Origin: an uncultured Clostridia bacterium
GTDB taxonomy: Bacteria; Bacillota; Clostridia; Christensenellales; CAG-314
DNA length: 64,000 bases
NCBI GenBank assembly: GCA_944336125.1
Contig: CALVLA010000001.1
Span: 96,414-160,413, forward strand
Direction of reading: 5' to 3'
Shown here: positions 1-64,000 of the stretch, piece after piece
How positions within the stretch are numbered: position 1 is the first letter of the stretch
Layout of the letters: each line of letters begins with the position of its first letter
Notes under the pieces: model-generated
The model's input: the letters and a program-made list of their open reading frames with translations, nothing else
The model's database searches: none
What the model was told of the DNA's origin: nothing
Program-made: the position numbers and the translations under genes

Positions 1-51
1 CTTGCTGAAAGCCCCTATCAACTTCGCTATAGGTTCGATAAAATTACTCAT
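1..51 (-). CDS. recR: Recombination protein RecR, first 17 codons only (gene runs off the left edge)
   Basis: Minus-strand ATG at 51..49 translates to MSNFIEPIAKLIGAFSK, which resembles the conserved RecR N-terminus (xEPIxKLIxxFxK). The start overlaps the ybaB stop (TAATG). dnaX-ybaB-recR is the conserved gene order. Confidence 0.7.
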   Translation of the reverse strand, partial: MSNFIEPIAKLIGAFSK

Positions 52-389
52 TAAAACATTCCGCCCATTCCGCCGGCAAGAGGTCCCATTTTGGCTTTTG
101 TTTCCTCGTCGGCCTGCGTGCTAGCATCGTTAAACGCCGCGACAATGAGGTCCTCCAACATTTCGAGGTCATCGGTGTCAACCGCTTCGGGTTTGATTGA
201 AACCGCAACCACTTCCTTTTTGCAAGTCATGGTGATTTCCACAAGACCGCCGCCCGCGCTTCCGGTAACTTCCGTTTCCGCGAGTTCTTCCTGTGCTTTT
301 TGCATTTGCTGCTGCATTTGCTGAGCCTGTTTGATGAGGTTTTGCATGTTTCCCATGCCGCCGCCGAAGCCGCCGCCGTATTTAGCCAT
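51..389 (-). CDS. ybaB: Nucleoid-associated protein YbaB/EbfC
   Basis: The 112-aa ORF has a Gly-rich N-terminus, a QQMQQQMQKAQEEL coiled segment and a GGGLVEITMT core typical of YbaB. It lies immediately downstream of dnaX. Confidence 0.9.
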   Translation of the reverse strand: MAKYGGGFGGGMGNMQNLIKQAQQMQQQMQKAQEELAETEVTGSAGGGLVEITMTCKKEVVAVSIKPEAVDTDDLEMLEDLIVAAFNDASTQADEETKAKMGPLAGGMGGMF

Positions 390-408
390 AAATTTTCTCC
401 TTAAAAAA

Positions 409-1929
409 TTATTCTACGATAAGCCTGTCTTTGCCTATCAGATGTTCAAGATTTTTTATGTCGTCCTCGATTGTCGACTTGTTCTCTTTAATTTCAAACT
501 TAAGGTTGAGTTTCGATTCATCGAACACGAGTTGATTTAAAATTTTAAAGTTGTTAGGTTGATTTAAAAGTGAGTTTTGACTTGCCGACACACTCAAAAC
601 AAAGTCATCGCCGTAAACGTACATTCCGTCTATTTCGGAGCAGCCGGCTTTAAGTATAGGGCTGTCGGTCTCTCTCACCCCTTTAAGCACTTTTGCCCAA
701 ATCATCTGCCCGCGCGAAAAATCCTTGTCGGCGGCAGGTTTTTTAACTTCCTCTTTTTCTACTTGTCGCCGGGGAGACACCGCCACGCCGTTTTTTTCGA
801 GGTAAGCTATGCGTTTTTCAAGTTGCGCGATTTTTTCGTCGTAATCGTCGTTTGCTACTTTGAGACAAACCGTCTCAAAAGTAACCCTCGGGTCAATGGC
901 ATATTTCAAGTCTGCCTCCACTTTGTTGAAAGCGTCAAGCGCGGCAAGCAATTTTTTGTTTGTTCTGCCCTGCGCCCTTGAAAAAAGGTTTTCAAAAATG
1001 TCGGCAGGCAGGTTGAGTATCTTTTGAGGCTCATTGCAGTTTTTGCAAATGAGCATGTCCCTTATGTGAACGGCAACGTCTTTTGCCAAAACCGAAATGC
1101 TTTTGCCTGTTTTTGCGATGTCGTCCACTTCCGAAAGAATTCCCGCCACGTCGCCGTCGAAAATGCTGTCAGAAAGCTTAAACACTTTGCTTTTGTCGGT
1201 AGCTCCCAAAATCTGCAAAACGTCGTCGTACTTTATGTTTCCGTCGGAAAAAGCGACGCATCTGTCCAAAACCGAAAGCGCGTCCCTGACGCTGCCCTCG
1301 CCTGCCGCGGCAACCGCCGCAAGCGCCTCACGGGTGTAACTTACCTTGCAGTCGTCGAGTATTTTTGACATAAGGTCGATAAGGTCGTTAATTCCCACCA
1401 GCTTAAAGTCAAAACGCATGCACCTCGACAAAATCGTGGCAGGCATTTTTTGCACTTCGGTGGTACAGAGAATAAACACCACGTGGCGCGGAGGCTCTTC
1501 CAAAGTTTTCAAAAGAGCGTTGTAAGCGCTGTCGGTAAGCATATGCACTTCGTCGATGATGTAAACTTTGTATTTACCGACAGAAGGCAGATAGTTTACC
1601 CTTTCACGCAAATCTCTGATTTCATCGACACGGTTGTTACTTGCGCCGTCGATTTCCACGATGTCCATGTTGGTAGGTTTCAACAGTTCGCGGCACACTT
1701 CGCACTCGTTGCAAGGATTGCCGTCAATCGGGTGAAGGCAGTTTATCGCCCTTGCGAAAATTCGCGCTGCGCTTGTTTTGCCCGTTCCGCGCGTACCGGT
1801 GAAAAGATAGGCGTGACTCACCTTGTCGTTTTTGATTTGGTTTGTGAGCGTCCTGACTATGTGCTGCTGACCTATGAGCTTGTCAAAATTGTCGGGACGG
1901 TATTTTCTGTAAATTGCAAGATACGCCAT
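409..1929 (-). CDS. dnaX: DNA polymerase III subunit gamma/tau
   Basis: 506 aa with N-terminal YRKYRPxxFxxLIGQ, Walker A GTRGTGKTS, a CNxCxxC zinc module, and DEVHML and SRC motifs. Confidence 0.95.
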   Translation of the reverse strand: MAYLAIYRKYRPDNFDKLIGQQHIVRTLTNQIKNDKVSHAYLFTGTRGTGKTSAARIFARAINCLHPIDGNPCNECEVCRELLKPTNMDIVEIDGASNNRVDEIRDLRERVNYLPSVGKYKVYIIDEVHMLTDSAYNALLKTLEEPPRHVVFILCTTEVQKMPATILSRCMRFDFKLVGINDLIDLMSKILDDCKVSYTREALAAVAAAGEGSVRDALSVLDRCVAFSDGNIKYDDVLQILGATDKSKVFKLSDSIFDGDVAGILSEVDDIAKTGKSISVLAKDVAVHIRDMLICKNCNEPQKILNLPADIFENLFSRAQGRTNKKLLAALDAFNKVEADLKYAIDPRVTFETVCLKVANDDYDEKIAQLEKRIAYLEKNGVAVSPRRQVEKEEVKKPAADKDFSRGQMIWAKVLKGVRETDSPILKAGCSEIDGMYVYGDDFVLSVSASQNSLLNQPNNFKILNQLVFDESKLNLKFEIKENKSTIEDDIKNLEHLIGKDRLIVE

Positions 1930-1931
1930 TT

Positions 1932-2483
1932 TTACCTCTGCAAAACTTTGTGAAGTTTGGTTTTTGCCCGCTGCAAAGCGTTGGAAGCGGAGCGAACCGA
2001 AATATTGAGTTCCTTTGAAATTTCGCCGTAATCAAACCCCTTGAAATACATCAAAACAACTTGTTTTTCAAGTTTGCTCAGGTGATTTTCGATGAGGTTA
2101 AGCAAAACGACGTTTTCCTCCCTGTCGATGACTATGTTGAGAGGTGATGCGTTTTTCAATGCGTTTTCGTTGAGACTGTCAAAAGGCACGGCATTGTTTA
2201 ACGCCTTGTTTTTGTCGGTGTTGTTTTTTTTGATGCAGTTTAAAATTTCGCGGTTGACGCACATCAGCGCAAAAGGCTTAAACTCCGCCGACTTTTCGGG
2301 GTCAAAACCGTTGATTGCCTTGAACAGACCTATCATGCCTTCCTGCATGAGGTCGTCGAGGTCGCCGCCGATAAGAAAATATCCGCGCGCTACGCTTTTG
2401 ATTAACGGTCTGAAAGCGTTGACTATTTCATCGACAGCCTGTTCGTCGCCGTTTTTTGCTTTTAAAACCTTTTCAAAATCCAT
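1932..2483 (-). CDS. sigH: Sigma-70 family RNA polymerase sigma factor, SigH-like
   Basis: 183 aa with a region 2 (DLMQEGMIGLFKAINGFD) and a C-terminal region 4 HTH (YGEISKELNISVRSASNALQRAK). It sits downstream of rlmB, as sigH does in Bacillus and Clostridium. Confidence 0.6.
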   Translation of the reverse strand: MDFEKVLKAKNGDEQAVDEIVNAFRPLIKSVARGYFLIGGDLDDLMQEGMIGLFKAINGFDPEKSAEFKPFALMCVNREILNCIKKNNTDKNKALNNAVPFDSLNENALKNASPLNIVIDREENVVLLNLIENHLSKLEKQVVLMYFKGFDYGEISKELNISVRSASNALQRAKTKLHKVLQR

Positions 2484-2484
2484 T

Positions 2485-3195
2485 TTACAATCTTTGACGC
2501 AAAGCTTCGTAAACTACTATGCCGCAAGCCACCGAAGCGTTGAGCGAATTGACTTTTCCGCGTATAGGAAGCGCTATACACTTGTCGCAAAGCTGTTTGG
2601 TAAGCTTTTTGACACCGCTTCCCTCACCTCCGATGACGAGAGCGACATTTCCTTTGAGGTCTGTTTTGTAAATATCCTCGCCGTCCATATCGGCGCAGAA
2701 CACCCATACACCTGCTTTTTGAAGTTCCTCGATAGCCGAGTTTATGTTTGTCACGCGAGCCACTCGCATGTGTTCGGTAGCACCGGCAGAAACCTTGACA
2801 ACGGTTTCGTTTACCGAAGCCGAGCGGTGTTTAGGAATAATAACTCCGTGTACTCCCGCACACTCGCAAACTCTTATCACGCTGCCCAGGTTGTGAGGGT
2901 CCTCAACGCCGTCAAGCAAAACGACAAACGCGTCCTCGTTTCTGCTTTTTGCATAGTCGAGTATGTCGCTTACGTCGCAGTACTCAAAATCCGAAGTTAC
3001 GGCAATAAAACCCTGGTGCCTTTTGGTCACGCTCATTTTGTCCATAGTGTTTTTGTCCAAAAAGCGAAGTTTAATGCCTTTGTCTCTCGCGATTGCTATG
3101 ATAGGGTGGTTAATCCCCTTTTCAACCATAATTACGTCAATGGTAGCGTCGCTTTTCAAAGCTTCCGCCACTGCGTTTTTTCCTTCAACGTTCAT
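2485..3195 (-). CDS. rlmB: 23S rRNA (guanosine-2'-O)-methyltransferase, SpoU/TrmH family (RlmB-like)
   Basis: 236 aa with SpoU motifs DGVEDPHNLGSVIR, LVIGGEGSG and SLNASVA. Confidence 0.85.
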   Translation of the reverse strand: MNVEGKNAVAEALKSDATIDVIMVEKGINHPIIAIARDKGIKLRFLDKNTMDKMSVTKRHQGFIAVTSDFEYCDVSDILDYAKSRNEDAFVVLLDGVEDPHNLGSVIRVCECAGVHGVIIPKHRSASVNETVVKVSAGATEHMRVARVTNINSAIEELQKAGVWVFCADMDGEDIYKTDLKGNVALVIGGEGSGVKKLTKQLCDKCIALPIRGKVNSLNASVACGIVVYEALRQRL

Positions 3196-3920
3196 TTGTT
3201 CAACCCGTCTTTCATTTTTCTTACTTCGGCTTGCCTGCCGCAGCTTTTAACGCCTTCGGTGCAACCCGAGCCTATGCAGTTAGGACCTGCTTTTTCAAAA
3301 AGGTTTGGCGCAACCTGCGAAACAAGTTTGAGCATTTGCCAAGCCACTTCCCTTATCTCCCACTGAGCGCGGTAGCAGCATCTCAATGAAAAAAAGTGCA
3401 AAAGTTCCCTCGCGTTCATTGTCATGACCATTTTCGTTTCGCTTGCGTTAGGGAGCACAAACCTTGCGTCCTCGTTGCTTTTTTCGTTTTTGCCGCCGAG
3501 AGCCTGCTGCCAGTCGGCATACCAACTACGCATAGTTTCCATTTGTTCTTCAAACTTTTTGACGGCGTCTTCCCCAAGTTCTTGGATTGCAGGAGGAATG
3601 ATGTAATTGAAGTTTTCCGCAGCCGAAACGTAACGCTGACTTTTTACCGAAAAACTTGCGATACGGTGCCTTGTCACCTGAGCAAGAAAAGCCCTGGAAA
3701 CACCCTCTATACCGAAAACGAAACTTACGTGTTCGATAGGCGACTGATGCCCCATGCTCATGAGCCTTTTGATAAATTTGGCGGTATTTTCCTCATTAAG
3801 TCCGCCGCCCAGGTCATCGATGGTAGCGTCGGAATAACAAAGCTTTGCGGCAAGCGCCACGGTTTGTTCGGGATTTGAAGTATATTGCAGCAGTTTTACG
3901 GAAGGTTTTACTCTTGGCAT
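3192..3920 (-). CDS. thyX: FAD-dependent thymidylate synthase ThyX
   Basis: 242 aa carrying the ThyX signature RHRIASFSVKSQRY (RHRxxSxxxxSxR). Confidence 0.9.
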   Translation of the reverse strand: MPRVKPSVKLLQYTSNPEQTVALAAKLCYSDATIDDLGGGLNEENTAKFIKRLMSMGHQSPIEHVSFVFGIEGVSRAFLAQVTRHRIASFSVKSQRYVSAAENFNYIIPPAIQELGEDAVKKFEEQMETMRSWYADWQQALGGKNEKSNEDARFVLPNASETKMVMTMNARELLHFFSLRCCYRAQWEIREVAWQMLKLVSQVAPNLFEKAGPNCIGSGCTEGVKSCGRQAEVRKMKDGLNK

Positions 3921-4312
3921 ATGTTGTCCCTCTCACTAAGTAAAAATTGAAGTCTGTCCTTTTGACCGGTAAGGTAAAGATAACCTACAAGCGCCTCGAA
4001 AGCCGTCGCCTTTTTGTAATCGGCAAGCGTCGCGTGTTTAGCCACTGTATGCGCCTTGCAGTTTTTTGCTCTGCGGAAAATATCTGCCTCGTCGCTTGTC
4101 AAAAGCGGCAAAATTTCATCAGCCTTGTCAGCTTGTCCGGCAGCTTTTACAAGAACGGTAGCCCTGCCATGCAAAACGTTGTTTTTTGCGTCACTGTGCT
4201 GAATAACCTTTTCGCGCGCGAAAAGCGTGTAAACCGCGTCACCCACAAAAGCCAGCGAAAGCGGATTTAACATTTTTGCCTGTTCAGGCGGCATATTTTC
4301 AAAAAAACTCAA
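3908..4312 (-). CDS. mrnC: Mini-ribonuclease III
   Basis: 134 aa. LAFVGDAVY and the EALVGYLYL RNase III-like motif are typical of Mini-III. Confidence 0.85.
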   Translation of the reverse strand: MSFFENMPPEQAKMLNPLSLAFVGDAVYTLFAREKVIQHSDAKNNVLHGRATVLVKAAGQADKADEILPLLTSDEADIFRRAKNCKAHTVAKHATLADYKKATAFEALVGYLYLTGQKDRLQFLLSERDNICQE

Positions 4313-4393
4313 TCTTCACCTCATATTGATTAAGTATTATTTTATCACAACAATTAAAGAAATACAATTATACGCCGACATAAACCGATAAAA

Positions 4394-4421
4394 TAAAAAA
4401 AGCGACGTCAAACGACGTCGC
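4394..4421 (-). terminator. Intrinsic terminator of the amidase gene
   Basis: Perfect 8-bp stem gcgacgtc/gacgtcgc (4402-4409 / 4414-4421) is followed on the minus strand by a T-run (plus-strand A-run 4395-4401). The stem overlaps the stop codon. Confidence 0.75.
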
Positions 4422-5151
4422 CGCTGTCAATTCCGCTGTAAGACATAAACAGCAATGCTCCCTCAAAAATTTTTCGCGCAAGTTTTTTTCGGTAAGTTTC
4501 GTCAAGCAGCTGCTGTTCTTCGTAAGGGTTTGACAAAAAACCGCATTCTACGATAACGCTAGGGCTTGTCGTACATTTAAGCATATAGTAATCGCCCTTA
4601 AGAGCCGCATGACTGTTTCCCGTAAAAGCGTTTAGCGAAGTCTGAATACGCGTGGCAAGTTTTTGACCCGCCTCGCTGTTTTGGTCAAAAAACACTTGCG
4701 GCCCGCTTCGCGAAGAAGAGGAAAATTTGTTCATATGGACGGAAATTACCATGTCGGCTTTTGCGTCCAGTATGATTTCTTTCCTTTTTGCCATGTCCCG
4801 TTTTTTAAAACCGTCGGTAGCCTCCCCGTAAAGACCGTTTTCGTCAGTTCGGGTAAGCACTACTTTAATGCCGCAGGTTTCAAATTCTTCCTTCAAAAGG
4901 TATGCCATTTTAAGGTTAAGTTCGCTTTCCTTAACACCCGAAGTTTTCCCTACCACGCCGCCGTCTATGCCGCCGTGCCCCGCGTCGATGACTACGACGT
5001 AATCAAAAAACTGCGTTTGCGAACTTGAAATAAAGTTTCCCAAAAAAATCAAAGCCAACGCCGAAACAAACACAAAAGCGGCAAGACAGACGCAAAAAAT
5101 TTTTATGCCTTTTCCGCCGTCATAACCCGCAATTTGACCCCTTTTTGCCAT
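4408..5151 (-). CDS. cwlD: N-acetylmuramoyl-L-alanine amidase (Amidase_3), CwlD-like with an N-terminal TM anchor
   Basis: DAGHGGIDGG, ISVHMN and ECGFLSN motifs. The start is taken at ATG 5151 (MAKRGQ...), preceded by a GAGGA RBS. The longer track ORF, extending to 5214, merely reads through the DnaA boxes. Confidence 0.7.
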   Translation of the reverse strand: MAKRGQIAGYDGGKGIKIFCVCLAAFVFVSALALIFLGNFISSSQTQFFDYVVVIDAGHGGIDGGVVGKTSGVKESELNLKMAYLLKEEFETCGIKVVLTRTDENGLYGEATDGFKKRDMAKRKEIILDAKADMVISVHMNKFSSSSRSGPQVFFDQNSEAGQKLATRIQTSLNAFTGNSHAALKGDYYMLKCTTSPSVIVECGFLSNPYEEQQLLDETYRKKLARKIFEGALLFMSYSGIDSGDVV

Positions 5152-5192
5152 AAAATCCTCAAAAAACACCAAAAAATAGTGAAGTAATCCAC

Positions 5193-5236
5193 TTATCCAC
5201 ATAGTTATCCACAAAAACGTTTGTTCGTGTGGACAA
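5193..5236. promoter_or_regulatory. Cluster of three DnaA boxes
   Basis: TTATCCACA at 5193-5201 and again at 5205-5213 are both perfect consensus. TGTGGACAA at 5228-5236 is TTGTCCACA on the other strand, with one mismatch. All three lie in the divergent amidase/bioY intergenic region. Confidence 0.7.
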
Positions 5237-5323
5237 CGTGTTTCACAAAACTCGTGAAAAATTTTTACAACAGCCGTCTATAAATTTTATTGCCCAAATG
5301 GCTCGAAAATACCTTTTCAGCCG

Positions 5324-5354
5324 TGTTGACAAAGGCATTTTTATCGGCTAACAT
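5324..5354 (+). promoter_or_regulatory. Sigma-A-type bioY promoter overlapped by a BirA-operator-like imperfect palindrome
   Basis: -35 TTGACA (5326-5331), a 17-nt spacer, then -10 TAACAT (5349-5354). The half sites TGTTGACA (5324-5331) and GGCTAACA (5346-5353), separated by 14 nt, resemble the Firmicute BirA signal TGTtAAC...GTTaACA as I recall it. Confidence 0.45.
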
Positions 5355-5361
5355 ATTTTTA

Positions 5362-5895
5362 ATGAACAATCAAAAATTAAAAAACATTTCCAAATGCGCT
5401 GTCATGGCGGCAGTTACGGCAGTGCTTTCGCAAATAATAATTCCCATAGGCCCCGTACCTATTAACCTTGCTGTTTTGGGTGCTTTTCTCGCGGGATTTT
5501 TGCTTTCCCCTTTGTGGGCGGCGGCTTCTCTCATCGTTTACATGGCGATGGGCGTTGTGGGAATTCCCGTATTCGCAGGTTTTCAAGGCGGAATTGCAGT
5601 CTTGTTAAACCAAACGGGTGGATACGTAGTAGGCTATGTTTTCACGGCACTGTTTACTTCATTGGGAAATAAAAGCGGAAAATTTTATCTTGCGGCTGCA
5701 GGAATGGCAGTGGGACTATTGATTTGCTACGCAATAGGCACAATATGGTTTATGACGGTGACAGGCAACGGACTTGCCGCAAGCCTTTCGGTTTGCGTGA
5801 TACCTTTCATCCCTTTCGACATTCTTAAAGGCGTTTGCGCCTACTTTGCAGGCAAAGCCGTGAACAGACAACTCAAACTTTCAAAACAAAACTAA
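5362..5895 (+). CDS. bioY: Biotin transporter BioY (ECF S-component)
   Basis: Multi-TM protein with the BioY-like pattern IPIGPVPINLAVLGAFLAG...GGYVVGY...FIPFDILK. The start is chosen at MNNQK (ATG 5362). No SD is visible and the -10 ends 8 nt upstream, so the mRNA may be leaderless. The start is uncertain; the track begins at TTG 5290. Confidence 0.75.
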   Translation: MNNQKLKNISKCAVMAAVTAVLSQIIIPIGPVPINLAVLGAFLAGFLLSPLWAAASLIVYMAMGVVGIPVFAGFQGGIAVLLNQTGGYVVGYVFTALFTSLGNKSGKFYLAAAGMAVGLLICYAIGTIWFMTVTGNGLAASLSVCVIPFIPFDILKGVCAYFAGKAVNRQLKLSKQN

Positions 5896-5926
5896 AAGCC
5901 CGAGTGTTTCGGGCTTTTTCTTTTTT
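5896..5926 (+). terminator. Intrinsic terminator after bioY
   Basis: Stem agcccga/tcgggct (5897-5903 / 5909-5915) followed by tttttctttttt. Confidence 0.75.
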
Positions 5927-6320
5927 AATCTATTTTGTTTACTCCGTCTTTGTCGCTGAGCTCTGCTTCGTCCACTTTGATTTTAAACACAGCCAAAAAC
6001 TCGCATTGGGGCGTACCGTAATGCTTTTCCAAAACGGGGCATGCTTCAAACATTTTTGTTTTTGTTTCAATATCCTGGCATTCCTCCGCTTTTCCGCTTA
6101 TCCTAATCCAATCGCGGCAGCAGTCCTTAATGGCGACAAGCTGAACGTTTGGGTTTTGCTTCATCTGGCCGTAAACTTCCTTTTTGTTTGAAGTTGCTAT
6201 GTAAAGGTCACTGCCAAACTCGGCAACCGCCCCGAAAGGACGTCCTATCGGACTGTCGTCTTTTACAGTCAAAACAAAAAATCTTTGGCATTGTTTCAAA
6301 AATTCAAATTTTTTACTCAT
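5925..6320 (-). CDS. Pyridoxamine 5'-phosphate oxidase-like (FMN-binding split-barrel) family protein
   Basis: 131 aa with the pattern FFVLTVKDDSPIGRPF...YIATSNKKEVYGQMKQNPNVQL, typical of the PNPOx-like / general stress protein 26 family. Confidence 0.55.
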   Translation of the reverse strand: MSKKFEFLKQCQRFFVLTVKDDSPIGRPFGAVAEFGSDLYIATSNKKEVYGQMKQNPNVQLVAIKDCCRDWIRISGKAEECQDIETKTKMFEACPVLEKHYGTPQCEFLAVFKIKVDEAELSDKDGVNKID

Positions 6321-7347
6321 TCGTATCCTCCTCTTTGTTTTGCTTCAAACTAAGCGTCGGGCATGCGTTAAGCGTCATGTCGGCAAAATCAATTCCTTCT
6401 CTCATAAGAAAATAACCTTGCGACGCTATCATTGCGGCATTGTCTCCGCAGTATTTCAATTCAGGCAAAAACAGGTTTATTCCCTGCTTGCGACATTGTT
6501 GGGAAGCGTATTCGCGCAAAAAACTGTTTGCGCCGACGCCTCCCGCAACACAAAGTTTTTTGTACTTTTGCGACGCGATTTTTACGGCTTCGTCAACAAC
6601 GCCTTTTACCGCGGCAACGGTAAAGCTTTTGGCCACGTCGTTTTGATTTACCTCTTCGCCTATCTGACTTTTGTTGTGAAGGTAATTTATGACGCCGGTT
6701 TTAAGGCCGCTGTAACTGAAGTTTCCGTCTTTCATGACAACCGATTTAAAGTTTATGTTGTCTTGTCCTTCCTTTGCCAGCCTGTCGATATGAACGCCGC
6801 CGGGATAAGGAAGACCCAAAGTCCTTGCGACCTTGTCAAAAGCTTCGCCGCACGCATCGTCGATTGTGGTGTTAAGCACGCGGTAATCGGTATAACTTTT
6901 TACGTCAACGATTGCCGTGTGTCCTCCGCTTGCCAAAAGACATATGAAAGGCGGTTCAAGTTCAGGATGAGTTATATAATTGGCGCAGATGTGTCCTTCG
7001 ATGTGGTTTACCTTGATGAGAGGAAGTCCCGTTGCCTGGCAAAAAGCCTTGGCGAAAGAAACGCCTACCAGCAAAGCTCCGACAAGTCCCGCGCCGTAAG
7101 TAACCGCCACGCAAGACAAATCGGCAGGAGAAACGCCTGCCGTTTTTAATGCCTCAGCTACAACGCCGTCAATATTTTTTACATGGTTTCTGCTTGCGAT
7201 TTCAGGCACAACGCCCCCGAAAGGACGGTGAATCTCAATTTGCGAGTTGACTACGCTTGACAAAACTTCCCTGCCGTTTTTGACTACGGCGGCGGCAGTT
7301 TCGTCGCATGACGACTCGATTCCCAAAATCAAAAAATCTTTTTCCAT
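6313..7347 (-). CDS. tsaD: tRNA N6-adenosine threonylcarbamoyltransferase
   Basis: 344 aa with ILGIESSCDETAAAVV, HIEGH and the conserved Kae1/TsaD core. Confidence 0.95.
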   Translation of the reverse strand: MEKDFLILGIESSCDETAAAVVKNGREVLSSVVNSQIEIHRPFGGVVPEIASRNHVKNIDGVVAEALKTAGVSPADLSCVAVTYGAGLVGALLVGVSFAKAFCQATGLPLIKVNHIEGHICANYITHPELEPPFICLLASGGHTAIVDVKSYTDYRVLNTTIDDACGEAFDKVARTLGLPYPGGVHIDRLAKEGQDNINFKSVVMKDGNFSYSGLKTGVINYLHNKSQIGEEVNQNDVAKSFTVAAVKGVVDEAVKIASQKYKKLCVAGGVGANSFLREYASQQCRKQGINLFLPELKYCGDNAAMIASQGYFLMREGIDFADMTLNACPTLSLKQNKEEDTNE

Positions 7348-8465
7348 TACAAAGCCTTTTGCAAATAATCTTCGATAAACGGCTGAATGTTGCCGTCCAT
7401 AACGTCTGTGATATTTGAGTTTTCAAAACCCGTTCTGTGGTCTTTTACAAGAGTGTAAGGGCAAAATACGTATGAGCGAATCTGGCTGCCCCACTCGATT
7501 TTTTTGATTTCGCCTTTAAGCGACATAGCCTCTTCCATCTGCTCGCGTTCTTTAAGCTCGATGAGCTTGCTTTTGAGCATTCTCATGGCCTGCTCACGGT
7601 TTTGAATTTGGCTGCGTTCGTTTTGACAAGCTACTACTATACCCGTAGGCAAGTGAGTGATACGAATAGCGCTTTCGGTTTTGTTGACGTGCTGACCGCC
7701 TGCGCCGCTGCTTCTGTAAGTGTCCACTTTAAGGTCTTTTTCCTCAATTACGATGTCTATGTCGCTGTCGATTTCAGGCATAACTTCAAGCGAAGCAAAG
7801 GAGGTGTGCCTGCGTTTGTTTGCGTCAAACGGCGAAATACGTACAAGACGGTGGACGCCTTTTTCGGCTTTGAGGTAGCCGTATGCGTTTATGCCGTTTA
7901 CCTGAAAAGTCACGCTTTTAATTCCTGCCTCGTCGCCCGGGAGCATATCGAGTTCCGCAACTTTGTAGCCGCGGCGTTCGCAGTAACGGGTGTACATTCT
8001 GTAAAGCATGCTTGCCCAGTCCTGAGCTTCGGTACCGCCTGCGCCCGCATGAAGGGTGAGAATAGCGTTGTTTCCGTCATATTTACCGCGAAGAAGAGTA
8101 GCGATGTAAAGCTCGCCTATTTCCTTTTTAAGTCTTTCACATTCGGCGGCGGTTTCTTCAAGCATTGCTTCGTCGTCACCGCACATTTCGAGAAGTTCCT
8201 CGCAGCTTGAAAGAGCTGAAGTGAGTTTTTCAAGCTCTTCCAATTTGTATTCTATATTTTTTGCCCTCTGCGCTACGCCCTGCGCTTTTTGAACGTCGTT
8301 CCAAAAGCCTTCCGCGTGCATCTGCGAATTAAGCTGTTCCAATTCACCTTTAAGGCTTTCCACGTCGAGCGACTCTGCTATGCCGCCGATTTTTCCCGAC
8401 AATTCCTTCAAATCCCTTTTGAGCTCGTCAATCTGAATCACTTTTTGCTCCTCACTAAAAATCAA
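7347..8465 (-). CDS. prfB: Peptide chain release factor 2, encoded in one continuous frame
   Basis: 372 aa with the SPF tripeptide (RISPFD), GGQ (SGAGGQHVN) and RF2-type N-terminal helices. No in-frame TGA or +1 shift site is needed. Confidence 0.93.
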   Translation of the reverse strand: MIFSEEQKVIQIDELKRDLKELSGKIGGIAESLDVESLKGELEQLNSQMHAEGFWNDVQKAQGVAQRAKNIEYKLEELEKLTSALSSCEELLEMCGDDEAMLEETAAECERLKKEIGELYIATLLRGKYDGNNAILTLHAGAGGTEAQDWASMLYRMYTRYCERRGYKVAELDMLPGDEAGIKSVTFQVNGINAYGYLKAEKGVHRLVRISPFDANKRRHTSFASLEVMPEIDSDIDIVIEEKDLKVDTYRSSGAGGQHVNKTESAIRITHLPTGIVVACQNERSQIQNREQAMRMLKSKLIELKEREQMEEAMSLKGEIKKIEWGSQIRSYVFCPYTLVKDHRTGFENSNITDVMDGNIQPFIEDYLQKAL

Positions 8466-8500
8466 TTATATTAAATTATCGCACACGTCACAAATAATTG

Positions 8501-8533
8501 TCAACAAACAAAAGCGGCGGTAACACCGCCGCT
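8501..8533 (-). terminator. Intrinsic terminator of the 787-aa lipoprotein gene
   Basis: Stem agcggcgg/ccgccgct (8513-8520 / 8526-8533), then tttgtttgttga on the minus strand. Confidence 0.7.
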
Positions 8534-8544
8534 TAAAATATTTT

Positions 8545-10908
8545 TCAGCAACCGCCTGCATCTGCCGCAGGTGCCGACACTGAACCGTGAGGGGCATAAT
8601 CGTCGTCATGCTCCCAAACCACATCGATGTTTTCCCAGCCGTAAGGGTTTTTGCCGAACAATTCGGTAACAGCATCATTCCAAGCGTTAAACTGAACGCT
8701 GTCTTCGTTTACCATATCGGCGTAATAATACTCAGCCTCGAAAGACCCAACCAACCGAGGGGCGTCTCCGCTTCCGTCAAACAGGAACAATCCCGGAGTA
8801 CAAAGTCTGGAATATGTCTTTTGAACACCGTTTGTGGTAATGTTGACAACCGAAGGACTCCATTTGGACTGATAATCAGGCATAAACGTATCGATAAAGT
8901 TAGCGTAAAGGTAATTAAAGTTGTAAGCACTTTCGGTCACGGCATCATTGTTTCTTGTAAGCATTGAATTTGCAAGATAGTTTCCGTTTTCGCTGACAAT
9001 TACATTTCCGCTTCCGTCAAGATAGTATGAGTCTGTTTTTGTTCCGCCGTCAAGCCTGAAATCGAACATATAAATTGCTTCGATTGAGTATTTTCTCGCG
9101 AGGTAATCGGAAAGTCTTGTCGCAGCCGTAGTGTTAGGGCACCACACGCCGCCAAACATCACTGCGAAATAACCTTTGTTATGTGTCATCAGATATTCAA
9201 GCTGTGCGTAATTTGCAACTGTTTGATAAACATCAATTTTTTCGTCAAAAAACTTATCCTCAGCCGACGAATAGATATGGAAGCGTTTGTCGCCATAAAT
9301 GTTGAAAGTATTTATGTTTGAAGTATCATAATCCACTGTACCTTCACCGACATCAGAACTACCGCTTACAACAGGCTTTTTAATCGCCAAAAGTTTGACC
9401 GCGTCGTCAAATGAAGCATAATTGACAACACTTGTCTGCGTGTTGTATTTAGGCTTGATAACAGGCGGCACTGCGCTTGAATCTATTATTTGCGGAGCAG
9501 CAGGCGCACCCTTTATGGCAAGAAGCATATGGTCAAGCCCCTGTTGAGCGACGTCGAAACCAAAAATTTTCGAAAGATGCGACTGAATTATCCCAAGGCC
9601 GCCGTTTGCCGTTCTGTTGTCCGAAAGAACCCGAAAAACATTGTTTTCAACTTCCGACGAATCGTCTGAAGCAAACCCACCGCTTAAAACAGGATTGAAG
9701 TGATGTACGGTAACACCCCACTCGTTTGCCTTTTGATTTACGAAAGCAAACCTTGCCGCCGCGCCGTAATCCTCGCTGTCAACATAAACAAGATACCTGC
9801 CGGTAGTTGTCAGCATGCTTTCAAGAGTGTTGTAAGTGATCGGCAAAATGTTGATTGGTCCTTCGATTGAGTATTTGTAAGAGTAATAGTTGTAATTTGC
9901 GGCAGGGTTGACAGGTATCTGCTCCCACTTAGCAAAAAGAGTAACGTCCTCGTAAGTAGAAAACTCTCCTTCGATCTTTTGACCCTCATTGTACCAGCCC
10001 AGGAAACGATGTCCGGCCCTGTAAGGCACGGGCATTTCCACGGCAGAGCCTCGCCTTATTGTCTGAGGCGCGACATCCCTTCCGCCTTCGGAGTCAAAAG
10101 TAACGGTGACGAACACCGACCGCCATTTAGCCGTTAAATGCGCATCGCCTGACACGGCAATAGTTACGCCGCCAACAGGCAAATCACCGACATACCAACC
10201 CAAAAATTCGTAATCGGTTCTTTTCGGTTCAGGCAGCGTCACAAATGAGCCGTAATCCGCCGTAATGTCCTGAATTTCGCTTCCGCCCGCCGAGTCAAAG
10301 GAAATTACTACTTTTTTGATTTGCCATTTCGCTTTGAGGGTAAGGTTTGATGTTACGGTATAATCGGAAAAAATCCACTTTTCTTCGCCGTTGTACCAAC
10401 CGACCAAATCGTAGCCTGTTTTTGTCGGAGTTTGCGGCTGCGGAATTTTTCCGCCTTTAATAACCTCGACACTTTCGCAATTACTGCCTCCGTCACTGTC
10501 GAAATTAACAACGAAAATCATTCCGTAATCAAGCCTTCCCGAAACCGCGGCAGAATACCAGTCTGCTTCCGTCCCCTGAAAACCGTATTTTTCTTTGTAA
10601 ATTTCAAAAACGGATTTTTTGTTAGGAGAACTAACTTCTCCCAAATTGATTTTGCTGCCGTCGGACAAAGTTAGCAAAATCTCGCCGTCTTTAAGTATAG
10701 CCCCGTCGATACCTTTGTTTGAAGATACGGAAAAGTAATCTTCTCCCTTTTCGTAAACTATTTTGTAAAAATCACTTCCGTTTTCAAAATGCGACTTTGC
10801 AACCGAAAGAGCTTTTCCGTTGTCGCCGCCGCATGCCGAAAGGGAAAACAACGCAGCAAAGCAGATTGCCACACAAAGCATAACCTTTAATAATCTGCGT
10901 CTATTCAT
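8545..10908 (-). CDS. Large surface lipoprotein with three Listeria-Bacteroides (Flg_new-type) repeats and a C-terminal region containing two thioredoxin-fold-like segments
   Basis: Signal peptide with lipobox LSACGG. Three ~65-aa repeats (FDSxGG...GYxxxGWY...LxAKW). The C-terminal half carries GGVWCPNT and TPGLFLFDG signatures. Confidence 0.6.
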   Translation of the reverse strand: MNRRRLLKVMLCVAICFAALFSLSACGGDNGKALSVAKSHFENGSDFYKIVYEKGEDYFSVSSNKGIDGAILKDGEILLTLSDGSKINLGEVSSPNKKSVFEIYKEKYGFQGTEADWYSAAVSGRLDYGMIFVVNFDSDGGSNCESVEVIKGGKIPQPQTPTKTGYDLVGWYNGEEKWIFSDYTVTSNLTLKAKWQIKKVVISFDSAGGSEIQDITADYGSFVTLPEPKRTDYEFLGWYVGDLPVGGVTIAVSGDAHLTAKWRSVFVTVTFDSEGGRDVAPQTIRRGSAVEMPVPYRAGHRFLGWYNEGQKIEGEFSTYEDVTLFAKWEQIPVNPAANYNYYSYKYSIEGPINILPITYNTLESMLTTTGRYLVYVDSEDYGAAARFAFVNQKANEWGVTVHHFNPVLSGGFASDDSSEVENNVFRVLSDNRTANGGLGIIQSHLSKIFGFDVAQQGLDHMLLAIKGAPAAPQIIDSSAVPPVIKPKYNTQTSVVNYASFDDAVKLLAIKKPVVSGSSDVGEGTVDYDTSNINTFNIYGDKRFHIYSSAEDKFFDEKIDVYQTVANYAQLEYLMTHNKGYFAVMFGGVWCPNTTAATRLSDYLARKYSIEAIYMFDFRLDGGTKTDSYYLDGSGNVIVSENGNYLANSMLTRNNDAVTESAYNFNYLYANFIDTFMPDYQSKWSPSVVNITTNGVQKTYSRLCTPGLFLFDGSGDAPRLVGSFEAEYYYADMVNEDSVQFNAWNDAVTELFGKNPYGWENIDVVWEHDDDYAPHGSVSAPAADAGGC

Positions 10909-10965
10909 ATTTACCTCCCCTGTCTGTAATAAAATAATATCAAACTAAAAAGTCATTTACAACAG

Positions 10966-11002
10966 GCAAAAGAAAAAAGTCCGCAAAGTTGCGGACTTTT
11001 TT
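10966..11002. terminator. Bidirectional intrinsic terminator downstream of secA
   Basis: Stem agtccgc/gcggact (10978-10984 / 10991-10997), flanked by an A-run upstream and a T-run downstream. Confidence 0.7.
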
Positions 11003-11009
11003 AACAATG

Positions 11010-13670
11010 TCATTTCAAATCCTTACCGCAGCAGTGTTTGAATTTTTTACCGCTGCCGCAAGGGCAAGGACCGTTGCGGTTAAGGTTAGGATTGATGTTA
11101 GGGTCTATTTTTTTAGGCTGGCCAGGCTGTTCGACAAGCACGCGTTTTACGTTTACCCTGAGGCAATATTTTACGGCGTCGTACTGAATTTCGTTGATCA
11201 TTTTGTCAAACATATCAAAACCTTCGCCTTTGTATGCCTGAACAGGGTCATGGTTGCCGTATGCCATAAGACCTATGCCTCGGCGAAGCTGATCCATTGC
11301 GTCGATGTGGTCCATCCACTTTTCGTCGACGATTTTGAGCATAACAAACCTTTCGACCTCTTTAAAGTCTATGCCGTTTTGCTCGTTAGTTTCAACCTTT
11401 TTGTCAAGAGCCGAAACAATGTCCTCGTGAAGTTTTTTTCTGAATTCGTCAACAGTGATTTTGGAAACCTGTTCGTTTGTTACGTAAACTTCGTTTGTGT
11501 TGAAAAAGTCTTCGCAAAGCACGCGGTTAAGTTCCTCAACATCCCAGTCCTGAGTGCTGCGGTGAATATCGACGCACCTTTCGAGCACTTTGTCGACGAC
11601 GGTTTTCGCCATTTCGATAAGGTCTCCGTGGATGTCCTCACCGTTCAAAACCTTTTGCCTTTCCTTGTAAATGAGCGTCCTCTGTTCGTTCATTACGTCG
11701 TCGTATTGCAAGACGTGTTTACGCGAGGAGAAGTTTCTGTCCTCAATGCGTTCCTGTGCCTTTTCGATTTGCCTTGTGATGATTTTGGCTTCGATAGGCA
11801 TGTCTTCCTCAACGTGAAGCATGTTGAACAGGCTCTTCATCTTGTCGCCGCCAAAAATCCTTGCGAGATCGTCTTCCAGCGAGATGAAAAATACGCTTGA
11901 ACCCGGGTCGCCCTGACGACCGGCACGGCCTCGGAGCTGATTGTCGATACGTCTGCTTTCGTGTCTTTCGGTACCGATAATGTGAAGTCCGCCGACTTCA
12001 AGCACCTTTTCCCTTTCGGCGTCTGTTTTTTGTTTGTGCTTTTCGTAAAAGTTTTTGTAAGTTTCGGTAGCGTGTTTTTCCTCATCGGTTTTGTTTGCTT
12101 TGTAGCTTATCGCGCTTTCGATAAGTTCGTCGCTGAAACCTTGGTTTGCCATGTCGCGTTTAGCCAAAAATTCAGGATTGCCGCCGAGAAGTATATCGGT
12201 ACCACGACCTGCCATGTTGGTAGCTATGGTAACTGAGTTAAGCCTGCCCGCTTGCGCTACGATTTCGGCTTCGCGTTCGTGGTTTTTAGCGTTCAAAACG
12301 TTGTGTCTTATGCCTTTGCCGTTGAGAAGCTTGCTGAGTTCTTCGGATTTTTCGACGGTAAGCGTACCGATAAGAATAGGCTGACCAGTCTGATGTCTGT
12401 CCGCGACGTCCTCGACGATTGCGAGAAGCTTGCCGTGTTCCGTTTTGAAAATAACGTCGTTGTAGTCTTTTCTGATGACAGGCTTGTTTGTAGGAACTTC
12501 AACTACGTCAAGGTTGTAAATCGAGTTAAACTCGCCTTCTTCCGTTTTAGCAGTACCCGTCATACCGCTGAGCTTTCTGTAAAGACGGAAAAGATTTTGG
12601 AAAGTGATGGTAGCGAGGGTTTTGTTTTCCTCTTTGATACGAACGTTTTCCTTTGCTTCGATTGCCTGATGCAAACCCGCGCTGTAACGTCTGCCTTCCA
12701 TTTTACGGCCGGTAAACTCGTCGACGATAACGATTTCGCCGTTTTCGACGATGTAGTCGTTGTCGCGTTTCATGATGTAGTTTGCTTTCAAAGCCTGCAA
12801 AATATAGTGGTTAAGCTCGGAGTTTTCGATATCCGACAAGTTGTCGACCTTAAAGAATTTTTCTGCTTTAAGTACGCCGTTGTCGTTGAGACGAACAGCT
12901 TTGTCTTTTTCGTCAATTTCAAAATCGTTGCCTTCGGACAAAGTTTTGGCAAACTTGTTGGCAGTCACGTACATTTCGCTCGAACGTGAGCCTCGTCCCG
13001 AAATAATGAGCGGAGTACGCGCTTCGTCGATGAGGATACTGTCCACTTCGTCGATGATACAGAAATCAAGGCTTCGCATAACAAGGTCGGCCTTGTTTGT
13101 AGCCATATTGTCTCTGAGGTAGTCAAAACCTATTTCGTTGTTGGTACCGTAAGTAATGTCGCAGTTGTAAGCCTCGCGTTTTTTGGCTCTGTTTTGGTTG
13201 TGAACGATGACGCCAACCGAAAGTCCCAAAAACTTGTAAATTTTACCCATCCACTCTGCGTCACGCTGAGCAAGGTAATCGTTTACCGTAACGATGTGAA
13301 CGCCTTTTCCCGCAAGTGCGTTAAGGTAAGCAGGAAGCGTTGCGACAAGCGTTTTACCTTCACCTGTTGCCATCTGAGCGATACGTCCTTGGTGCAGAAC
13401 TATGCCGCCGAGGATTTGCACGTGGAAGTGCCTCATGTTGAGAACCCTGTCGCCTGTTTCGCGCACTACCGCGAAGGCGTCGGGAAGAATGTCGTCAAGC
13501 GTTTCGCCGTCGGCAAGGCGTTTTTTAAGGACGTCGGTAGTTTCCCTCAGCTGGTCGTCCGACATAGCTTTGTACTTGTCGGAAAGAGCTTCAACCTTAG
13601 CCGCGATTTTTTCGAGAGCGGCGATTTCTTTTTCGTTTTGACTTTTAAACAAATTTCCAAAAATACCCAT
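11010..13670 (-). CDS. secA: Preprotein translocase ATPase SecA
   Basis: 886 aa with MATGEGKTL Walker A, DEVDSILIDEARTPLIISG, and the C-terminal zinc motif CPCGSGKKFKHCCG. Confidence 0.97.
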   Translation of the reverse strand: MGIFGNLFKSQNEKEIAALEKIAAKVEALSDKYKAMSDDQLRETTDVLKKRLADGETLDDILPDAFAVVRETGDRVLNMRHFHVQILGGIVLHQGRIAQMATGEGKTLVATLPAYLNALAGKGVHIVTVNDYLAQRDAEWMGKIYKFLGLSVGVIVHNQNRAKKREAYNCDITYGTNNEIGFDYLRDNMATNKADLVMRSLDFCIIDEVDSILIDEARTPLIISGRGSRSSEMYVTANKFAKTLSEGNDFEIDEKDKAVRLNDNGVLKAEKFFKVDNLSDIENSELNHYILQALKANYIMKRDNDYIVENGEIVIVDEFTGRKMEGRRYSAGLHQAIEAKENVRIKEENKTLATITFQNLFRLYRKLSGMTGTAKTEEGEFNSIYNLDVVEVPTNKPVIRKDYNDVIFKTEHGKLLAIVEDVADRHQTGQPILIGTLTVEKSEELSKLLNGKGIRHNVLNAKNHEREAEIVAQAGRLNSVTIATNMAGRGTDILLGGNPEFLAKRDMANQGFSDELIESAISYKANKTDEEKHATETYKNFYEKHKQKTDAEREKVLEVGGLHIIGTERHESRRIDNQLRGRAGRQGDPGSSVFFISLEDDLARIFGGDKMKSLFNMLHVEEDMPIEAKIITRQIEKAQERIEDRNFSSRKHVLQYDDVMNEQRTLIYKERQKVLNGEDIHGDLIEMAKTVVDKVLERCVDIHRSTQDWDVEELNRVLCEDFFNTNEVYVTNEQVSKITVDEFRKKLHEDIVSALDKKVETNEQNGIDFKEVERFVMLKIVDEKWMDHIDAMDQLRRGIGLMAYGNHDPVQAYKGEGFDMFDKMINEIQYDAVKYCLRVNVKRVLVEQPGQPKKIDPNINPNLNRNGPCPCGSGKKFKHCCGKDLK

Positions 13671-13813
13671 GTTTAACTCCGTGGATGAAACATCCGATAA
13701 GGAATAATTTAAAATAGTAGCAAGATAACTTTTACATTATCCCCGAAACAACCCATTTTATTAAGATATTATAACACAAAAGTAACAACCTATCAACAAA
13801 CTGAAAAGCAAAA

Positions 13814-16048
13814 TCAATCTGCGAAAAAGGTCTGATATTTGCGGTTTTCGTCGTTAAGGAAAAATTTAAGCAAAGTGTTGCGCAAAACGACGTAATTGTT
13901 TTTAACCATCATGGCGACGTATTTTTTTGAGCCTACAAGTACGACTGTTTTTTTCGCGCGGGTAATAGCCGTGTAAAGAAGGTTTTTGTTGAGTATGGTA
14001 GGCGAGCCGCCGTAAAGCGGGATGACCGCGACGTCAAACTCACACCCCTGACTTTTGTGTACGGTAATGGCGTAAGCAAGCATAAGGCTTGCAAGGTCAC
14101 CGTGCATGTACTGAACTTTGCGTCCGTCCTCAAAAGTAATTTCGATAAACCCTTCGTACTGATTTACCTCGGTGACGTAGCCTATGTCGCCGTTGAACAC
14201 TCCTTCGCCAAACTCGGTAAAGCCTTTTTCGGAAATTTTGACCCATTCCGCCTCATAGTTGTTTTGGGTCTGCATTACCTTGTCACCAAGCCTGAAAACC
14301 GTTTCGCCTATGCGGAACTCCCCTTTGCCTTTTGCTTTCGGGTTCAACTTTTCCTGCAAAAGCACGTTAAGTTTTTCAACTCCGGCAGGCCCCGATTTGA
14401 GAGGAGAAAGCACTTGTATGTCTTTCGGGTCGGCATGCGTAAAGGAAGGAAGACGAGTAGTTACCAACCCCACTATTTCCTCTGCGGTATGCGCCGCGTC
14501 TACAGTCGGCAAAAAGAAAAAGTCCTTGCTTTTGTTGTCGAAAACAGGCATTTTTCCCTCGTTGATAAGGTGAGCATTTGTTACTATCAGGCTGTCCGAA
14601 GCCTGCCTGTAAATGTAAGTGAGGTAATTTATATCAAACACTCCGCTTGAAATAACGTCGCCGAGAACGTTTCCTGCGCCAACCGACGGAAGCTGATCCT
14701 TGTCTCCCACAAGCACGAGCCTGCAGCCGGGTTTTAGGGCTTTGAGCAAACTGTTGAACAAAAGGCAGTCAACCATGGACATTTCGTCAATGATGACGGC
14801 GTCGCAGTCAAGCTGATTGCTTTCCTTAAAGCGAAACTGAGTTTTTCCGCCAACGCTTTCCACCCCCAAAAGACGGTGAATTGTTTTCGCTTCGTACCCA
14901 GTCGACTCGGAAAGTCTTTTTGCGGCGCGCCCCGTAGGAGCGACAAGTTCAGTTTTAAGCCTCATAGCGGCAAAAATTTTGCAAATGCATTTGACGAGAG
15001 TGGTTTTTCCCGTGCCGGGACCACCCGTAATTACCGTAACACCTTTGTTTGCCGCGCTCATTATAGCTTTTTTCTGGTCGGCGTGAAAGGCAAAATTGTT
15101 TTGTCTTTCAAATTCCGAAATGAAAAGTTCTACGTCGTCGACGCACTCGGCAGGCTGATAAACCATACGCACAAGCCTGCCCGCAATGCTTTTTTCCACA
15201 GACAGGTAGCGCGAAAGAGAAATCACCCTTTTTCCTTCCAACATCATGCTTCCCACAGCCGATTCAAGCTGCATGTCGGCAATGACGCTTTCCGTCTTGT
15301 CGGTAATGTCCTCCTGCAAATCAAGCAAAGCCGCAACCTTTTGTTTCAGCTCGTCAAAATACAAAAAGGTGTTGCCTGCCTTTTCCCCTGCTTCCTTCAA
15401 GGTAAAAACAACCCCTGCCCTGACGCGGAAAAGGCTGTTTTTTTCGATACCCACGCTTTCGGCGATTTTGTCTGCGGTGGAAAAGCCCACTCCGTCCACG
15501 TCGTCTATGAGTTTGTATGGGTTTGACGACACTACCTGCTCGGTACCGTCCTTGTAAACGTTGTAAATTTTAAGCGCAAGGTTTGTCGAAATGCCGTAGT
15601 TTTGCAAAGCCATAATCTGGTTTTGCATTTTTTTAAGGCCTATGCAGTTTTCGTAAATGGTAAGAGCCTTTGCTTTTGAAATACCCTTGACTTTTGACAA
15701 AGCGAGATAATCGTTTTCGATGACTTTAAAAGTATCCCTACCGAACTTGTCAACAATTGCCTTTGCCGTAATGGGTCCTATGCCCTTTATCAGTCCGCTG
15801 GAAAGATACTTGACTATTCCCTCGGGAGAGTCAGGTGTTTCGTACTTAAATGACGAAACGGAAAACTGCTGACCGAATTTTTGATGAACGACAAATTTGC
15901 CCTCACACGAGACGACTTCACCGTTAGTGAGGGCAGGCAATGAGCCGACAACGGTGATGTCCTCACCGTTGACGTTTAAAGTTGCTACGGTATAACCGTT
16001 TTCCGCATTGTAAAAAACGGTATTTTTTACGGTACCTTTAATTTGCAT
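13814..16048 (-). CDS. recD2: ATP-dependent RecD2-like DNA helicase (RecD/TraA family)
   Basis: 744 aa with ITGGPGTGKTT Walker A, IIDEMSMVD, LVLVGDKDQLPSVGAGN and a C-terminal ITVHKSQGCEF...YTAITRAK. Confidence 0.9.
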   Translation of the reverse strand: MQIKGTVKNTVFYNAENGYTVATLNVNGEDITVVGSLPALTNGEVVSCEGKFVVHQKFGQQFSVSSFKYETPDSPEGIVKYLSSGLIKGIGPITAKAIVDKFGRDTFKVIENDYLALSKVKGISKAKALTIYENCIGLKKMQNQIMALQNYGISTNLALKIYNVYKDGTEQVVSSNPYKLIDDVDGVGFSTADKIAESVGIEKNSLFRVRAGVVFTLKEAGEKAGNTFLYFDELKQKVAALLDLQEDITDKTESVIADMQLESAVGSMMLEGKRVISLSRYLSVEKSIAGRLVRMVYQPAECVDDVELFISEFERQNNFAFHADQKKAIMSAANKGVTVITGGPGTGKTTLVKCICKIFAAMRLKTELVAPTGRAAKRLSESTGYEAKTIHRLLGVESVGGKTQFRFKESNQLDCDAVIIDEMSMVDCLLFNSLLKALKPGCRLVLVGDKDQLPSVGAGNVLGDVISSGVFDINYLTYIYRQASDSLIVTNAHLINEGKMPVFDNKSKDFFFLPTVDAAHTAEEIVGLVTTRLPSFTHADPKDIQVLSPLKSGPAGVEKLNVLLQEKLNPKAKGKGEFRIGETVFRLGDKVMQTQNNYEAEWVKISEKGFTEFGEGVFNGDIGYVTEVNQYEGFIEITFEDGRKVQYMHGDLASLMLAYAITVHKSQGCEFDVAVIPLYGGSPTILNKNLLYTAITRAKKTVVLVGSKKYVAMMVKNNYVVLRNTLLKFFLNDENRKYQTFFAD

Positions 16049-16051
16049 TAC

Positions 16052-17248
16052 TTATTTCAAAAATTTTTGTGCATTGTTTAAGAGATCGTCCACCATGTCC
16101 ACTTTTTCCCAAGGCAAACCGTCTTTGCCAAAGTGTCCGTAAGCGGCGGTTTTTTTGTAAATCGGGTTCAACAGTCCCAGTTTGTCGATAATGGCTTTCG
16201 GACGCAGGTCAAAAGTTTCGCACACAAGCTGTTCGAGACAGTTGTCTGAAATTTTGCCCGTACCGAAAGTATCTATACAAACGGAAACAGGTTTAGCCAC
16301 GCCTATAGCGTATGAAACTTCCATACACACCTTGTCGGCAAGGCCTGCCGCCACGATGTTTTTGCAGATATAACGCGACATGTAAGCGGCGCTTCTGTCC
16401 ACTTTCGTAGGGTCCTTGCCGCTGAAAGCTCCGCCGCCGTGAGGGCAATATCCGCCGTAAGTGTCGACTATGATTTTTCTGCCTGTAAGTCCGCTGTCGC
16501 CGTGAGGGCCGCCCACTTCGAAACGTCCGGTAGGATTGATGAAAAATTTGGTGTTTTCGTCAATAAGTTCGCAAGGAATTACTTCGAGAATAACGTGTTT
16601 TTTAACTTCCTCGCGAAGTTTTTCGGTGCTTACGTCTTTTGTGTGCTGGGTGGAAATTACCACGGCGTCAACTCTTGCCGGCACGTCGTCGCGGTATTCT
16701 ACGGTAACCTGACTTTTTCCGTCAGGCAAAAGATAATCCAGCTTTCCGCTTTTTCTGACTTCGGAAAGTTTTTTGGTAAGTTTGTGGGCAAGCATTATAG
16801 GAAGCGGCATAAGTTCAGGCGTTTCGTTGCAGGCATAGCCGAACATCATACCTTGGTCACCCGCGCCTATTTTGTCCTCGATGTCGCTGCTGTCCTTTTT
16901 AAACTCCGAGCTGTTGTCGACGCCCAAAGCGATATCTGGCGACTGCTCGTTAATTGAAGTCAAAACCGCGCAGGTATCTGCGTCAAATCCGTATTTTGCT
17001 CTGGTGTAACCTATTTCCCTAACCGTGTCGCGTACAATCGTAGGTATGTCGACGTAACACGAAGTGGAAATTTCGCCCATAATGTGAACCATACCCGTAC
17101 ATGCGGTTGTTTCGCATGCGACGCGGGCGTCAGGGTCCTTTTCGATGATAGCGTCAAGGATAGCGTCCGAAATTTGGTCGCACATTTTGTCAGGATGTCC
17201 TTCAGTAACGCTTTCGGAAGTAAAAAATCTTACCTTTTGCTTAGCCAT
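16052..17248 (-). CDS. metK: S-adenosylmethionine synthetase
   Basis: [32 protein letters not shown] and [16 protein letters not shown]. The start is at ATG 17248 (MAKQK), preceded by GGAGGA. The longer track ORF reads into the riboswitch terminator. Confidence 0.96.
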
Positions 17249-17260
17249 AAAATCCTCCGT

Positions 17261-17410
17261 AAAAAAAATGTCCTGCCGAGCGCACAGGACAACAAAAAAC
17301 CTTAATTGTGCCATCTGTCAAGCTCGCTTGCGGAAATTAGCACCTTTTCATTGTCGAAAGGTTGCTGTGTCATCGACGGGTCCGTCCCTCCGACACTCTT
17401 GATGGTGAAA
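17261..17410 (-). promoter_or_regulatory. SAM-I (S-box) riboswitch with terminator, leader of metK
   Basis: The minus strand reads CCATCAAGAGTGTCGGAGGGACGGACCCGTCGATGACACAGCAACC...GGTGCTAATTTCCGCAAGC...GACAGATGG, with P1 formed by CCATC/GATGG at 17401-17405 / 17311-17315. It is followed by the hairpin GTCCTGTGCGCTCGGCAGGAC (17270-17290) and a U-run (17261-17268). Confidence 0.9.
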
Positions 17411-17497
17411 AGATTGTATATTTTTTTAAGAAAGGTGTCAAACGTTTGAGAGTAAAAAACAAAAAAGGCTTCGGTTTCCGAAGCCTCAAAAAAACAA

Positions 17498-17743
17498 TTA
17501 TTCGCCGACGTAAGGGAGCAAAGCCATGTATCTCGCGCGTTTGATTGCGGTAGCGAGCTCTCTTTGGTGTTTAGCGCAAACGCCGCTCATACGACGCGGA
17601 ACGATTTTGCCTTTTTCGGTGATGAATTTTTTAAGTTTGTTTACGTCTTTGTAGTCGATTTCAACAACTTTATCTACGCAGAAATTGCAGACCTTTTTGC
17701 GTGAAGGTCTTTTAATATTGCGTTTAACGACTTTTTCTTCCAT
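17498..17743 (-). CDS. rpsR: 30S ribosomal protein S18
   Basis: 81 aa with the S18 pattern IDYKDVxxLKKFITExGKIxPRRxSGxCAKHQRxLAxAIKRAR. Confidence 0.96.
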
Positions 17744-17778
17744 AATAATCTCCTTTTAAAAACGCACTTCACGTGCAA

Positions 17779-18192
17779 TCAGAACGGCAACTCCTCGTCC
17801 TCGATAGGCGAGAGGTCGTCCACGGCAGGTCTTGATTTAGGTTTCGAAACAGGTTCGGCGTCGTCATAGGAACTGTTAGCCTTGCCGAGAAATTCAACGT
17901 TGTCAGCGACGATTTCGGTGACGTAACGTTTAATACCGTTGTTGTCCTCGTAACTTCTTGTCTGAATTGAGCCGACGACAGCGCATTGGCTGCCCTTTTT
18001 CAAAAACTTGTGGCAGTTAGCGGCTGCAGCGCGCCAAACGACGATGTTGAGAAAATCGGTTTGAGTTTCCCCGCTTTGTGACTTAAATGGTCTGTTGATA
18101 GCGAGAGAAAAGCGGCAAACGTCAACGCCGGAATTAGTGGTAGTAAGTTCCGGGTCGGCGGTAAGACGACCAATCAAGATAGCCTTGTTCAT
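17779..18192 (-). CDS. ssb: Single-stranded DNA-binding protein
   Basis: MNKAILIGRLTADPEL OB-fold N-terminus and an acidic tail ending DEELPF. It sits between rpsF and rpsR. Confidence 0.95.
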   Translation of the reverse strand: MNKAILIGRLTADPELTTTNSGVDVCRFSLAINRPFKSQSGETQTDFLNIVVWRAAAANCHKFLKKGSQCAVVGSIQTRSYEDNNGIKRYVTEIVADNVEFLGKANSSYDDAEPVSKPKSRPAVDDLSPIEDEELPF

Positions 18193-18204
18193 AAAAACCA
18201 CTCC

Positions 18205-18486
18205 TTACTTTTTGATAACGATATGACGCATAGCCTGGTCATTGATACGAATTTGTCTTTCGATTTCAGCGACGAGTTCAGGTTTGCATTCGAAGTTCAT
18301 GAGAACATAAAAACCGTCGTTTTTGTAGTTGATAGGGTAAGCGAGTTTTTTAACCCCCCATTTGTCAACTTTTTCGACCTGACCGCCGTCATCGGTAACG
18401 ATTTGCGAAAGTTTAGCGATGAAAGCGTCTTTAGCTTCATCTGACGCAGCGCTGTCGATGATGAACAGAAGTTCGTACTTGTTCAT
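18205..18486 (-). CDS. rpsF: 30S ribosomal protein S6
   Basis: 93 aa, MNKYELLFII...WGVKKLAYPI. Confidence 0.95.
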   Translation of the reverse strand: MNKYELLFIIDSAASDEAKDAFIAKLSQIVTDDGGQVEKVDKWGVKKLAYPINYKNDGFYVLMNFECKPELVAEIERQIRINDQAMRHIVIKK

Positions 18487-18618
18487 ATTTTTTACCTCCT
18501 TTTGGTCTTTCCGGCCCGCGGACGGGCAAGGATAAAATTGGCAATAAAAATTGCCATAGTATTGTAGCAGACTACGGCAATAAAATCAAGCGAAAACGCG
18601 TTAAAAAACTCAATTAAG

Positions 18619-19287
18619 TCAAACGTTTTTGGAAAGTTTGACAAGGTCCTTTTTTTCACCGCAAAGCACGAGTTTGTCGTTCGCGTGAATAACGAACTCA
18701 CCTGCAGGCGAAGTGGTAATTTCTCCGTCGCGGTTAACCATAAGGACGTTGAGCTGATATTTTTGTCTGATTTTTAATTCGATGAGAGATTTTTCCGCCC
18801 AGTATTCCGGAGCCTCAACCTCAATGATTTTAAAGTCGGGAGCGATTTCGGCAAGCTCTTTCATAGTAGGCGAAGCGAGAAGAGTGCCAAGTTTGTATCC
18901 CGATTCCGCCTCAGGAAAAACAACCATGTCGGCGCCGATTTTTTGCAAAACTTTTGCATGCTGTTCGCTCTGCGCTTTGGAAACTACGTATTTGACGCCT
19001 ATTTCCTTGCAGATGAGAGTAGCCAAAATGTTTGCCTGCATATTGTTGCCGATAGCAACCACGACAACGTCCAAAGTGTCAAGTCCGAGCTGACTTACCG
19101 CGTGTTCGTCAAGGCAGTCCGCCACTACCGAGTGAGTAACGTATTCAGCTATGTCTTCGACGCGTTGCTGGTCGATATCCACTGCCAGAACCTCTTTTCC
19201 CCAAGAATAAAGCTGTTTCGCCACCGCGCTGCCGAATCTGCCGACTCCGAGTACGGCGAATTGTTTTCCGTTAGGAATGTTGTTCAT
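18619..19287 (-). CDS. ktrA: K+ uptake system regulatory subunit (TrkA/KtrA, RCK domains)
   Basis: GVGRFG Rossmann motif plus a C-terminal RCK_C domain. The start is taken at MNNIPNGK. Confidence 0.85.
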   Translation of the reverse strand: MNNIPNGKQFAVLGVGRFGSAVAKQLYSWGKEVLAVDIDQQRVEDIAEYVTHSVVADCLDEHAVSQLGLDTLDVVVVAIGNNMQANILATLICKEIGVKYVVSKAQSEQHAKVLQKIGADMVVFPEAESGYKLGTLLASPTMKELAEIAPDFKIIEVEAPEYWAEKSLIELKIRQKYQLNVLMVNRDGEITTSPAGEFVIHANDKLVLCGEKKDLVKLSKNV

Positions 19288-19298
19288 AAATCTTCTCC

Positions 19299-20651
19299 TC
19301 AACCGATAATAATTTTGCTGTCTGGATATTTGATGTTAAGTTTGTTTGCGCCTATTACCGAGTAAACGACGCAAAGGAAGCCCGCTCTGCCGAGATACAT
19401 AAGCAGGATAAGAACTATGCGACCTACTTCCGAAAGGTCATAAGTAATGCCGGTAGTAAGTCCGACGTTTGACAAAGCCGAAATACACTCAAAAAGCAAA
19501 GCGTGAATTTCGACGCCGCTTTCCGAAATGCAGAGCACCGCGAGAGCGACAATAATCGCCAAAATGTAAAAGACGAAAATAGCCACCGCTTTGTTGAAAG
19601 CTTTTTTGGAAATGCTTTTTTGCGCCATGTGGTAGTCGTCCCTGCCGCCGAAGCAGCTACGAAGGCTTGCCAGAATAACCAAAAAGGTAGCGATTTTAAT
19701 ACCGCCGCCTGTGGAAGCAGGCGAAACGCCTATGACCATAAGCAAGTCGCTGACAAGGTAACCGCCGGAAGTCAAAGCCCCCTGATCGACGGTGTTGAAG
19801 CCTGCCGAACGTGTAGTCATCGACTGAAACAGCGAAGCCAAAACCTTTTGTCCGAAAGTCAGGTTGCCGATTGTATCGGGATTGTTGTATTCCGCGATGA
19901 GAAAATAAAGCGCTCCGCCGAAAAGCAAACCGAAGCTTGCAAAGACAATCATTTTTGTATTGAAAGTGATTTTGTCTTTTTTAACCACTCTGCCGATAAT
20001 GTTCATGATTACCGAAGCGCCTATACCGCCACAGAAAATTACCGATATGGTAACTATGTTAAAAAGCGGATTATCGACAAACGGCGTCATACCCGTTCCG
20101 CCCATGAGGTCAAAGCCCGCGTTGCAAAAAGCCGCAACGGAATGGAATAACGAACGCCATATCGCAAGCCCTACTCCGCCTTCCATAGTGAGAAAGACAG
20201 GCAAAACGGCAGCGGCTCCGATAAGCTCAATGATAACGGTGACAATAAAAATGACCTTTGTGATTTTTGTGGACATTTTAATGTCGTCGTTGCCGAAACT
20301 TTCGGAAATAGAGAGTTTGTCTTTAAGGGAAATTCGTTTTCTCAAAGCCATCATCATGAGCGAAGCCAAGGTCATAAAGCCAAGGCCGCCGAACTGAATG
20401 AGCAAAAACACAACCAACTGCCCGAAAAAGTTGAAGGTAGTATAAGTGTCTACCACCACAAGACCGGTAACGCACACCGCGCTTGTCGAAGTAAACAACG
20501 CGTCGACAAGTCCTACCGAGACGCCTTCCCGTGCCGAAAAAGGCATTACGAGAAGAAAGGCTCCTATCGAAATAAGCAGGATATAACCCAGCGCGATTTT
20601 AATTGTAGGAGAAAACGGCTTGTGTTTTCTTATTATGCCACTTGCTTCCAT
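19299..20651 (-). CDS. ktrB: K+ transporter membrane subunit (TrkH/KtrB family)
   Basis: 450-aa polytopic protein with repeated selectivity-filter-like segments (TSAVCVTGL, FCNAGF, TRSAGF, SNVGLTTG). Confidence 0.85.
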   Translation of the reverse strand: MEASGIIRKHKPFSPTIKIALGYILLISIGAFLLVMPFSAREGVSVGLVDALFTSTSAVCVTGLVVVDTYTTFNFFGQLVVFLLIQFGGLGFMTLASLMMMALRKRISLKDKLSISESFGNDDIKMSTKITKVIFIVTVIIELIGAAAVLPVFLTMEGGVGLAIWRSLFHSVAAFCNAGFDLMGGTGMTPFVDNPLFNIVTISVIFCGGIGASVIMNIIGRVVKKDKITFNTKMIVFASFGLLFGGALYFLIAEYNNPDTIGNLTFGQKVLASLFQSMTTRSAGFNTVDQGALTSGGYLVSDLLMVIGVSPASTGGGIKIATFLVILASLRSCFGGRDDYHMAQKSISKKAFNKAVAIFVFYILAIIVALAVLCISESGVEIHALLFECISALSNVGLTTGITYDLSEVGRIVLILLMYLGRAGFLCVVYSVIGANKLNIKYPDSKIIIG

Positions 20652-20739
20652 GATAAAGGATTATAACAAAATAAAAAGCAAATTGCAACAAATTACGAAA
20701 CAGAATTTTCGCCCCGCTTGATAAAAACGAAGCGAAAAA

Positions 20740-21900
20740 TCAGTCAGAAACTTTAATTTTTGGTTCAAAAACCACTTTGTTGAGGTAATCGGGATTGTTT
20801 TTTGCGTATTGAGTCCACGAATTGCCGAATTTTTTAAAAAACAAATCGGCAATGTTCATATAGTCGCAGTTTCTTTCCTTGCAGCCGTTTAAAGCCGCCA
20901 AAATAAGCTTTTGAGTTTCAGCGGAAATTTGCGACACCGCATCTTTACTTATTTCCCCGTCGCTTTCTGGGAGGAAATTCACCACGTCCCCCGAAGCGTC
21001 GGTACGCTGCCTTTTGAGTTTTGCTTCAAACTCTACTTTAAAAACAGGAACTCCGTCTTCAAAAAGCGTTTCGAAAGATATTTTTTTGGAAGCTATGCCT
21101 ACCGTAATTTCACTTTCGACCCCAAACTCATTGGAAGAAGAATTAACGACAAAGGAAGCGTACGCCGACGGATTTGAAAGCAGAGCAAACCCTTTTGACT
21201 GCATTTCGTCAAGTTCCCCCGCGTATTGTCCTTTGTTAAATACGCATACCGACGAACAGTCGTAAAGCGAGGGTTTTTTCCCGTCTCCCTTTTCGTCCTG
21301 CGAAGCCGATTCTTCCTTTTTCTTTACTACGCTTAAATAGGAAGCGGAAGAAGGAGAAATTTGATTTTCGGCAAACTTTTGCAGATAATTGTTTACCCCT
21401 CCCGTTTTGTCGGAAGCGGTTTTTATTATATCCTGAAGCGCGAAAGACACAATTTGCTCAACAGGCGACGCCGATTCGAAAACGTCTTTGGCCTTTCCCT
21501 CGCAAAACGCCACAACTACGTCGTCCTTAAAGGCGTCGGAAAAAGTGAAGTAACCCAAAAAGCTCAACACGTTTACCTCCTTTATTCCCTCACCCATAAG
21601 GATAATTCCCGTCTGAGCAAGCGACGGGTCTTTGCCCGAAACTCGGTGTATATCGCCCACCGCTTCTTCGATGGTTTTTCCCTTTCCCGAAAGAAGTTTC
21701 GTGTCAGCACCGCCGCTTTGGTCCTGTCCCGAAGGCGCTACAACCTCAGCCGTTACTTCAAAGCCGCTTTGGTCTTTGTCTATGGCAAGCCCCAAAACAA
21801 CTGCTCTGTCGGCAAGTTCGTTTCGCGTATAGCTGTTGGCAAGCCACAAAGAAAGGCAAACCGCCAAAAACAACAAAATTTTTCCTGCGAATTTTTTCAT
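20740..21900 (-). CDS. Spore germinant receptor subunit C (Ger(x)C lipoprotein)
   Basis: 386 aa with a signal peptide and the GerAC-like start NELADRAVVLGLAIDK. It is the third gene of an A-B-C operon with overlapping stop/start codons. Confidence 0.8.
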   Translation of the reverse strand: MKKFAGKILLFLAVCLSLWLANSYTRNELADRAVVLGLAIDKDQSGFEVTAEVVAPSGQDQSGGADTKLLSGKGKTIEEAVGDIHRVSGKDPSLAQTGIILMGEGIKEVNVLSFLGYFTFSDAFKDDVVVAFCEGKAKDVFESASPVEQIVSFALQDIIKTASDKTGGVNNYLQKFAENQISPSSASYLSVVKKKEESASQDEKGDGKKPSLYDCSSVCVFNKGQYAGELDEMQSKGFALLSNPSAYASFVVNSSSNEFGVESEITVGIASKKISFETLFEDGVPVFKVEFEAKLKRQRTDASGDVVNFLPESDGEISKDAVSQISAETQKLILAALNGCKERNCDYMNIADLFFKKFGNSWTQYAKNNPDYLNKVVFEPKIKVSD

Positions 21901-23030
21901 TGTTCTTTCACCTCCGAAACGCGTCGGATGCTTTTTTCACCGCCGTGTTTTTTGTTTGCCGCAAAAACCAGCAAAGGCGAAAGGATAGGCACCGCATACT
22001 GCAAAAACATAGTGACGTATTTTCCTGCTCCCAAAATAAACAAATCGGAAATCATCTGCTGCACCGGCAAAATCAAAGGCGCTACAAGAACTAGCAAAGC
22101 CACCGCGGCAAAACATATGACATGCCCTTTGTTGCTGTTTATCGAAAAAGCTTTGTCAAGCGCCACCGTTGCCGCCCAAAAGTAAAGCGTTGATTTTAAA
22201 ATTATCGAGCTTAACCAAATGATTACGAAAATCCAGTCAAGTCTTCCGTAACTTGTGCCTGCGATGTTAAACCCCGAAACTTTGACCAATGCGTTTTGAG
22301 CATAAGGCGCAAGTTCTCCGAAAAGGCATAAAAATGTGATTTCAAGCATTACGGTAAGCACCGCGCCTACTAAAAAGGACACTATGAACGGAGTAAAAAA
22401 TCTTTTGCCTACCGAAACGTTTCCGAAGCAGAAAAACAAAAACAGGCAGTCCGAAAACCAAAAGGACATGTTTACGCTTCCGTCCAAAGCAGGCTTAAAC
22501 CCTTCCGACAAAAAAGGATTCAGTTCGGTAAGGTCGGTGTATTTTACCGACAGCAAAATTATGAGCAAAACCGAAATCAAAATGAACACGAAAAAAATCT
22601 GAGTAACCCTCACCGTGTTTTTAAGTCCTTTTGCCACGTTGTAGCCTATTACCAAAAGCACTGGCAAAATAAAGGCAGCCCAGTTTGTAACGACGCTAAG
22701 CGATGTGGACATAAGGTCAACGGTATCCACAAGGCCGCCTGTTATACGCAAGGTAAAAAACAAGGCGTAAAGCGTCATCAAAACTTTTGCAACGGGAGTT
22801 GAGACCGTCATGCAAAGTATTTCGTAAAAACTTTTGCCGCCGCAGTTTTTCATTGCGAAAAGAATTGCCACAAAACACAAAAAATCAACGGCAAACAGGA
22901 GCGACATACTTATCCAGCTGTCACGCCCCGCGAAGCTTGCGAGAATACCGGGAAGCGAAAGATATTTGCCGCCCGACATAACTATGACTATGAGCAGGCA
23001 AAGCTGCGTTTGTTTTACACAATTGTTCAT
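21897..23030 (-). CDS. Spore germinant receptor subunit B (GerAB/spore permease family)
   Basis: 377-aa protein with about 10 TM segments, located between the A and C subunits. Confidence 0.8.
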   Translation of the reverse strand: MNNCVKQTQLCLLIVIVMSGGKYLSLPGILASFAGRDSWISMSLLFAVDFLCFVAILFAMKNCGGKSFYEILCMTVSTPVAKVLMTLYALFFTLRITGGLVDTVDLMSTSLSVVTNWAAFILPVLLVIGYNVAKGLKNTVRVTQIFFVFILISVLLIILLSVKYTDLTELNPFLSEGFKPALDGSVNMSFWFSDCLFLFFCFGNVSVGKRFFTPFIVSFLVGAVLTVMLEITFLCLFGELAPYAQNALVKVSGFNIAGTSYGRLDWIFVIIWLSSIILKSTLYFWAATVALDKAFSINSNKGHVICFAAVALLVLVAPLILPVQQMISDLFILGAGKYVTMFLQYAVPILSPLLVFAANKKHGGEKSIRRVSEVKEQ

Positions 23031-24490
23031 TGTTTTGTCTCCTTTCCTCTGAGGGACAAATCGGCATTTCTTTTTTGGTTAAGGTCGATGAGCGACTTTC
23101 GCAAAATGGCGTCCTTTTTATCCTTTTTCACCGACGGCGAAAGAGGCGAAAGATAAGGAGTGCCGAAGTCGTCGATAGAAACGACGTAACTTACCACAAA
23201 CATAACGCCAAGTAAAATTCCCAAAATTCCGACAAGTCCGCCTATCAAAACAAAACAAAGCCTCAAAAATGAAAACAGCATCGTATTGTCAGGCATTGAG
23301 TAAAGCCCTATTCCCGACATCGCTCCGATCATAACGGCAGGCGCGCCGAGAAGCCCTGCTTTTACCGCAGCGTCGCCCAAGATAATTGCTCCCACGATAC
23401 TAAGCGACAGCCCCGCTATCTGCGGCATACGCGCGTTTGCCTCGCGCAAAATGTCAAACAAAATTATCACCACAATCATTTCCACCAAAGGGGTGAAAGG
23501 AATGCCCTGCACCGACGACAATACGGTAATCAAAAATTTGCTTGGCAAAATCTGATAATGAAAAAGCTGCAAAGCAACGTACACCGCAGGCAAAAGCACG
23601 GCGATAATCATTGAAATAAGCCTCAGCACCCTTCCGAGCGAAGCCGTGTAAGGTGTGTAGTAATAGTAGTCGTCGGGTGACTGAACGTCCTCCAAAAAAG
23701 TGTAAGGCAGAGTAAGCACGATAGGACTGCCGTCGACGATTACGGCGACTTTGCCTTCAAGCAGTTTTGACGCCACCACGTCGGGTTTTTCAAAACTTCC
23801 GACAAGCTTAAAAAGCGTTGTTTTGTCCGCGTCAAGGTAAACAGCCACGAAACTGCTGTCAAGCACCCCGTCTGTTTTGATTGTTTTTATTTTTTCGGTT
23901 ATGCTTTTGACTATTTTGTCGCTTGCCGTACCTTTGATATAGCACACAGCCACCATGGTGTTTGTTTTGTCCCCGACGGTAAAACTGTCCGCCTTGAAGT
24001 TTTCGGTTTTAAGTCTTTTTCGCAAAAGAGTGAGGTTTGTTTTTATGTTTTCGTTAAACCCCTCTCTCGGTCCTTTTGTGGAACGCGAAGTAGGCGGTTC
24101 GGCAACCGCCCTGTATTCTATTGTCTTTGTGTCGACGATTACCGCGTCATTTTCCTTTTCCACAAAAACTATTGTCTTGCCGTCCAAAAACTCGTCGCAC
24201 ACCTTGTCAAAATCGCTTTCGGTCTTGCAATCCGCGCCGAAAATAATTTTTTCCACAAGGCTCTCGGCGGAAAGCGGCTCCTTCATTTCGATGAGCGGTC
24301 TTACCACAAACTGCGTCACCTTGTCTGATGAACACATTGTATCGAGAAAAAACACGTCTACGTTCTTTCCGTTTAGCGAAAGCGTTCTGTGTTTAAGGTC
24401 GAAAAATTGCGAAAATTTTTGCAAAAAGCTGTTGGTATCCATAGCGGTAGTGTGTGAAATAAAATTAAAATAATGCGGCGGTGTTGACAC
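23027..24490 (-). CDS. Spore germinant receptor subunit A (GerAA family)
   Basis: 487 aa with a soluble N-domain followed by a TM bundle, and the pattern EPPTSRSTKGPREGFNENIKTNLTLLRKRL typical of GerA. The start is uncertain (GTG 24490 or ATG 24442), and neither has a clear SD. Confidence 0.85.
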   Translation of the reverse strand: MSTPPHYFNFISHTTAMDTNSFLQKFSQFFDLKHRTLSLNGKNVDVFFLDTMCSSDKVTQFVVRPLIEMKEPLSAESLVEKIIFGADCKTESDFDKVCDEFLDGKTIVFVEKENDAVIVDTKTIEYRAVAEPPTSRSTKGPREGFNENIKTNLTLLRKRLKTENFKADSFTVGDKTNTMVAVCYIKGTASDKIVKSITEKIKTIKTDGVLDSSFVAVYLDADKTTLFKLVGSFEKPDVVASKLLEGKVAVIVDGSPIVLTLPYTFLEDVQSPDDYYYYTPYTASLGRVLRLISMIIAVLLPAVYVALQLFHYQILPSKFLITVLSSVQGIPFTPLVEMIVVIILFDILREANARMPQIAGLSLSIVGAIILGDAAVKAGLLGAPAVMIGAMSGIGLYSMPDNTMLFSFLRLCFVLIGGLVGILGILLGVMFVVSYVVSIDDFGTPYLSPLSPSVKKDKKDAILRKSLIDLNQKRNADLSLRGKETKQ

Positions 24491-24543
24491 TTGCGAGTTT
24501 ATAAACTAAACTAAATACATAACCACACTATACGGAGAAAATT

Positions 24544-26268
24544 ATGAAGTGCATGATTTCAGCCGAAAAAAAGCGCAAACTCAAACAGACATCTCAACTC
24601 ATGGAAAACGGCGGAATGGCGGACATCGAAGTGGCTCATCTTTTCAAATACGAACCGATAGACAAAATTGCCGCCAAACTGGGAATTAAAAAGGATGAAA
24701 TCGAGCATTACGGCGACAACAAGGCAAAAATTAAACCTCGCGACGACGGCAAGCAATCCAAACTGGTGCTTGTCACCGCGGTAAACCCTACTCCTGCGGG
24801 AGAAGGAAAAACCACGGCGTCGATAGGACTTGTGGACGCGCTCGCACTTAAAGGCGTGAAAGTATGCGCCGCGCTTCGCGAACCTTCGTTGGGACCGGTA
24901 TTCGGGCTTAAAGGAGGCGCCACGGGAGGCGGTTTGTCGCAAATCATACCGATGGAAGACATAAACCTGCACTTTACGGGTGACCTGCACGCGATAACGG
25001 CAGCAAACAACCTGCTGTCGGCTTTGATAGACAACCATATTTACCAAGGCAACGAACTGAGGCTTGACAAAGACAGGATCATGTGGCGCAGAGCCACCGA
25101 CACAAACGACAGAGCGCTAAGACGCATAGGCGTAGCACTCGGCGGAACAGACGGACAGCCTCGTGAAGACGGATTTAACATCACTGCCGCAAGCGAAATT
25201 ATGGCGATGCTTTGCCTTGCGGCTGACTTACAGGACCTCAAACACAGGCTGGGAGAAATTTCCATAGGCTACGACCTTGACGGAAGGCTTGTGCACGCGA
25301 AGGAACTGGGCGGTACCGACGCCATGGCTATTTTGATGAAAGACGCCATAAAGCCTAACTTGGTACAAACGCTTGCTGGCACCCCCGTCATTGTTCACGG
25401 CGGACCTTTTGCCAACATAGCCCACGGCTGCAACAGCCTCATCGCGACAAAAACGGCGTTGAGCTACGCCGACGTGATAGTTACCGAAGCAGGCTTCGGC
25501 GCGGACCTCGGCGCGGAAAAATTTTTGAACGTAAAATGCAGGATAGGCGGTATAAGCCCCGACGCGGTAGTTATCGTAGCCACGGCAAGAGCTCTTAAAA
25601 TGCACGGCGGAGCCAAAAAGAGCGAGCTGAAAAACGAGGACCTCACCGCTTTGAAAAACGGTTTGCCTAACCTTGAAAAGCACATCGAAAACGTCACAAA
25701 ACACTTCAATCTGCCTGCAGTAGTCGCAATAAACAAATTTACCGGCGACACGAAGGCCGAAATTGACCTCATCAAAAAAGTCTGCGCTTATCACGGCGTA
25801 AAGGCAATAGAAACCGAAGTATGGGCAAAAGGCGGATACGGCGCGAAAAAACTTGCCGACGAAGTCATTAAAATTTTGGAAGGACCTAAGCAGCAGCTCA
25901 GCTTCACCTATGACGACAGCGATGAAATCGAAGTAAAAATCGAAAAAATCTGCAAAAACGTATATGGCGGAAAAGGCGTTTACTTCACCAAACAAGCGCA
26001 AAAACAAATCAACGACATCAAAAATCTCGGCTTCGGCAAACTTCCGGTAATAATTGCCAAAACCCAGTACTCACTTAGCGACGACCCGTTAAAGACCGGA
26101 CGTCCCGAAGAGTTTTACCTCACCGTGCGTGAAGTACAACTGAGGAGCGGCAGCGGCTTTATCGTCGCCGTAGCGGGAAACATCATGCTTATGCCGGGAC
26201 TTCCTAAGGTACCTGCGGCGTGCAACATGACGATTACGCAGGAAGGCGTAATTCACGGACTGTTTTAA
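24544..26268 (+). CDS. fhs: Formate-tetrahydrofolate ligase
   Basis: TPTPAGEGKTT, EPSLGPVFGLKGGATGGG, MEDINLHFTGD and the C-terminal PGLPKVPAA. ATG 24544 has a GGAG RBS. An alternative start at 24616 (MADIEVA) would match the canonical N-terminus. Confidence 0.95.
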   Translation: MKCMISAEKKRKLKQTSQLMENGGMADIEVAHLFKYEPIDKIAAKLGIKKDEIEHYGDNKAKIKPRDDGKQSKLVLVTAVNPTPAGEGKTTASIGLVDALALKGVKVCAALREPSLGPVFGLKGGATGGGLSQIIPMEDINLHFTGDLHAITAANNLLSALIDNHIYQGNELRLDKDRIMWRRATDTNDRALRRIGVALGGTDGQPREDGFNITAASEIMAMLCLAADLQDLKHRLGEISIGYDLDGRLVHAKELGGTDAMAILMKDAIKPNLVQTLAGTPVIVHGGPFANIAHGCNSLIATKTALSYADVIVTEAGFGADLGAEKFLNVKCRIGGISPDAVVIVATARALKMHGGAKKSELKNEDLTALKNGLPNLEKHIENVTKHFNLPAVVAINKFTGDTKAEIDLIKKVCAYHGVKAIETEVWAKGGYGAKKLADEVIKILEGPKQQLSFTYDDSDEIEVKIEKICKNVYGGKGVYFTKQAQKQINDIKNLGFGKLPVIIAKTQYSLSDDPLKTGRPEEFYLTVREVQLRSGSGFIVAVAGNIMLMPGLPKVPAACNMTITQEGVIHGLF

Positions 26269-26283
26269 AAGGAGGAGAAAGAT

Positions 26284-26715
26284 ATGTTTAACGAAGTTTT
26301 GGCGATACTTGCCGAATACTGGTATCTGGTTTTAATCTCGCTTGCCGTCATTGTCGCTTTTGTCGTGCTGATTGTCAAAAAAAGCAAAAAATCCGCCAGA
26401 GAAAAGCAGACGGAAGTCAAGGAAAACAGAGAAGTAAGATATTCCTCCGACCACACTCCTTTTGACGGCGATGGAGAAGAAAAAGCCACATTCACCAAAG
26501 GCGACATAGTGTTGAAAAGAGGCGTAACGCTGATTGCGGGAAGCAACGGCGACATAAAAGCGGGAAAATACACGGTACTCACCTCTATTGACGGAGTTGA
26601 GGCGTTTAACGTCAGGATCAACGGTTTCGTCAGAGAAGTCGAGCACAACGCCACGGTTATTTTGGCGGACGGCGATACGATATGTCCAGTTTCGCACACT
26701 ATAGTACTAAGATAA
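26284..26715 (+). CDS. Hypothetical membrane-anchored protein (one N-terminal TM segment plus a beta-rich domain)
   Basis: 143-aa ORF with a strong RBS (AAGGAGGAG). No family is recognisable to me. Confidence 0.5.
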   Translation: MFNEVLAILAEYWYLVLISLAVIVAFVVLIVKKSKKSAREKQTEVKENREVRYSSDHTPFDGDGEEKATFTKGDIVLKRGVTLIAGSNGDIKAGKYTVLTSIDGVEAFNVRINGFVREVEHNATVILADGDTICPVSHTIVLR

Positions 26716-26716
26716 C

Positions 26717-27385
26717 ATGTTTAAACTTCACAACAGCTGGGACGATGTGATAGGCAGCGAATTCGAAAAGCCCTATTTTTTGAAATTGTCGGAGTTTTTG
26801 CGTGAGGAATACGCAACAAAAACAATTTTTCCTCCGAAAAACTTGGTATTCTCATCGCTGAAAGCGACTCCGTACGATGAGGTGAAGGCAGTGATATTGG
26901 GACAAGACCCCTATCACGGCGTAGGTCAGGCGCACGGGCTTGCCTTTTCGGTCATGCCGGGAGTACAGCCGCCGCCAAGCCTCATGAACATTTTCAAGGA
27001 AATAAATCAAGAATACGGCACCCATCTGGGGAAAAACGGCTGTCTCATAAGCTGGGCAAAACAAGGCGTATTGCTTTTGAACGCGGCACTCACCGTAAGA
27101 CAGGGACAGGCAAACAGCCACAAAGGACAAGGCTGGGAAATTTTTACCGACGAAATAATAAAAGCCCTCAACAAGTCTGAAAAACCTATAGTATTTATGC
27201 TGTGGGGCTCAAACGCGAGGAGCAAAAAAAGTCTGATTACCAACCCGAAGCACCTTGTGCTTGAAACGGTACATCCTAGTCCCCTTTCGGCATACAACGG
27301 ATTTTTCGGCTGCGGACACTTCAAAAAGGCAAACGAGTTTTTACAAAAATTCACTCAGCCCATTGACTGGTCCTCTGCACAATGA
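26717..27385 (+). CDS. ung: Uracil-DNA glycosylase (family 1)
   Basis: VILGQDPYHG, GVLLLN and HPSPLS motifs. Confidence 0.95.
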   Translation: MFKLHNSWDDVIGSEFEKPYFLKLSEFLREEYATKTIFPPKNLVFSSLKATPYDEVKAVILGQDPYHGVGQAHGLAFSVMPGVQPPPSLMNIFKEINQEYGTHLGKNGCLISWAKQGVLLLNAALTVRQGQANSHKGQGWEIFTDEIIKALNKSEKPIVFMLWGSNARSKKSLITNPKHLVLETVHPSPLSAYNGFFGCGHFKKANEFLQKFTQPIDWSSAQ

Positions 27386-27426
27386 CAAACAAAAAAAGCG
27401 GTCTTTTGACCGCTTTTATTTTTTGT

Positions 27427-28356
27427 TTATTTGTTTTTGACAAGGTCTTTTGCTTTTGCAACGATGTCGTTTACAGTCATGTTGTACCTTGCTTTAAGCT
27501 GCGGAATTTTTCCTACTTCGCCGAACTGGTCGTAAATACCTATGCAGTCGCATTTGACAGGACAGTTTTTGGCAAGAACCTCGGTTACCGCCGAATAAAG
27601 TCCGCCGATAACGTTGTGGTTTTCAACGGTAAGCACAGCCTTTGTCTTTTTTGCAGATTTGACGATTGCTTCCTCGTCGATAGGTTTGATTGTGTGAATG
27701 TTGATTACCTCAACCGAAATGCCCTCTGCTTTAAGCATGTCCTTTGCCTGAATGGCGTCAGCCGTGCAAAGACCCGAAACAAAAATCGTGAGGTCTTTTC
27801 CGTCGCATATTTTGTCTGCCTTAAACAGGTTGAATTTGTATTTTCCGTCGGTGAACACGTCAGGAGTTTCCTTGCGGAACATTCTGATGTAACAAGGTTT
27901 TTCGCATTTTACGATTTGAGGGAGCGCTTGTCTCAATTGTTCGGCGTCGACAGGCTCGAAAATTACCATGTCGGGAATGCTTCTCAAAACCGCGATGTCC
28001 TCAAAGCTCATGTGCGAACCGCCGTTAAGTTCGGCAGCGATGCCGGGGTCTGTACCTACTATTTTAACGTTTTGCTGCGCATAAGCCACAGAAACTGCAA
28101 TCTGGTCACAAACTCTTCTGGTAGCAAAAGGAGTGAAGGTGGTTACGAAAGGAATAAATCCGTAAGCCGAAAGACCTGCGGCAACGCCTACCATGTTAGC
28201 CTCGGCGATACCTGCTTCAAATGTCCTCGAAGGGAACGCATTGTGCAAAGGCACTGTTCCGTCAGCTTTGGCGAGGTCGGCATCAATCAAAACGATTTTT
28301 TTGTTTTTGTTCATCAACCGCTCCATTTCGGCGGCAAAAACTTTTCTCATTTCCAT
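27427..28356 (-). CDS. Transketolase, C-terminal (pyrimidine-binding) subunit
   Basis: 309 aa with FEAGIAEANMVGVAAGL. It is paired with the N-terminal subunit encoded upstream. Confidence 0.88.
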   Translation of the reverse strand: MEMRKVFAAEMERLMNKNKKIVLIDADLAKADGTVPLHNAFPSRTFEAGIAEANMVGVAAGLSAYGFIPFVTTFTPFATRRVCDQIAVSVAYAQQNVKIVGTDPGIAAELNGGSHMSFEDIAVLRSIPDMVIFEPVDAEQLRQALPQIVKCEKPCYIRMFRKETPDVFTDGKYKFNLFKADKICDGKDLTIFVSGLCTADAIQAKDMLKAEGISVEVINIHTIKPIDEEAIVKSAKKTKAVLTVENHNVIGGLYSAVTEVLAKNCPVKCDCIGIYDQFGEVGKIPQLKARYNMTVNDIVAKAKDLVKNK

Positions 28357-28364
28357 AAGTCACC

Positions 28365-29168
28365 TCACTTCAACTCAGCCAAAGCCCTTTCGTAATCGGC
28401 TACGGTAAACGGCATGCTGTGGTTGCCAACCCCTACTTCCTCGATAAATTTGACGCCTTTTCCTTTGACTGTGTCGAGAATAATGGCGGTAGGTCTGGTT
28501 TTGCATTTTTTGGCTTTTTCGACAGCGGCGTCTATGGCGTCGATATCGTGTCCGTCAATGCGGATAGCGTTGAAACCGAAAGACTTGAATTTCTTTTCAT
28601 AGTCTTCCATGTTGATTATGTTTTTGGTATAGTCGTCAATTTGCATGCCGTTGTTGTCGACAAACAAAGTGAAGTTGTTGAGTTTGTTTTGTGCGGCAAA
28701 CATTACTGCTTCCCAAACCTGGCCTTCCTGGCTTTCGCCGTCGCCAATTACGCAGTAAATCCTCGCTTTTTCACGCGCCAGCTTTGCGCCGAGTGCCATA
28801 CCGACGGCACAGGAAATACCCTGTCCCAAAGAACCCGTCGTCATGTCCACGCCTGTTGTGAGGTTCATGTTGCAGTGGCTGGGAAGTTTTGTTCCTATTT
28901 TGTTGAGGGTGTTGAGTTCCTCTTTCGGAAAGTACCCGAAACTTGCCAGCGTAGCATAAAGCGCCGGTCCCGCATGCCCCTTCGAAAGCACAAGCCTGTC
29001 CCTTCCCTTCATGTGAGGGTTTTTAGGGTCGATGTTCATGTGCTTGGTGTACAGCACCGCAAGCAAGTCGGCGAGCGAAAGGCATCCGCCGATATGTCCG
29101 ACGCCGATGGAAGCAATGCATTGCATGGTGAGACTTCTGATTTCCTTACTTCTTTCGATGCAATCCAT
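28365..29168 (-). CDS. Transketolase, N-terminal (TPP-binding) subunit
   Basis: GHIGGCLS, VLSKGHAGPALY and GDGESQEGQVWEA motifs. The start is at ATG 29168, preceded by AAGGAG. Confidence 0.88.
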   Translation of the reverse strand: MDCIERSKEIRSLTMQCIASIGVGHIGGCLSLADLLAVLYTKHMNIDPKNPHMKGRDRLVLSKGHAGPALYATLASFGYFPKEELNTLNKIGTKLPSHCNMNLTTGVDMTTGSLGQGISCAVGMALGAKLAREKARIYCVIGDGESQEGQVWEAVMFAAQNKLNNFTLFVDNNGMQIDDYTKNIINMEDYEKKFKSFGFNAIRIDGHDIDAIDAAVEKAKKCKTRPTAIILDTVKGKGVKFIEEVGVGNHSMPFTVADYERALAELK

Positions 29169-29313
29169 ACTGACTCCTTTGTAAAACGCGTATTCACGCT
29201 TAATCGTCATAAAAAGTATAACATACCGAAGGTAATAAACAAACAAAATCCATAAAAAAACAGCAATGAAATTTTTTCCTTTTTAAAAAGCGGAACAAAT
29301 CGTTCCGCTTTTT

Positions 29314-29823
29314 TCACGCCTTCCAAAAATCAAGTTCTTCAAGCAGTTTTTGCTGAACGTCGGCATGAATCTGTTCGTCCTCCGCTATACGCAAAAGCAA
29401 AAGTTTCAGGCTTTCGTTTTTTACCTTTTCCGCTGCGGCGCGGTATTGCCTTACCGCATCCTTTTCGTCGTTGATGTTAGTCATAAGCATCTGAAACAAA
29501 TTTTTGGAGTAGTTTACCCAACTGCCGCTTAGCGGCGCGTCGAAATAGAAAAACACAGGGTCGCCGCCGAACTTAATCATTGCTTCCCCCAAAAGGTCCA
29601 TGTGCTTCATTTCGACCTTACCTATTTCGGCAAAAATTTTTGCGGCGTGCTTTGCATACTTGTTTGCCACAAGATGCTGATAGACGTACTGCAATACGGC
29701 AGTTGTCTCACTCTTTTTAGAGCAGTAAAGTTTTTTGAGAATTGCCACGGTAAATTCGCAGCGGGACGCGTTTTCGATTTCAGGGTACTCGCCTGCGGCG
29801 GCATACATTTCGGGAAGTGTCAT
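29314..29823 (-). CDS. Ferritin-like di-iron family protein
   Basis: About 169 aa with two ExxH motifs (EMKH, EQIH) in predicted helices. The start is at ATG 29823, preceded by AAGGAG. Confidence 0.5.
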   Translation of the reverse strand: MTLPEMYAAAGEYPEIENASRCEFTVAILKKLYCSKKSETTAVLQYVYQHLVANKYAKHAAKIFAEIGKVEMKHMDLLGEAMIKFGGDPVFFYFDAPLSGSWVNYSKNLFQMLMTNINDEKDAVRQYRAAAEKVKNESLKLLLLRIAEDEQIHADVQQKLLEELDFWKA

Positions 29824-29965
29824 CAAAAAAATCTCCTTTAAAATTTGTTGTATGATATGAAAAAAAAGCAAAAAGTGTTAAAAAATCGTCTTTACAAAGG
29901 TTTTTTGCAGGTGTATAATAAATAAAGCAGAAATGCAAATTAAGGAAAAAATCAAGGAGACAGTT

Positions 29966-30970
29966 ATGGACAAGGTTATTCAACAAAAACTGGATGCATT
30001 GCAAAACGTAGTTGGCAACACTCCGCTTGCCAAAATCAATTTGAAATACAAAGGCAAGGAAACCTCTGTATATGCTAAACTCGAATACTTCAACTTTTCG
30101 GGAAGTATTAAAGACAGAATGGCATATTACATTTTGAAAAACGCATACGAAAAAGGCGACATCAAACCGGGCGACGAAATCAGCGAAGCAACAAGCGGCA
30201 ACACTGGTATCGCATTTTCGGCACAAGGCGCTTATCTCGGACATAAAGTCAACATTTTTATGCCTGAATGGATGAGCGTTGAAAGAATCAACCTTATCAA
30301 GTCTCTCGGCGCAAACGTAGTTTTGGTTTCACACGAACAAGGCGGATTTACCGGTTCGGTAGCCATGGCTAAGGAATACGCAATAAAGAACAACGGATTT
30401 ATGCCGGGACAATTTGAAAACGAAGCAAACGTAATGGCACACTACACCACTACCGGTCCTGAAATTTTGAAACAGATGGAAAAATTCGGCGTAAAACCTG
30501 ACGCTTTCACCGCAGGCGTAGGCACAGGCGGCACAATGATGGGTACGGGACTTTTCCTGAAGAGCCAAATTCCTGACATCAAGCTTTACCCTATGGAACC
30601 TGCAAGCTGCTCGACTTTGCTTAACGGTTCGGTTGGTCCTCACCGTATCCAGGGTATCGGCGACGAATTCGTACCTCCTATCGTAAAACTCGAAAAACTC
30701 GATGACATCATCGAAATCGACGACGGTGACGCAATCATCATGGCTCAGAAAATCGCAAAAGTTCTCGGTATGGGCGTTGGTATTTCTTCGGGCGCAAACC
30801 TCTTGTCGGCACTTTACGTACAGGAACACTTCGGCAAAAAGAACGTTGTTACCGTATTCGCAGACGACAACAAAAAATATCTGTCCACCGACTACTCGAA
30901 GGTTGAACCTGTTAAACCGGGCTTCATTTCCAGCGACGTCGAAGTCATCAGCTTTGACTCTGTCAGATAA
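29966..30970 (+). CDS. cysK: Cysteine synthase / O-acetylserine sulfhydrylase family PLP enzyme
   Basis: GNTPL, FSGSIKDR (PLP lysine), TSGNTG and GVGTGGT motifs. The start is at ATG 29966, preceded by AAGGAG. Confidence 0.85.
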   Translation: MDKVIQQKLDALQNVVGNTPLAKINLKYKGKETSVYAKLEYFNFSGSIKDRMAYYILKNAYEKGDIKPGDEISEATSGNTGIAFSAQGAYLGHKVNIFMPEWMSVERINLIKSLGANVVLVSHEQGGFTGSVAMAKEYAIKNNGFMPGQFENEANVMAHYTTTGPEILKQMEKFGVKPDAFTAGVGTGGTMMGTGLFLKSQIPDIKLYPMEPASCSTLLNGSVGPHRIQGIGDEFVPPIVKLEKLDDIIEIDDGDAIIMAQKIAKVLGMGVGISSGANLLSALYVQEHFGKKNVVTVFADDNKKYLSTDYSKVEPVKPGFISSDVEVISFDSVR

Positions 30971-30986
30971 CCTTAAGTTAAAAAAT

Positions 30987-31014
30987 ACGACCCCTTTGCG
31001 GGTCGTTTTTTTTA
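30987..31014 (+). terminator. Intrinsic terminator after cysK
   Basis: Stem acgaccc/gggtcgt (30987-30993 / 31000-31006) followed by a T-run. Confidence 0.8.
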
Positions 31015-31091
31015 TTTCGTATTTACATTTTGTTTTTAAGTGATATAATTATAATATAAATAATAAATTTCTTGCATCACGGAGGTTGACC

Positions 31092-31721
31092 ATGAAATTT
31101 GACGATACGATTATCACCATAAGCAGGGAATACGGAAGCGGCGGAAGGATTATCGGGCAAAAACTTGCCGAAAGACTGGGGATTCCTTTTTATGACCACG
31201 AACTCATCACCCTTGCCGCAAAGGAAACGGGTATGAGCGAAGAATTTTTGAAAAACACCGAGGAAAGAGCCAACCATTCTCTGCGCTTTTCACTTTCATA
31301 CCTTGGCAATCTGAGCTACACAATGCCGCTCAACGACCAGGTTTTCATCGCGCAAAGCAAAATTATTCACGACATCGCAGACAAAGGTCCGTGCGTTATC
31401 GTAGGCCGCTGCGCAGACTACGTTCTTAAAGATCACAAACACTGCCTCAACGTATTCGTCCACGCAAACCTCGACTACCGTATGTACAGAGCAATCAAAC
31501 ACTACGATTTCCCTGAACAAAAAACGGTTGAAAAGACCAAGGAAATGATTTTGAAAATCGACAAGCAAAGGGAAACTTACTACAACTATTACACCGACCA
31601 CGTCTGGGGCAAGGCAAGCAACTACCACATCTGCCTTGACAGCAGCCAGCTGCATATAGACGGAACGGTTGACGTCCTCATGAAATTTGTCGAAGAGTTT
31701 GAAAACAAACGCGAAGACTGA
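31092..31721 (+). CDS. Cytidylate kinase-like family protein (P-loop NTPase)
   Basis: ITISREYGSGGRIIGQKLAERLGIPFYD is typical of the cytidylate-kinase-like 2 family. ATG 31092 follows a GGAGG RBS. Confidence 0.6.
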   Translation: MKFDDTIITISREYGSGGRIIGQKLAERLGIPFYDHELITLAAKETGMSEEFLKNTEERANHSLRFSLSYLGNLSYTMPLNDQVFIAQSKIIHDIADKGPCVIVGRCADYVLKDHKHCLNVFVHANLDYRMYRAIKHYDFPEQKTVEKTKEMILKIDKQRETYYNYYTDHVWGKASNYHICLDSSQLHIDGTVDVLMKFVEEFENKRED

Positions 31722-31733
31722 AAAATCAAAACA

Positions 31734-31772
31734 AAAAAATAAACCGCTTTGCAAACGCAAAGCGGTTTTTGT
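31734..31772. terminator. Bidirectional terminator between the kinase-like gene and leuS
   Basis: Perfect 12-bp stem aaaccgctttgc/gcaaagcggttt (31741-31752 / 31757-31768), flanked by an A-run and a T-run. Confidence 0.85.
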
Positions 31773-34202
31773 TTAGCCTACTATAATGTTTACCAGCTTG
31801 TTAGGAATTGCAATTACTTTTTTGATTTGCTTTCCTTCGACAGCCTGCTTGATTTTTTCGTCGGCAAGAGCTGCTTCCTCCATGTCTTTCGGAGACGCTC
31901 CGTGAGCCACTACTATTTTGCTTCTGATTTTTGCGTTAATCTGAACGACTATTTCCACTTCGTCCTTGACCAAAGCTTTTTCGTTTAATACAGGGAATTT
32001 TTGATTGAACACCGAGTACTCGTTACCTGTCTGTTCCCAAAGTTCCTCTGCAAAGTGAGGTGCCAAAGGAGCCATAAGTTTGATAAGGTCGAGGCAAATG
32101 TCGCGGTAAAGTTTTGCGTTTACCTTTTCCCCGTCGGAGTACTTCGACAAAGCGTTGGTAAGCTCCATCATTCTGGCGATTGCCGTGTTGAAGCTGAAGG
32201 TCGAATAGTTGTCGGTAATGTTTTTGATTGCGTAGTTTCTAGCATAGTCGAGGTCTTTTTCGGCACTTCCGAACACGTCTTCGTTGCCCTCGAAAGAGTT
32301 TGCTTTAAGAACGATACGCTCTACCCTGTCCATCCATTTTGCGATAGCCTTGATACCGTCGTCGCTCCAAGGTCCGCCCTCTACGTAGTTGAAGCCGAAA
32401 CCGAGATACATCCTGAATACGTCACTGCCGTAAACCGAAATATAGTCGTCAGGGCTTACCACGTTGCCGCGTGACTTGCTCATTTTGTTTCCGTCTGTTC
32501 CCAAAATTACGCCTTGGTGAACGAGGGAAGTAAACGGCTCGTCAAAGTCAAGGTATCCCATATCGCGCAAAGCTTTAGTGAAAAATCTCGCGTAAAGCAA
32601 GTGCATGCAGGCATGTTCCGCGCCGCCGATGTATTTGTCGACAGGCAGCATTTTATTGATCCACTCTCTGTTGAAAGCTTCCTTGTCGTTTTTGCTGTCA
32701 GGGTATCTCAGGAAGTACCAGCTGCTGCAAACGAAGGTGTCGAGAGTGTCAGGGTCACGCAAAGCGTCGGCACCGCACTTAGGACATTTGGTGTGCATAA
32801 ATCCTTCGTGTTTTGCCAAAGGACTTGTTCCGTCAGGCGTAAAGTTTACGTCGTAAGGAAGTTCTACCGGAAGTTGATCCTCAGGAACAGCAACAGCTCC
32901 GCAATGAGGACAATGTATGACAGGAATAGGCGCGCCCCAGTATCTTTGACGCGATACCAGCCAGTCACGCAGACGATAGTTTGTTTTGAGCTCACCCTTG
33001 CCGCTTTCAGCAAGTTTTTCGATGATTTTGACTTTTGCCTCTTCGGTGGTCATTCCGTCAAATTCACCGGAATTTACGAGAATTCCGTATTCAACGAAAG
33101 GCAGGTCGTCGTTTCCGTTTTTGCCTTTGATGACACGCGTGATAGGAAGACCGAATTTGTGAGCAAACTCGAAGTCCCTTTCATCGTGCGCAGGAACGCC
33201 CATGACCGCGCCGGTACCGTAAGAATAAATTACGTAGTCGGCAATCCAGATAGGCACTTTTTTGTTGTTTATCGGGTTGATGGCATATGCCCCAGTGAAC
33301 ACACCGGATTTTTCCTTGGTGGTCGAAAGCCTTTCGATTTCGTTTGTTTTAGCAACGTCGTCAACGTATTTTTCCACCGCGGCTTTTTGTTCTGCGGTAG
33401 TGATTTCTTTTACCAACGGATGTTCAGGCGCAAGCACCACGTAGCTTACTCCGAACAGCGTGTCGGCACGCGTAGTAAAGGCGCGGAAGCTTTTGCCGTG
33501 TCCGTCAATTTCAAACTCGATTTCGCCGCCCGTGGATTTGCCTATCCAGTTTTTCTGCATAAGCTTTGTCTTTTCAGGCCAGTCAAGCTTGTCAAGGTCA
33601 CGGAGAAGTTCTTCCGCATAGTCGGTTATTTTAAAGAACCATTGAGTAAGGTTTTTTCTGATAACTTCGGTTCCGCATCTTTCGCAGCAGCCTTCCTGTA
33701 CCTGCTCGTTTGCAAGTACGGTGTTGCACGAAGGACACCAGTTGACAGGCGCTTCCTTGCGGTATGCCAAACCGTGTTTGAACAACTGCACGAAAATCCA
33801 CTGCGTCCACTTGTAGTAGTCAGGCATGCAGGTTTTGACTTCGCTGTCCCAGTCGAACATAGCCCCCATGTTTCTGAGCTGTTCTTCCATGATGGAAATG
33901 TTTTTCAATGTGCTGTCTTTAGGATGAATGCCGGTTTTGATTGCATAGTTTTCCGCAGGCAGACCGAAAGCGTCAAATCCCATCGGCTGGTAAACGTTGT
34001 AACCTTGCATACGCAAAAATCTGGCATAGCTGTCGGACAAACCGAAGTTGTACCAGTGACCTATGTGAAGCTTTGCGGCGCTAGGGTATGAAAACATTTC
34101 AAGGACATATTTTTTGTCTTTGATGTTGTTTTTGTCAAATTTGTAAAGATTTGTTTCTTCCCATTTTTTGCGCCATTTTTTTTCGATTTCCACGTTGTTC
34201 AT
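31773..34202 (-). CDS. leuS: Leucyl-tRNA synthetase
   Basis: 809 aa with a HIGH-type motif (LHIGHWYN), KMSKS, and the CxxC...CxxC zinc module. Confidence 0.97.
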
Positions 34203-34255
34203 AACTTTTTTACCCGTATGAAAATTATTTTTGTGTGATTGTTAAATTACTGAAT

Positions 34256-34284
34256 ATGATATCGCAATGCCAAAAAAAAGTCAA
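34256..34284 (-). promoter_or_regulatory. Candidate sigma-A promoter of leuS
   Basis: On the minus strand: TTGACT (34284-34279), a 17-nt spacer, then TATCAT (34261-34256). This leaves a leader of only about 50 nt. Confidence 0.5.
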
Positions 34285-34373
34285 CAAAACAACGTTTTTT
34301 GCATTGTTTCAGGCAAAAAACATAGCAAAACAACATGCATAAGACCACCTTCCAAAAAGGTGGCCCTTTCCGC

Positions 34374-34402
34374 TTGCAAAATTCCGCTTTTTTTTGTATA
34401 CT
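34374..34402 (+). promoter_or_regulatory. Candidate sigma-A promoter for the tRNA-Arg region
   Basis: TTGCAA (34374-34379), a 17-nt spacer, then TATACT (34397-34402). Confidence 0.55.
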
Positions 34403-34439
34403 GTGTATGCTTTTGAAAAAAACTTTGCTTTCAGGCGCA

Positions 34440-34475
34440 AAAAGTCATTTATGCTTCCGTAGTTAAATGGATATA
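34440..34475 (+). repeat. Partial copy of the tRNA-Arg 5' flank plus tRNA positions 1-23
   Basis: aaaagtcatttatgcttccgtagttaaatggatata is identical to 34569-34604. Similarity with a few substitutions and a 1-nt indel extends about 15 nt further upstream. Confidence 0.9.
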
Positions 34476-34581
34476 CTTCGCTTCCGCTCCGTGGCGTTCG
34501 CCGCAGCAGCGGCTCGGCTTAACAGCCCCGGGCTGTCCGTTTTTCAAACAAGCAAGTTTTTCAAGCACAAAAGTCATTTAT

Positions 34582-34656
34582 GCTTCCGTAGTTAAATGGA
34601 TATAACAGCCCCCTCCTAAGGGGCCGTTGTGGGTTCGATTCCCGCCGGGAGTACCA
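34582..34656 (+). tRNA. tRNA-Arg (anticodon CCT), CCA encoded
   Basis: Hand-folded cloverleaf. The acceptor stem is GCTTCCG/CGGGAGT, the D arm GTTA-AATGGATA-TAAC, the anticodon arm GCCCC-CTCCTAA-GGGGC (anticodon CCT), and the T arm GTGGG-TTCGATT-CCCGC. The discriminator is A, followed by CCA. Confidence 0.85.
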
Positions 34657-34685
34657 CCGCCGTCCTTTCGGACGGCTTTTTGTTT
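34657..34685 (+). terminator. Intrinsic terminator after tRNA-Arg
   Basis: Stem ccgtcc/ggacgg with loop tttc, followed by ctttttgttt. Confidence 0.75.
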
Positions 34686-34758
34686 CGTTTGGGAATCTCA
34701 CCATGTGACGCGATTGACGCAATGCGTAACAATCGCTATTCCGTCGCTTCGCTCCTTA

Positions 34759-34808
34759 CGATTCCCGCCGGGAGTACCACCGCCGTCCTTTCGGACGGCT
34801 TTTTGTTT
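34759..34808 (+). repeat. Direct repeat of the tRNA-Arg 3' end plus its terminator (att-like scar)
   Basis: The 50 nt cgattcccgccgggagtaccaccgccgtcctttcggacggctttttgttt are identical to 34636-34685. Confidence 0.9.
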
Positions 34809-34835
34809 TAAAAAAGCGGCGTTGTTACGCCGCTT
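34809..34835 (-). terminator. Intrinsic terminator at the end of the island transcription units
   Basis: Stem aagcggcg/cgccgctt (34814-34821 / 34828-34835) followed on the minus strand by a T-run (plus-strand A-run 34809-34815). Confidence 0.75.
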
Positions 34836-35965
34836 TAATCATTATATCCTTCCGGGTCATTTGAATAACCAAAAATCTCCGCTCTGTACTCCGCGTTTTC
34901 ATCAAGTGCCCCTTTAAACAAACAGTTTTTTATCGAATGTTTGCCGTTAACATAACCTGTTATTCCACCCGCACAACCGGGTGAATTTATTTTGGCATTT
35001 GCTTCGCAACCAAAAATTCCGCCTTTCCTCGATATCAGCCAGTCAGGATTTCCGCTGTAACCGGCAATTCCGCCTGCACACATTTCGTAGTATTCTTTTT
35101 CTTCTGAATATACACAGGAAACTTCGCCGTTAAAAACACAATTTTCGACTGTTCCCCACGAATTCGAGCCTACTATTCCGCCGGCAGTTCCCGTCGCCGT
35201 AATATTTCCGCTTACGGTACAGTCTTTTATCACAGAATCTAGCATACTTGAAGCAATTCCGCCGGCGGAGCTTGAATTTATTCCGTCAAAATCGCTCACG
35301 TCAATATGTACGTTTTCCATTTTCACACCATAAACAAGCGCATTTTTTAGTGAGCCGAACAGTCCACCCGCGCAGCCACCGTAAGGTCCGTTGAAAATTT
35401 CTTTCGAAGTCGAAATTGTAAGATTTTTTATCGTATATCCGTCAGGGTTTACAAACATACCGGAAAACTCGTTTCCTGCGGGATAATTTCCCAACGGCTC
35501 CCAGTTTTTGACGGATGCCAAATCTATGTCGGCTTTCAAAACATAAACTCCGTCCTTTTTGTTGTTTATGTTTTGCAGGTCTGAAACAGTGCGTATTGGC
35601 ATCATTTGGCTTTGGTCAAAGGAATACAACCTGCATAGATTTGTTTGAAAAACCGTCGAAGAATAATTGTTGTACAAATTAACTTTTATGTCGGAAACTC
35701 CGCATTTGACTGCGGTCACCGTGTTTCCTTCTGCCTTGTATATTCCGTTAGGCGATTGTACTATTTCGAATTTGTCAATTTTAAAGCCGCAGTTTTTAAA
35801 AATTTCGTATATATCAAATTCTTTTTTTTGACCGCTTTCCAAAACAACGGAATAAACCTCATAATTGTTAACGTCATTGGAAAAATATCGATATGTATCG
35901 GTACAGCCGCACAACAAAAATACAGTGGCAACGGAAAGTATTAAGCTTAAAAATTTTTTCATCAA
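34835..35965 (-). CDS. GLUG-motif surface lipoprotein (paralog 1)
   Basis: Signal peptide MMKKFLSLILSVATVFLLCGC. An Ig-like N-domain is followed by the pattern RTVSDLQNI...YVLKADIDLASVKNWEPLG...FSGMF...GYTIKNLTI. Repeated AGG(I/L)(A/V/F/T)G turns are typical of GLUG-motif proteins. Confidence 0.65.
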   Translation of the reverse strand: MMKKFLSLILSVATVFLLCGCTDTYRYFSNDVNNYEVYSVVLESGQKKEFDIYEIFKNCGFKIDKFEIVQSPNGIYKAEGNTVTAVKCGVSDIKVNLYNNYSSTVFQTNLCRLYSFDQSQMMPIRTVSDLQNINNKKDGVYVLKADIDLASVKNWEPLGNYPAGNEFSGMFVNPDGYTIKNLTISTSKEIFNGPYGGCAGGLFGSLKNALVYGVKMENVHIDVSDFDGINSSSAGGIASSMLDSVIKDCTVSGNITATGTAGGIVGSNSWGTVENCVFNGEVSCVYSEEKEYYEMCAGGIAGYSGNPDWLISRKGGIFGCEANAKINSPGCAGGITGYVNGKHSIKNCLFKGALDENAEYRAEIFGYSNDPEGYND

Positions 35966-36066
35966 AACACCTCCTACTTACCGACAGACAAAACAACAAA
36001 ATTTGTAAAATAATTAAATCAAATGTTTAATTAATTGGCTTTTTTAACGTCCTTTCTTCGACAAAG

Positions 36067-37151
36067 CTACTTCTGGGAATCTTCGAAAGCAAATCCGTAA
36101 TACTCGCCTTTGTACAAAGCAGTCTCACTAAACTGACCTGAAAACGAACAATTTTGTATGCACCTTTTGCCCCAGACGTAAGCAGAAATTCCCCCGACGC
36201 TTCCCTCCGCCGTAAGATTTGCATTGACGCGACAATTAACTATTCTTGCTTGGAGGGGGTCTTTGCTGTCAGCCATCGTGTATCCGACAATACCTCCTGC
36301 CACGTTAGAAGTGTGATCAATTTTTTCATCTCTGCTTATATTTGCCACGTTTCCTTCAAACGTACAGTTTTCGATTGTGGCAAACGAGAACGCGCCCGCA
36401 ATTCCTCCGGCATAACTTGCCGCAGTAACATTGCCTTTTACACTGCAATCAAGCAAATATCCGTTATAAAGAGAGCCAACGATAGCACCGGCCGAAGCCG
36501 TCCAGCCCACAGAAGTATAGGCGTTAACGTTTACGTTTTCCAACTTTATGTTGTAAAGAAAGCCGCCGGAAATCATATCAAACAATCCGCCGCGATTTTC
36601 CGGCTCGCAGGAAGTCTCGTTTTCGATATTCAAGTTTTTAATTACGTAGCCGTTTGGATTTATAAACATACCGCTGTATCTATCAATAGGCTTCCAATTT
36701 TCAACAGACGACAAATCCAAATCGTTCATTAAGAGGTAATTGTTTTTACCTTTTACTGCCTGCAAATCCTCCACTGTGCGGATTTTAAAAAAATCCTTTT
36801 CGTCGTATGCAAAAAGCATACCCAGACTCACTTCGTAAACCATCATCGTTTCGTTGTTATAGAGCTTTGCCGATACATCGATGACACCCGTATTCTTGGC
36901 AGTAATGGTATTTCCCTTTACCGAATAAATTTTGGGAGAATTGTTTATTTCGATTCGGTCTGCTTTAACTGAACAGTTAGCAAAAATTTCGTCAAAGTCA
37001 AACTCCTTGGACTCACCCACTTTTAACGCAAAGCGATAAACTGAATAATTTTGTGGCTTTTCGTATGAAAGTTTGTAATTGTTGCATGAGCATAATGAAA
37101 AAAACAAGCGCAACAAAAATTATGAAGCATAAAAGTTTTGACTTTTTTCAT
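36067..37151 (-). pseudogene. GLUG-motif surface lipoprotein (paralog 2), with the reading frame broken in a T5 tract within the signal peptide
   Basis: ATG 37151 has a GGAGGA RBS and encodes MKKVKTFMLHNF. The frame then drifts to a stop, while the 349-aa body (36067-37116, LLRLFFSLCSC...) is in another frame. One extra T in the run at 37115-37119 would give MKKVKTFMLHNFLLRLFFSLCSC. Confidence 0.6.
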
Positions 37152-37197
37152 AAATGTTTCCTCCATACAAAAATTTTAAAACGTTACCTTCGTTAAC

Positions 37198-37226
37198 ATT
37201 ATAACAACGTCAATTTTTCAAGTCAA
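37198..37226 (-). promoter_or_regulatory. Near-consensus sigma-A promoter for the GLUG lipoprotein genes
   Basis: On the minus strand: TTGACT (37226-37221), a 17-nt spacer, then TATAAT (37203-37198). Confidence 0.65.
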
Positions 37227-37254
37227 TATCCCTATATTTTTAACTTGTGTCTTT

Positions 37255-39495
37255 TTATTCATTGTACTGAGAAATTTCTGCAATGTTCAAGCTTTTTGAT
37301 TTTGAACTGTAAACGTTATTGTATCCCTTAAATTTCAAAGTGTTGTTTTCCGAAATTTCCAATTTCGCACCGACAACGTTGGAACTACTACACAAACCGA
37401 TAGTTTTATTTTCCGTCAAAATATAGACACCGGAATTCACAGATTCGCTGTTTGAAAAATATTGTGTGCAATCCTGTCCTTCAAACACATTCGAACCATC
37501 CGGACAATAGCAATAACACCCGTCGCAACTTGTAGGAGGTACGGTTCGTGTTTCTGAAGAATAATAATTGCCCGAAGAAACTTTGATTTTTGTCGGTTTG
37601 TCTTTGACCAATCCGTTGACGGTTTTTACCACATCGGTTGTACCGTTTCCGGACAAAGTCAATGAAGAAGCTACAACCTGCCACTTGTCTGACACAACGT
37701 AAGCAGATATATTCAATTCATTACCGGCCAATACCGTAACAGAGCGAATGCCGTCGTAAGCTTTACCGTTGACAACAAAATAGTCAAAAGTATAACCTGC
37801 ATCTACAGAAGGTATTATTTTAATCACATAATTCGGGAAAATCGGTGTTGTTTCTATTGAAATAGGTTCATACTCGGCAGGACATTTATCTCCGGGATTA
37901 ACAAGCATGTTGTTTTCACACCAGCAATAGCACCCTCCGTCGCATTCCGGCTCATATTCTCCGTGAATTTGTTTTTGATAACTTATATGTATACCTTGGT
38001 CAATTTGCAAATTTAGTATTGTGCGAACGACAGCCGTAGTCGTTATGTTTACGTTGCCCGATACCTCACAAGTAACGGTTTTGTCTCCGCTGTATGCCTG
38101 CGAATTTACTTTAAACAAGTCTATCCAATATCCGTGGGCTGCCGAAGCGGTAACTGTCAACACATCCCCTGTCAAAATTTCAGCCCCGTCAGTCAAAGGG
38201 GTGCCATTTTTTGAAACCGTAACAGTTGTATTTGCCCCTTGTGAAACAGAAAGAGTAAATCTGCCCACGCTAGTAGTTGCAAGCGTTAAGTTACCCGAAA
38301 CCTCAATGGTTTTTGTAAATGATTGTTCAGGATTGCCGTTTACCAAAAGACCCGTCACGTCATAATTTGAAAGAGACGGCACGGCTGAAATCGTAAGAGT
38401 TTCGCCGTGAATAATCGTTGCGCCGTTCGATAATGATTGTCCCGACGAATTAGTGACGTTAATTGTTGTGCCTACAGCCGGGTTTAATGTCAAGGTATAA
38501 CCTGATACCGTTGAGATAACCAGCGGCTGTTTAACAGTAATCCCCGTATCAACCCCGCCTTCGGAAGTCATTCCGTTAATTGTCGTTGAAACGATTTTAT
38601 TGTCACTCAAAGCATATGTCCTAATTTGCAGATATCTACCGTGTCTTACGGTATTCGCGCTGTATTTGTTTTCTACATACCTGGTACAATACTGGCTGTT
38701 TTGAATTTCCGTGCCGTCCTCACAATAGCAATAACACGTATCGCACAAATCGCCGTAAATTTCATAGTCAGAATTATAAAGATAAATTTCCGTATTAGGC
38801 GCGGCATTGAGAGTAATAGGATGTTGCACCAAACCGTTTGCCTGAACTACAGCCGTAACGTTTCCCGTGACGGAAGCAACAGAATTCGTTCCGCTTTGGT
38901 TGAGATAAAACGTAGGATCCGCATAATTCTCGTCGGCATTTGCCGATATAGATACACTGTCGCCGTAATAAAGTTTCAAACTGCCCGCCGATGAAGGATT
39001 TGCAATAAGCTGCCCCGTATTCCCGACAAGGCTGAAACTTCTGGAAATCGAGTAAGACACGTGATCCGGAGCGGCAGGATAAGACAATGTGAATTCCTGA
39101 ACTTCCATTTTGACGCCGGTAATTTTTACATCGCTTTGGACGCTTGCCACTGAAAAGGTCTGCCCTTGTTTCTCGTAAGTAATTTCACAAGCAAGCTTAA
39201 ACTGCGTTGACGAGTGTTCCGAAAGCGTGAGATTAAACGTTCCGTCAACTCTCGAACATTTGTTGACGAAAGAAAAATTTTTCGTCATTTTGTTTGTTTG
39301 ATTAGAAATTTCAAAAGTGCCGTTTAAAGGAACGGTTGTACTGACGTCACCGGTACACAAGCCGTTGAGATGTACCGTCAAATTTCCCTCAAGCGTCACT
39401 TTTTTTGTAAAATCGTATTGCGGCTTGTCGAACAGCACATAACTGCCGTTTGACAAAACCGTGTTGCTAAAAGTTGCAATTTGTATATCTGCCAT
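37255..39495 (-). CDS. Leaderless 746-aa beta-rich protein with three CxxCYC(Y/W)C cysteine clusters and InlB-B-repeat-like modules; unknown function
   Basis: The start is at ATG 39495 (MADIQIATF), preceded by AGGAG, and there is no signal peptide. Cys clusters are encoded near 38722-38745, 37921-37944 and 37504-37527. It is a paralog of the 46511-47959 gene. Confidence 0.6.
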   Translation of the reverse strand: MADIQIATFSNTVLSNGSYVLFDKPQYDFTKKVTLEGNLTVHLNGLCTGDVSTTVPLNGTFEISNQTNKMTKNFSFVNKCSRVDGTFNLTLSEHSSTQFKLACEITYEKQGQTFSVASVQSDVKITGVKMEVQEFTLSYPAAPDHVSYSISRSFSLVGNTGQLIANPSSAGSLKLYYGDSVSISANADENYADPTFYLNQSGTNSVASVTGNVTAVVQANGLVQHPITLNAAPNTEIYLYNSDYEIYGDLCDTCYCYCEDGTEIQNSQYCTRYVENKYSANTVRHGRYLQIRTYALSDNKIVSTTINGMTSEGGVDTGITVKQPLVISTVSGYTLTLNPAVGTTINVTNSSGQSLSNGATIIHGETLTISAVPSLSNYDVTGLLVNGNPEQSFTKTIEVSGNLTLATTSVGRFTLSVSQGANTTVTVSKNGTPLTDGAEILTGDVLTVTASAAHGYWIDLFKVNSQAYSGDKTVTCEVSGNVNITTTAVVRTILNLQIDQGIHISYQKQIHGEYEPECDGGCYCWCENNMLVNPGDKCPAEYEPISIETTPIFPNYVIKIIPSVDAGYTFDYFVVNGKAYDGIRSVTVLAGNELNISAYVVSDKWQVVASSLTLSGNGTTDVVKTVNGLVKDKPTKIKVSSGNYYSSETRTVPPTSCDGCYCYCPDGSNVFEGQDCTQYFSNSESVNSGVYILTENKTIGLCSSSNVVGAKLEISENNTLKFKGYNNVYSSKSKSLNIAEISQYNE

Positions 39496-39575
39496 AAAAT
39501 CTCCTGTAACTAACAAAAAATCAACCACCTAAAAGATGATTGATTTTAGTTAAAATAAAATTTTTAGTAATTTTT

Positions 39576-39604
39576 GCCGCTTGCGTTTTCTAAGCGCAAG
39601 CGGC
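39576..39604. terminator. Strong 10-bp GC-rich hairpin between the second TM gene and the 746-aa gene (terminator or processing site)
   Basis: gccgcttgcg / cgcaagcggc with a 9-nt loop. There is no U-run on the minus strand and only a weak T-rich tail on the plus strand. Confidence 0.3.
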
Positions 39605-39646
39605 TTAATTAATATTATTGTTTGTTTCGCAAAGATTTACCACATA

Positions 39647-39988
39647 TCAAAGGAAAAACAATTCAACAAGCATAAATGCCATCACGCCCAAAAGCAAAAC
39701 ATCGAGCGTAAAAACAAATTCCCAAGAGGTGTATCCCACTGTAGGTTTTTTTGGATAAGCAATTCTATAAATCTTGTAATAAACAATAATCCAAAACGTT
39801 GCCCACGCAATCGTCGCGCTTATCAGGCAATATTTGTCTATTGTTCCGCTGATAAGAAACGAAACAACAAAACAAACGCCCGAAAGGACAAACTGTCCCA
39901 ACACTGCAAGGAACCAATGTTCCAAAAAAAATGTTTCCATGTAGGCTTTTATGGATTCGCCTTTTTGTCTTTTTCTTAATTTTTTCAT
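39647..39988 (-). CDS. Small polytopic membrane protein, candidate (orphan) immunity protein, paralog of 40040-40438
   Basis: 113 aa with 3-4 hydrophobic helices. It shares the (Y/L)EH(L/W)FL...LI(E/S)G(K/T)I..(F/Y)C pattern with its neighbour. No obvious SD is present. Confidence 0.45.
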   Translation of the reverse strand: MKKLRKRQKGESIKAYMETFFLEHWFLAVLGQFVLSGVCFVVSFLISGTIDKYCLISATIAWATFWIIVYYKIYRIAYPKKPTVGYTSWEFVFTLDVLLLGVMAFMLVELFFL

Positions 39989-40039
39989 GATTTTTTAAAA
40001 TTTAACATCACTTGTCATCAAGCCAATTTTTGTTACCTG

Positions 40040-40438
40040 TCAAGTGAAAATTTTTGTTACCAATCCCACAACAACAATGGCTATTATAATGCCAACTAAA
40101 AATACAGCTGTCATCACCCATCTACCGTATAAAACCATGGACCAAGAAATATCGTTTTCAATATTTATATTTTTCTTTTTTAAAATCTCAAACAAGCATT
40201 TTCGTAAAATTTGCGTGGCTATTACAACGCCTGTTATAAAGACAACACCAAAACAAAATTCGCCGATTTTTCCTTCGATAAGCCACATAAGCAAAAATGT
40301 CGAAACTGACAAACAAAGCTCAAAAAAAATGTAAAGGAATAAATGTTCATACATTAAATAAAACTGATAATCATAAAACATTTCTTTGTCATACGGCATT
40401 CTGACGTTTTTAACTAATTTTTTTAACAACCTTTTCAT
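40040..40438 (-). CDS. Small polytopic membrane protein, candidate cognate immunity protein for the RHS C-terminal domain
   Basis: 132 aa with 3-4 hydrophobic helices and a GAGGA RBS. It lies 61 nt downstream of the RHS stop, the classical toxin-immunity position. Confidence 0.5.
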   Translation of the reverse strand: MKRLLKKLVKNVRMPYDKEMFYDYQFYLMYEHLFLYIFFELCLSVSTFLLMWLIEGKIGEFCFGVVFITGVVIATQILRKCLFEILKKKNINIENDISWSMVLYGRWVMTAVFLVGIIIAIVVVGLVTKIFT

Positions 40439-40499
40439 TTTTCCTCAATTTTTAAAAATTAACTTGTACTATTGTTTTGGTTTTTTATCTGACAATCAA

Positions 40500-43400
40500 T
40501 TATGCCAAGTCTTCCAATAAGTCTTCAAGAACCAATGATATGATTATGATTAATATTACCGTAATTATCGCTCCGGGCAATCCGCCAACAATAGAACCCA
40601 GTTTTATTATTAAGAAAGATATACCTTCTGACAAGAAAAATACTTTGGCGTTTTTTTCCAAACTATACAAGAAGTCGCCTGTTTCCGCAACATCACTAAA
40701 AAATGAAATGAAAAAATTAGTAAGAGATAATGCTATTGTAAATGATTTGTATTCTATTTTTTTTAAAATTTCAACAAAATCGAAGGATGCATTTGTAAAA
40801 TCTAATATGTTGCCGATAACCGCGGCTCCGACAAACAAAGCCTGCCCCACACTGATTTGAGTGTTGTTGAACAGATAGTCTGTTGGCGAAATAACGGCTT
40901 TTGCTTCCTTAACGTTGAGAGGTCTGTTGGCACAGTAAGCAAAGAGATTCAGCCCGTCTTTTTCAAACGACAAATTCGACATGTCTCTCATAGCCAAGTA
41001 TCTGCCTGTTTCAGGGTTATAATATTCTTTACCGGTGTAATACAAGCCACTTTCCGCATCATAATAATAACCTTTGTAACCGATGCGGAACAATGTTGAA
41101 GACGAAATATTTGTTCCTTCCAATGTTTTAGGGTAATGAGGTTTTCCGTATGCGTCATAATTTATCGCAAGAACACGTCCGCTGTCTCCGTAAATTCCGA
41201 CTACACTTCCGAAGATATCTCTGTCAAAACTGAAAACAACAAAATTATTTCCGTCTTTCATGAAAGTATCATCATCCTCAAAGTCAGGACGATAAAGTTT
41301 GACAGCGCAAACTCCAATTTCATCATATATGTAATGAATCATATATAACTCTTGCACTGTATCCTGTCTTACATTATAACATCTTTCTGCAATGAGCTTG
41401 TCACCGTCATAATAGTAGCATCGGTTTTCACTTACATTATTTGAAATAACATTTCCGTTTGTGCGTATGACAGTTGATGTTTCCCTGAACGTCCTTTTAC
41501 CGTACAAATCGTAATCAAATTTATAAGTGTCTGTCGTTTCAGTTGTATTGATGCCATGAATAATCTCCGTATTGGAAAATTGTTTTAAAAGACCTCTTTC
41601 CCAGCTAACATTTTTTCCGTTAATTTTTGAAGGACAACCCTCATTATAACTGACGTTATCGTCTATTATTGTACTTCCAAATGTATGTTTTTTCAATAGG
41701 TACGGGTTATTTTGATGATACTCAAATGAATTGTTTCCCGAATTTGTACCTGTTACGTTTTTTGCTGTAATATTTCCGTACGAATCATAATTATATGTTA
41801 TCGACTGACCTGTCAAGCCGTTGCTTTCAGTCTTTAATCTACCGTTTTCATATGTGTACGAAATTAATTCGACACCGTTTGAGGAAACTTTAGTTATGTT
41901 TCCCGCCGTATCGTATTCATACTCTCTAACAACTTCTATTCCTTGCCCCACATCGTTAAAAGGTGTGTGATTAGTGATTTCCTTACTTACGAGATTTGTT
42001 TCGACTCCGTTTTTGATTAGGTATTGATATGTTTTTTGCAAACTGCTTCTGTTTGAAAATATACCGACCGGAGAAGAGCAGTATGTTTTTTTCAATCGGT
42101 TAATATCATCTACCTCACGCTGCAAAACAATGTTATTTGCTTCCATATTAGAATTAGACACATCACCGTTGTGGTTAGGCGAAACATAAGTCACGTTTAC
42201 GGTTTTGCCGTCACGGTCAAATTGATTTTTAAAATACATTATTCCTGCCGCTTCGTTGTTTATCGCATAACCCCTGTATGCCTTTCCGTCTTTTACAAAA
42301 GATTTTTTCTTCCATACCAACTTTCCGGTACAGTTAAACACTTCTTCTTTAAACTCGTCGGTAGAATACGTTTTTTTCGTACCTGCCAAATCATCGATAA
42401 TCTTGCTGATTTGTGGTTTCGATGTTCCGTTTACGTAACTGATAGAAGCCGACTTGTCTCCTACCGAAACAGCAGTCATCCTACCGTACTTGTCAAAAGT
42501 AGTTGTCTGTGAAGAATTACCGAATGTTTTTGTAATTGTTTTTCCGCTACCGGAATTTATGACGCTGCTTGCAAAAATTTGCTCATCGTTAATTTTTACA
42601 CTAGTTAAATCACCAAGAGCAGAATAACCGAATTCATACTCGGCATTACCTTGAGATATGCTTTCTATATTACCTTTATTGTAGGTTAAAGCAGTATCAT
42701 TCACATTAACAATTTTTTCCTTGAAATTGTCGTAAATATATGTAATATTTCCTGTCGGTGAAAAAACTTTGTTCACAATGTTATGCGGCATTAAATACTC
42801 ATAACGCGTAATAAAACCGTTTGCGTCTGTTTCGAAATTTTTATGACCTGTCTGAACGTCATACGATGATGACATCACAAGACTTTTATCACTTGCAGAA
42901 GCATTATATTTGCTTACTTTTGTTTCAGTAAGATTACCGAAAGAATCATAAGTATATTCGGTAACAACATTATTTTCCAAAACATATTTGACTGTTCCGT
43001 CATAATTTGTTCGTACAATTTTGCCGTAACTACCGTAAGTTTTATTTGACAAAAGATCTTTAACCGATGTAACAGACTCAATATAATTGGGCAAGAATGT
43101 TTCCTCAACATCTATACATGCTCTAAACTGATTTCCTGCACCTTTATCTTGAGACGAGTCGTCAATCAATTTAGTTCTGTAAATTAATGATACAATTTTA
43201 TCTTGACCTTGCTCTGCAGGCTGTATCATATTTAAATTTATAAAGTTTGAGTTAACCGTATCAATTTTAAAAGAGCATTTGCTTGCAGCAACATTGCAAA
43301 TTCTTTTTTTACCGTTGCAATAAATTATATCGAATGAATTTCTGCTTTTTGCCGCATTTCCAAGAGTTTTCCTCAAATCATTAGTGGTAAATTCATTTGC

Positions 43401-44939
43401 GCCGAAAGCAGTAAGTATTCCATCAATACTTATGCCACTGATTGCTTTTACGCTATATTCGGTATCTTGTACTTCGGTTCCTGTTTTTTCTTTAACAATA
43501 AGTATTTCTGAATTAGCCAAACTTGAAGTTGCGCTTTCTTGAGAATACAATTCTTCATTGCTATTATCTGTAATATTAAATATACTTTCAATTTCACCGT
43601 CATTTTTGAAGTTATATTTCTTTTTTGCACCCAACTCGTCAGTAACAACGGTATTGTCATTGTTGTAAGCAAAAGAAGTGAACATGACGGCATCGGCAAG
43701 ACGAGCAACCTTGATTACACGGCCCAATTCATCATAAGTCATGTTTAATTCTTTGTAGTCGTCGCCGAAAATTTTAGTAAGTCTGCCGTTTAAGTATCCG
43801 AACTGCGCCTGAATACTTTCAACGGTGCTTCCGTCCACTTGCGCTTCTTTGTGAATTTTTGTCAGACGACCGTCGATGTAAGTAAACTTCAACACTTCGT
43901 CCGCGCTATGCTCGCTTCCCGTGTAAGAAATGCTTGAAAGCAAGTCGTTTTGGTATGAAAACGTCGCTTTGTAATTTCCGTTTTGAATGTAAGCTATGCG
44001 TGTGTTCGCCAAAGAATCGCCGATGTCCGAAGCGTTAACGTTGGACGAGTTATTCAAACCGCTTGCCTCATATCCGATGAAAAGGTCATTGCCCAAAGCT
44101 GAATTTATGCAACAAAGTTTGCCTTGCGGCGAAAAATGCATTTCGTTTCCGTTGACGTCGGAAAGTTTTTTGCAACTTGCAACTGTTCCCAAAAACAAGC
44201 CCAGGCCGCTCGTATCGTAAATTTTTCCGTTGCTTATATCAAAAAAGTGCGCTTTGCCGCTTGCGTCCACGTAAGAAGCATTTTGATTGTTTCCCGCAAG
44301 ATATTGATGAAAATTGGTTTTCCACCCTTTGCCTGCCTGTGTGTGAATATCCGAAAAAATCTCATCGCTGTCATAGCTTGCGCCTTTGTAAATGTGCATA
44401 AGGTTAAAAGCCGTAGCCCCGCCGCCAAACGACCAGTCGTTTCTTGAAAAATTCAAGCTGCCGTCTCGAAGGTTTACGCTTGCCGTACCTATCGAGCCGA
44501 TGTCAAAGGTTTGATAAGCGTCGGTATTTAATTCACGGTTTACGAAATCGCATTCCCTATCAGCGGTAAGTTTTACGGTAAATGACGCAGAAGCGGAAAA
44601 AGACGCCGCCGTTTTTGGAATGATTTTTACAAAAATCGTCCCTCCGCCGTTCATTTTACTTTTAGTCAAATCCAGCAAGTTTGCGGTAAAAGTGTTTTCT
44701 CCTGCCGAAAAAGTTTTTTCAAACAAAAAATGGCAAGTTTCGCAAGGCGGAGTCACCTCCGCCTCAGGCAACGCGAAAATATTTGCGGAAAACGAAGCCG
44801 ATGCGTTTACGGCAATATTTAAATTCGCTTCCGTAATTGAGTTTTCCGAAGCAGACGGATTGACCTTGTTAAAATCCGGAACAGTAATTTCAAATATTCC
44901 GTTTGCCGCAGTAAAATTTTTAATATATGTACTCTGCAT
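40500..44939 (-). CDS. RHS/YD-repeat protein (1479 aa) with no signal peptide and a hydrophobic 136-aa C-terminal domain
   Basis: Many YD repeats (YTYDSFGNLTE, YEYDTAGNITK, YNYDSYGNITA, FDYDLYGKRT, INYDAYGKP). The RHS core end is YYDAESGLYYTGKEYYNPETGRYL...DGLNLFAYCANRPLN. The start has an AAGGAGGG RBS. Confidence 0.85.
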   Translation of the reverse strand: MQSTYIKNFTAANGIFEITVPDFNKVNPSASENSITEANLNIAVNASASFSANIFALPEAEVTPPCETCHFLFEKTFSAGENTFTANLLDLTKSKMNGGGTIFVKIIPKTAASFSASASFTVKLTADRECDFVNRELNTDAYQTFDIGSIGTASVNLRDGSLNFSRNDWSFGGGATAFNLMHIYKGASYDSDEIFSDIHTQAGKGWKTNFHQYLAGNNQNASYVDASGKAHFFDISNGKIYDTSGLGLFLGTVASCKKLSDVNGNEMHFSPQGKLCCINSALGNDLFIGYEASGLNNSSNVNASDIGDSLANTRIAYIQNGNYKATFSYQNDLLSSISYTGSEHSADEVLKFTYIDGRLTKIHKEAQVDGSTVESIQAQFGYLNGRLTKIFGDDYKELNMTYDELGRVIKVARLADAVMFTSFAYNNDNTVVTDELGAKKKYNFKNDGEIESIFNITDNSNEELYSQESATSSLANSEILIVKEKTGTEVQDTEYSVKAISGISIDGILTAFGANEFTTNDLRKTLGNAAKSRNSFDIIYCNGKKRICNVAASKCSFKIDTVNSNFINLNMIQPAEQGQDKIVSLIYRTKLIDDSSQDKGAGNQFRACIDVEETFLPNYIESVTSVKDLLSNKTYGSYGKIVRTNYDGTVKYVLENNVVTEYTYDSFGNLTETKVSKYNASASDKSLVMSSSYDVQTGHKNFETDANGFITRYEYLMPHNIVNKVFSPTGNITYIYDNFKEKIVNVNDTALTYNKGNIESISQGNAEYEFGYSALGDLTSVKINDEQIFASSVINSGSGKTITKTFGNSSQTTTFDKYGRMTAVSVGDKSASISYVNGTSKPQISKIIDDLAGTKKTYSTDEFKEEVFNCTGKLVWKKKSFVKDGKAYRGYAINNEAAGIMYFKNQFDRDGKTVNVTYVSPNHNGDVSNSNMEANNIVLQREVDDINRLKKTYCSSPVGIFSNRSSLQKTYQYLIKNGVETNLVSKEITNHTPFNDVGQGIEVVREYEYDTAGNITKVSSNGVELISYTYENGRLKTESNGLTGQSITYNYDSYGNITAKNVTGTNSGNNSFEYHQNNPYLLKKHTFGSTIIDDNVSYNEGCPSKINGKNVSWERGLLKQFSNTEIIHGINTTETTDTYKFDYDLYGKRTFRETSTVIRTNGNVISNNVSENRCYYYDGDKLIAERCYNVRQDTVQELYMIHYIYDEIGVCAVKLYRPDFEDDDTFMKDGNNFVVFSFDRDIFGSVVGIYGDSGRVLAINYDAYGKPHYPKTLEGTNISSSTLFRIGYKGYYYDAESGLYYTGKEYYNPETGRYLAMRDMSNLSFEKDGLNLFAYCANRPLNVKEAKAVISPTDYLFNNTQISVGQALFVGAAVIGNILDFTNASFDFVEILKKIEYKSFTIALSLTNFFISFFSDVAETGDFLYSLEKNAKVFFLSEGISFLIIKLGSIVGGLPGAIITVILIIIISLVLEDLLEDLA

Positions 44940-44948
44940 TTTCCCTCC

Positions 44949-45725
44949 TTAATCACCTATAAACACAAACGCGTTTTTTCGAGGATTGTTTTTCATCCAC
45001 TCTACTGCGCAAAACAGCGAAAGTTTTGCGTAATTCAATTCAGAAAGCCGCTCGGTATCCCACAGTACTTTTTCAAAATTATTTTTGTACTCTGCTTTGT
45101 CATGCGGCCATACAAATCCGACGTCGGCGGCGGAAAAAATCAGATGGTGTGTTTGAATTTTCCTTTCATCCGGTTTTGCCACAAAACAATCGGCAAAACA
45201 ACCGTTTTCCTCCAGTTTTTCCCTGACTGCCCTCAAAGTAGCGCCCGTGCCCACTTTTTCAAAAACGGCGTCTATTTTTATGCCGTCAAAGACATCGCCC
45301 AACAAGTTTTTGTAAAAATCTATTTGTTTGGTGTTTCCGAATTGTCTGAAACTGTATGCGTTGTGCTCAGAAATTGTTTGTTCGAGTTTTTCTTTTAACA
45401 CTGAAAAGTCAAAACTGTTTTTGGTCTCGACAATTTCGACATTATCGAATGATTTTAGCTTTTCCTCTGTTTTTTTACTAAAAATACCTATCGGTATCAC
45501 AAACAGCTTGCTGCCTGTTTTTCGGCACTGCTCGGCAAGAGCAATGCCGAAATTTCCCGCAGTAATCTCTGCCACTGCTTGTCCGTGTTTAAGTTCGCCG
45601 CTTTTCAAGGCACTATTTATCACCCACTCCGCAAGCAACTCTTTTTTGCTTTTAACTGGACGAAAAACGTAAAGCTTCCCTTGAAGTCGGTAAAAATCAC
45701 AAAGGTTTTCCAAACTCCAAAACAT
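44949..45725 (-). CDS. Divergent CysK-fold (PLP fold type II) protein, paralog B
   Basis: 258 aa. Segments align by eye with the cysK of this window. GELKHGQAVAEITAGNFGIALA matches GDIKPGDEISEATSGNTGIAFS. AVFEKVGTGATLRAV matches AFTAGVGTGGTMMGT. NAFVFIGD matches NVVTVFADD. The start overlaps the paralog A stop (TGATG). Confidence 0.5.
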   Translation of the reverse strand: MFWSLENLCDFYRLQGKLYVFRPVKSKKELLAEWVINSALKSGELKHGQAVAEITAGNFGIALAEQCRKTGSKLFVIPIGIFSKKTEEKLKSFDNVEIVETKNSFDFSVLKEKLEQTISEHNAYSFRQFGNTKQIDFYKNLLGDVFDGIKIDAVFEKVGTGATLRAVREKLEENGCFADCFVAKPDERKIQTHHLIFSAADVGFVWPHDKAEYKNNFEKVLWDTERLSELNYAKLSLFCAVEWMKNNPRKNAFVFIGD

Positions 45726-46492
45726 CAGTCCTCCCAGTAAAGAAGTACAGTTTTACCCGGGTTCATTTGCAGCCAGTTAATAGCACCTTGTACGCTTGTG
45801 AAAAAAGTTCTTGCAGCGTTGCCCATTACGCCGAAATCACCGTTTTGATACCTGAACGCAAGATGTCCCGCCATGCTGCCCTGTACGTCAATCAGCTGAA
45901 TATTCTGATTTTTTACCAAATCGCGTATGAAAGGTTTCTTTTCATACTTTTTGTCGTCCCTGTAACATGAGTTGGAAAAACCGAATTGACACGAATTTTT
46001 CAAAATCTCGTAAAAGCCTCTCATTGTCGCGCCGCTTCCCATAAAGTCAATGAAAACATCGGGAACACGACCGAATTCGGAAACTGCCTTTTGCGCCTCT
46101 TGTTTGTAATATTCAATCATTGCCAAATCGGAAAACTGATCAAAATAGTACCAGCCCTCATTTCTCAGACGAGCAATAGCGTCTTCTTTTTCCTGCGCAG
46201 GAGTCCTGTCAATCGAAAAGCCCAAGGCGGTAATTTGATTAAACGAAACGGGATCCTCAAACTTGCCCAAAATAGGCAAAAAGTTAATGCCCCTCTGCTT
46301 GCAGACTTTTGCCACTTCTACGGCAAACCTACCTGACGAAGCGATGGAAAGCTTGTTGTTGAAAAGCCTGCCCTGCCTTTGACACGTATCAACGATATAT
46401 TCTGCCAAAGCGGCATTTTTCCCTTTAGGATTTTTGTATGCGTAAATATTACCGTTGCAGTTTTCCATAAAAATATTAAGATTTTTAATCAT
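45725..46492 (-). CDS. Divergent CysK-fold (PLP fold type II) protein, paralog A
   Basis: 255 aa with NPKGKNAALAEYIV (candidate PLP-lysine region), IASSGRFAVEVA and DFMGSGATMRGF. The same architecture as paralog B. AAGGAGAA RBS. Confidence 0.45.
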   Translation of the reverse strand: MIKNLNIFMENCNGNIYAYKNPKGKNAALAEYIVDTCQRQGRLFNNKLSIASSGRFAVEVAKVCKQRGINFLPILGKFEDPVSFNQITALGFSIDRTPAQEKEDAIARLRNEGWYYFDQFSDLAMIEYYKQEAQKAVSEFGRVPDVFIDFMGSGATMRGFYEILKNSCQFGFSNSCYRDDKKYEKKPFIRDLVKNQNIQLIDVQGSMAGHLAFRYQNGDFGVMGNAARTFFTSVQGAINWLQMNPGKTVLLYWED

Positions 46493-46510
46493 TGTTTTCT
46501 CCTTAAAAAA

Positions 46511-47959
46511 TTAAAAATATTGTTCGACCTTAGTAATAGTCAATGTTTTTTGAGGCGTATCTCCACCTTTGTAACCGTTGAATGTAAGTTGGTTTGTACT
46601 TATGCTTACAGTCGTATCATGCAAAGACGATGAACTAGACGACATTGAAAGCGAAATGCTTGTACCGGCATTGTTAGAAGTATGCAGACCTTCGTTTATG
46701 TAAATGTAATCTCTCCTCCACTCTCCGCACAAACTTCCGTAATCCACCTGACCGCCGTCGGCACAGTAGCAATAGCAGCCGCCGTCGCACCACTCTGGCT
46801 CCGTCGAGCCGGGCGCATAGTAGCGCGTGCTGTAGGATCCGCTTGAAACAGTGATACGCGTTTTTCTTCCTGCAACTATACCCGGCACGGATTTTGTTAT
46901 ATTATCCGTTGTTCCGCTAAACGTATAGGTATTTGAATTTACCGTTCTCCATGCGACAGATTGCAGTTTTGTCTCAATAGTCATTTTTCCGTTCACTATT
47001 GTATTACTGTTTGCCATAACACTGAAAAATGTACTTTGAAATGTTTTGTTTCCCACCTTAACGTAATCCAAAAATTTCCCGTTCGGAATGCTTGTTTGGA
47101 TATAAATCACATCGCCGTAAGTAATATAATCAAGGTTGTAATCACCGTAAATTGTAGGACAATCTTCTCCCCATGGTACCGAGGAGCCGTCCTGACAATA
47201 GCAATAGCATCCTCCGTCACAGTCAAATGACGGATGAGGCGGATACAAAAATTTTTTCAAACTTATCGTAGTCCCAGTATAAGGTTGCAAAACTATTGGA
47301 TAATGAATTTTGCCAGACGTATTGAAAACTAACGAAACGTTTCCGGATATGTTGGTTTTAGATGTAACTCCGGCCGTATCAAAGCCGAAAGACGGTGCGT
47401 AGTACCCGTTCTCGGCAGATGCAGATACCGTTAGGGAATCGCCGTTGTAAACATGCACGGATCCGCTATAATTAGGACTGTTTATCAACACTCCTGTTTC
47501 CGCAACTTCACTTGCCGTTCTTGTCACCGTGTAAGTGTAGCCTTCAGGACAAGCCGGATAACTAAGTACATAACCCGGAATTTCCTGATAAATTTTCGTA
47601 ACGGAAATCTGCCCCGACACATCCCACGCCATAAATGACTGACCTTGAAAAGTGTAATCCACCGTGCAATAAAGAGCCCCGTTAGAAACTGTCAGGCTCA
47701 ATGTCGCATCAATCGACGAGCACTTATTTGTGAGCTTGGCCGAAAAATTTTTACTGTTTTGTCCGGCCGGAATTTCGTAAACACCTGCAGTAAAAATATC
47801 CCCTGTCACGTTTTCGCCGCAGCTTCCCGATATACTACCCGACCAATTTCCCGATATATTTACGGAAATAGGATAGTTGGAATAGATTTCGTCAAGAGCA
47901 AACGAAACCTGCGTACCTTTACTTAAAACTTTGTTTTCGGAATTTAATATTTGTTCCAT
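46511..47959 (-). CDS. Leaderless 482-aa beta-rich protein with two CDGGCYCYC clusters; paralog of 37255-39495
   Basis: The start is at ATG 47959 (MEQILNSE), preceded by GGAGG. The shared N-terminal ~240 aa includes LSYPA(A/C)P and GDS(L/V)(T/S)(V/I)SA(S/N)A(E/D)(N/E)(G/N)Y(Y/A)(A/D)P. Cys clusters are encoded near 47198-47221 and 46766-46789. Confidence 0.6.
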   Translation of the reverse strand: MEQILNSENKVLSKGTQVSFALDEIYSNYPISVNISGNWSGSISGSCGENVTGDIFTAGVYEIPAGQNSKNFSAKLTNKCSSIDATLSLTVSNGALYCTVDYTFQGQSFMAWDVSGQISVTKIYQEIPGYVLSYPACPEGYTYTVTRTASEVAETGVLINSPNYSGSVHVYNGDSLTVSASAENGYYAPSFGFDTAGVTSKTNISGNVSLVFNTSGKIHYPIVLQPYTGTTISLKKFLYPPHPSFDCDGGCYCYCQDGSSVPWGEDCPTIYGDYNLDYITYGDVIYIQTSIPNGKFLDYVKVGNKTFQSTFFSVMANSNTIVNGKMTIETKLQSVAWRTVNSNTYTFSGTTDNITKSVPGIVAGRKTRITVSSGSYSTRYYAPGSTEPEWCDGGCYCYCADGGQVDYGSLCGEWRRDYIYINEGLHTSNNAGTSISLSMSSSSSSLHDTTVSISTNQLTFNGYKGGDTPQKTLTITKVEQYF

Positions 47960-47970
47960 AAAACCTCCAG

Positions 47971-48372
47971 TCATAAAATTCGATTGATAACGACATTTCC
48001 GATTTTTTCCGTACACGTTTTTGACTTTGTGTTTTCCTCTCCGACAAATGTTTTTACGTTTACGTTTTTAGTAAAATCCACCAAATCATCGATTTTTTCA
48101 TCCAGCATGCCAAAATCAAAGGAAATACCGTTATCCAAAGCGTATTTTCTCATAAGAGTCATTACGTATTCTTTTTTCTCCTGTCCGCTGAAATTTACAA
48201 ATTGTTCCGCTTGTTTGATAAGCGGCAAAATTTCATCGCAGATTTGAACGATGTTTTCCGCCGTTGTTTTTGCTTTTTCACTTTTCAAAAACTTTGCGAT
48301 AAATGTGATAACCGCAATTATCAGGCTAATTACAGTGCCTGCCAACGAAATGATAATTTCCGCATTTTCCAC
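47971..48372 (-). CDS. Holin-like small membrane protein (resembles the LL-H phage holin family)
   Basis: 133 aa with a GTG start preceded by AGGAGG. It has a single N-terminal TM (IIISLAGTVISLIIAVITFIAKFL), then a helical domain with AEQ...GQEKKEYV...D..ID pattern as in Holin_LLH proteins. This is recognised from memory only. Confidence 0.4.
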   Translation of the reverse strand: MENAEIIISLAGTVISLIIAVITFIAKFLKSEKAKTTAENIVQICDEILPLIKQAEQFVNFSGQEKKEYVMTLMRKYALDNGISFDFGMLDEKIDDLVDFTKNVNVKTFVGEENTKSKTCTEKIGNVVINRIL

Positions 48373-48462
48373 AACTTTTTCCTCCTTTGCAAAATCAAGT
48401 ATAGTTATCGCTAAAAACAGAATTCAATAGTAGCTGTCAATATAAAATTTTTTATAAAAAAC

Positions 48463-48492
48463 AAAAAACCGACGATGAGACGTCGGTTTTTT
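48463..48492. terminator. Bidirectional intrinsic terminator separating the polysaccharide locus from the island
   Basis: Stem ccgacg/cgtcgg (48469-48474 / 48481-48486), flanked by A6 and T6. Confidence 0.75.
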
Positions 48493-48534
48493 ATGTTAAT
48501 TTTAGTTTTTTTACGTTGTATAAAAAAAGCGCCG

Positions 48535-49173
48535 TCAGGCGCTTTTTGTGTTTTCGTATTCTTGCTTGAGTTTTTCTATCTCTTCTTCAGGTACGTGCCG
48601 CGTAAGTTTTTTCTCTCCGAAAAAAATTACGCCAAGTGTCTGAAAAAGTATTTTTATGTCCAACAAAAACGAAGCTTTCTTTGTATAAGTAACGTCGTAG
48701 TAACTGCGCTCCCTAGGCGAAAGGTATCCGTTTCCTTTTACCTGAGCCAGTCCGCTTATCCCGGGCTTTACGTTAAACTTCTGTTTTTCCCACTCTTCGT
48801 AGTGGTCGAGATAAACTCCCAAAAGCGGGCGAGGTCCGACAAGGCTCATGTCCCCTTTTAAAACGTTCAAAAGCTGCAAAAATTCATCGAATTTGATTTT
48901 TCGTATGACTCTGCCCACTTTTGTGAGGTTTTTGTTTGTGTCCTCGATTACCGGATGGTTTATATCGAAAGGCACGTCTGTACTCTTCATAGTACGGAAT
49001 TTAAAAACCTTGAAAGGTTTTTGGTCTTTGCCTATACGTTCCTGACGGAAAATAGCAGGACCTTTGCTTTCGATTTTTACTGCGATGGCTATTATGAGAA
49101 GCGGTAAGGCTAAAACGATAAGTCCCAAAACCGCAACCAGTTTGTCGCCCACAAATTTAATAAATTTATACAT
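48535..49173 (-). CDS. Polyprenyl-phosphate sugar phosphotransferase (bacterial sugar transferase family; priming enzyme)
   Basis: 212 aa with one N-terminal TM segment, then GPAIFRQERIGKDQKPFKVFKFRTM and SLVGPRP motifs. Confidence 0.88.
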   Translation of the reverse strand: MYKFIKFVGDKLVAVLGLIVLALPLLIIAIAVKIESKGPAIFRQERIGKDQKPFKVFKFRTMKSTDVPFDINHPVIEDTNKNLTKVGRVIRKIKFDEFLQLLNVLKGDMSLVGPRPLLGVYLDHYEEWEKQKFNVKPGISGLAQVKGNGYLSPRERSYYDVTYTKKASFLLDIKILFQTLGVIFFGEKKLTRHVPEEEIEKLKQEYENTKSA

Positions 49174-49330
49174 GAGAAAATTAAAGGCAAAATAAAATTT
49201 TGCCGCCTTTTACTTAATTATTTACTTCGGACAGTTTAACATACGCATAATGTGAAAAAGAAAAATATAGGCAATGTCGATTTTTGTCATTGCGGTTGCC
49301 AAATGATATTTAATGGGGTAAAATGTTTTT

Positions 49331-50215
49331 ATGAAAAAGTGCGTAATTATCGTAAACAAGATGTCGGGAAACAGTTCGCACGCCGACGAAAATAAGCTGA
49401 CGGCAGTATTCGGCAAAGACTATGACGTAAAGGTAATACGCATGAACAAGTCCACCGTTTTGTACGACTTGTCGGAGTATGACAGAGTGGTAGTATGCGG
49501 CGGAGACGGAACTCTGCACAACGCGATAAACTGCAAGTTCAAAAAAAAGGTAGATTGGATATATTGTCCTTACGGCACGTTGAACGAGCTTGCGACGGGA
49601 AGCGGTAACGGTCAGGAATACGTTTTACGCGACGTCGGAACAGCCAACGACAGAAAATTTGCTTACGTATGCGCATGCGGAATTTTTACTCCGCTGGGGT
49701 ACGTGGTAAAGGACAAATACAAAAAACGCTTTAAAGCCTTGGCATATCTGAGCAAAGTGGTAAGCCAATACAAGGTTCACCGCATTGACGCGGAAATAAC
49801 CGCCGACGGAAAAACTCAAAACGGGCAGTACACTTTAATCATGCTGATAGACTCGCCCAAATGTTTCGGGTTCAGGTTTAACAAAATGTTCAGGCTGGAT
49901 GACGGCAAGCTGCACATGCTTACGATAAAGTCGCCTAAACACAATGGATTTTTTGGCGGATTTAAACTGTTCTTCCCCCTTTTCCGCACGTTTTTCATAG
50001 GGTTTAAAAAGGAATATCACTCAAAAAACATCGATTTTTCCGAAGTAACGGAAGTTACTCTTAAATTGCAAAAGGAAACGGACTTTTGCATGGACGGCGA
50101 AAAAGTCACTTTAAACGGCGACATAAACCTGAAAGCGGTAAAATTTCAGGTTCCGATAAAAATCATCGCTTTGTCTAAAATCGAAAAATGCTTCAAAAAC
50201 GGTGAAACGCTTTAA
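49331..50215 (+). CDS. Diacylglycerol kinase catalytic-domain family lipid kinase (YegS-like)
   Basis: IIVNKMSG start and the GGDGT motif (VVVCGGDGTLHN). Confidence 0.7.
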   Translation: MKKCVIIVNKMSGNSSHADENKLTAVFGKDYDVKVIRMNKSTVLYDLSEYDRVVVCGGDGTLHNAINCKFKKKVDWIYCPYGTLNELATGSGNGQEYVLRDVGTANDRKFAYVCACGIFTPLGYVVKDKYKKRFKALAYLSKVVSQYKVHRIDAEITADGKTQNGQYTLIMLIDSPKCFGFRFNKMFRLDDGKLHMLTIKSPKHNGFFGGFKLFFPLFRTFFIGFKKEYHSKNIDFSEVTEVTLKLQKETDFCMDGEKVTLNGDINLKAVKFQVPIKIIALSKIEKCFKNGETL

Positions 50216-50220
50216 TTTAG

Positions 50221-50247
50221 TGCCGCTTTAAAGCGGCATCGTTTTTG
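50221..50247 (+). terminator. Intrinsic terminator after the lipid kinase gene
   Basis: Perfect palindrome tgccgcttt/aaagcggca followed by tcgtttttg. Confidence 0.7.
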
Positions 50248-50321
50248 TCTGCCTAAGCTTGACGGTTTTTTTAATTGGTGATAAAATGCGTTAGTATTTT
50301 TTCGTCGATAAGGATTAAAAA

Positions 50322-51143
50322 ATGGAAAAAATTAAAAAAAGCAAAATGAAAGCAAACGCCTTGCAGCTTAAAAAATCAATGGTCGTGCTTTCGTCAATGG
50401 TCGAGAAGAATATAAAAAATCAATACCGCCGCTCTGTGCTTGGCATTGTGTGGACGGTTTTGAACCCTCTTCTCAACATGATAGTAATGGCGTTTGTCTT
50501 TTCCAGCATATTCGGAAGAGCCGACATCGAAATGGACTACCCCGTTTACGTTTTGTCAGGCACGATAGTGTTTACTTTGATGAGGGTATCCACTTCGGAA
50601 TCTCTCACATGCATGGTTGACAACTACGACCTGCTTACAAAAACACGTGTGCCTTATGCAGTATTTCCTGTTTCGCACACTTTCTCGTCTACGGTAAACT
50701 TTGGTTTTTCACTGATTGCGCTCATTATCGTAATGCTGGTGAGAATACCAAACGGCGCGGAATTCCACTGGACTCTTTTCATGATAGTTTTCCCTTGGCT
50801 TCCTTCGCTTATGCTTTTCTCACTGGGACTTTCTTTCATATTGAGTTCAATATACGTGCGTTTCAGGGACATAAAACACATTTATTCGGTATTTTTGACG
50901 TTGTGGACATACCTCACCCCTATTTTTTACACACTGTCCACACTTAACCTCAGCGAAACCTCGCTGAAAATAATGAATCTCAATCCTATGCTTCATTATC
51001 TCAACTACTTCCGTTCGTTGATTATGGGCGTAGTACCTTCTTTGACGGAACACCTCATCTGCTACGGCGTAGGCATTTTTGTGTTCGCAATAGGATTGTT
51101 GATTTTCAACCTCAGCAAAAAGAAATTTATTTTGTATATCTGA
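50322..51143 (+). CDS. ABC-2 type polysaccharide/teichoic acid export permease (Wzm/TagG-like)
   Basis: 273 aa with 6 TM segments and the N-terminal KNQYRRSVLGIVWTVLNPLL signature of ABC-2 exporters. Confidence 0.85.
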   Translation: MEKIKKSKMKANALQLKKSMVVLSSMVEKNIKNQYRRSVLGIVWTVLNPLLNMIVMAFVFSSIFGRADIEMDYPVYVLSGTIVFTLMRVSTSESLTCMVDNYDLLTKTRVPYAVFPVSHTFSSTVNFGFSLIALIIVMLVRIPNGAEFHWTLFMIVFPWLPSLMLFSLGLSFILSSIYVRFRDIKHIYSVFLTLWTYLTPIFYTLSTLNLSETSLKIMNLNPMLHYLNYFRSLIMGVVPSLTEHLICYGVGIFVFAIGLLIFNLSKKKFILYI

Positions 51144-51147
51144 AATT

Positions 51148-51975
51148 ATGGCAGACCTTATTCATTTGACAGACAGTGCCGACGACAAATCGCAAGCGGC
51201 GCAATACGTTAAAACAGGCGATTTTGAGCTTGACGAAGACATACTCATCGACGTAAACGACGTGGGTATGAGGTTTCGTATGCCTACCGAAAAAATCGAC
51301 AACATGAAGGAGTATTTCATAAAGCTTATCAAAGGCAAATTGAAATACCGCAACTTTCACGTACTTGACGGAATAAACCTGCAAGTCCGCCGCGGCGAAA
51401 GCCTTGCGCTCATCGGAAGAAACGGCGCGGGAAAATCCACTCTTTTGAGGATTATCGCAGGTATCATCGAGCCAACGGCAGGTTTTGTCAGGACGCGCGG
51501 AAACATGGCTCCTCTTTTGAAACTGGGAGCAGGCTTTGACAGCAACGCCACGGGAAAGGAAAACATCTTTTTGAACGGAGCGATGCTTGGTTTTTCCAAA
51601 CGCGAAATGCAAAAAAAATACGACAGTATCGTAGAGTTTTCCGAACTCAAAGACTTCATGAACGTGCCTATCAAAAATTATTCTTCGGGTATGCTTACGC
51701 GCCTCGGCTTTTCCATTGCCGTCGATATTCACCCCGACATACTGCTCATTGACGAAATCCTCGCGGTAGGCGACGCTCCTTTCCAAAAAAAGTGCGCCGA
51801 AAAAATCGACAGCCTCAGGAAGGAAGGTACCACTTTCATAGTCGTATCCCACAGTATGGAACAAGTCAAAAGGCTTTGCCAACGCGCCGTTTACCTTAAA
51901 AACGGAAAGATAATTCAGTACGGAACGGCGCAGGAAGTAGCTGACAGATACCTCAAAGAATGTAACGAAGTATAA
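51148..51975 (+). CDS. Polysaccharide/teichoic acid export ABC ATP-binding protein (Wzt/TagH-like)
   Basis: Walker A GRNGAGKST, signature YSSGM, and Walker B LLIDE. Confidence 0.88.
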   Translation: MADLIHLTDSADDKSQAAQYVKTGDFELDEDILIDVNDVGMRFRMPTEKIDNMKEYFIKLIKGKLKYRNFHVLDGINLQVRRGESLALIGRNGAGKSTLLRIIAGIIEPTAGFVRTRGNMAPLLKLGAGFDSNATGKENIFLNGAMLGFSKREMQKKYDSIVEFSELKDFMNVPIKNYSSGMLTRLGFSIAVDIHPDILLIDEILAVGDAPFQKKCAEKIDSLRKEGTTFIVVSHSMEQVKRLCQRAVYLKNGKIIQYGTAQEVADRYLKECNEV

Positions 51976-51999
51976 CAAAAAAACGGTCGTAAGACCGTT

Positions 52000-52794
52000 T
52001 TATTTTTTCCATTTTTTGTTGTGCATTTTTTCGTAAAGCTTTTCGGGCAAAAACCAAAGCAGGATGGGCTTAAGCGAATATAAAAAGCCTTTAAAGCCCA
52101 GTTTCAGTTTTTTAGCCCCCTGCCTTTTCACGAAAAACTCGTTTTTTCTCGTTTTGAAAGAGTGCCTTTTTCCGCTGTTTTCGCTTTCGTAGTAATCGAT
52201 AAGCAGTTCGTTTAAATTTGCGCCGACAAACCCCTCGGCGTAAAGCCTGAAAACAAGGTCATAGTCCTCACACCTTAATGTTTGTTTTATGTCGCGGTAG
52301 CCCTTTACCTTTTCCAATGCCTCTTTTTTGAAAACAAGGGTAGGGTGAATGAAAGGGTTATATTTTATGATGACGTTTTTGTCGGGTCTTTCGGGAAACA
52401 TCCTTTCGCCCCACTTTTCCCCTTTTTCGTTGACCAAAACCGCACCGCTTCCGACAAAACTTATTTGGGGATTTTCCTCAAAAAACCTCATTTGTTTTTC
52501 AAGCCTGTCGGAATGCGAAAAATCGTCGCCGTCCATGCGCGCCACAAACTCGCCGCTCGCGTTTTTAAGTCCCTCGTTAAGCGCGTGCGCCAAACCGTAA
52601 TTTTTGTCGGAAACAAAAACCTTCACCCGCTTGTCAGATTGGGCAAGCTTTTGCAACTCGGCAAGGCTTTTGTCGGTAGAGCCGTCGTCCACGCAAATCA
52701 CTTCGATGTCCGAGTAGCTTCCGTCAAGCAGGGATTTTACTGCGCGCGACACTGTTTTTTCGTTGTTGTAAACTCCCATTATTACGGAAATCAC
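52000..52794 (-). CDS. Glycosyltransferase family 2
   Basis: ISVIMGVYN, VDDGSTD and RMDGDD motifs. Confidence 0.85.
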   Translation of the reverse strand: MISVIMGVYNNEKTVSRAVKSLLDGSYSDIEVICVDDGSTDKSLAELQKLAQSDKRVKVFVSDKNYGLAHALNEGLKNASGEFVARMDGDDFSHSDRLEKQMRFFEENPQISFVGSGAVLVNEKGEKWGERMFPERPDKNVIIKYNPFIHPTLVFKKEALEKVKGYRDIKQTLRCEDYDLVFRLYAEGFVGANLNELLIDYYESENSGKRHSFKTRKNEFFVKRQGAKKLKLGFKGFLYSLKPILLWFLPEKLYEKMHNKKWKK

Positions 52795-53891
52795 TTTTCA
52801 TCCTCCAAAGAAAGGTAAAATTTTTCCAGCAGCATTGCTTCCTGCGTTATGTCGTAACCGGCCTCCGCCACGGCGGTTTTACCTTGATATTTCCCCGTTT
52901 CCAAACACTTTTTTATTTCCTTTTCCCACATAACAGGGTCTTTAATAGGAAGGAAAAGGCATTTGCCCGTAATGTCGGTTTCACGAGTGATTTTTTCCGA
53001 CAGAAGGCACGGGATTCCCGATGCCTGCGCTTCCACCGCCACCAAAGGCAGTCCCTCAAACTTTGAAGGAAGCACAAACACGTCGAACATTTTGTAGTAA
53101 TCCTCGACTTTTTTTGTTTCGTTAAGCATAAACACCCTGTCCTCTATGCCGTAACTTTTTATTTTTTGCCTGAATTTTTCCGCAAGGCTTCCGTCGCCCA
53201 CGGTTACGCATACTGTGTCGGAATTTTTTTCGACGACTTGTTTAAATATTTTTGCCAAAAACAACGGGTTTTTTTGAAATTCGGTACGACCTATATGTCC
53301 CACCACTTTTTTGCCCTCAAAGCCAAACGTCTTTTTGATTTCTTCACCCCTGCCGTCGTCGGAGGAAAACCTGTCGAGGTCAATGGCGTTGTGAAGCACA
53401 AAGGCTTTTTCGCCCTGCTTTTTGCCGTAAAGCCATTTGCAGGCATACCTGCTGCACCCCGCAAGCCTTGTCGGGTAAACTTTGGATATTTTTTTCAGCG
53501 TGGCTTTTACTATCCAGCGTTTTTCGCTGATATGCGCCGTGGAGTGCGCGTGGCATATTCTGTTTTTTATGCCGGCTTTTTTTGCGGCTTTTAACGGCAC
53601 AAAACTCAAAGTAGTCAAATGAGCGTGTACGGCGTCGTAACCGTTTTCGCGAAACAGCTTTGTCATAGCTTTTACGCTTTTGAAGTAATTTAACACACTG
53701 GGAATATAAAAAACATTTCCGCCGAGGCTTTTAATTTCCTCGTCGAAAGGCGAAACTCCGTACGTAAAAAAATCAAAGGAAAACTTGTCCCTGTCGATGT
53801 TTCGGTAAAAATTCAAAACGCAGCTTATCACTCCGCCGCAGGAAGCGTTTCCCACAACCTGAGCGATTTTGATTTTTTTGTTGTCAGTCAT
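52791..53891 (-). CDS. GT-B fold glycosyltransferase (GT4-like)
   Basis: 366 aa with a C-terminal FVLPSKFEGLPLVAVEAQASGIP (EX7E-type) motif. Confidence 0.82.
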   Translation of the reverse strand: MTDNKKIKIAQVVGNASCGGVISCVLNFYRNIDRDKFSFDFFTYGVSPFDEEIKSLGGNVFYIPSVLNYFKSVKAMTKLFRENGYDAVHAHLTTLSFVPLKAAKKAGIKNRICHAHSTAHISEKRWIVKATLKKISKVYPTRLAGCSRYACKWLYGKKQGEKAFVLHNAIDLDRFSSDDGRGEEIKKTFGFEGKKVVGHIGRTEFQKNPLFLAKIFKQVVEKNSDTVCVTVGDGSLAEKFRQKIKSYGIEDRVFMLNETKKVEDYYKMFDVFVLPSKFEGLPLVAVEAQASGIPCLLSEKITRETDITGKCLFLPIKDPVMWEKEIKKCLETGKYQGKTAVAEAGYDITQEAMLLEKFYLSLEDEK

Positions 53892-53986
53892 AACTTTCTC
53901 CGTTTTTTAATTATACAACCTAACTTAACAACTAGCAACACCCGAGCGTTGAAACAAACGGACATTTGTGATATAATCAGTTTAAT

Positions 53987-55747
53987 ATGAAACTTTTTGA
54001 TTTGACTTTCAGCGGCCCCGTACAAAACACTAAGGATTTGTTTTTCAGGGGAAACGCCCATTTAAACGAAAAAAATCAACTTGAAATAAAATGCGGAGAC
54101 GAAGTTTCCTTCGACACTTATTTCAATTTGTTTTCCCACTCAAAGTATTTTGAATACTGTGAGATAGAAAAAATTTCGCTTTTTCTCCGAGCAAGCGGCA
54201 GTTACTCGGTAAATTTTTACCACAAAAACGTCGACGGCTCCGAAAGCCTTATTTTGCAAACGCAATGCGAAAAGGATGCCGAAATAAATTTGGATTTGAC
54301 GGACACTCCGAAAAACGGATTTGTGTTTTTTAAATTAACGGCTCGAAGCGACGTCGTTTTGAAATTCGGCGGCTACTATGCGGAGCCGAAGTTTTTCCGC
54401 GACGACGTGAAAATAGGCGGCGTCATCTGCACTTTCAAAAGGGAGGAATTTGTCAGACGAAACCTTTCGGGCGTTGAAAAATTCATGGCGGAAAACCCCG
54501 AGTGGAAAGACAAAATTCACTTTTTCGTTTCGGACAACGCAAAGACGCTTGACCTCAAATCAAACGACATTTATACGATAATTCCAAACAAAAACTTGGG
54601 CGGCTCGGGCGGTTTCACGCGAGGCATGACGGAAGTGATGAAGGACAAAACTTTCACGCACTTTTTGCTTACCGACGACGACATTTCTTTCGACTGCCGC
54701 ACTTTGGTAAAAACCTACAACCTCATCTGCGCCCTTTCGCCCAAATACCGCGACGCGACGGTGGGCGGAAGCATGCTCGTTTTGGAAAAACCGTATATTC
54801 AGCATGAAATGGGCGGATTTTTCAACGGGCTTAAAATAAGCGCGGGAAACACCGGCGCGGATTTGAGCGACGTGAAAAACCTCATCAAAAACGAAACGCC
54901 GTTGAAAGCCGACTACAACGCATGGTGGTACTGCTGCATGCCTGTGGAATACGCGTTTAAAAACGGACTTCCGCTTCCCCTTTTCATCAAATGCGACGAC
55001 GTGGAATACGGCATAAGGTGCATAACAAACCTGATTTTGATGAACGGCATAGGCATTTGGCATCAGGATTTTTCGGCGAAATACAACCCTACGCTGGAAT
55101 ACTACATCACGCGAAACGAACTGTTGGTAAACGCGCTTCACTTCAAAGGACATTTTAAAGCAAGCCTCAAATTTTTGTTTTTCTTTTTAAGGCAGCTGAC
55201 GCTGAAAAGGTATTTTTGCGCAAAGCTCATTTTGCAGGCGCACGAGGATTTTTTCAAGGGCCCCGACTTTTTCAACGACACAGATATGGAAGAACTTAAC
55301 TTAAAAATCTTAAAGTGTCACCCGCAGTTTGAGGATTTGAAAATGCTTGCCGAAAAGTTTGGCTTCACCGAGGCAGACATTGCCGAGTACCAAAGCAAAA
55401 GAGCAATCCCCGAAAGCACGGTCAAAAAGTATTTTTCCTCTGCCGAAAACTTTATGCCTAAATGCTTTTTCAAAAAACAACTTGCTTTTACCGACGCAAA
55501 CCGCATACGGCCTACCGACGCGTTTTTACAAAAAACGGTGATAAACGTCGACTTTAACAACAGCCGAGGATACGTCACAAGTTTTGACAAAAAACTGCGG
55601 CGCAGCCTCAGGCGACAAGGCATAAAGATGTTTTTCAAACTTCTTTTCCGCTACGGCAAAACCAAAAAACAATATATAAAAAGACAGGCGGAAATTTGCT
55701 CCGCCACGCAATGGGACAAAAAATTTTTTGAAAAAAGTCAGGGTTAA
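53987..55747 (+). CDS. GlfT2-like galactofuranosyltransferase (GT2 with an N-terminal beta-sandwich domain)
   Basis: VICTFKREEF, NLGGSGGFTRG, LTDDDI, NAWWYCCMP and FIKCDDVEYGIRC match the motif order I recall for mycobacterial GlfT2. It is adjacent to glf. Confidence 0.7.
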   Translation: MKLFDLTFSGPVQNTKDLFFRGNAHLNEKNQLEIKCGDEVSFDTYFNLFSHSKYFEYCEIEKISLFLRASGSYSVNFYHKNVDGSESLILQTQCEKDAEINLDLTDTPKNGFVFFKLTARSDVVLKFGGYYAEPKFFRDDVKIGGVICTFKREEFVRRNLSGVEKFMAENPEWKDKIHFFVSDNAKTLDLKSNDIYTIIPNKNLGGSGGFTRGMTEVMKDKTFTHFLLTDDDISFDCRTLVKTYNLICALSPKYRDATVGGSMLVLEKPYIQHEMGGFFNGLKISAGNTGADLSDVKNLIKNETPLKADYNAWWYCCMPVEYAFKNGLPLPLFIKCDDVEYGIRCITNLILMNGIGIWHQDFSAKYNPTLEYYITRNELLVNALHFKGHFKASLKFLFFFLRQLTLKRYFCAKLILQAHEDFFKGPDFFNDTDMEELNLKILKCHPQFEDLKMLAEKFGFTEADIAEYQSKRAIPESTVKKYFSSAENFMPKCFFKKQLAFTDANRIRPTDAFLQKTVINVDFNNSRGYVTSFDKKLRRSLRRQGIKMFFKLLFRYGKTKKQYIKRQAEICSATQWDKKFFEKSQG

Positions 55748-55762
55748 ACCCTGACTTTTGTT

Positions 55763-56875
55763 TTAATCTTTAAGTTCTGTTTGAGCCAAATCCCAAGCCG
55801 CCAAAATGACCTTGTCCATATCGTAATACTTGTAAGCCCCAAGCCTGCCGCCGAAAATGACGTCTGGCATTGTTTTTGCCTTTTCGAGATATTTTTCGTA
55901 AAGAGCGTTGTTTTTGTCGTCGTTTACGGGGTAATACGGTTCAACCCCCTCTTTCCACTCTTCCGAGTATTCACGACTTATAACGGTTTTAGGTTGCTTG
56001 CCAAACTCAAAATGCTTGTGCTCGATAATGCGGGTGTAAGGCACGTCCGCCGAAGTGTAATTTACCACGGCGTTGCCCTGAAAGTTTTCCTCGTCGAGTA
56101 TTTCGGTTTCAAAGCGTACCGAACGATACTGCAAAGCGCCGAAGCAATAGTCGAAAAACCTGTCAATTTGTCCAGTAAACAAAGTTTTTTCGGCGACATT
56201 TTTGTTTTCGGACTTTTTGACAAAGTCAAAGTAATCGGTGTCAAGCAAAACGTCGGTGCCCTCGAGCATTTTTTCGACGATTTGAGTGTAGCCGCCCACA
56301 GGGATACCCTGATATCTGTCGTTGAAGTAGTTGTTGTCGTAAACAAACCTCAAAGGCAGCCTTTTGATGATGAAAGCAGGCAGTTCGCTGCACTTTCTTC
56401 CCCACTGTTTTTGGGTGTAACCTTTGACTAGTTTTTCATAAACGTCTTTGCCCACAAGACTGATTGCCTGTTCCTCGAGGTTTTTCGGATTTTCGACGCC
56501 GTACTCCTTGCGTTGCTTTTCGATAATGCCTTTTGCTTCCGCAGGAGTTTTGATGCCCCACATTTTGCTGAAAGTGTTCATATTGAAAGGCATGTTGTAA
56601 AGCTCGTCGTTAAAAACGGCAATAGGCGAATTTACGTAATTGTTGAAATCGGCAAATTCGTTTACGTAATCCCACACTTTTTTGTCGGAAGTGTGAAAAA
56701 TGTGCGCGCCGTATTTATGGACGTTGATGTCCTCGATTTTTTCGGTGTACACATTGCCTGCTATATGCGGGCGTTTTTCGATTACAAGACACTTTTTGCC
56801 TTTTTTGACTGCCTCGTGAGCGAAAACCGCGCCGAACAGTCCCGCCCCGACAATAAGATAATCATATTTTTTCAT
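55763..56875 (-). CDS. glf: UDP-galactopyranose mutase
   Basis: YDYLIVGAGLFGAVFA FAD motif, HKYGAHIFHT and GRLGAYKYYDMD. Confidence 0.93.
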   Translation of the reverse strand: MKKYDYLIVGAGLFGAVFAHEAVKKGKKCLVIEKRPHIAGNVYTEKIEDINVHKYGAHIFHTSDKKVWDYVNEFADFNNYVNSPIAVFNDELYNMPFNMNTFSKMWGIKTPAEAKGIIEKQRKEYGVENPKNLEEQAISLVGKDVYEKLVKGYTQKQWGRKCSELPAFIIKRLPLRFVYDNNYFNDRYQGIPVGGYTQIVEKMLEGTDVLLDTDYFDFVKKSENKNVAEKTLFTGQIDRFFDYCFGALQYRSVRFETEILDEENFQGNAVVNYTSADVPYTRIIEHKHFEFGKQPKTVISREYSEEWKEGVEPYYPVNDDKNNALYEKYLEKAKTMPDVIFGGRLGAYKYYDMDKVILAAWDLAQTELKD

Positions 56876-56942
56876 AAGCGGATTATATCAAATAATTTGT
56901 TTCAGGTCAAACCCGAGACATTGTGAAAAACAAGGTTTACGT

Positions 56943-56970
56943 TTTACAAAAAATTTACAAAATCATTACA
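56943..56970 (+). promoter_or_regulatory. Pho boxes (PhoP binding repeats) upstream of pstS
   Basis: TTTACA (56943), TTTACA (56954) and ATTACA (56965) are spaced exactly 11 bp apart, matching the B. subtilis TT(A/T/C)ACA repeat rule. A TATAAT -10 lies at 57003-57008. Confidence 0.65.
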
Positions 56971-57040
56971 AAAAAGTGATATCGCGATTTTTTGTAAAAA
57001 ATTATAATAACGGCGAACTTTCAAGGAGGAATAAATAAAA

Positions 57041-57928
57041 ATGAAAAAAGCAAAAAAACTCATCGTTGCTCTTCTCGTATGCGTAATGGCATTTGCGACA
57101 TTTGCATTTGCGGGATGCGGCGAAAAAGAAATTTCGGTAATTACGCGTAACGAAGGCAGCGGTACAAGAGACGCCTTTGAATCAATCGTAAAAAGCGACG
57201 CGGGCGTAAAACTCGGCGACGCCGAACTTAAAGACGGTGTTTTGCAATATGACAGCACTTCCACGGTAATCACTCAGGTTTCAAGCGTCGAAACGGCAAT
57301 CGGCTACGTATCATTGGGCTCGGTTGACGACACAATCAAAGTTTTGAAAGTAAACGGCGTAGAAGCAACTGCGGCAAACGTACTCAACGGCACATACAAA
57401 CTCCAGCGTCCTTTCGTAATCATGACAAACAAAACCGTCGAACTTCAGGACGCAACAGCCGACTTCATCAGATTTTTGAAAAGCACTCAGGCACAGGAAA
57501 TCGTTGCAGGCGACTACGTAAAACAGGAAGAAGGAGCTGTCCAATATACATCCCCTTCGACCGCGCTCAGCGGAACAGTAGTAATCAGAGGTTCCACGTC
57601 GGTTGACCCTCTCATGGACGTCCTTATCGGCAAGTATAAAGAAATTAACGGCAACAAGGTCGCGAACGTAGAGTTCCAAAAAGACTGTCAGGGTTCGTCC
57701 GCAGGTATCAGCGCAGTTAAAGGCGACACTGCAGGCAACGTAATAGGTCTTAGCTCATCTGCAATCAAAGACGCGGACGCTCCATCGATGAACTACTTCC
57801 ACATCGCGCTTGACGCAATCGCAGTCATCGTAAACAAAAACAACGAACTCAGCGATATCACAATTTCACAGTTGTTTGATATCTACACCGGTGCAATCAC
57901 CAAATTCAGCGAATTGTCCTCTAAATAA
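57041..57928 (+). CDS. pstS: Phosphate ABC transporter substrate-binding lipoprotein
   Basis: Lipobox FAFAGCG. SGTRDAF and GSTSV motifs of the PstS/PBP family. Confidence 0.88.
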   Translation: MKKAKKLIVALLVCVMAFATFAFAGCGEKEISVITRNEGSGTRDAFESIVKSDAGVKLGDAELKDGVLQYDSTSTVITQVSSVETAIGYVSLGSVDDTIKVLKVNGVEATAANVLNGTYKLQRPFVIMTNKTVELQDATADFIRFLKSTQAQEIVAGDYVKQEEGAVQYTSPSTALSGTVVIRGSTSVDPLMDVLIGKYKEINGNKVANVEFQKDCQGSSAGISAVKGDTAGNVIGLSSSAIKDADAPSMNYFHIALDAIAVIVNKNNELSDITISQLFDIYTGAITKFSELSSK

Positions 57929-57933
57929 AAATT

Positions 57934-59736
57934 ATGAACAGCTCTAAAATTAAAGAGCAGGGCGGCAAAGCAATATTTGCAGGTACGGCGGGGATATGTA
58001 TCCTCGCCGTAATTGCGATATTCGTATTTATCATTCTGCAAAGCATACCTGCCCTGTCAAAAATCGGATTTACGGACTTTTTGTTCGGCACGAAATGGAA
58101 CCCTGACGCAAACGACATTTACGCAAACGACTTAGTGGGGAAATACGGCATACTCAACATGATAGTAGGCACGGTATTTTCCACTATAGGCGCTCTCGCC
58201 GTAGGCGGAACGCTGGGGTATTTCACAGCCGTTTACCTTGCTTTTTTCTGTAAAGGAAAACTTAAAAAAATCATAAACACGATGGTAAACCTGCTTGCGG
58301 GCATTCCGTCGGTAATATACGGCTTTTTTGCCATCAAAGCGGTAATGAAGCTTTTCAACTGGATGTCCCCTACGGGAAACGCCACGGGACTTTTCATGAC
58401 GTCGTTAATACTCGGCATAATGATTTTGCCTACGGTGACGTCGCTTACCAAAACATCTCTCGAAGCGGTGCCAAAAAGCTATTACGAAGGCGCTTTGGCT
58501 CTCGGGGCAACGCACGAGCACGCGGTATTTAAAACAATGGTACCCGCAGCCAAATCGGGCATAAAAGCGGCGTTGATTTTGGGTATAGGCAGAGCGCTTG
58601 GCGAAACAATGGCGGTAGTCATGGTTGCGGGCAACAGCCCTCAGATTCCCGACGGACTTTTCGAAAGCTTCCGCACGCTGACCGCCAACATCGTTTTGGA
58701 AATGAGCTACGCCGGCGAAGTGCAGATGGGCGCCTTGTTCTCGACAGGCGCGGTGCTTCTCGTTTTCGTAGCCGTGATAAACATTTTGATGGGTTTTGTC
58801 AAAACAGGCGGACAAAAAACCAAATCCAAAAAGAGTTTGCCTCTTTGGGACAAAATCACTTCAAAAATCAATTTCGGCAAAATCGGAAAAATCGCATGCT
58901 TCGTTTCAGCCGTTTTCGCGGGCATATTCCTCGTGTCGCTTGTAGTGTACATTTTGATAATGGGATTGCCTCACATCACGGGGCAGCTGCTTTTCGGCGA
59001 ATTTGAGTACGGCGGCGAAATAAGTATTCTTCCGTCAATCGTAGCCACCCTTATGACGATACTTTTGAGCATAGTGATAGCGATACCTTTGGGAATTGCC
59101 ACCGCAATTTTTCTCAACGAGTATACCAAAAAAGGCAGCAGATTCATTTCAATCATACGAAGCGCCGTTGACATTTTGAGCGGCGTACCTTCGATAGTTT
59201 ACGGCTTGTTCGGCGCAATCACATTCGTAGTGCTTCTCGGCGGCAGCTACTCGATACTCGCGGGCAGCCTGACGATAAGCATAATGCTTTTACCTACCGT
59301 AATACGTTCTACCGAAGAAAGCCTCAAATCGGTACCCGACTCCTTCCGCGAAGGCTCCCTTGCCCTCGGTGCGGGAAAGCTCAGGACAATTTTTAAGGTT
59401 GTGCTTCCGAGCGCCATGCCGGGTATCATCGCCGCGGTAATCCTATCGATAGGCAGGGTGGTAAGCGAATCTGCCCCGTTCATGTTCACCATGGGCGCAA
59501 GCATAAAGCCTATGCCTGACGGATACATGTCCAGCGGAACGACGCTTGCCGTAGCCCTTTACAAACTTTCAAGCGAAAACCTCCACACAAATGAGGCATA
59601 CGCGACGGCATGCATCCTTATCGTAATCGTTTTGGCGCTCAACCTTCTTGCGGAGTGGGTAGGCAAAAAACTGGAAAAGAAACTTAACGGAGAAACAAAT
59701 GGAATACGGACAAAACATAAGCGTAAAGCAAGCTGA
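57934..59736 (+). CDS. Fused phosphate ABC transporter permease PstC-PstA
   Basis: 600 aa with two permease halves, each carrying its own EAA-type loop ([25 protein letters not shown] and [25 protein letters not shown]). Confidence 0.85.
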
Positions 59737-60457
59737 CTTATACTACGGCGACTTTCACGCGCTCAAAAACATCAACATCGAAATTCCCGCGAAAAAAATC
59801 ACGGCTTTCATAGGACCGTCGGGGTGCGGCAAATCCACTTTGCTCAAATGTTTCAACAGAATGAACGATTTGGTGGAAGGCTGCAAAATCACGGGAGAAT
59901 TTAAAATAGGCGAAGTAGATATTTACAAAACAAACGACGTAAACGCGTTGAGAAAAAACGTGGGCATGGTATTTCAAAAGCCCAATCCCTTCCCGATGAG
60001 CGTGTACGACAACATTGCCTACGGACCAAGGACATTCGGCATCAAAAAGCGCGCGCAGCTTGACGAAATCGTGGAAAGAAGCCTCAAACAGGCGGCAATG
60101 TGGGACGAGCTTAAAGACAGGCTCAACAAATCGGCACTGGGTCTTTCCGGCGGACAGCAGCAAAGGCTTTGCATAGCCCGCGCCCTTTCGATAAGCCCCA
60201 AAATAATCCTTATGGACGAACCGACAAGCGCCCTCGACCCTATTTCCACGGGAAAAATCGAGGAACTGTGCGGCGAACTTAAAGAACAGGCAACGATAGT
60301 CATCGTTACCCACAACATGCAGCAAGCAACGCGTATATCTGACAAAACGGGATTTTTTCTTTTGGGCGACCTTGTGGAATTCGGCGATACCGACCAGATA
60401 TTCACAAACCCTAAAAACGAAAAAACCGAAAACTACATTACCGGCCGATTTGGTTGA
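59699..60457 (+). CDS. pstB: Phosphate ABC transporter ATP-binding protein
   Basis: [32 protein letters not shown] and [11 protein letters not shown]. The start overlaps the pstCA 3' end by 38 nt. Confidence 0.93.
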
Positions 60458-60492
60458 TAAACGGCTTTTTGTAAATTATAATGGAGGAAAAT

Positions 60493-61146
60493 ATGACGGT
60501 AAGAAAAATTTTCGACGAAGAGCTTTCCGAACTGAAACTTCAGTTGGTTAAGATGTGTCGTGTTACCGAAGAAATGATGGCAGACAGCATAACCGCGTTG
60601 ACGCAGCGCGATTACGAACTGGCGCAAAGCGTGGTCTACCTTGACAAAAAGGTAGACGAATACGAAATGAACATCGAAAAGCAATGTCTGCGTCTTTTAA
60701 TCAAACAGCAGCCGGTAGCCCGTGATTTCCGCACCGTATCGTCGGCACTCAAAATCATCACCGACGTTGAGCGTATCGGAGACCAGGCCGCCGACATAAG
60801 CGCGCTGACATCGTCCTTCAAGGAAGAAAAAAGTTTCGACTGTCCCGACCTTATTCCGAAAATGGGCGAACTCGCAATAAAAATGGTAAAGGAAGCGATA
60901 AACTCCTTTGTAAACGAAAATCCTTTTGCCGCCGACGACGTAATAAAAGCCGACGACGAAATGGACGATATGTTTGACGAGTTCAAAAAGCAGACGGTTG
61001 AAAAAATCAAGCAAAACAGCCAATGCGCAGATACTGCGATACTTTTCATGATGATAGCCAAGTATCTTGAACGCATAGGCGACCACGCTGTAAACATCTG
61101 CGAATGGACGAAATACAACGAAAGCGGCGTACACGTAAAGGTATGA
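60493..61146 (+). CDS. phoU: Phosphate signalling regulator PhoU
   Basis: Two PhoU repeats (RIGDQAADI and RIGDHAVNI). ATG 60493 is preceded by GGAGGA; the track starts 4 codons earlier. Confidence 0.9.
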   Translation: MTVRKIFDEELSELKLQLVKMCRVTEEMMADSITALTQRDYELAQSVVYLDKKVDEYEMNIEKQCLRLLIKQQPVARDFRTVSSALKIITDVERIGDQAADISALTSSFKEEKSFDCPDLIPKMGELAIKMVKEAINSFVNENPFAADDVIKADDEMDDMFDEFKKQTVEKIKQNSQCADTAILFMMIAKYLERIGDHAVNICEWTKYNESGVHVKV

Positions 61147-61147
61147 T

Positions 61148-61807
61148 ATGAAAAGGAAAATTTGCATAGTCGAAGACGACGAAGGAATAGTCGAAGTTTA
61201 TACGGGAGCGCTGGAAGACCAGTACGACCTTGAGTTTTTCGATAACGGGAAAGATTTTCTCAAAAGGATGTCCTCGCACGTCCCCGACCTCATTTTGCTT
61301 GACATAATGCTTCCCGATATGGACGGATTTGAAATTCTGTCCGCTTTAAGGAGCATAAACGAAAAAGTACCCGTCATCATAGTGAGCGCGAAAGGCGACG
61401 AGATAAGCTCCGTCAAAGGACTCAACAAAGGCGCCGACGACTATATTGCAAAACCGTTTTCCGTGTTGCAGCTCATCGCCAGGATAAAAGCGGCGTTGAG
61501 GCGTTCGGAAATGCATATTTCGAGGCTCAACGGTTTTGAAGTTGACAACAACCTTTACCGCATCACTTACAACTCGACTGAGCTGCCGCTTACTTTGAAA
61601 GAATTTTATTTGTTGAAATATTTTATCTCGTATCCCGGCAAAACCATTGACCGCGACACTTTGTTCAAGGAAGTGTGGGGAGAAGATTTTGTGGGAGAAA
61701 CCCGCACTTTGGACATGCACATATCCTCATTGCGGGAAAAACTTAAAAACGCCGGAATCGACTGCATAAAGACGGTGCGCGGCGTAGGATACAGACTTGA
61801 ATTATGA
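61148..61807 (+). CDS. phoP: OmpR-family response regulator (PhoP/PhoB-like)
   Basis: Receiver domain (DLILLDIMLPDMDG) plus a winged-helix domain (TVRGVGYRL). Confidence 0.85.
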   Translation: MKRKICIVEDDEGIVEVYTGALEDQYDLEFFDNGKDFLKRMSSHVPDLILLDIMLPDMDGFEILSALRSINEKVPVIIVSAKGDEISSVKGLNKGADDYIAKPFSVLQLIARIKAALRRSEMHISRLNGFEVDNNLYRITYNSTELPLTLKEFYLLKYFISYPGKTIDRDTLFKEVWGEDFVGETRTLDMHISSLREKLKNAGIDCIKTVRGVGYRLEL

Positions 61808-63477
61808 AAAAGAACTTTCTTTTTATCTTTTTAACGGTGCTGCTTTCGCTTTTGATAACCGCGGTTGCCGCCATGGTAACCCTTTACGGCGCGCAAAGCC
61901 AAAGCACTGCCGAAAGTCTTAAATCGGACACCGCCATATACGCCGACCTTGTTAAAAACGAAGGATACGAGGTACTCGACTCAATCAAAAGTTTCGGCAC
62001 AACACGCGTAACGGTAATAGACAACGACGGCGACGTTTTGTTTGAAAGCGACAAGTACAGCGATATGAAAAATCACCTTTACCGCGAGGAAGTTCAGGCT
62101 GCGCTTAACGGAAAACCAAGCGTAACATCAAGATATTCCGAAACGGCAAAAAGACAAATGTTTTACTACGCGCTGGCGGTTAACGTGGGCGGAGAAACTT
62201 TCGTTGTTCGCACTGCCGCGCCTGTCAGCGAAACGACCCAATACCTGATGTCGTCGGAAATTGCCTTAGGCATAGCACTTGTAATTTCGCTTGTCGCGGC
62301 ATACCTGCTTTGCCGTGTGATGGTAAACAGAATAAACTCCAAACTCGGTGAAATTCAGGCAAGCATAAACAGTATATCCGAAGGAAATTACGTTCCTTTG
62401 CGCGCCGACATGAAAGACGGCTACCTCTACCCTATGATGACGGGAATTACCGAAGTCTTTGAAAAAACAAAAAGGCAGATGGACGAAATAAAAAGCGAAA
62501 AAAACAAATCGCAGCTTTTGCTTGACAACATAACCGACGGAATAGTAGCCGTAGACGGGGCAGACCGCATAGCTTTCATCAACAAAAGCGGAATGGAACT
62601 TTTCGGATGCGACGAGCAGGTAGCGGGCAAACCTCTCATTTACCTGTTTGACAAAAACTCTTTAGAGTGTCACGAAAAAACCGACGGCAAAAGCGAGTAC
62701 CAGTACGAAACAGAGGACAGGTACTACAAGGTAACCGAAGTCAATTCGGACAGCGACATAAAATCGGTTTACATCTTCACCGACGTAACCAAGGAAAAAC
62801 TTTTGATTAAACAAAAAAGCGAGTTTTTCGCAAACGCGTCGCACGAACTTAAAACTCCTCTCACGTCTATACACGGCATGGCGGAACTTTTGTTAAACAA
62901 GGACGCCGACGAACAAACTCACAAATACGCCGCGAGAATTTTCAAGGAAAGCGACAGGCTCAACCTTCTCATCATGGATATGTTGAAGCTTAGCAGGCTT
63001 GAAAACAAAAACGGCGAGTTTACCGACGAATGGTGCGACGTCAGGGGCGTTGCGGAGGAAGTCGCAGACGAACTTAAAGAAAAAGCGGAAGAAAAACAGC
63101 TTGACGTAAAAATCAACGGACAGGCGATGCTGTTTATCGACAAAAAGAAGCTTTACGAAGTGATTTCCAACATATGCTCCAACGCGGTACACTACAACAA
63201 AAACGGCGGAAGCATAAAAATCGACATTATCGACAGACCGTCAAGCGTAACTCTTTCGGTTGCCGACACCGGTATCGGTATCGAGCAAAAGCACATCCCT
63301 CGCCTTTGCGAAAGGTTTTACCGAGTGGACAAAAGCCACTCCAAAAGTACGGGTGGCACGGGACTTGGTCTTGCAATCGTAAAACACATCTGCTCCCTTT
63401 ACGACGCAAAACTCGACATCCAAAGCAAACCCGACAAGGGAACAACGGTAACGGTTGTTTTCAAAAAACAAAAATAA
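61804..63477 (+). CDS. phoR: Sensor histidine kinase (PhoR-like)
   Basis: Two TM segments, a PAS-like segment, the H-box FFANASHELKTPLTSI, N-box SNAVHYNKNGG and G-box GGTGLGLAIV. Confidence 0.85.
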   Translation: MKKNFLFIFLTVLLSLLITAVAAMVTLYGAQSQSTAESLKSDTAIYADLVKNEGYEVLDSIKSFGTTRVTVIDNDGDVLFESDKYSDMKNHLYREEVQAALNGKPSVTSRYSETAKRQMFYYALAVNVGGETFVVRTAAPVSETTQYLMSSEIALGIALVISLVAAYLLCRVMVNRINSKLGEIQASINSISEGNYVPLRADMKDGYLYPMMTGITEVFEKTKRQMDEIKSEKNKSQLLLDNITDGIVAVDGADRIAFINKSGMELFGCDEQVAGKPLIYLFDKNSLECHEKTDGKSEYQYETEDRYYKVTEVNSDSDIKSVYIFTDVTKEKLLIKQKSEFFANASHELKTPLTSIHGMAELLLNKDADEQTHKYAARIFKESDRLNLLIMDMLKLSRLENKNGEFTDEWCDVRGVAEEVADELKEKAEEKQLDVKINGQAMLFIDKKKLYEVISNICSNAVHYNKNGGSIKIDIIDRPSSVTLSVADTGIGIEQKHIPRLCERFYRVDKSHSKSTGGTGLGLAIVKHICSLYDAKLDIQSKPDKGTTVTVVFKKQK

Positions 63478-63509
63478 AAAAACGGCTTCTGTTTGAAGCC
63501 GTTTTTTTT
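63474..63509. terminator. Bidirectional terminator between phoR and cat
   Basis: Stem aacggcttc/gaagccgtt (63481-63489 / 63495-63503), flanked by an A-run and a T-run. Confidence 0.8.
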
Positions 63510-63510
63510 G

Positions 63511-64000
63511 TCAAAATTGATTTAGTTTTTCTTGCAGTTCCTTAACCAGCCTGCACACGTGAAAAGCGTCGCATACCGCGTGATGAACTTGCACCGCTAA
63601 CGGCATCAGGTATTTTCCGTCTGTTTCCGTAATTTTTCCGAAGGTAAAAATCGGAAGAAGATAATCGAAACCTTTTTGCAAATTGAGGTTAAACCCCTCA
63701 AATTTTTCCCAAGGTACCGCCGAAATGTTAAAACAGTTTTCCGGCATATCGGGTTTTGGAAAAAGCACTTCTCTCCCTCCGTAATTTTCGGCGTCTTTTA
63801 CGTAGTCGCTCAAAAACTTTTCATAGTCCCCGTCGGCGTTCGTCCACAAAACCGAAAAAGTTTCAGTCTTTTTGCTGAAAACCGTGTATGCCGGAACCAT
63901 AACGTCGAAAAACCCCAAACGTCCCTCTTTATCAAAACAAGTTTTAAATTCCTCATGACTGTTTACCGCTTTCGTAAGCGAATAAATAAGCGAAGGATAA
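63511..64000 (-). CDS. cat: Type-A chloramphenicol O-acetyltransferase, C-terminal ~160 aa (gene continues past the right edge)
   Basis: NISAVPWEKFEGFNLNLQKGFDYLLPIFTFGK and LAVQVHHAVCDAFHVCR match the CAT catalytic-His region. The frame stays open upstream of the track start (…SLTKAVNSHEEFKTCFDKEGRLGFFD…) to position 64000. Confidence 0.85.
   Translation of the reverse strand, partial: YPSLIYSLTKAVNSHEEFKTCFDKEGRLGFFDVMVPAYTVFSKKTETFSVLWTNADGDYEKFLSDYVKDAENYGGREVLFPKPDMPENCFNISAVPWEKFEGFNLNLQKGFDYLLPIFTFGKITETDGKYLMPLAVQVHHAVCDAFHVCRLVKELQEKLNQF

Follow-up and report, generated by a model that had tools for sequence, protein, structure and literature searches.

The RHS gene and its C-terminal tail

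The window, i.e., the whole stretch of 64,000 nucleotides of DNA that was analysed, derives from an uncultured gut Clostridia bacterium. Its minus strand carries a gene encoding an RHS/YD-repeat protein, followed by two genes encoding small proteins with three predicted transmembrane segments (Table 1).

Table 1. Features of the RHS locus, with positions in the window.
Feature	Position	Strand	Basis or remark
RHS/YD-repeat protein, 1479 aa, uninterrupted ORF	40500..44939	-	Translation; repeat and core profiles; PDB phmmer
RHS-associated core end, residues 1261-1344	40908..41159	-	TIGR03696 profile positions 1-71 of 76
First DPxG position, reads S1324-F-E-K1327	40959..40970	-	Relatives have DPET/DPST (YLDPET/YLDPST)
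Cleavage-site DPxG position, reads E1345-A-K-A1348	40896..40907	-	Relatives have DPSG/DPTG
Polar variable 24-aa linker K1344-A1367 (KEAKAVISPTDYLFNNTQISVGQA)	40839..40910	-	Only in the degenerate-junction form
Predicted toxin core L1368-A1479, ~112 aa	40503..40838	-	Recombination boundary at LLVGAAVIGN; family alignments
Glycine zipper G1448-SIV-G1452-G1453-LP-G1456	40572..40598	-	Best-conserved part of the family
C-terminal helix of strong hydrophobicity (residues 1453-1471)	40527..40583	-	No other segment of the protein is of transmembrane grade
132-aa candidate for the cognate immunity protein, with three hydrophobic segments	40040..40438	-	Ribosome-binding site (GAGGA) lies 61 nt beyond the RHS stop codon
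Further small protein of 113 aa with three TM segments	39647..39988	-	Paralogue of the 132-aa protein (weak, E 5e-5)

Repeats and core of the large protein score above curated cut-offs (PF05593 repeats, 46.9 bits against 22; TIGR01643 repeats, 40.7 against 15.8; TIGR03696 core, 44.4 against 32.5, or 51.1 bits in a second scoring), which identifies the product as an RHS/YD-repeat shell. A phmmer search of PDB matched the Salmonella bongori Rhs core, YenC2, TccC2/3, the Tse5 shell and Tse15; these matches, that to the Tse5 shell included, end at about residue 1340, and nothing was matched in the tail. A 501-residue protein encoded upstream was considered as a conserved RHS partner and discarded, as it is a paralogue of a 757-residue repeat protein encoded downstream and occurs only in this genus.

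The RHS core terminates in ...GLNLFAYCANRPLNV and is followed by a hydrophobic, helical tail of 136 residues featuring a G-x3-GG-LPG zipper. All strings quoted in an earlier, sequence-only reading of this DNA were recovered in place in the translation of 40500-44939 (-), including the core-end motif DGLNLFAYCANRPLNV (residues 1328-1343, 40911-40958) and the tail itself, KEAKAVISPT...EDLLEDLA (residues 1344-1479, 40503-40910). Downstream of the linker, the predicted toxin core comprises a conserved helix 1, a variable middle part, the conserved zipper with the hydrophobic C-terminal helix, and an acidic end.

Across 23 sequences, G109, G110 and G113 (tail numbering) do not vary, and G105, L111, P112, A114 and I115 are conserved in at least 90% of them. 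The array G1448-x3-G1452-x3-G1456 fits the (G/A/S)xxxGxxxG motif of TelE/EsxX-like glycine-zipper toxins. The sequence-only reading had called the tail glycine-zipper-like and quoted several stretches of it. The description suits the (nearly) invariant G1448-x3-G1452(G1453)-x3-G1456 array but not the first of the quoted stretches, VGQALFVGAAVIGN, in which there is no strict GxxxG zipper.

Kyte-Doolittle windows of 19 residues reach 1.6 or more in the whole RHS protein only at centres 1442-1470, with a peak of 2.79 over the C-terminal helix, whereas the earlier tail helices are moderately hydrophobic or amphipathic. The transmembrane prediction suggested by the sequence-only reading thus yields one helix of transmembrane grade, the other tail helices remaining below that grade. 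No hydrophobic window precedes residue ~1440, which leaves the protein without a signal peptide; its N-terminus (MQSTYIKNFTAANG...) is polar. The protein consequently lacks the features of WapA-like surface display (Sec signal peptide plus wall or membrane anchor). GGLPG/LPGAI was evaluated as a sortase signal and rejected, as LPGAI is not LPxTG. A WXG100 gene, searched for as a sign of a secretion system, is absent from the genome (94.6% complete). An export route for the RHS protein is not evident, as signal peptide, WXG100 gene and recognised delivery domain are all missing.

Residues 1344-1479 had no match in Pfam at E<=1, be it to the colicin pore-forming domain or to any other family, and the NCBIfam models matching the whole protein were limited to core and repeats. 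In PDB, a profile of the tail retrieved no Tse5 chain at E<=10; its sole match, to an MtrG transmembrane helix (E 0.016), was dismissed as a hydrophobic-helix artefact. The view that the tail is a hydrophobic module rather than an enzyme agrees with its helical character and with the lack of Pfam, NCBIfam and PDB matches. AF2 predicted four long helices (residues 21-51, 54-77, 80-108 and 110-135, tail numbering) at low confidence (pLDDT 41.7 with a 5-sequence alignment; pLDDT 54.0 and pTM 0.30 with a 23-sequence alignment), and this four-helix secondary structure is the only feature reproduced in both models. The single match returned by Foldseek against PDB for the low-confidence model has an E value of 6.7 and is meaningless. 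Because the models are of low confidence and Foldseek returned nothing usable, structural support for a toxin reading is absent.

The junction between shell and tail

The aspartyl-protease motif of RHS proteins has been defined as DPXGX18DPXG (PMC10684867). The core end was compared, without gaps, with 21 core ends from relatives, and the two aligned positions read SFEK and EAKA. By alignment, the ORF does not conform to a C-terminal DPxG-x18/19-DPxG(L) pattern. Since the first DPxG motif varies within the order, its substitution is the weaker statement of the two; at the cleavage site, D-x-x-G is kept in all 27 other complete RHS modules (30 loci of the same order). The canonical DPxGL motif, reported earlier as not visible, is indeed missing. 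The match to TIGR03696 stops at position 71 of 76, so that the DPxGL end of the profile is unmatched, and the alignment to this profile, proposed as a means to locate a cleavage site, disclosed none. Typical core ends of relatives in the order score 70-92 bits against TIGR03696 and extend to positions 75-76. The core end described here is low among them (51 bits), and only 9 of 95 core matches in the order, mostly fragments, stop short of the profile end.

Tail and shell are joined by a conserved N-R-P-L-N-V-x-[DE]-[AVI]-K sequence, the family consensus at the cleavage-site position being [DE]-[AVI]-K-x. This degenerate junction is kept across two species and at least eight tail variants and has passed to another shell type. 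L060 likewise has it, in a second intact main RHS protein (1509 residues) with its own candidate immunity gene. Loss of the motif is, for these reasons, not simply decay. The linkers of the sister species are also variable and rich in S, T and N. The polar linker stands in place of the self-cleavage site that normally frees RHS toxins. Because the tail is joined by an NRPLNV-type junction and a linker rather than by a DPxG site, a canonical aspartyl-protease cut probably does not release it. The conservation of the junction in two species and in L060 suggests that the toxin may work without canonical autoproteolysis.

The same toxin could still be autoproteolysed by a non-canonical set of residues, E1345 (D in other variants) together with D1328 or D1319, with the cut falling within or after the conserved [DE]-[AVI]-K. 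Exactly where the catalytic Asp would lie, every family member has an acidic residue, and the Lys that follows it is nearly invariant; members without the first DP have a conserved D-G ahead of LNLFAY, and this pattern of conservation suggests function. In four proteins (P0007, P0025, P0027 and the main L060 protein), Asp is found at both motif positions and only P and G are missing. In the window protein, however, both positions are substituted (S and E), and the nearby Asp residues lie 17 and 26 residues from E1345, compared with 20-23 in relatives. Retention of D-x-x-G in every other complete module sampled in the order also argues against such cleavage, as does the finding that single Asp-to-Ala changes abolish the cleavage of Tse5 (PMC10684867). 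We regard non-canonical cleavage as possible but doubtful.

Tail family, orphan cassettes and adjacent membrane proteins

The tail family includes approximately 25 sequences, always located on RHS core ends of Heteroclostridium-like gut bacteria. An exhaustive HMMER search with the tail retrieved 6 true matches among 1.84 billion representatives, and a short-query search retrieved 22 clusters among 5.8 billion; a word-indexed search with the full-length protein, confined to residues 1330-1479, yielded nothing beyond the query protein. Since conserved homologues exist in other assemblies, the tail is not a chance ORF. A 99%-identical copy (P0009) exists elsewhere. Variation among tails is concentrated in the middle helices.

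In strains with other tails, the N-terminus of the RHS protein and its operon are unchanged. The conspecific L026 has a main RHS gene with a different tail and the corresponding immunity gene, followed by an orphan copy of the window tail that retains a core remnant (PETGRYLAMRDMS...NRPLNVKEAK) and precedes orthologues of the 132- and 113-residue proteins. Comparable orphan arrays were identified in L013/L014 (sister species), L023/L024, L028 and L060/L061. Orphan copies with a core remnant lie downstream of different main RHS genes in conspecific strains, in the sister species and in L028. In the orphan copy of L023/L024, the toxin core directly follows a canonical YVDPSGH junction (...YVDPSGHFVIS; DPST-x18-DPSGH), which indicates that it is RHS cargo and not a part of the shell.

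Each tail variant is followed by a small, co-diverging 3-TM protein of the 132-residue ORF family. Orthologues of the 132-residue protein are found directly after the same tail type in L026 and L023/L024, and a homologue follows the divergent tail variant of L028. Identities of tails and downstream proteins decrease in parallel: 90% and 79.5% in L026, 43% and 42% in L028, and ~35% and ~30% in a further comparison. The 113-residue protein, 100% identical in L026, is related to the protein directly following the sister-species tail (E 8e-14), and may be a second immunity subunit or else be encoded by an orphan immunity gene. Neither small ORF of the window matched Pfam at E<=1. A variable C-terminal module, an adjacent small gene and orphan cassettes were thus all found, and this organization is the one expected of a polymorphic toxin-immunity system. 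Orphan cassettes, co-diverging 3-TM genes and the canonical junction in L023/L024 indicate that the tail is a swappable cargo rather than a structural anchor. These comparative-genomic findings favour the proposal, already made in the sequence-only reading, of a membrane-inserting toxin with a predicted membrane-embedded immunity protein.

That reading had also considered the tail as a C-terminal membrane anchor for a surface-displayed RHS shell; the shell would then be fixed to the producer's own membrane, and the small membrane proteins would be partners and not immunity proteins. A single, very hydrophobic helix close to the C-terminal end, with no more than a short acidic stretch after it, would suit an anchor, as would the lack of a cleavage motif and of a signal peptide, the latter being typical of tail-anchored proteins. 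Without a signal peptide, however, the shell would remain cytoplasmic and not be exposed at the surface. An anchor also does not account for a module that is swapped between strains, stored as orphan cassettes with partner genes and found behind a canonical cleavage junction, nor for the unrelated tails of conspecific RHS proteins that share N-terminus and operon. Moreover, the helix is preceded by a further ~85 conserved residues, among them Asp, Gly and Lys at invariant positions, and the protein has no other hydrophobic stretch. We consider an anchor very unlikely.

A decaying or disarmed system, in which loss of the motif ended delivery, the gene is transient and the membrane proteins are kept as immunity against kin that still fire, would be consistent with several features. 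Main genes with the degenerate junction are disrupted at the 5' end in the sister species, the L061 main gene is split, and in conspecific strains the tail exists merely as an orphan. Comparison of the window copy with the L026 orphan gives a dN/dS ratio of ~1, estimated from few changes, and the core-end score is low. Yet all 1479 codons of the window ORF are intact, a 99%-identical copy exists elsewhere, the junction is conserved across species and many tail variants and has moved onto another shell type, and the L060 gene, which combines this junction type with an immunity gene of its own, is intact. Decay is, on balance, an unlikely explanation.

Proposed mechanism and comparison with known systems

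We favour, with a probability of roughly 65%, the hypothesis that the tail is a polymorphic RHS glycine-zipper membrane toxin, with adjacent membrane immunity and probably without canonical release. The small, all-helical tail would insert into the cytoplasmic membrane of a Gram-positive competitor, dissipating the membrane potential through a pore or an ion channel. In the producer, the RHS shell would enclose the hydrophobic tail and keep the cell's own membrane safe, and sibling cells would be protected by the adjacent 132-residue three-TM protein, neutralising the toxin inside the membrane. The 113-residue paralogue would be an orphan or auxiliary immunity protein. It is conceivable, although we put it forward only tentatively, that the tail stays covalently tethered to the shell, exits, and enters the target membrane without being detached, in a teneurin-like but antibacterial manner.

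Some observations count against the membrane-toxin reading. An uncleavable pore-forming RHS protein is contrary to the sole tested precedent, as the D1141A change abolished the C-terminal cleavage of Tse5 and, with it, function in competition (PMC10684867). The 5' disruption of the sister-species genes, the dN/dS ratio and the lack of an evident export route point in the same direction, and the displacement of the tail by canonical-junction RHS genes in conspecific strains could mean that loss is under way.

RHS shells are thought to require aspartyl-protease cleavage for cargo release, which is essential in Tse5, the one studied pore-forming Rhs toxin. In this lineage of gut Clostridia, the same predicted membrane toxin is found behind either a canonical or a motif-less junction. 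As the motif-less form is conserved and present in intact genes, the two forms provide a natural test of whether a membrane-acting RHS cargo needs cleavage, and the toxin core found behind DPSGH in sibling strains is a natural matched control for the tethered arrangement. The predicted toxin-immunity family, hitherto unannotated, adds to what little is known about the weaponry of small-genome gut Firmicutes. No export signal is recognised in these RHS proteins. Should the toxin prove ordinary and cleaved, it would simply be another member of the Tse5/TelE functional class.

Canonical RHS/TcC/teneurin-like shells share with the window protein the YD-repeat shell and the RHS-associated core, but differ in the DPxG-x18-DPxG release motif, which the window protein does not have. 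Among known shells, it is those of metazoan teneurins that retain an uncleaved C-terminal domain, and antibacterial RHS proteins of bacteria without a cleavage motif are unusual. Pore-forming colicins (E1 and A types) have a helical domain whose hydrophobic helical hairpin inserts into the inner membrane; their immunity proteins are small, have 3-4 TM segments and recognise the toxin within the bilayer, forming polymorphic toxin-immunity pairs. The window tail differs from these colicins in length (~112 residues of toxin core versus ~200), in delivery scaffold and in the lack of a Pfam match at E<=1.

The statement of the sequence-only reading that RHS tails are usually enzymes needs to be qualified, as the Tse5 tail forms pores and is paired with Tsi5, an integral membrane protein that confers immunity (PMC9637101, PMC10684867). 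Tse5 (PA2684) of Pseudomonas aeruginosa similarly combines an RHS shell with a small, non-enzymatic, hydrophobic helical tail (~16 kDa). Membrane insertion and depolarisation, adjacent membrane immunity and a shell that shields hydrophobic cargo, all described for Tse5/Tsi5 (PMC9637101, PMC10684867), are proposed here for the window system. In contrast, Tse5 is a T6SS/VgrG-dependent effector of a Gram-negative bacterium and has an intact DPXGX19DPXG motif, cleavage at which is required. The window tail shows no detectable sequence similarity to that of Tse5, belongs to a host of the class Clostridia, and has E-A-K-A and a linker instead of the cleavage motif.

TelE and EsxX are glycine-zipper, membrane-depolarising LXG/T7SSb toxins of Bacillota; the polytopic ExiCD proteins protect against extracellular EsxX and also occur as orphan immunity genes (10.1101/2022.09.07.506920; PMC12744356). 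As in the window protein, small C-terminal domains of Gram-positive polymorphic toxins are involved, with a glycine zipper as the key element. TelE and EsxX are, however, delivered by an LXG domain and T7SSb and neutralised in the cytoplasm by soluble partners rather than by an RHS shell, whereas the window genome has no WXG100 gene; Pfam and PDB searches for a sequence relation were both negative. By analogy, the window system comes closest to the Rhs pore-former Tse5 (with Tsi5) and to TelE and EsxX, the glycine-zipper LXG toxins; it differs from all of these, as judged by sequence, in its degenerate junction and 24-residue S/T/N-rich linker.

RHS core end and junction

Stop-free translation of the RHS gene on the minus strand yields a 1479-residue protein in which Pfam and NCBIfam models identify RHS/YD repeats and an RHS-associated core. 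The peptide strings quoted in the sequence-only reading were all recovered in place in this translation. Phmmer matches in the PDB are RHS/TcC shells (Salmonella bongori Rhs core, YenC2, TccC2/3, the Tse5 shell and Tse15), and every shell alignment stops near ...ANRPL of the window protein.

Features of the RHS locus in the window
Feature	Residues	Coordinates	Strand	Basis
RHS protein, 1479 aa	1-1479	40500-44939	-	translation
RHS core end DGLNLFAYCANRPLNV	1328-1343	40911-40958	-	translation
Tail KEAKAVISPT...EDLLEDLA	1344-1479	40503-40910	-	translation
132-aa protein, candidate immunity		40040-40438	-	
113-aa protein, its paralogue		39647-39988	-	
Holin_LLH-like gene, first of the operon (co-directional block)		47971-48372	-	PF09682, E 2e-6, weak
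501-aa protein, upstream of the RHS gene		46511-48016	-	
757-aa protein, downstream of the RHS gene		37255-39528	-	

The Rhs C-terminal protease has been defined as DPXGX18DPXG (PMC10684867). In Tse5, a pore-forming Rhs effector of Pseudomonas aeruginosa, cleavage is abolished by either D1141A or D1164A, and competitiveness by D1141A (PMC10684867). The junction register was set by ungapped comparison with 21 core ends of relatives in its family and order: canonical relatives read YYDPETGRFINADDVSYLDPETIHGLNLYAYCLNNPVMYVDPSGH, whereas the window protein reads YYNPETGRYLAMRDMSNLSFEK-DGLNLFAYCANRPLNVKEAKAV. It carries S1324-F-E-K at the first motif position and E1345-A-K-A at the cleavage-site motif, and the nearby D1319 and D1328 lie 26 and 17 residues from E1345, compared with 20-23 in relatives. 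TIGR03696 matches residues 1261-1344 with 44.4 bits (cut-off 32.5) over profile positions 1-71 of 76 only, leaving the DPxGL section of the profile unmatched. The sequence-only reading, which had seen no DPxGL motif and proposed this very alignment, was correct on this point.

A TIGR03696 survey of 151 genomes of the order returned 95 core matches in 42 genomes. Profile position 75-76 is reached by 86 of them; the nine that fall short are mostly short or stop-containing fragments. The window core scores 51 bits in this survey and ends at position 71, typical members scoring 70-92 bits. D-x-x-G is present at the second site in all 27 other complete modules (30 loci of the order), with Pro sometimes replaced. 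Since the first DPxG motif varies within the order, only the loss of the second is firm. For its cleavage-site motif, the window protein is a true outlier in the order. Two modules of the same bacterial family, the L019 orphan (G001:C67, 8593-9513) and L022 (G017:C13, 3121-4095), feature a cleavage site devoid of D-x-x-G (NNPIRATTGIKAVDAK... and NNPISNFYNNSSKKVASALSS...). Their tails are unrelated to the window tail, and an S/N-rich stretch again follows the junction in the L022 module.

The tail and its family

Throughout the RHS protein, Kyte-Doolittle averages of at least 1.6 (19-residue windows) occur only at centres 1442-1470, peaking at 2.79 for residues 1453-1471. The three tail helices preceding this hydrophobic C-terminal helix are moderately hydrophobic or amphipathic, and the tail contains no Arg and has a net charge of -7. 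Both AF2 runs predict the same four long helices with a break at GGLPG, at low pLDDT (41.7 with a 5-sequence alignment, 54.0 with a 23-sequence alignment). Foldseek found no usable match to the tail model, Pfam holds no curated family for the tail (E<=1), and a PDB profile search gave a single kind of match, a transmembrane-helix artefact.

Searched exhaustively with HMMER against 1.84 billion representatives, the 136-aa tail drew seven matches, of which the six real ones are all C-terminal pieces of RHS proteins. A word-indexed search in which the core end was added to the query gave 22 clusters. A 48%-identical copy occurs in the same genus, in Candidatus Heteroclostridium caecigallinarum, a chicken caecum MAG. 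In the family alignment the junction is conserved (N-R-P-L-N-V-x-[DE]-[AVI]-K). After it come an S/T/N-rich linker, ~20 residues long and variable, and a first helix that is conserved (Q-x-L-L-x-G-A-x-x-I-G-x-x-L-D...D-F-x-x-x-L-K); the middle then varies, and the end is again conserved (I-G-G-L-P-G-A-I-(F/I)-x-x-I...E-D-L). In tail numbering, the invariant positions are G109, G110 and G113 (residues 1452, 1453 and 1456); G105 is almost invariant. The conserved glycines form a G-x3-G-x3-G zipper, four glycines long in the sister species.

Tail cassettes in related genomes

The window shares its operon and flanks with the conspecific strains L026 and L023/L024, the 113-aa protein showing 100% protein and 99.7% nucleotide identity. 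In these strains another gene serves as the main RHS; it is near-identical to the window RHS at the N-terminus and ~47% identical overall (window 40500-44939 against L026:2904-7463 and L023:900-5360). The entire shell, not the tail alone, seems to have been exchanged by recombination. The junctions of these main genes are canonical (LDPST-x18-DPSGH, LDPET-x18-DPTGH), their tails are different glycine-rich hydrophobic ones, and each has a downstream gene of its own; the window-type tail lies downstream as an orphan. In L026 the orphan open frame starts ...PETGRYLAMRDMSNLSFEKDGLNLFAYCANRPLNVKEAKS..., is 90% identical to the window and is followed by orthologues of the 132-aa (79.5%) and 113-aa proteins, an arrangement classical for displaced tails at RHS loci. 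The L023/L024 orphan reads SRYYDPETGRFISPDAIEYLDPSTIGGLNLYSYCNSNPVMYVDPSGH-FVIS-LLVGAAVIGNILDF..., with the same predicted toxin core straight after a canonical junction and the 24-aa linker missing; the functional core is therefore approximately L1368-A1479, an exchangeable cargo. Differences between the window and L026 tails cluster in the middle helices, and dN/dS between window and orphan copy is ~1, from few substitutions. The 132-aa orthologue is only 113 aa long in L023:8437-8778 and L024:3463-3804, with an altered C-terminus (...NDFFGPGFYTVDCQRMLAF) and no third hydrophobic segment, probably owing to a frameshift. A phage-type integrase (L023:13441-14850) lies beside the RHS island.

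In L028 the junction is of the window type and the tail is a variant with 43% identity (GGIWGILIG replacing GGLPGAIIT); the 138-aa protein encoded next shares 42% identity with the 132-aa protein (E 6e-23). The sister species carries tail types a and b in main-plus-orphan arrays, each followed by its own 113-116-aa three-TM protein, a pairing kept across assemblies. L060 possesses an intact main RHS of 1509 aa with ...LDPTVFGGLNLFAYCHNRPLNVCDVK... and a longer tail variant belonging to this family, followed by a 106-aa membrane protein and several orphan cassettes. Sister-species main genes with this tail family are broken at the 5' end (L012:5747-8272 and L014:6125-8543; frames of 841 and 691 aa), and that of L061 (L061:1963-6514) is split (1158 + 371 aa); either pseudogenes or assembly errors could account for these breaks. 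Inovirus-like genes (REP_ORF2-G2P, Zot) lie beside the L061 island (L061:10789-16873).

Toxin-immunity reading and known systems

Taken together, the L026, L023/L024, L028, sister-species and L060 loci fit what is operationally defined as a polymorphic toxin-immunity system, and they count against both a structural anchor and simple junction decay. The observation made in the sequence-only reading is borne out, and comparative genomics supports the membrane-inserting toxin with membrane immunity preferred in the sequence-only reading, while displaced, exchangeable cassettes disfavour its alternative, a C-terminal membrane anchor.

By analogy with Tse5-CT and its immunity protein Tsi5 (PMC9637101) and with TelE and EsxX, glycine-zipper LXG toxins of Bacillota, the tail most likely enters the target cytoplasmic membrane by way of its zipper and hydrophobic helix, with help from the amphipathic ones, and causes the cell to depolarise. 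Its neutralisation inside the bilayer would fall to the 132-aa three-TM protein, and the variable middle helices, in which the window/L026 differences cluster, would determine specificity. From Tse5, and from the need of EsxX for cytoplasmic sequestration, we infer that the shell would keep this hydrophobic domain in solution and prevent it from harming the producer. The 113-aa gene, which accompanies the 132-aa gene in the window, L026 and L024, could be an orphan immunity gene, given that its nearest relatives lie after sister-species tails, or a second subunit, as in the ExiCD pair. Its ATG lacks a Shine-Dalgarno-like sequence (39989-40039), while the 132-aa ORF has GAGGA; the 113-aa ORF may be translated weakly or by coupling.

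An extra flexible linker is present in every motif-less form and absent from the canonical one, which, with the missing motif, suggests a tethered, uncleaved cargo. Non-canonical cleavage that still releases the tail is a less likely but serious rival, because an acidic residue is kept at the catalytic position across the family and some tail variants retain both Asp residues.

The window RHS protein has no recognisable export route: Sec signal peptides and LXG-like starts are absent from it (start 44939) and from full-length RHS proteins of relatives in its family and order (L016-L021 N-termini), and no WXG100 gene was found in the source genome (94.6% complete). The Holin_LLH-like gene might be related to release of the leaderless RHS protein. 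The 501-aa and 757-aa proteins are paralogues (34% identity, E 1e-42) whose homologues, among 61 relatives, occur only in this genus and flank the RHS locus in L012, L023, L026 and L060.

Many canonical RHS tails of the clade (L005, L007, L009, L015-L018, L023, L026) feature long glycine-zipper hydrophobic stretches right after DPxG, with membrane proteins encoded downstream; membrane-active or membrane-crossing RHS cargo seems to be usual for these gut Clostridia.

Tse5 already represents the kind of pore-forming RHS tail that comes with membrane immunity. What is new is an unannotated, lineage-restricted candidate toxin-immunity family on a conserved junction that lacks the defining protease motif, the same predicted toxin also standing behind a canonical junction in sibling strains. 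In Tse5, the one experimental precedent, cleavage is needed, whereas the window RHS protein has no cleavage-site motif.

Follow-up and report, generated by a model that had tools for sequence, protein, structure and literature searches.

The known moonlighting partners of CysK-fold proteins are CysE, CdiA-CT, CymR and EGL-9, and in Mycobacterium tuberculosis CysM catalyses a β-replacement in which the nucleophile is borne by a protein, the thiocarboxylate of CysO. On the side of the toxins, export and delivery of RHS proteins in Gram-positive bacteria without a T6SS are poorly understood. The release of a large clostridial toxin is holin-dependent through TcdE. Tc toxin release depends on holin/endolysin (PMC10847048). 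The C-terminal Ile of CdiA-CT of E. coli 536 (EC536), a tRNase for which CysK is the permissive factor, docks in the active-site cleft of CysK, as does that of CysE in the cysteine synthase complex (PMC5562914). In C. elegans, the CysK paralogue CYSL-1 has lost the biosynthetic activity and works as a ligand-gated binding protein (PMC5562914). In the published work that we found, CysK/CdiA-CT is the only case of a PLP or cysteine-synthase-like gene in RHS or polymorphic-toxin loci, and the comparative-genomics papers on polymorphic toxins that we consulted mention neither PLP nor holin genes. We describe here PALP-fold accessory genes of RHS systems, a known fold in a new context that is undescribed in the literature searched.

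The window, a 64,000-nucleotide stretch of DNA from an uncultured Clostridia bacterium, encodes on its minus strand two shortened CysK-fold proteins, PalpA (45725-46492, 255 aa) and PalpB (44949-45725, 258 aa), and the ORF listing contains both exactly where the sequence-only reading had placed them. The stop of PalpA and the start of PalpB overlap by 1 nt (..GAC TGATG..), with GGAGG lying within the last codons of PalpA ahead of the PalpB start. As had been noted before, the PalpB stop (TAA, 44951-44949) lies 9 nt ahead of the start of the RHS gene (ATG at 44939), and this spacer contains AAGGAGG. The junctions of the cassette are tight, each with its own ribosome-binding site, and, judged by the spacing, the proposed translational coupling of the pair to the RHS gene is plausible.

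The Pfam search recommended in the sequence-only reading gave matches to PALP (PF00291) of 53.7 bits for PalpB and 45.4 bits for PalpA at a gathering cut-off of 35 bits, and phmmer related PalpB to the cysteine synthases in the PDB with E=1e-11. The AF2 models of both proteins (pLDDT 91.2 for PalpB and 89.2 for PalpA) display the two-domain α/β fold of the CysK/TrpB type, the same as that of the PF00291 enzymes CysK/CysM, CBS and SbnA. The top Foldseek matches listed in the PDB are all CysK, CysM, CBS, SbnA or close PLP enzymes (TMq 0.72-0.83; E 1e-16 and 5e-13). PalpA and PalpB, which share 24% identity (E=2e-13), are genuine PALP-fold proteins. The curated cut-offs of the NCBIfam CysK/CysM models TIGR01139, TIGR01136 and TIGR01138 were reached by neither of them; these equivalog or subfamily cut-offs stand at 344-394 bits, and PalpB reaches 54-56 bits with the CysK models and 29 bits with CysM, and PalpA 16-21 bits. 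Over the cysteine-synthase and SbnA models, for which the equivalog cut-offs are about 344-390 bits, the scores range from 21 to 61 bits. Within the fold-type-II PLP proteins, the pair belongs to the CysK/CysM group, as a branch that has diverged and become shorter. A reading of the two genes as decaying pseudogenes was ruled out, the ORFs being intact and selectively conserved over 19-97% identity.

PalpB keeps K28 in the Schiff-base column, T55-A-G-N58, Q128 and G159-T-G-A-T163. K28, N58, Q128 and G159-T163 align with K60, N90, Q160 and G197-T201 of CysK, the likeness to CysK/CysM covering the Schiff-base Lys, the Asn loop, the Gln and the Gly-rich phosphate loop. Among 14 PalpB-like proteins, down to 19% identity, eight columns are invariant, and four of these (K28, G57, Q128 and T163) align with CysK residues or loops taken as cofactor or substrate ligands; N58 varies among the distant PalpB-like proteins. 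The motifs that the sequence-only reading had aligned by eye held up, as TAGNFG (PalpB) and SSGRFA (PalpA) correspond to TSGNTG of the window cysK, and the glycine loops GTGAT (PalpB 159-163) and GSGAT (PalpA 152-156), which are kept within each family, to GTGGT. Its claim that both proteins retain a candidate PLP lysine stood for PalpB, in which K28 matches CysK K60, and failed for PalpA, which has N26 at the Lys column. Judging from these columns, PalpB is probably the PLP-binding subunit. Conserved PLP residues alone are not a proof of catalysis, because they can persist in a non-enzymatic sensor, as they do in CYSL-1 (PMC5562914).

PalpA looks degenerate because its Lys column is occupied by Asn and its Asn column by Arg (R55, in the Asn loop SSGRFA). 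Its invariant K25 sits one column ahead of the Lys column, and Q119 and the phosphate loop are kept. Even so, PalpA is the best-conserved protein of the cassette (64-78% identity, compared with 55-59% for PalpB, 41-68% for the Cys-motif protein described below and 31-57% for RHS). PalpA is probably a degenerate, non-catalytic partner subunit. Unlike CysK/CysM, the short PALPs form an unequal tandem pair, of which one member is without the Lys and the Asn, and they carry a K-K dyad in place of the (V/I)-K of those enzymes.

Both proteins are also smaller than CysK/CysM (about 255 aa versus 300-345 aa) and start directly after the 'GNT' of CysK. The N-terminal loss, previously put at about 40 residues, is actually 30 residues when the window cysK ORF is counted from its first ATG and about 19 when it is counted from position 29966. 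Three more deletions relative to CysK, which had been missed, are common to PalpA and PalpB: KLEY (49-52), the HxIQGIG lid loop NGSVGPHRIQGIGDEFV (231-247) and the C-terminal tail (312-345), all in the numbering of the window CysK. A complete CysK/CysM substrate site is present in neither, as the Asn loop (TSGNT in CysK) and the Gln of QFxNxxN are found in PalpB and the lid loop is gone from both. In both models, pLDDT is lowest where other sequence stands in place of this loop. Without the N-terminal segment, the loop and the C-terminal tail, the cleft should be accessible to a bulky partner. The short PALPs were never met in a cysteine-biosynthesis context, unlike CysK/CysM.

A candidate for such a partner is encoded just upstream. 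The gene of the Cys-motif protein, here called 'up' (46511-47959, minus strand, 482 aa), was delimited from the ORF listing and homologues, which point to MEQIL at 47959 as the true start rather than the GTG at 48016. The protein is β-rich, without TM helix or signal peptide, and carries two CDGGCYCYCxDGxxV..G..C motifs, the Cys motifs being invariant, together with a conserved end, ..LTFNGYK..K.LTITKVEQYF. The family comprises 16 clusters, and every member with a contig examined adjoins PALP genes. Its length varies via inserted B-repeat-like domains and the ends stay conserved. Searches of Pfam, PHROG and PDB sequences with 'up' returned nothing convincing; a weak similarity of residues 12-67 to the Qβ coat protein (E about 0.1 per single chain) is regarded as chance, and homology between the N-domains of 'up' and RHS was ruled out by hhalign (probability 0.4%). 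It was considered that 'up', through its ending ..TKVEQY[YF], might occupy the PALP cleft with a free C-terminus in the manner of the CysE tail; this idea is weakened, because P0038 and the protein linked to the distant PALP P0052 have extra residues past the motif.

The cassette is preceded by a bidirectional hairpin terminator (48461-48494), which ends the preceding sugar-transferase gene and is followed directly by a promoter-like site on the minus strand (TTGAAT-18-TATACT, 48398-48427; consensus scan only). The first gene (47971-48372, minus strand, 133 aa), with AAAGGAGG upstream of its GTG start, encodes a holin-like protein, as judged from matches to Phage_holin_6_1 in Pfam (28.4 bits, cut-off 24.9) and to a PHROG holin (E=7e-9), with a single N-terminal TM helix at residues 6-24. 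Homologues of 46-51% identity occupy the same position in four other loci (L005, L008, L009 and L013), and two more (L098 and L100) are also led by holin-like genes. In L001 an Amidase_3 gene takes the place of the holin; the window cassette is without a hydrolase.

The RHS/YD-repeat gene (40500-44939, minus strand) encodes 1479 aa, with a conserved N-domain of about 125 aa bearing a CxxC pair, a DUF6531-like region, RHS repeats (Pfam RHS_repeat, E=3e-12) and the Rhs-associated core (NCBIfam Rhs_assc_core, 44.4 bits, cut-off 32.5). The last approximately 150 residues are cassette-specific and hydrophobic, with two predicted TM helices, and end in ..LEDLLEDLA. The canonical PxxxxDPxGL cleavage motif is present in the RHS protein of L001 and degenerate in that of the window. 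Downstream lie the genes of a 132-aa protein with three TM segments (40040-40438, minus strand), which is a candidate immunity protein and for which tblastn found no homologue in the other cassette loci, and of a TM-rich 113-aa product (39647-39988, minus strand), which is a further immunity-like gene or an orphan. The operon probably ends at the perfect hairpin (39576-39604) that follows the 113-aa ORF. PADLOC gave no defence-system match. Taken together, the repeats and core, the variable C-terminal domain and the variable downstream gene mark the locus as an RHS polymorphic-toxin system. An immunity function of the PALP pair was ruled out, since the pair is conserved and upstream, and the variable membrane proteins are downstream. 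The likeness to RHS/YD polymorphic toxin systems and to the holin-dependent release of large toxins, such as that of Tc toxins through a T10SS, extends to the RHS shell, the variable C-terminal toxin, the variable downstream membrane protein, the leading holin-like gene and the absence of Sec signals, which holds for the whole window operon; in contrast to these systems, the window cassette has no TcA-like translocator, T6SS/T7SS genes or endolysin.

Association with RHS genes in other genomes, which the sequence-only reading had recommended to survey, was observed in all eight distinct PalpB-containing cassettes of one clade, all of them on unrelated contigs. The order of genes is the same in the eight, namely holin-like, 'up', PalpA, PalpB, sometimes a third PALP, and RHS, with a small variable gene after RHS where the contigs extend far enough; at the first position, one cassette has an amidase and the start of another is off-contig. 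The RHS proteins are similar over their first approximately 1350 residues and homology between cassettes stops near residues 1350-1375, beyond which the C-termini, like the downstream genes, are unrelated. The toxin parts of RHS thus differ between cassettes, so the conserved PALP pair is not specific to one toxin domain. A second clade (L104-L108 and L006) has 'up', PalpA and PalpB only, without RHS, and therefore the deepest partner of the pair is 'up'. Wherever the contig extends that far, 'up' stands directly upstream of the family PALP on every contig examined; even P0052, a distant single-PALP relative, follows an 'up'-like gene, the product of which has only a degenerate motif, DGCDNDC. 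One locus, L096, has 'up', PalpA and a frameshifted RHS gene without PalpB. Since 'up', PalpA, PalpB and RHS of the other cassettes follow broadly similar orders when ranked by identity to the window, the cassette seems to be inherited as a unit. It was also noted that the trio of L104 adjoins an NMT1-type ABC transporter.

The short PALP family is tiny. PalpB patterns recovered no relatives from GTDB species representatives, JGI metagenome contigs or IMG/VR, and neither did P0203, a distant relative used as the query of a further JGI scan; tblastn found nothing in plasmids (queries 'up' and PalpA) or in phages (query 'up'). The PalpB matches in phage records were rejected as ordinary full-length cysK/cysM genes, the best of which comes from H1, a high-GC contig whose CysK is canonical. 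The results suggest an unrecognised accessory role in toxin systems for the pair, which in uncultured gut Clostridia is a constant component of a rare cassette.

What is established here is the fold of the pair, its place in the family, the conservation of its residues and the linkage of its genes, and on this we build the following proposal. PalpA and PalpB most likely act as a CysK-like heterodimer, in which PalpB would provide the one competent PLP site and PalpA would be the degenerate, highly conserved scaffold subunit. The cleft opened by the loss of the N-terminal segment, the lid loop and the tail would admit a bulky partner; the obligate partner may be 'up', and the pair could form a physical complex with 'up' or RHS. 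In the window, the trio would be the conserved accessory module of an RHS operon consisting of holin-like protein, 'up', PalpA, PalpB, RHS and a small membrane immunity protein, and would help the toxin complex to mature, to assemble or to be targeted. Chemistry on the partner protein, or ligand-gated binding to it, might be the task of the PLP site, and the pair would not switch on any particular toxin domain. We give this proposal of an accessory module, with the PLP site of PalpB and 'up' as obligate partner, a probability of about 0.45. Of the functions considered in the sequence-only reading, that of an enzyme with a Cys-rich partner as its substrate is now the most consistent with the locus, because 'up' always accompanies the short PALPs. 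A bolder version remains doubtful: the trio would be an unrecognised module whose stripped-down, open-cleft PLP site acts on a protein, either placing an aminoacrylate-derived group on the Cys motifs or serving as a ligand-gated clamp, and which was recruited in gut Clostridia for assembly or targeting of a holin-associated RHS toxin independent of Sec, T6SS and T7SS.

The function favoured initially was that of a toxin activator or chaperone, by analogy with CysK and CdiA-CT of EC536, in which the pair would bind the C-terminal toxin domain of RHS, the tail of which would lie in the cleft, and would turn it on or keep it in solution. The analogy is apt in that a CysK-fold protein is tied to a polymorphic toxin, here through gene linkage; the PALP genes lie directly upstream of RHS at tight spacing, and the hydrophobic toxin part of the window RHS might need shielding. 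Nevertheless, this function has become very improbable. In the known case, the housekeeping CysK of the target cell serves one specific toxin domain, whereas the short PALPs are dedicated, operon-encoded and conserved beside C-termini that are wholly different between cassettes; the window RHS ends in ..EDLA and not in the Ile of the CdiA-CT rule, and L104-L108 and L006 have the pair but no RHS gene. As a protein modifier, PalpB would form an aminoacrylate from O-acetyl- or O-phospho-serine, Ser or Cys and transfer it to the CDGGCYCYC thiols of 'up', in a β-replacement whose nucleophile is protein-borne as with CysM and CysO, or it would supply sulfide for a metal site there. The catalytic residues invariant among PalpB-like proteins, the linkage to an invariant-Cys-motif protein in both clades and the cleft, which should be opened by the lost lid loop and tails, speak for such a modifier. 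CysM with CysO offers the parallel of a CysK-fold enzyme whose second substrate is protein-carried, and among the structures most similar to PalpB are several of CysM, one of them the CysM-CysO complex 3dwg. In contrast to that system, the cassette has no ThiS/MoaD-like Gly-Gly carrier, and the candidate partner is a β-rich Cys-motif protein of 480-750 aa. To our knowledge, no protein modification of such a kind is known; the spacing of the four Cys resembles an ordinary structural metal-binding knuckle, the 'up'-like protein linked to P0052 has a degenerate motif, and a serine acetyltransferase or kinase gene is absent from the cassette, which makes the modifier distinctly unlikely.

A linked small-molecule enzyme is unlikely. 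Its role would be the synthesis or breakdown of a free amino acid (for example a non-proteinogenic β-substituted alanine, H2S or a diaminopropionate precursor) for use by the cell or as a co-toxin. Such an enzyme would account for the retained catalytic residues, for the best NCBIfam and PDB similarities, which are to SbnA, CysK, CysM, β-cyanoalanine synthase and O-ureidoserine synthase, and for the transporter beside the L104 trio, but the scores are far under all curated equivalog cut-offs, the substrate lid loop is deleted, one subunit is degenerate, other biosynthetic genes are absent from every cassette, and the linkage to a non-enzymatic β-rich protein is strict. With little probability, the fold could instead be a structural adaptor that joins an 'up' stalk protein to the RHS shell, PLP being structural only or absent. 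PalpA, without the key residues yet the most conserved cassette protein, is in line with an adaptor, as is 'up' with its variable length and conserved ends, like stalk or fibre proteins, and CYSL-1 is a precedent for a CysK homologue acting by binding (PMC5562914). The resemblance lies in a CysK-fold paralogue outside metabolism whose PLP-site residues could serve binding; CYSL-1 differs from the short PALPs in being full-length, single and eukaryotic and in regulating a prolyl hydroxylase. Against a purely structural role stand K28, Q128 and T163, which are invariant at 19-25% identity and hard to explain without ligand binding, and the clade without RHS, which would need a different explanation.

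If the bolder version is the true one, it would represent a new route of RHS-toxin delivery for Gram-positive bacteria. The cassette has a leading holin-like gene, no Sec signal and three conserved accessory genes, two of which belong to a fold that had no earlier link to RHS systems. Should the pair bind PLP and act on 'up' or together with it, CysK-fold biology would be widened past the known moonlighting cases by a dedicated CysK-fold protein of minimised structure that works on a protein partner, and there would be a handle on toxin delivery in abundant uncultured gut Clostridia. If the pair is an ordinary small-molecule enzyme, the finding shrinks to a new, rare PALP subfamily.

The window contains a paralogue of 'up' as well (37255-39528, minus strand, 757 aa), with three Cys motifs and inserted B-repeat-like domains. 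In tblastn it is most like the 747-aa 'up' of L001, with 32% identity over the full length. A weak match to Flg_new_2 was also seen in this paralogue.

PalpA and PalpB, the two shortened CysK-fold proteins encoded beside the RHS gene, are members of the Pfam PALP fold family and not cysteine synthases, as their scores come nowhere near the cut-off of any curated cysteine-synthase or SbnA model. Against Pfam PALP, for which the curated cut-off is 35 bits, PalpB scored 53.7 and PalpA 45.4 bits, which bears out the family assignment of the sequence-only reading, while both fall outside all curated cysteine-synthase, SbnA, CBS and dehydratase families. Solved cysteine synthases match PalpB at E = 1e-11. 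The AlphaFold2 models reached pLDDT values of 91.2 for PalpB and 89.2 for PalpA (pTM 0.86 and 0.85), and a Foldseek search of the PDB returned CysK, CysM, CBS, SbnA and close enzymes with query-normalised TM-scores of 0.72–0.83. The mutual identity of PalpA and PalpB, 24%, indicates that they are old paralogues and not the product of a recent duplication.

The motif alignment of both proteins to the housekeeping CysK of the window had been made by eye and was correct, the alignment columns being in agreement. Counting window CysK from the first ATG of its ORF, its PLP lysine K60 corresponds to K28 of PalpB. The same column holds N26 in PalpA, with an invariant K25 one residue before, and hence the claim that the lysine is kept in both proteins stands for PalpB and fails for PalpA. 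Window CysK N90 aligns with PalpB N58 and PalpA R55, Q160 with Q128 and Q119, and G197-T201 with G159-T163 and G152-T156, respectively. Both proteins lack residues 1-30 of window CysK (through ‘GNT’), KLEY (49-52), the lid loop NGSVGPHRIQGIGDEFV (231-247) and the C-terminal tail (312-345). Thus, the N-terminal loss was real but had been put too high, at about 40 residues, and the internal and C-terminal losses had been overlooked.

An exhaustive search of 1.84 billion cluster representatives with the PalpB HMM gave only eight proteins below E = 1e-30. Its fringe contains 255–262-aa proteins with the shortened PalpB layout, a K-K dyad and an ..IGD end, along with two 451–456-aa forms with a C-terminal extension. 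The latter two (P0075 and P0129) have a short PALP domain with an RKK motif, an SDGAFG loop and a ..VYVGD end, fused to a C-terminal region of ~190 aa that the other short PALPs do not have. In the close PalpB family (12 sequences, 44–97% identity), K27, K28, AEITAGNFG, Q128 and G159-x-G-A-T163 are invariant. Across 14 PalpB-like proteins, down to 19% identity, just eight columns remain invariant, K28, G57, Q128, Y138, D152, T163, G257 and D258, and at four of these the aligned CysK residues or loops are ones that we take to bind cofactor or substrate. These ligand-type columns are the strongest argument that PalpB would bind PLP and a carboxylate-bearing ligand. The PalpA family retains G-K-N, SSGRFA, Q119 and GSGATMRGF. 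The loss of Lys and Asn with retention of the phosphate loop, in the best-conserved protein of the cassette (64–78% identity), fits a scaffold or pseudo-enzyme subunit.

In the window, the minus-strand genes from the holin-like gene through a 113-aa ORF are tightly packed. The order is a holin-like protein (47971..48372, 133 aa), the Cys-motif protein ‘up’ (46511..47959, 482 aa), PalpA (45725..46492, 255 aa), PalpB (44949..45725, 258 aa), the RHS protein (40500..44939, 1479 aa), a three-TM protein, the putative immunity protein (40040..40438, 132 aa), and a TM-rich small ORF (39647..39988, 113 aa). Two CysK-fold paralogs beside an RHS gene are confirmed, with the corrections described. Comparison with homologues places the start of ‘up’ at MEQIL, versus the GTG at 48016 chosen by the ORF finder. 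The junctions are short, each with its own Shine-Dalgarno sequence; the PalpA and PalpB genes share one base (TGATG), and 9 nt separate the PalpB TAA from the RHS ATG. The row is preceded by a terminator hairpin (48461-48494) and by a site resembling a promoter, and a perfect 29-nt hairpin after the 113-aa ORF (39576-39604) is probably the operon end.

The Cys-motif protein has no signal peptide, TM segment or Pfam family; a weak ‘divergent InlB B-repeat’ match is seen in the longer members. Its N-terminal ~130 and C-terminal ~150 residues are conserved while the middle varies by inserted beta-domains; short 285-aa forms consist of the two conserved ends alone. Each member carries two to three copies of the invariant motif CDGGCYCYCxDGxxVxxGxxC, the spacing of which would fit a four-Cys metal knuckle. 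A weak profile match of residues 12-67 to the Q-beta coat/A1 protein (E about 0.12 with single chains, 4.6e-5 only with a tandem fusion construct) is probably due to chance. Beyond the end of the operon there is a second, longer paralogue (37255..39528, minus strand, 757 aa) with CDGGCYC-type motifs in three copies, and behind it come two GLUG-motif proteins (36067-37116 and 34835-35965).

PalpB, PalpA and ‘up’ form tiny families of 14, 12 and 16 clusters out of 5.8 billion, rare and restricted to uncultured gut Clostridia. In every contig examined of the clade with RHS, one order was found: holin-like gene, ‘up’, PalpA, PalpB, in some cases a third PALP, RHS and a small unrelated gene, the last scored only where the contig extends far enough. 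Here ‘up’ spans 393–747 aa and RHS about 1450–1500 aa, and the third PALP (L011–L014, L100–L101) is PalpA-like, with G-K-Y and SSGRFA. The proposed association with RHS genes held in this clade, RHS following PalpB in 8/8 distinct PalpB-containing cassettes. In L001, an Amidase_3/PG_binding_1 (endolysin-like) protein (5620-6684) replaces the holin-like gene, which hints at lysis-type release. Identity to the window falls in the order L008 and L005, L096, then L011/L013 and L001, broadly alike for ‘up’, PalpA, PalpB and RHS, and therefore the genes of the cassette appear to have been passed on together. Past RHS and its small membrane protein, L098 (8850-10083) encodes a 285-aa ‘up’-like protein with a single Cys motif and another holin-like protein (115 aa), the reverse of the order at the operon start. 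L096 (8501-17180) retains ‘up’, PalpA and RHS without PalpB; a frameshift splits its RHS gene, two orphan RHS C-terminal pieces lie behind, and it is possibly a decaying locus.

A second clade, the P0044 cluster (114 members; L104–L108 and L006), encodes just three such proteins: an ‘up’-like one of 301 aa with the motif shortened to CDGCYC...C, a PalpA-like one of 235 aa and a PalpB-like one of 254 aa. The trio is flanked by an NMT1-type ABC transporter operon on one side and valS on the other, and RHS and holin genes are absent from the 10 kb flanks examined. The NMT1-family gene that stands intact beside the trio in L104 (7208-10765) is in two pieces in L006 (3802-8848), with the trio and a serine recombinase gene in between, suggesting recombinase-mediated rearrangement or insertion. 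A distant single PALP, P0052, is preceded by a 334-aa ‘up’-like gene and followed by a terminator-like hairpin. From this RHS-less clade and P0052, it follows that the oldest and strictest linkage is that of a short PALP with ‘up’, and that the RHS linkage is real but confined to one clade.

The RHS proteins of the cassettes can be aligned only to about residue 1350–1375, and their C-termini past the Rhs-associated core are mutually unrelated. Together with the orphan pieces in L096, this is what typifies a polymorphic toxin whose tips can be exchanged. By eye, 4/4 complete C-termini look hydrophobic or Gly-rich, that of the window having two predicted TM helices. The conserved N-domain of ~125 aa, which contains a CxxC pair and precedes a DUF6531-like segment, shows no detectable relation to ‘up’. 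The holin-like proteins of the window, L005, L008, L013 and L100 have in common the extreme C-terminus (I/V)(V/I)N(R/Q)(I/V)L, preceded by ~20 variable residues.

The sequence-only reading had proposed that the PALP pair could be chaperones or activators of the RHS protein, with CysK and CdiA-CT as precedent. It is supported in part; three findings contradict a CysK/CdiA-CT-type activator, namely toxin tips that vary, the ..EDLA end of the window RHS protein and the RHS-less clade. CysK-family enzymes are dimers and the palpA and palpB genes overlap, from which we infer that PalpA and PalpB would most likely form a CysK-like dimer, with the sole competent PLP site in PalpB. As the two subunits have both lost the lid loop and the terminal segments, the cleft would be open; in each AlphaFold2 model, confidence is lowest in the stretch that takes the place of the lid. 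The Cys-motif protein would be the partner at this open cleft or of the whole dimer, and the window trio would supply the unvarying accessory part to an RHS toxin without Sec signal. Release of the toxin would probably proceed through the holin-like protein, a route resembling that of Tc toxins, the release of which depends on holin/endolysin (PMC10847048).

The PLP site may serve either for chemistry on the partner protein, e.g., beta-replacement with a protein thiol, or as a ligand-gated clamp, for which CysK–CysE and CYSL-1–EGL-9 are precedents (PMC5562914). A purely structural role is the least attractive of the three because K28, Q128 and T163 are invariant at 19% identity. By function, the nearest parallels to the pair are the complexes in which CysK moonlights and, in M. 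tuberculosis, CysM together with CysO. In a search of 8 million full texts, the CysK/CdiA-CT work alone tied PLP or cysteine-synthase-like genes to RHS or polymorphic toxins, and two comparative-genomics papers on such toxins contain no mention of PLP or holins. Given this literature, the PALP membership and the lack of a curated-family fit, the pair is classified as belonging to a known fold family, in a genomic setting that is new and conserved. Its taxonomic reach is narrow; specialists in RHS toxins or PLP enzymes would not expect a toxin cassette to carry a minimised CysK-fold pair of its own, and the hypotheses lend themselves to direct tests.

The host belongs to the Clostridia and is uncultured; the best matches of its LeuS, at 68–71% identity, are in species representatives from the guts of animals and humans that bear the label Christensenellaceae or Clostridia. 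The row is housed in a low-GC stretch at ~34.8–48.5 kb (GC 0.34–0.42 versus 0.45–0.48 in the flanks), in which DNA encoding the Cys motif occurs four times. At its left edge lies tRNA-Arg(CCT) (34582-34656). An exact 50-nt direct repeat (34636-34685 and 34759-34808) comprises the tRNA 3′ end and a hairpin, and an exact 36-nt repeat (34440-34475 and 34569-34604) the tRNA 5′ part; these repeats (34440-34808) resemble what an integrated element would leave of its attachment sites.
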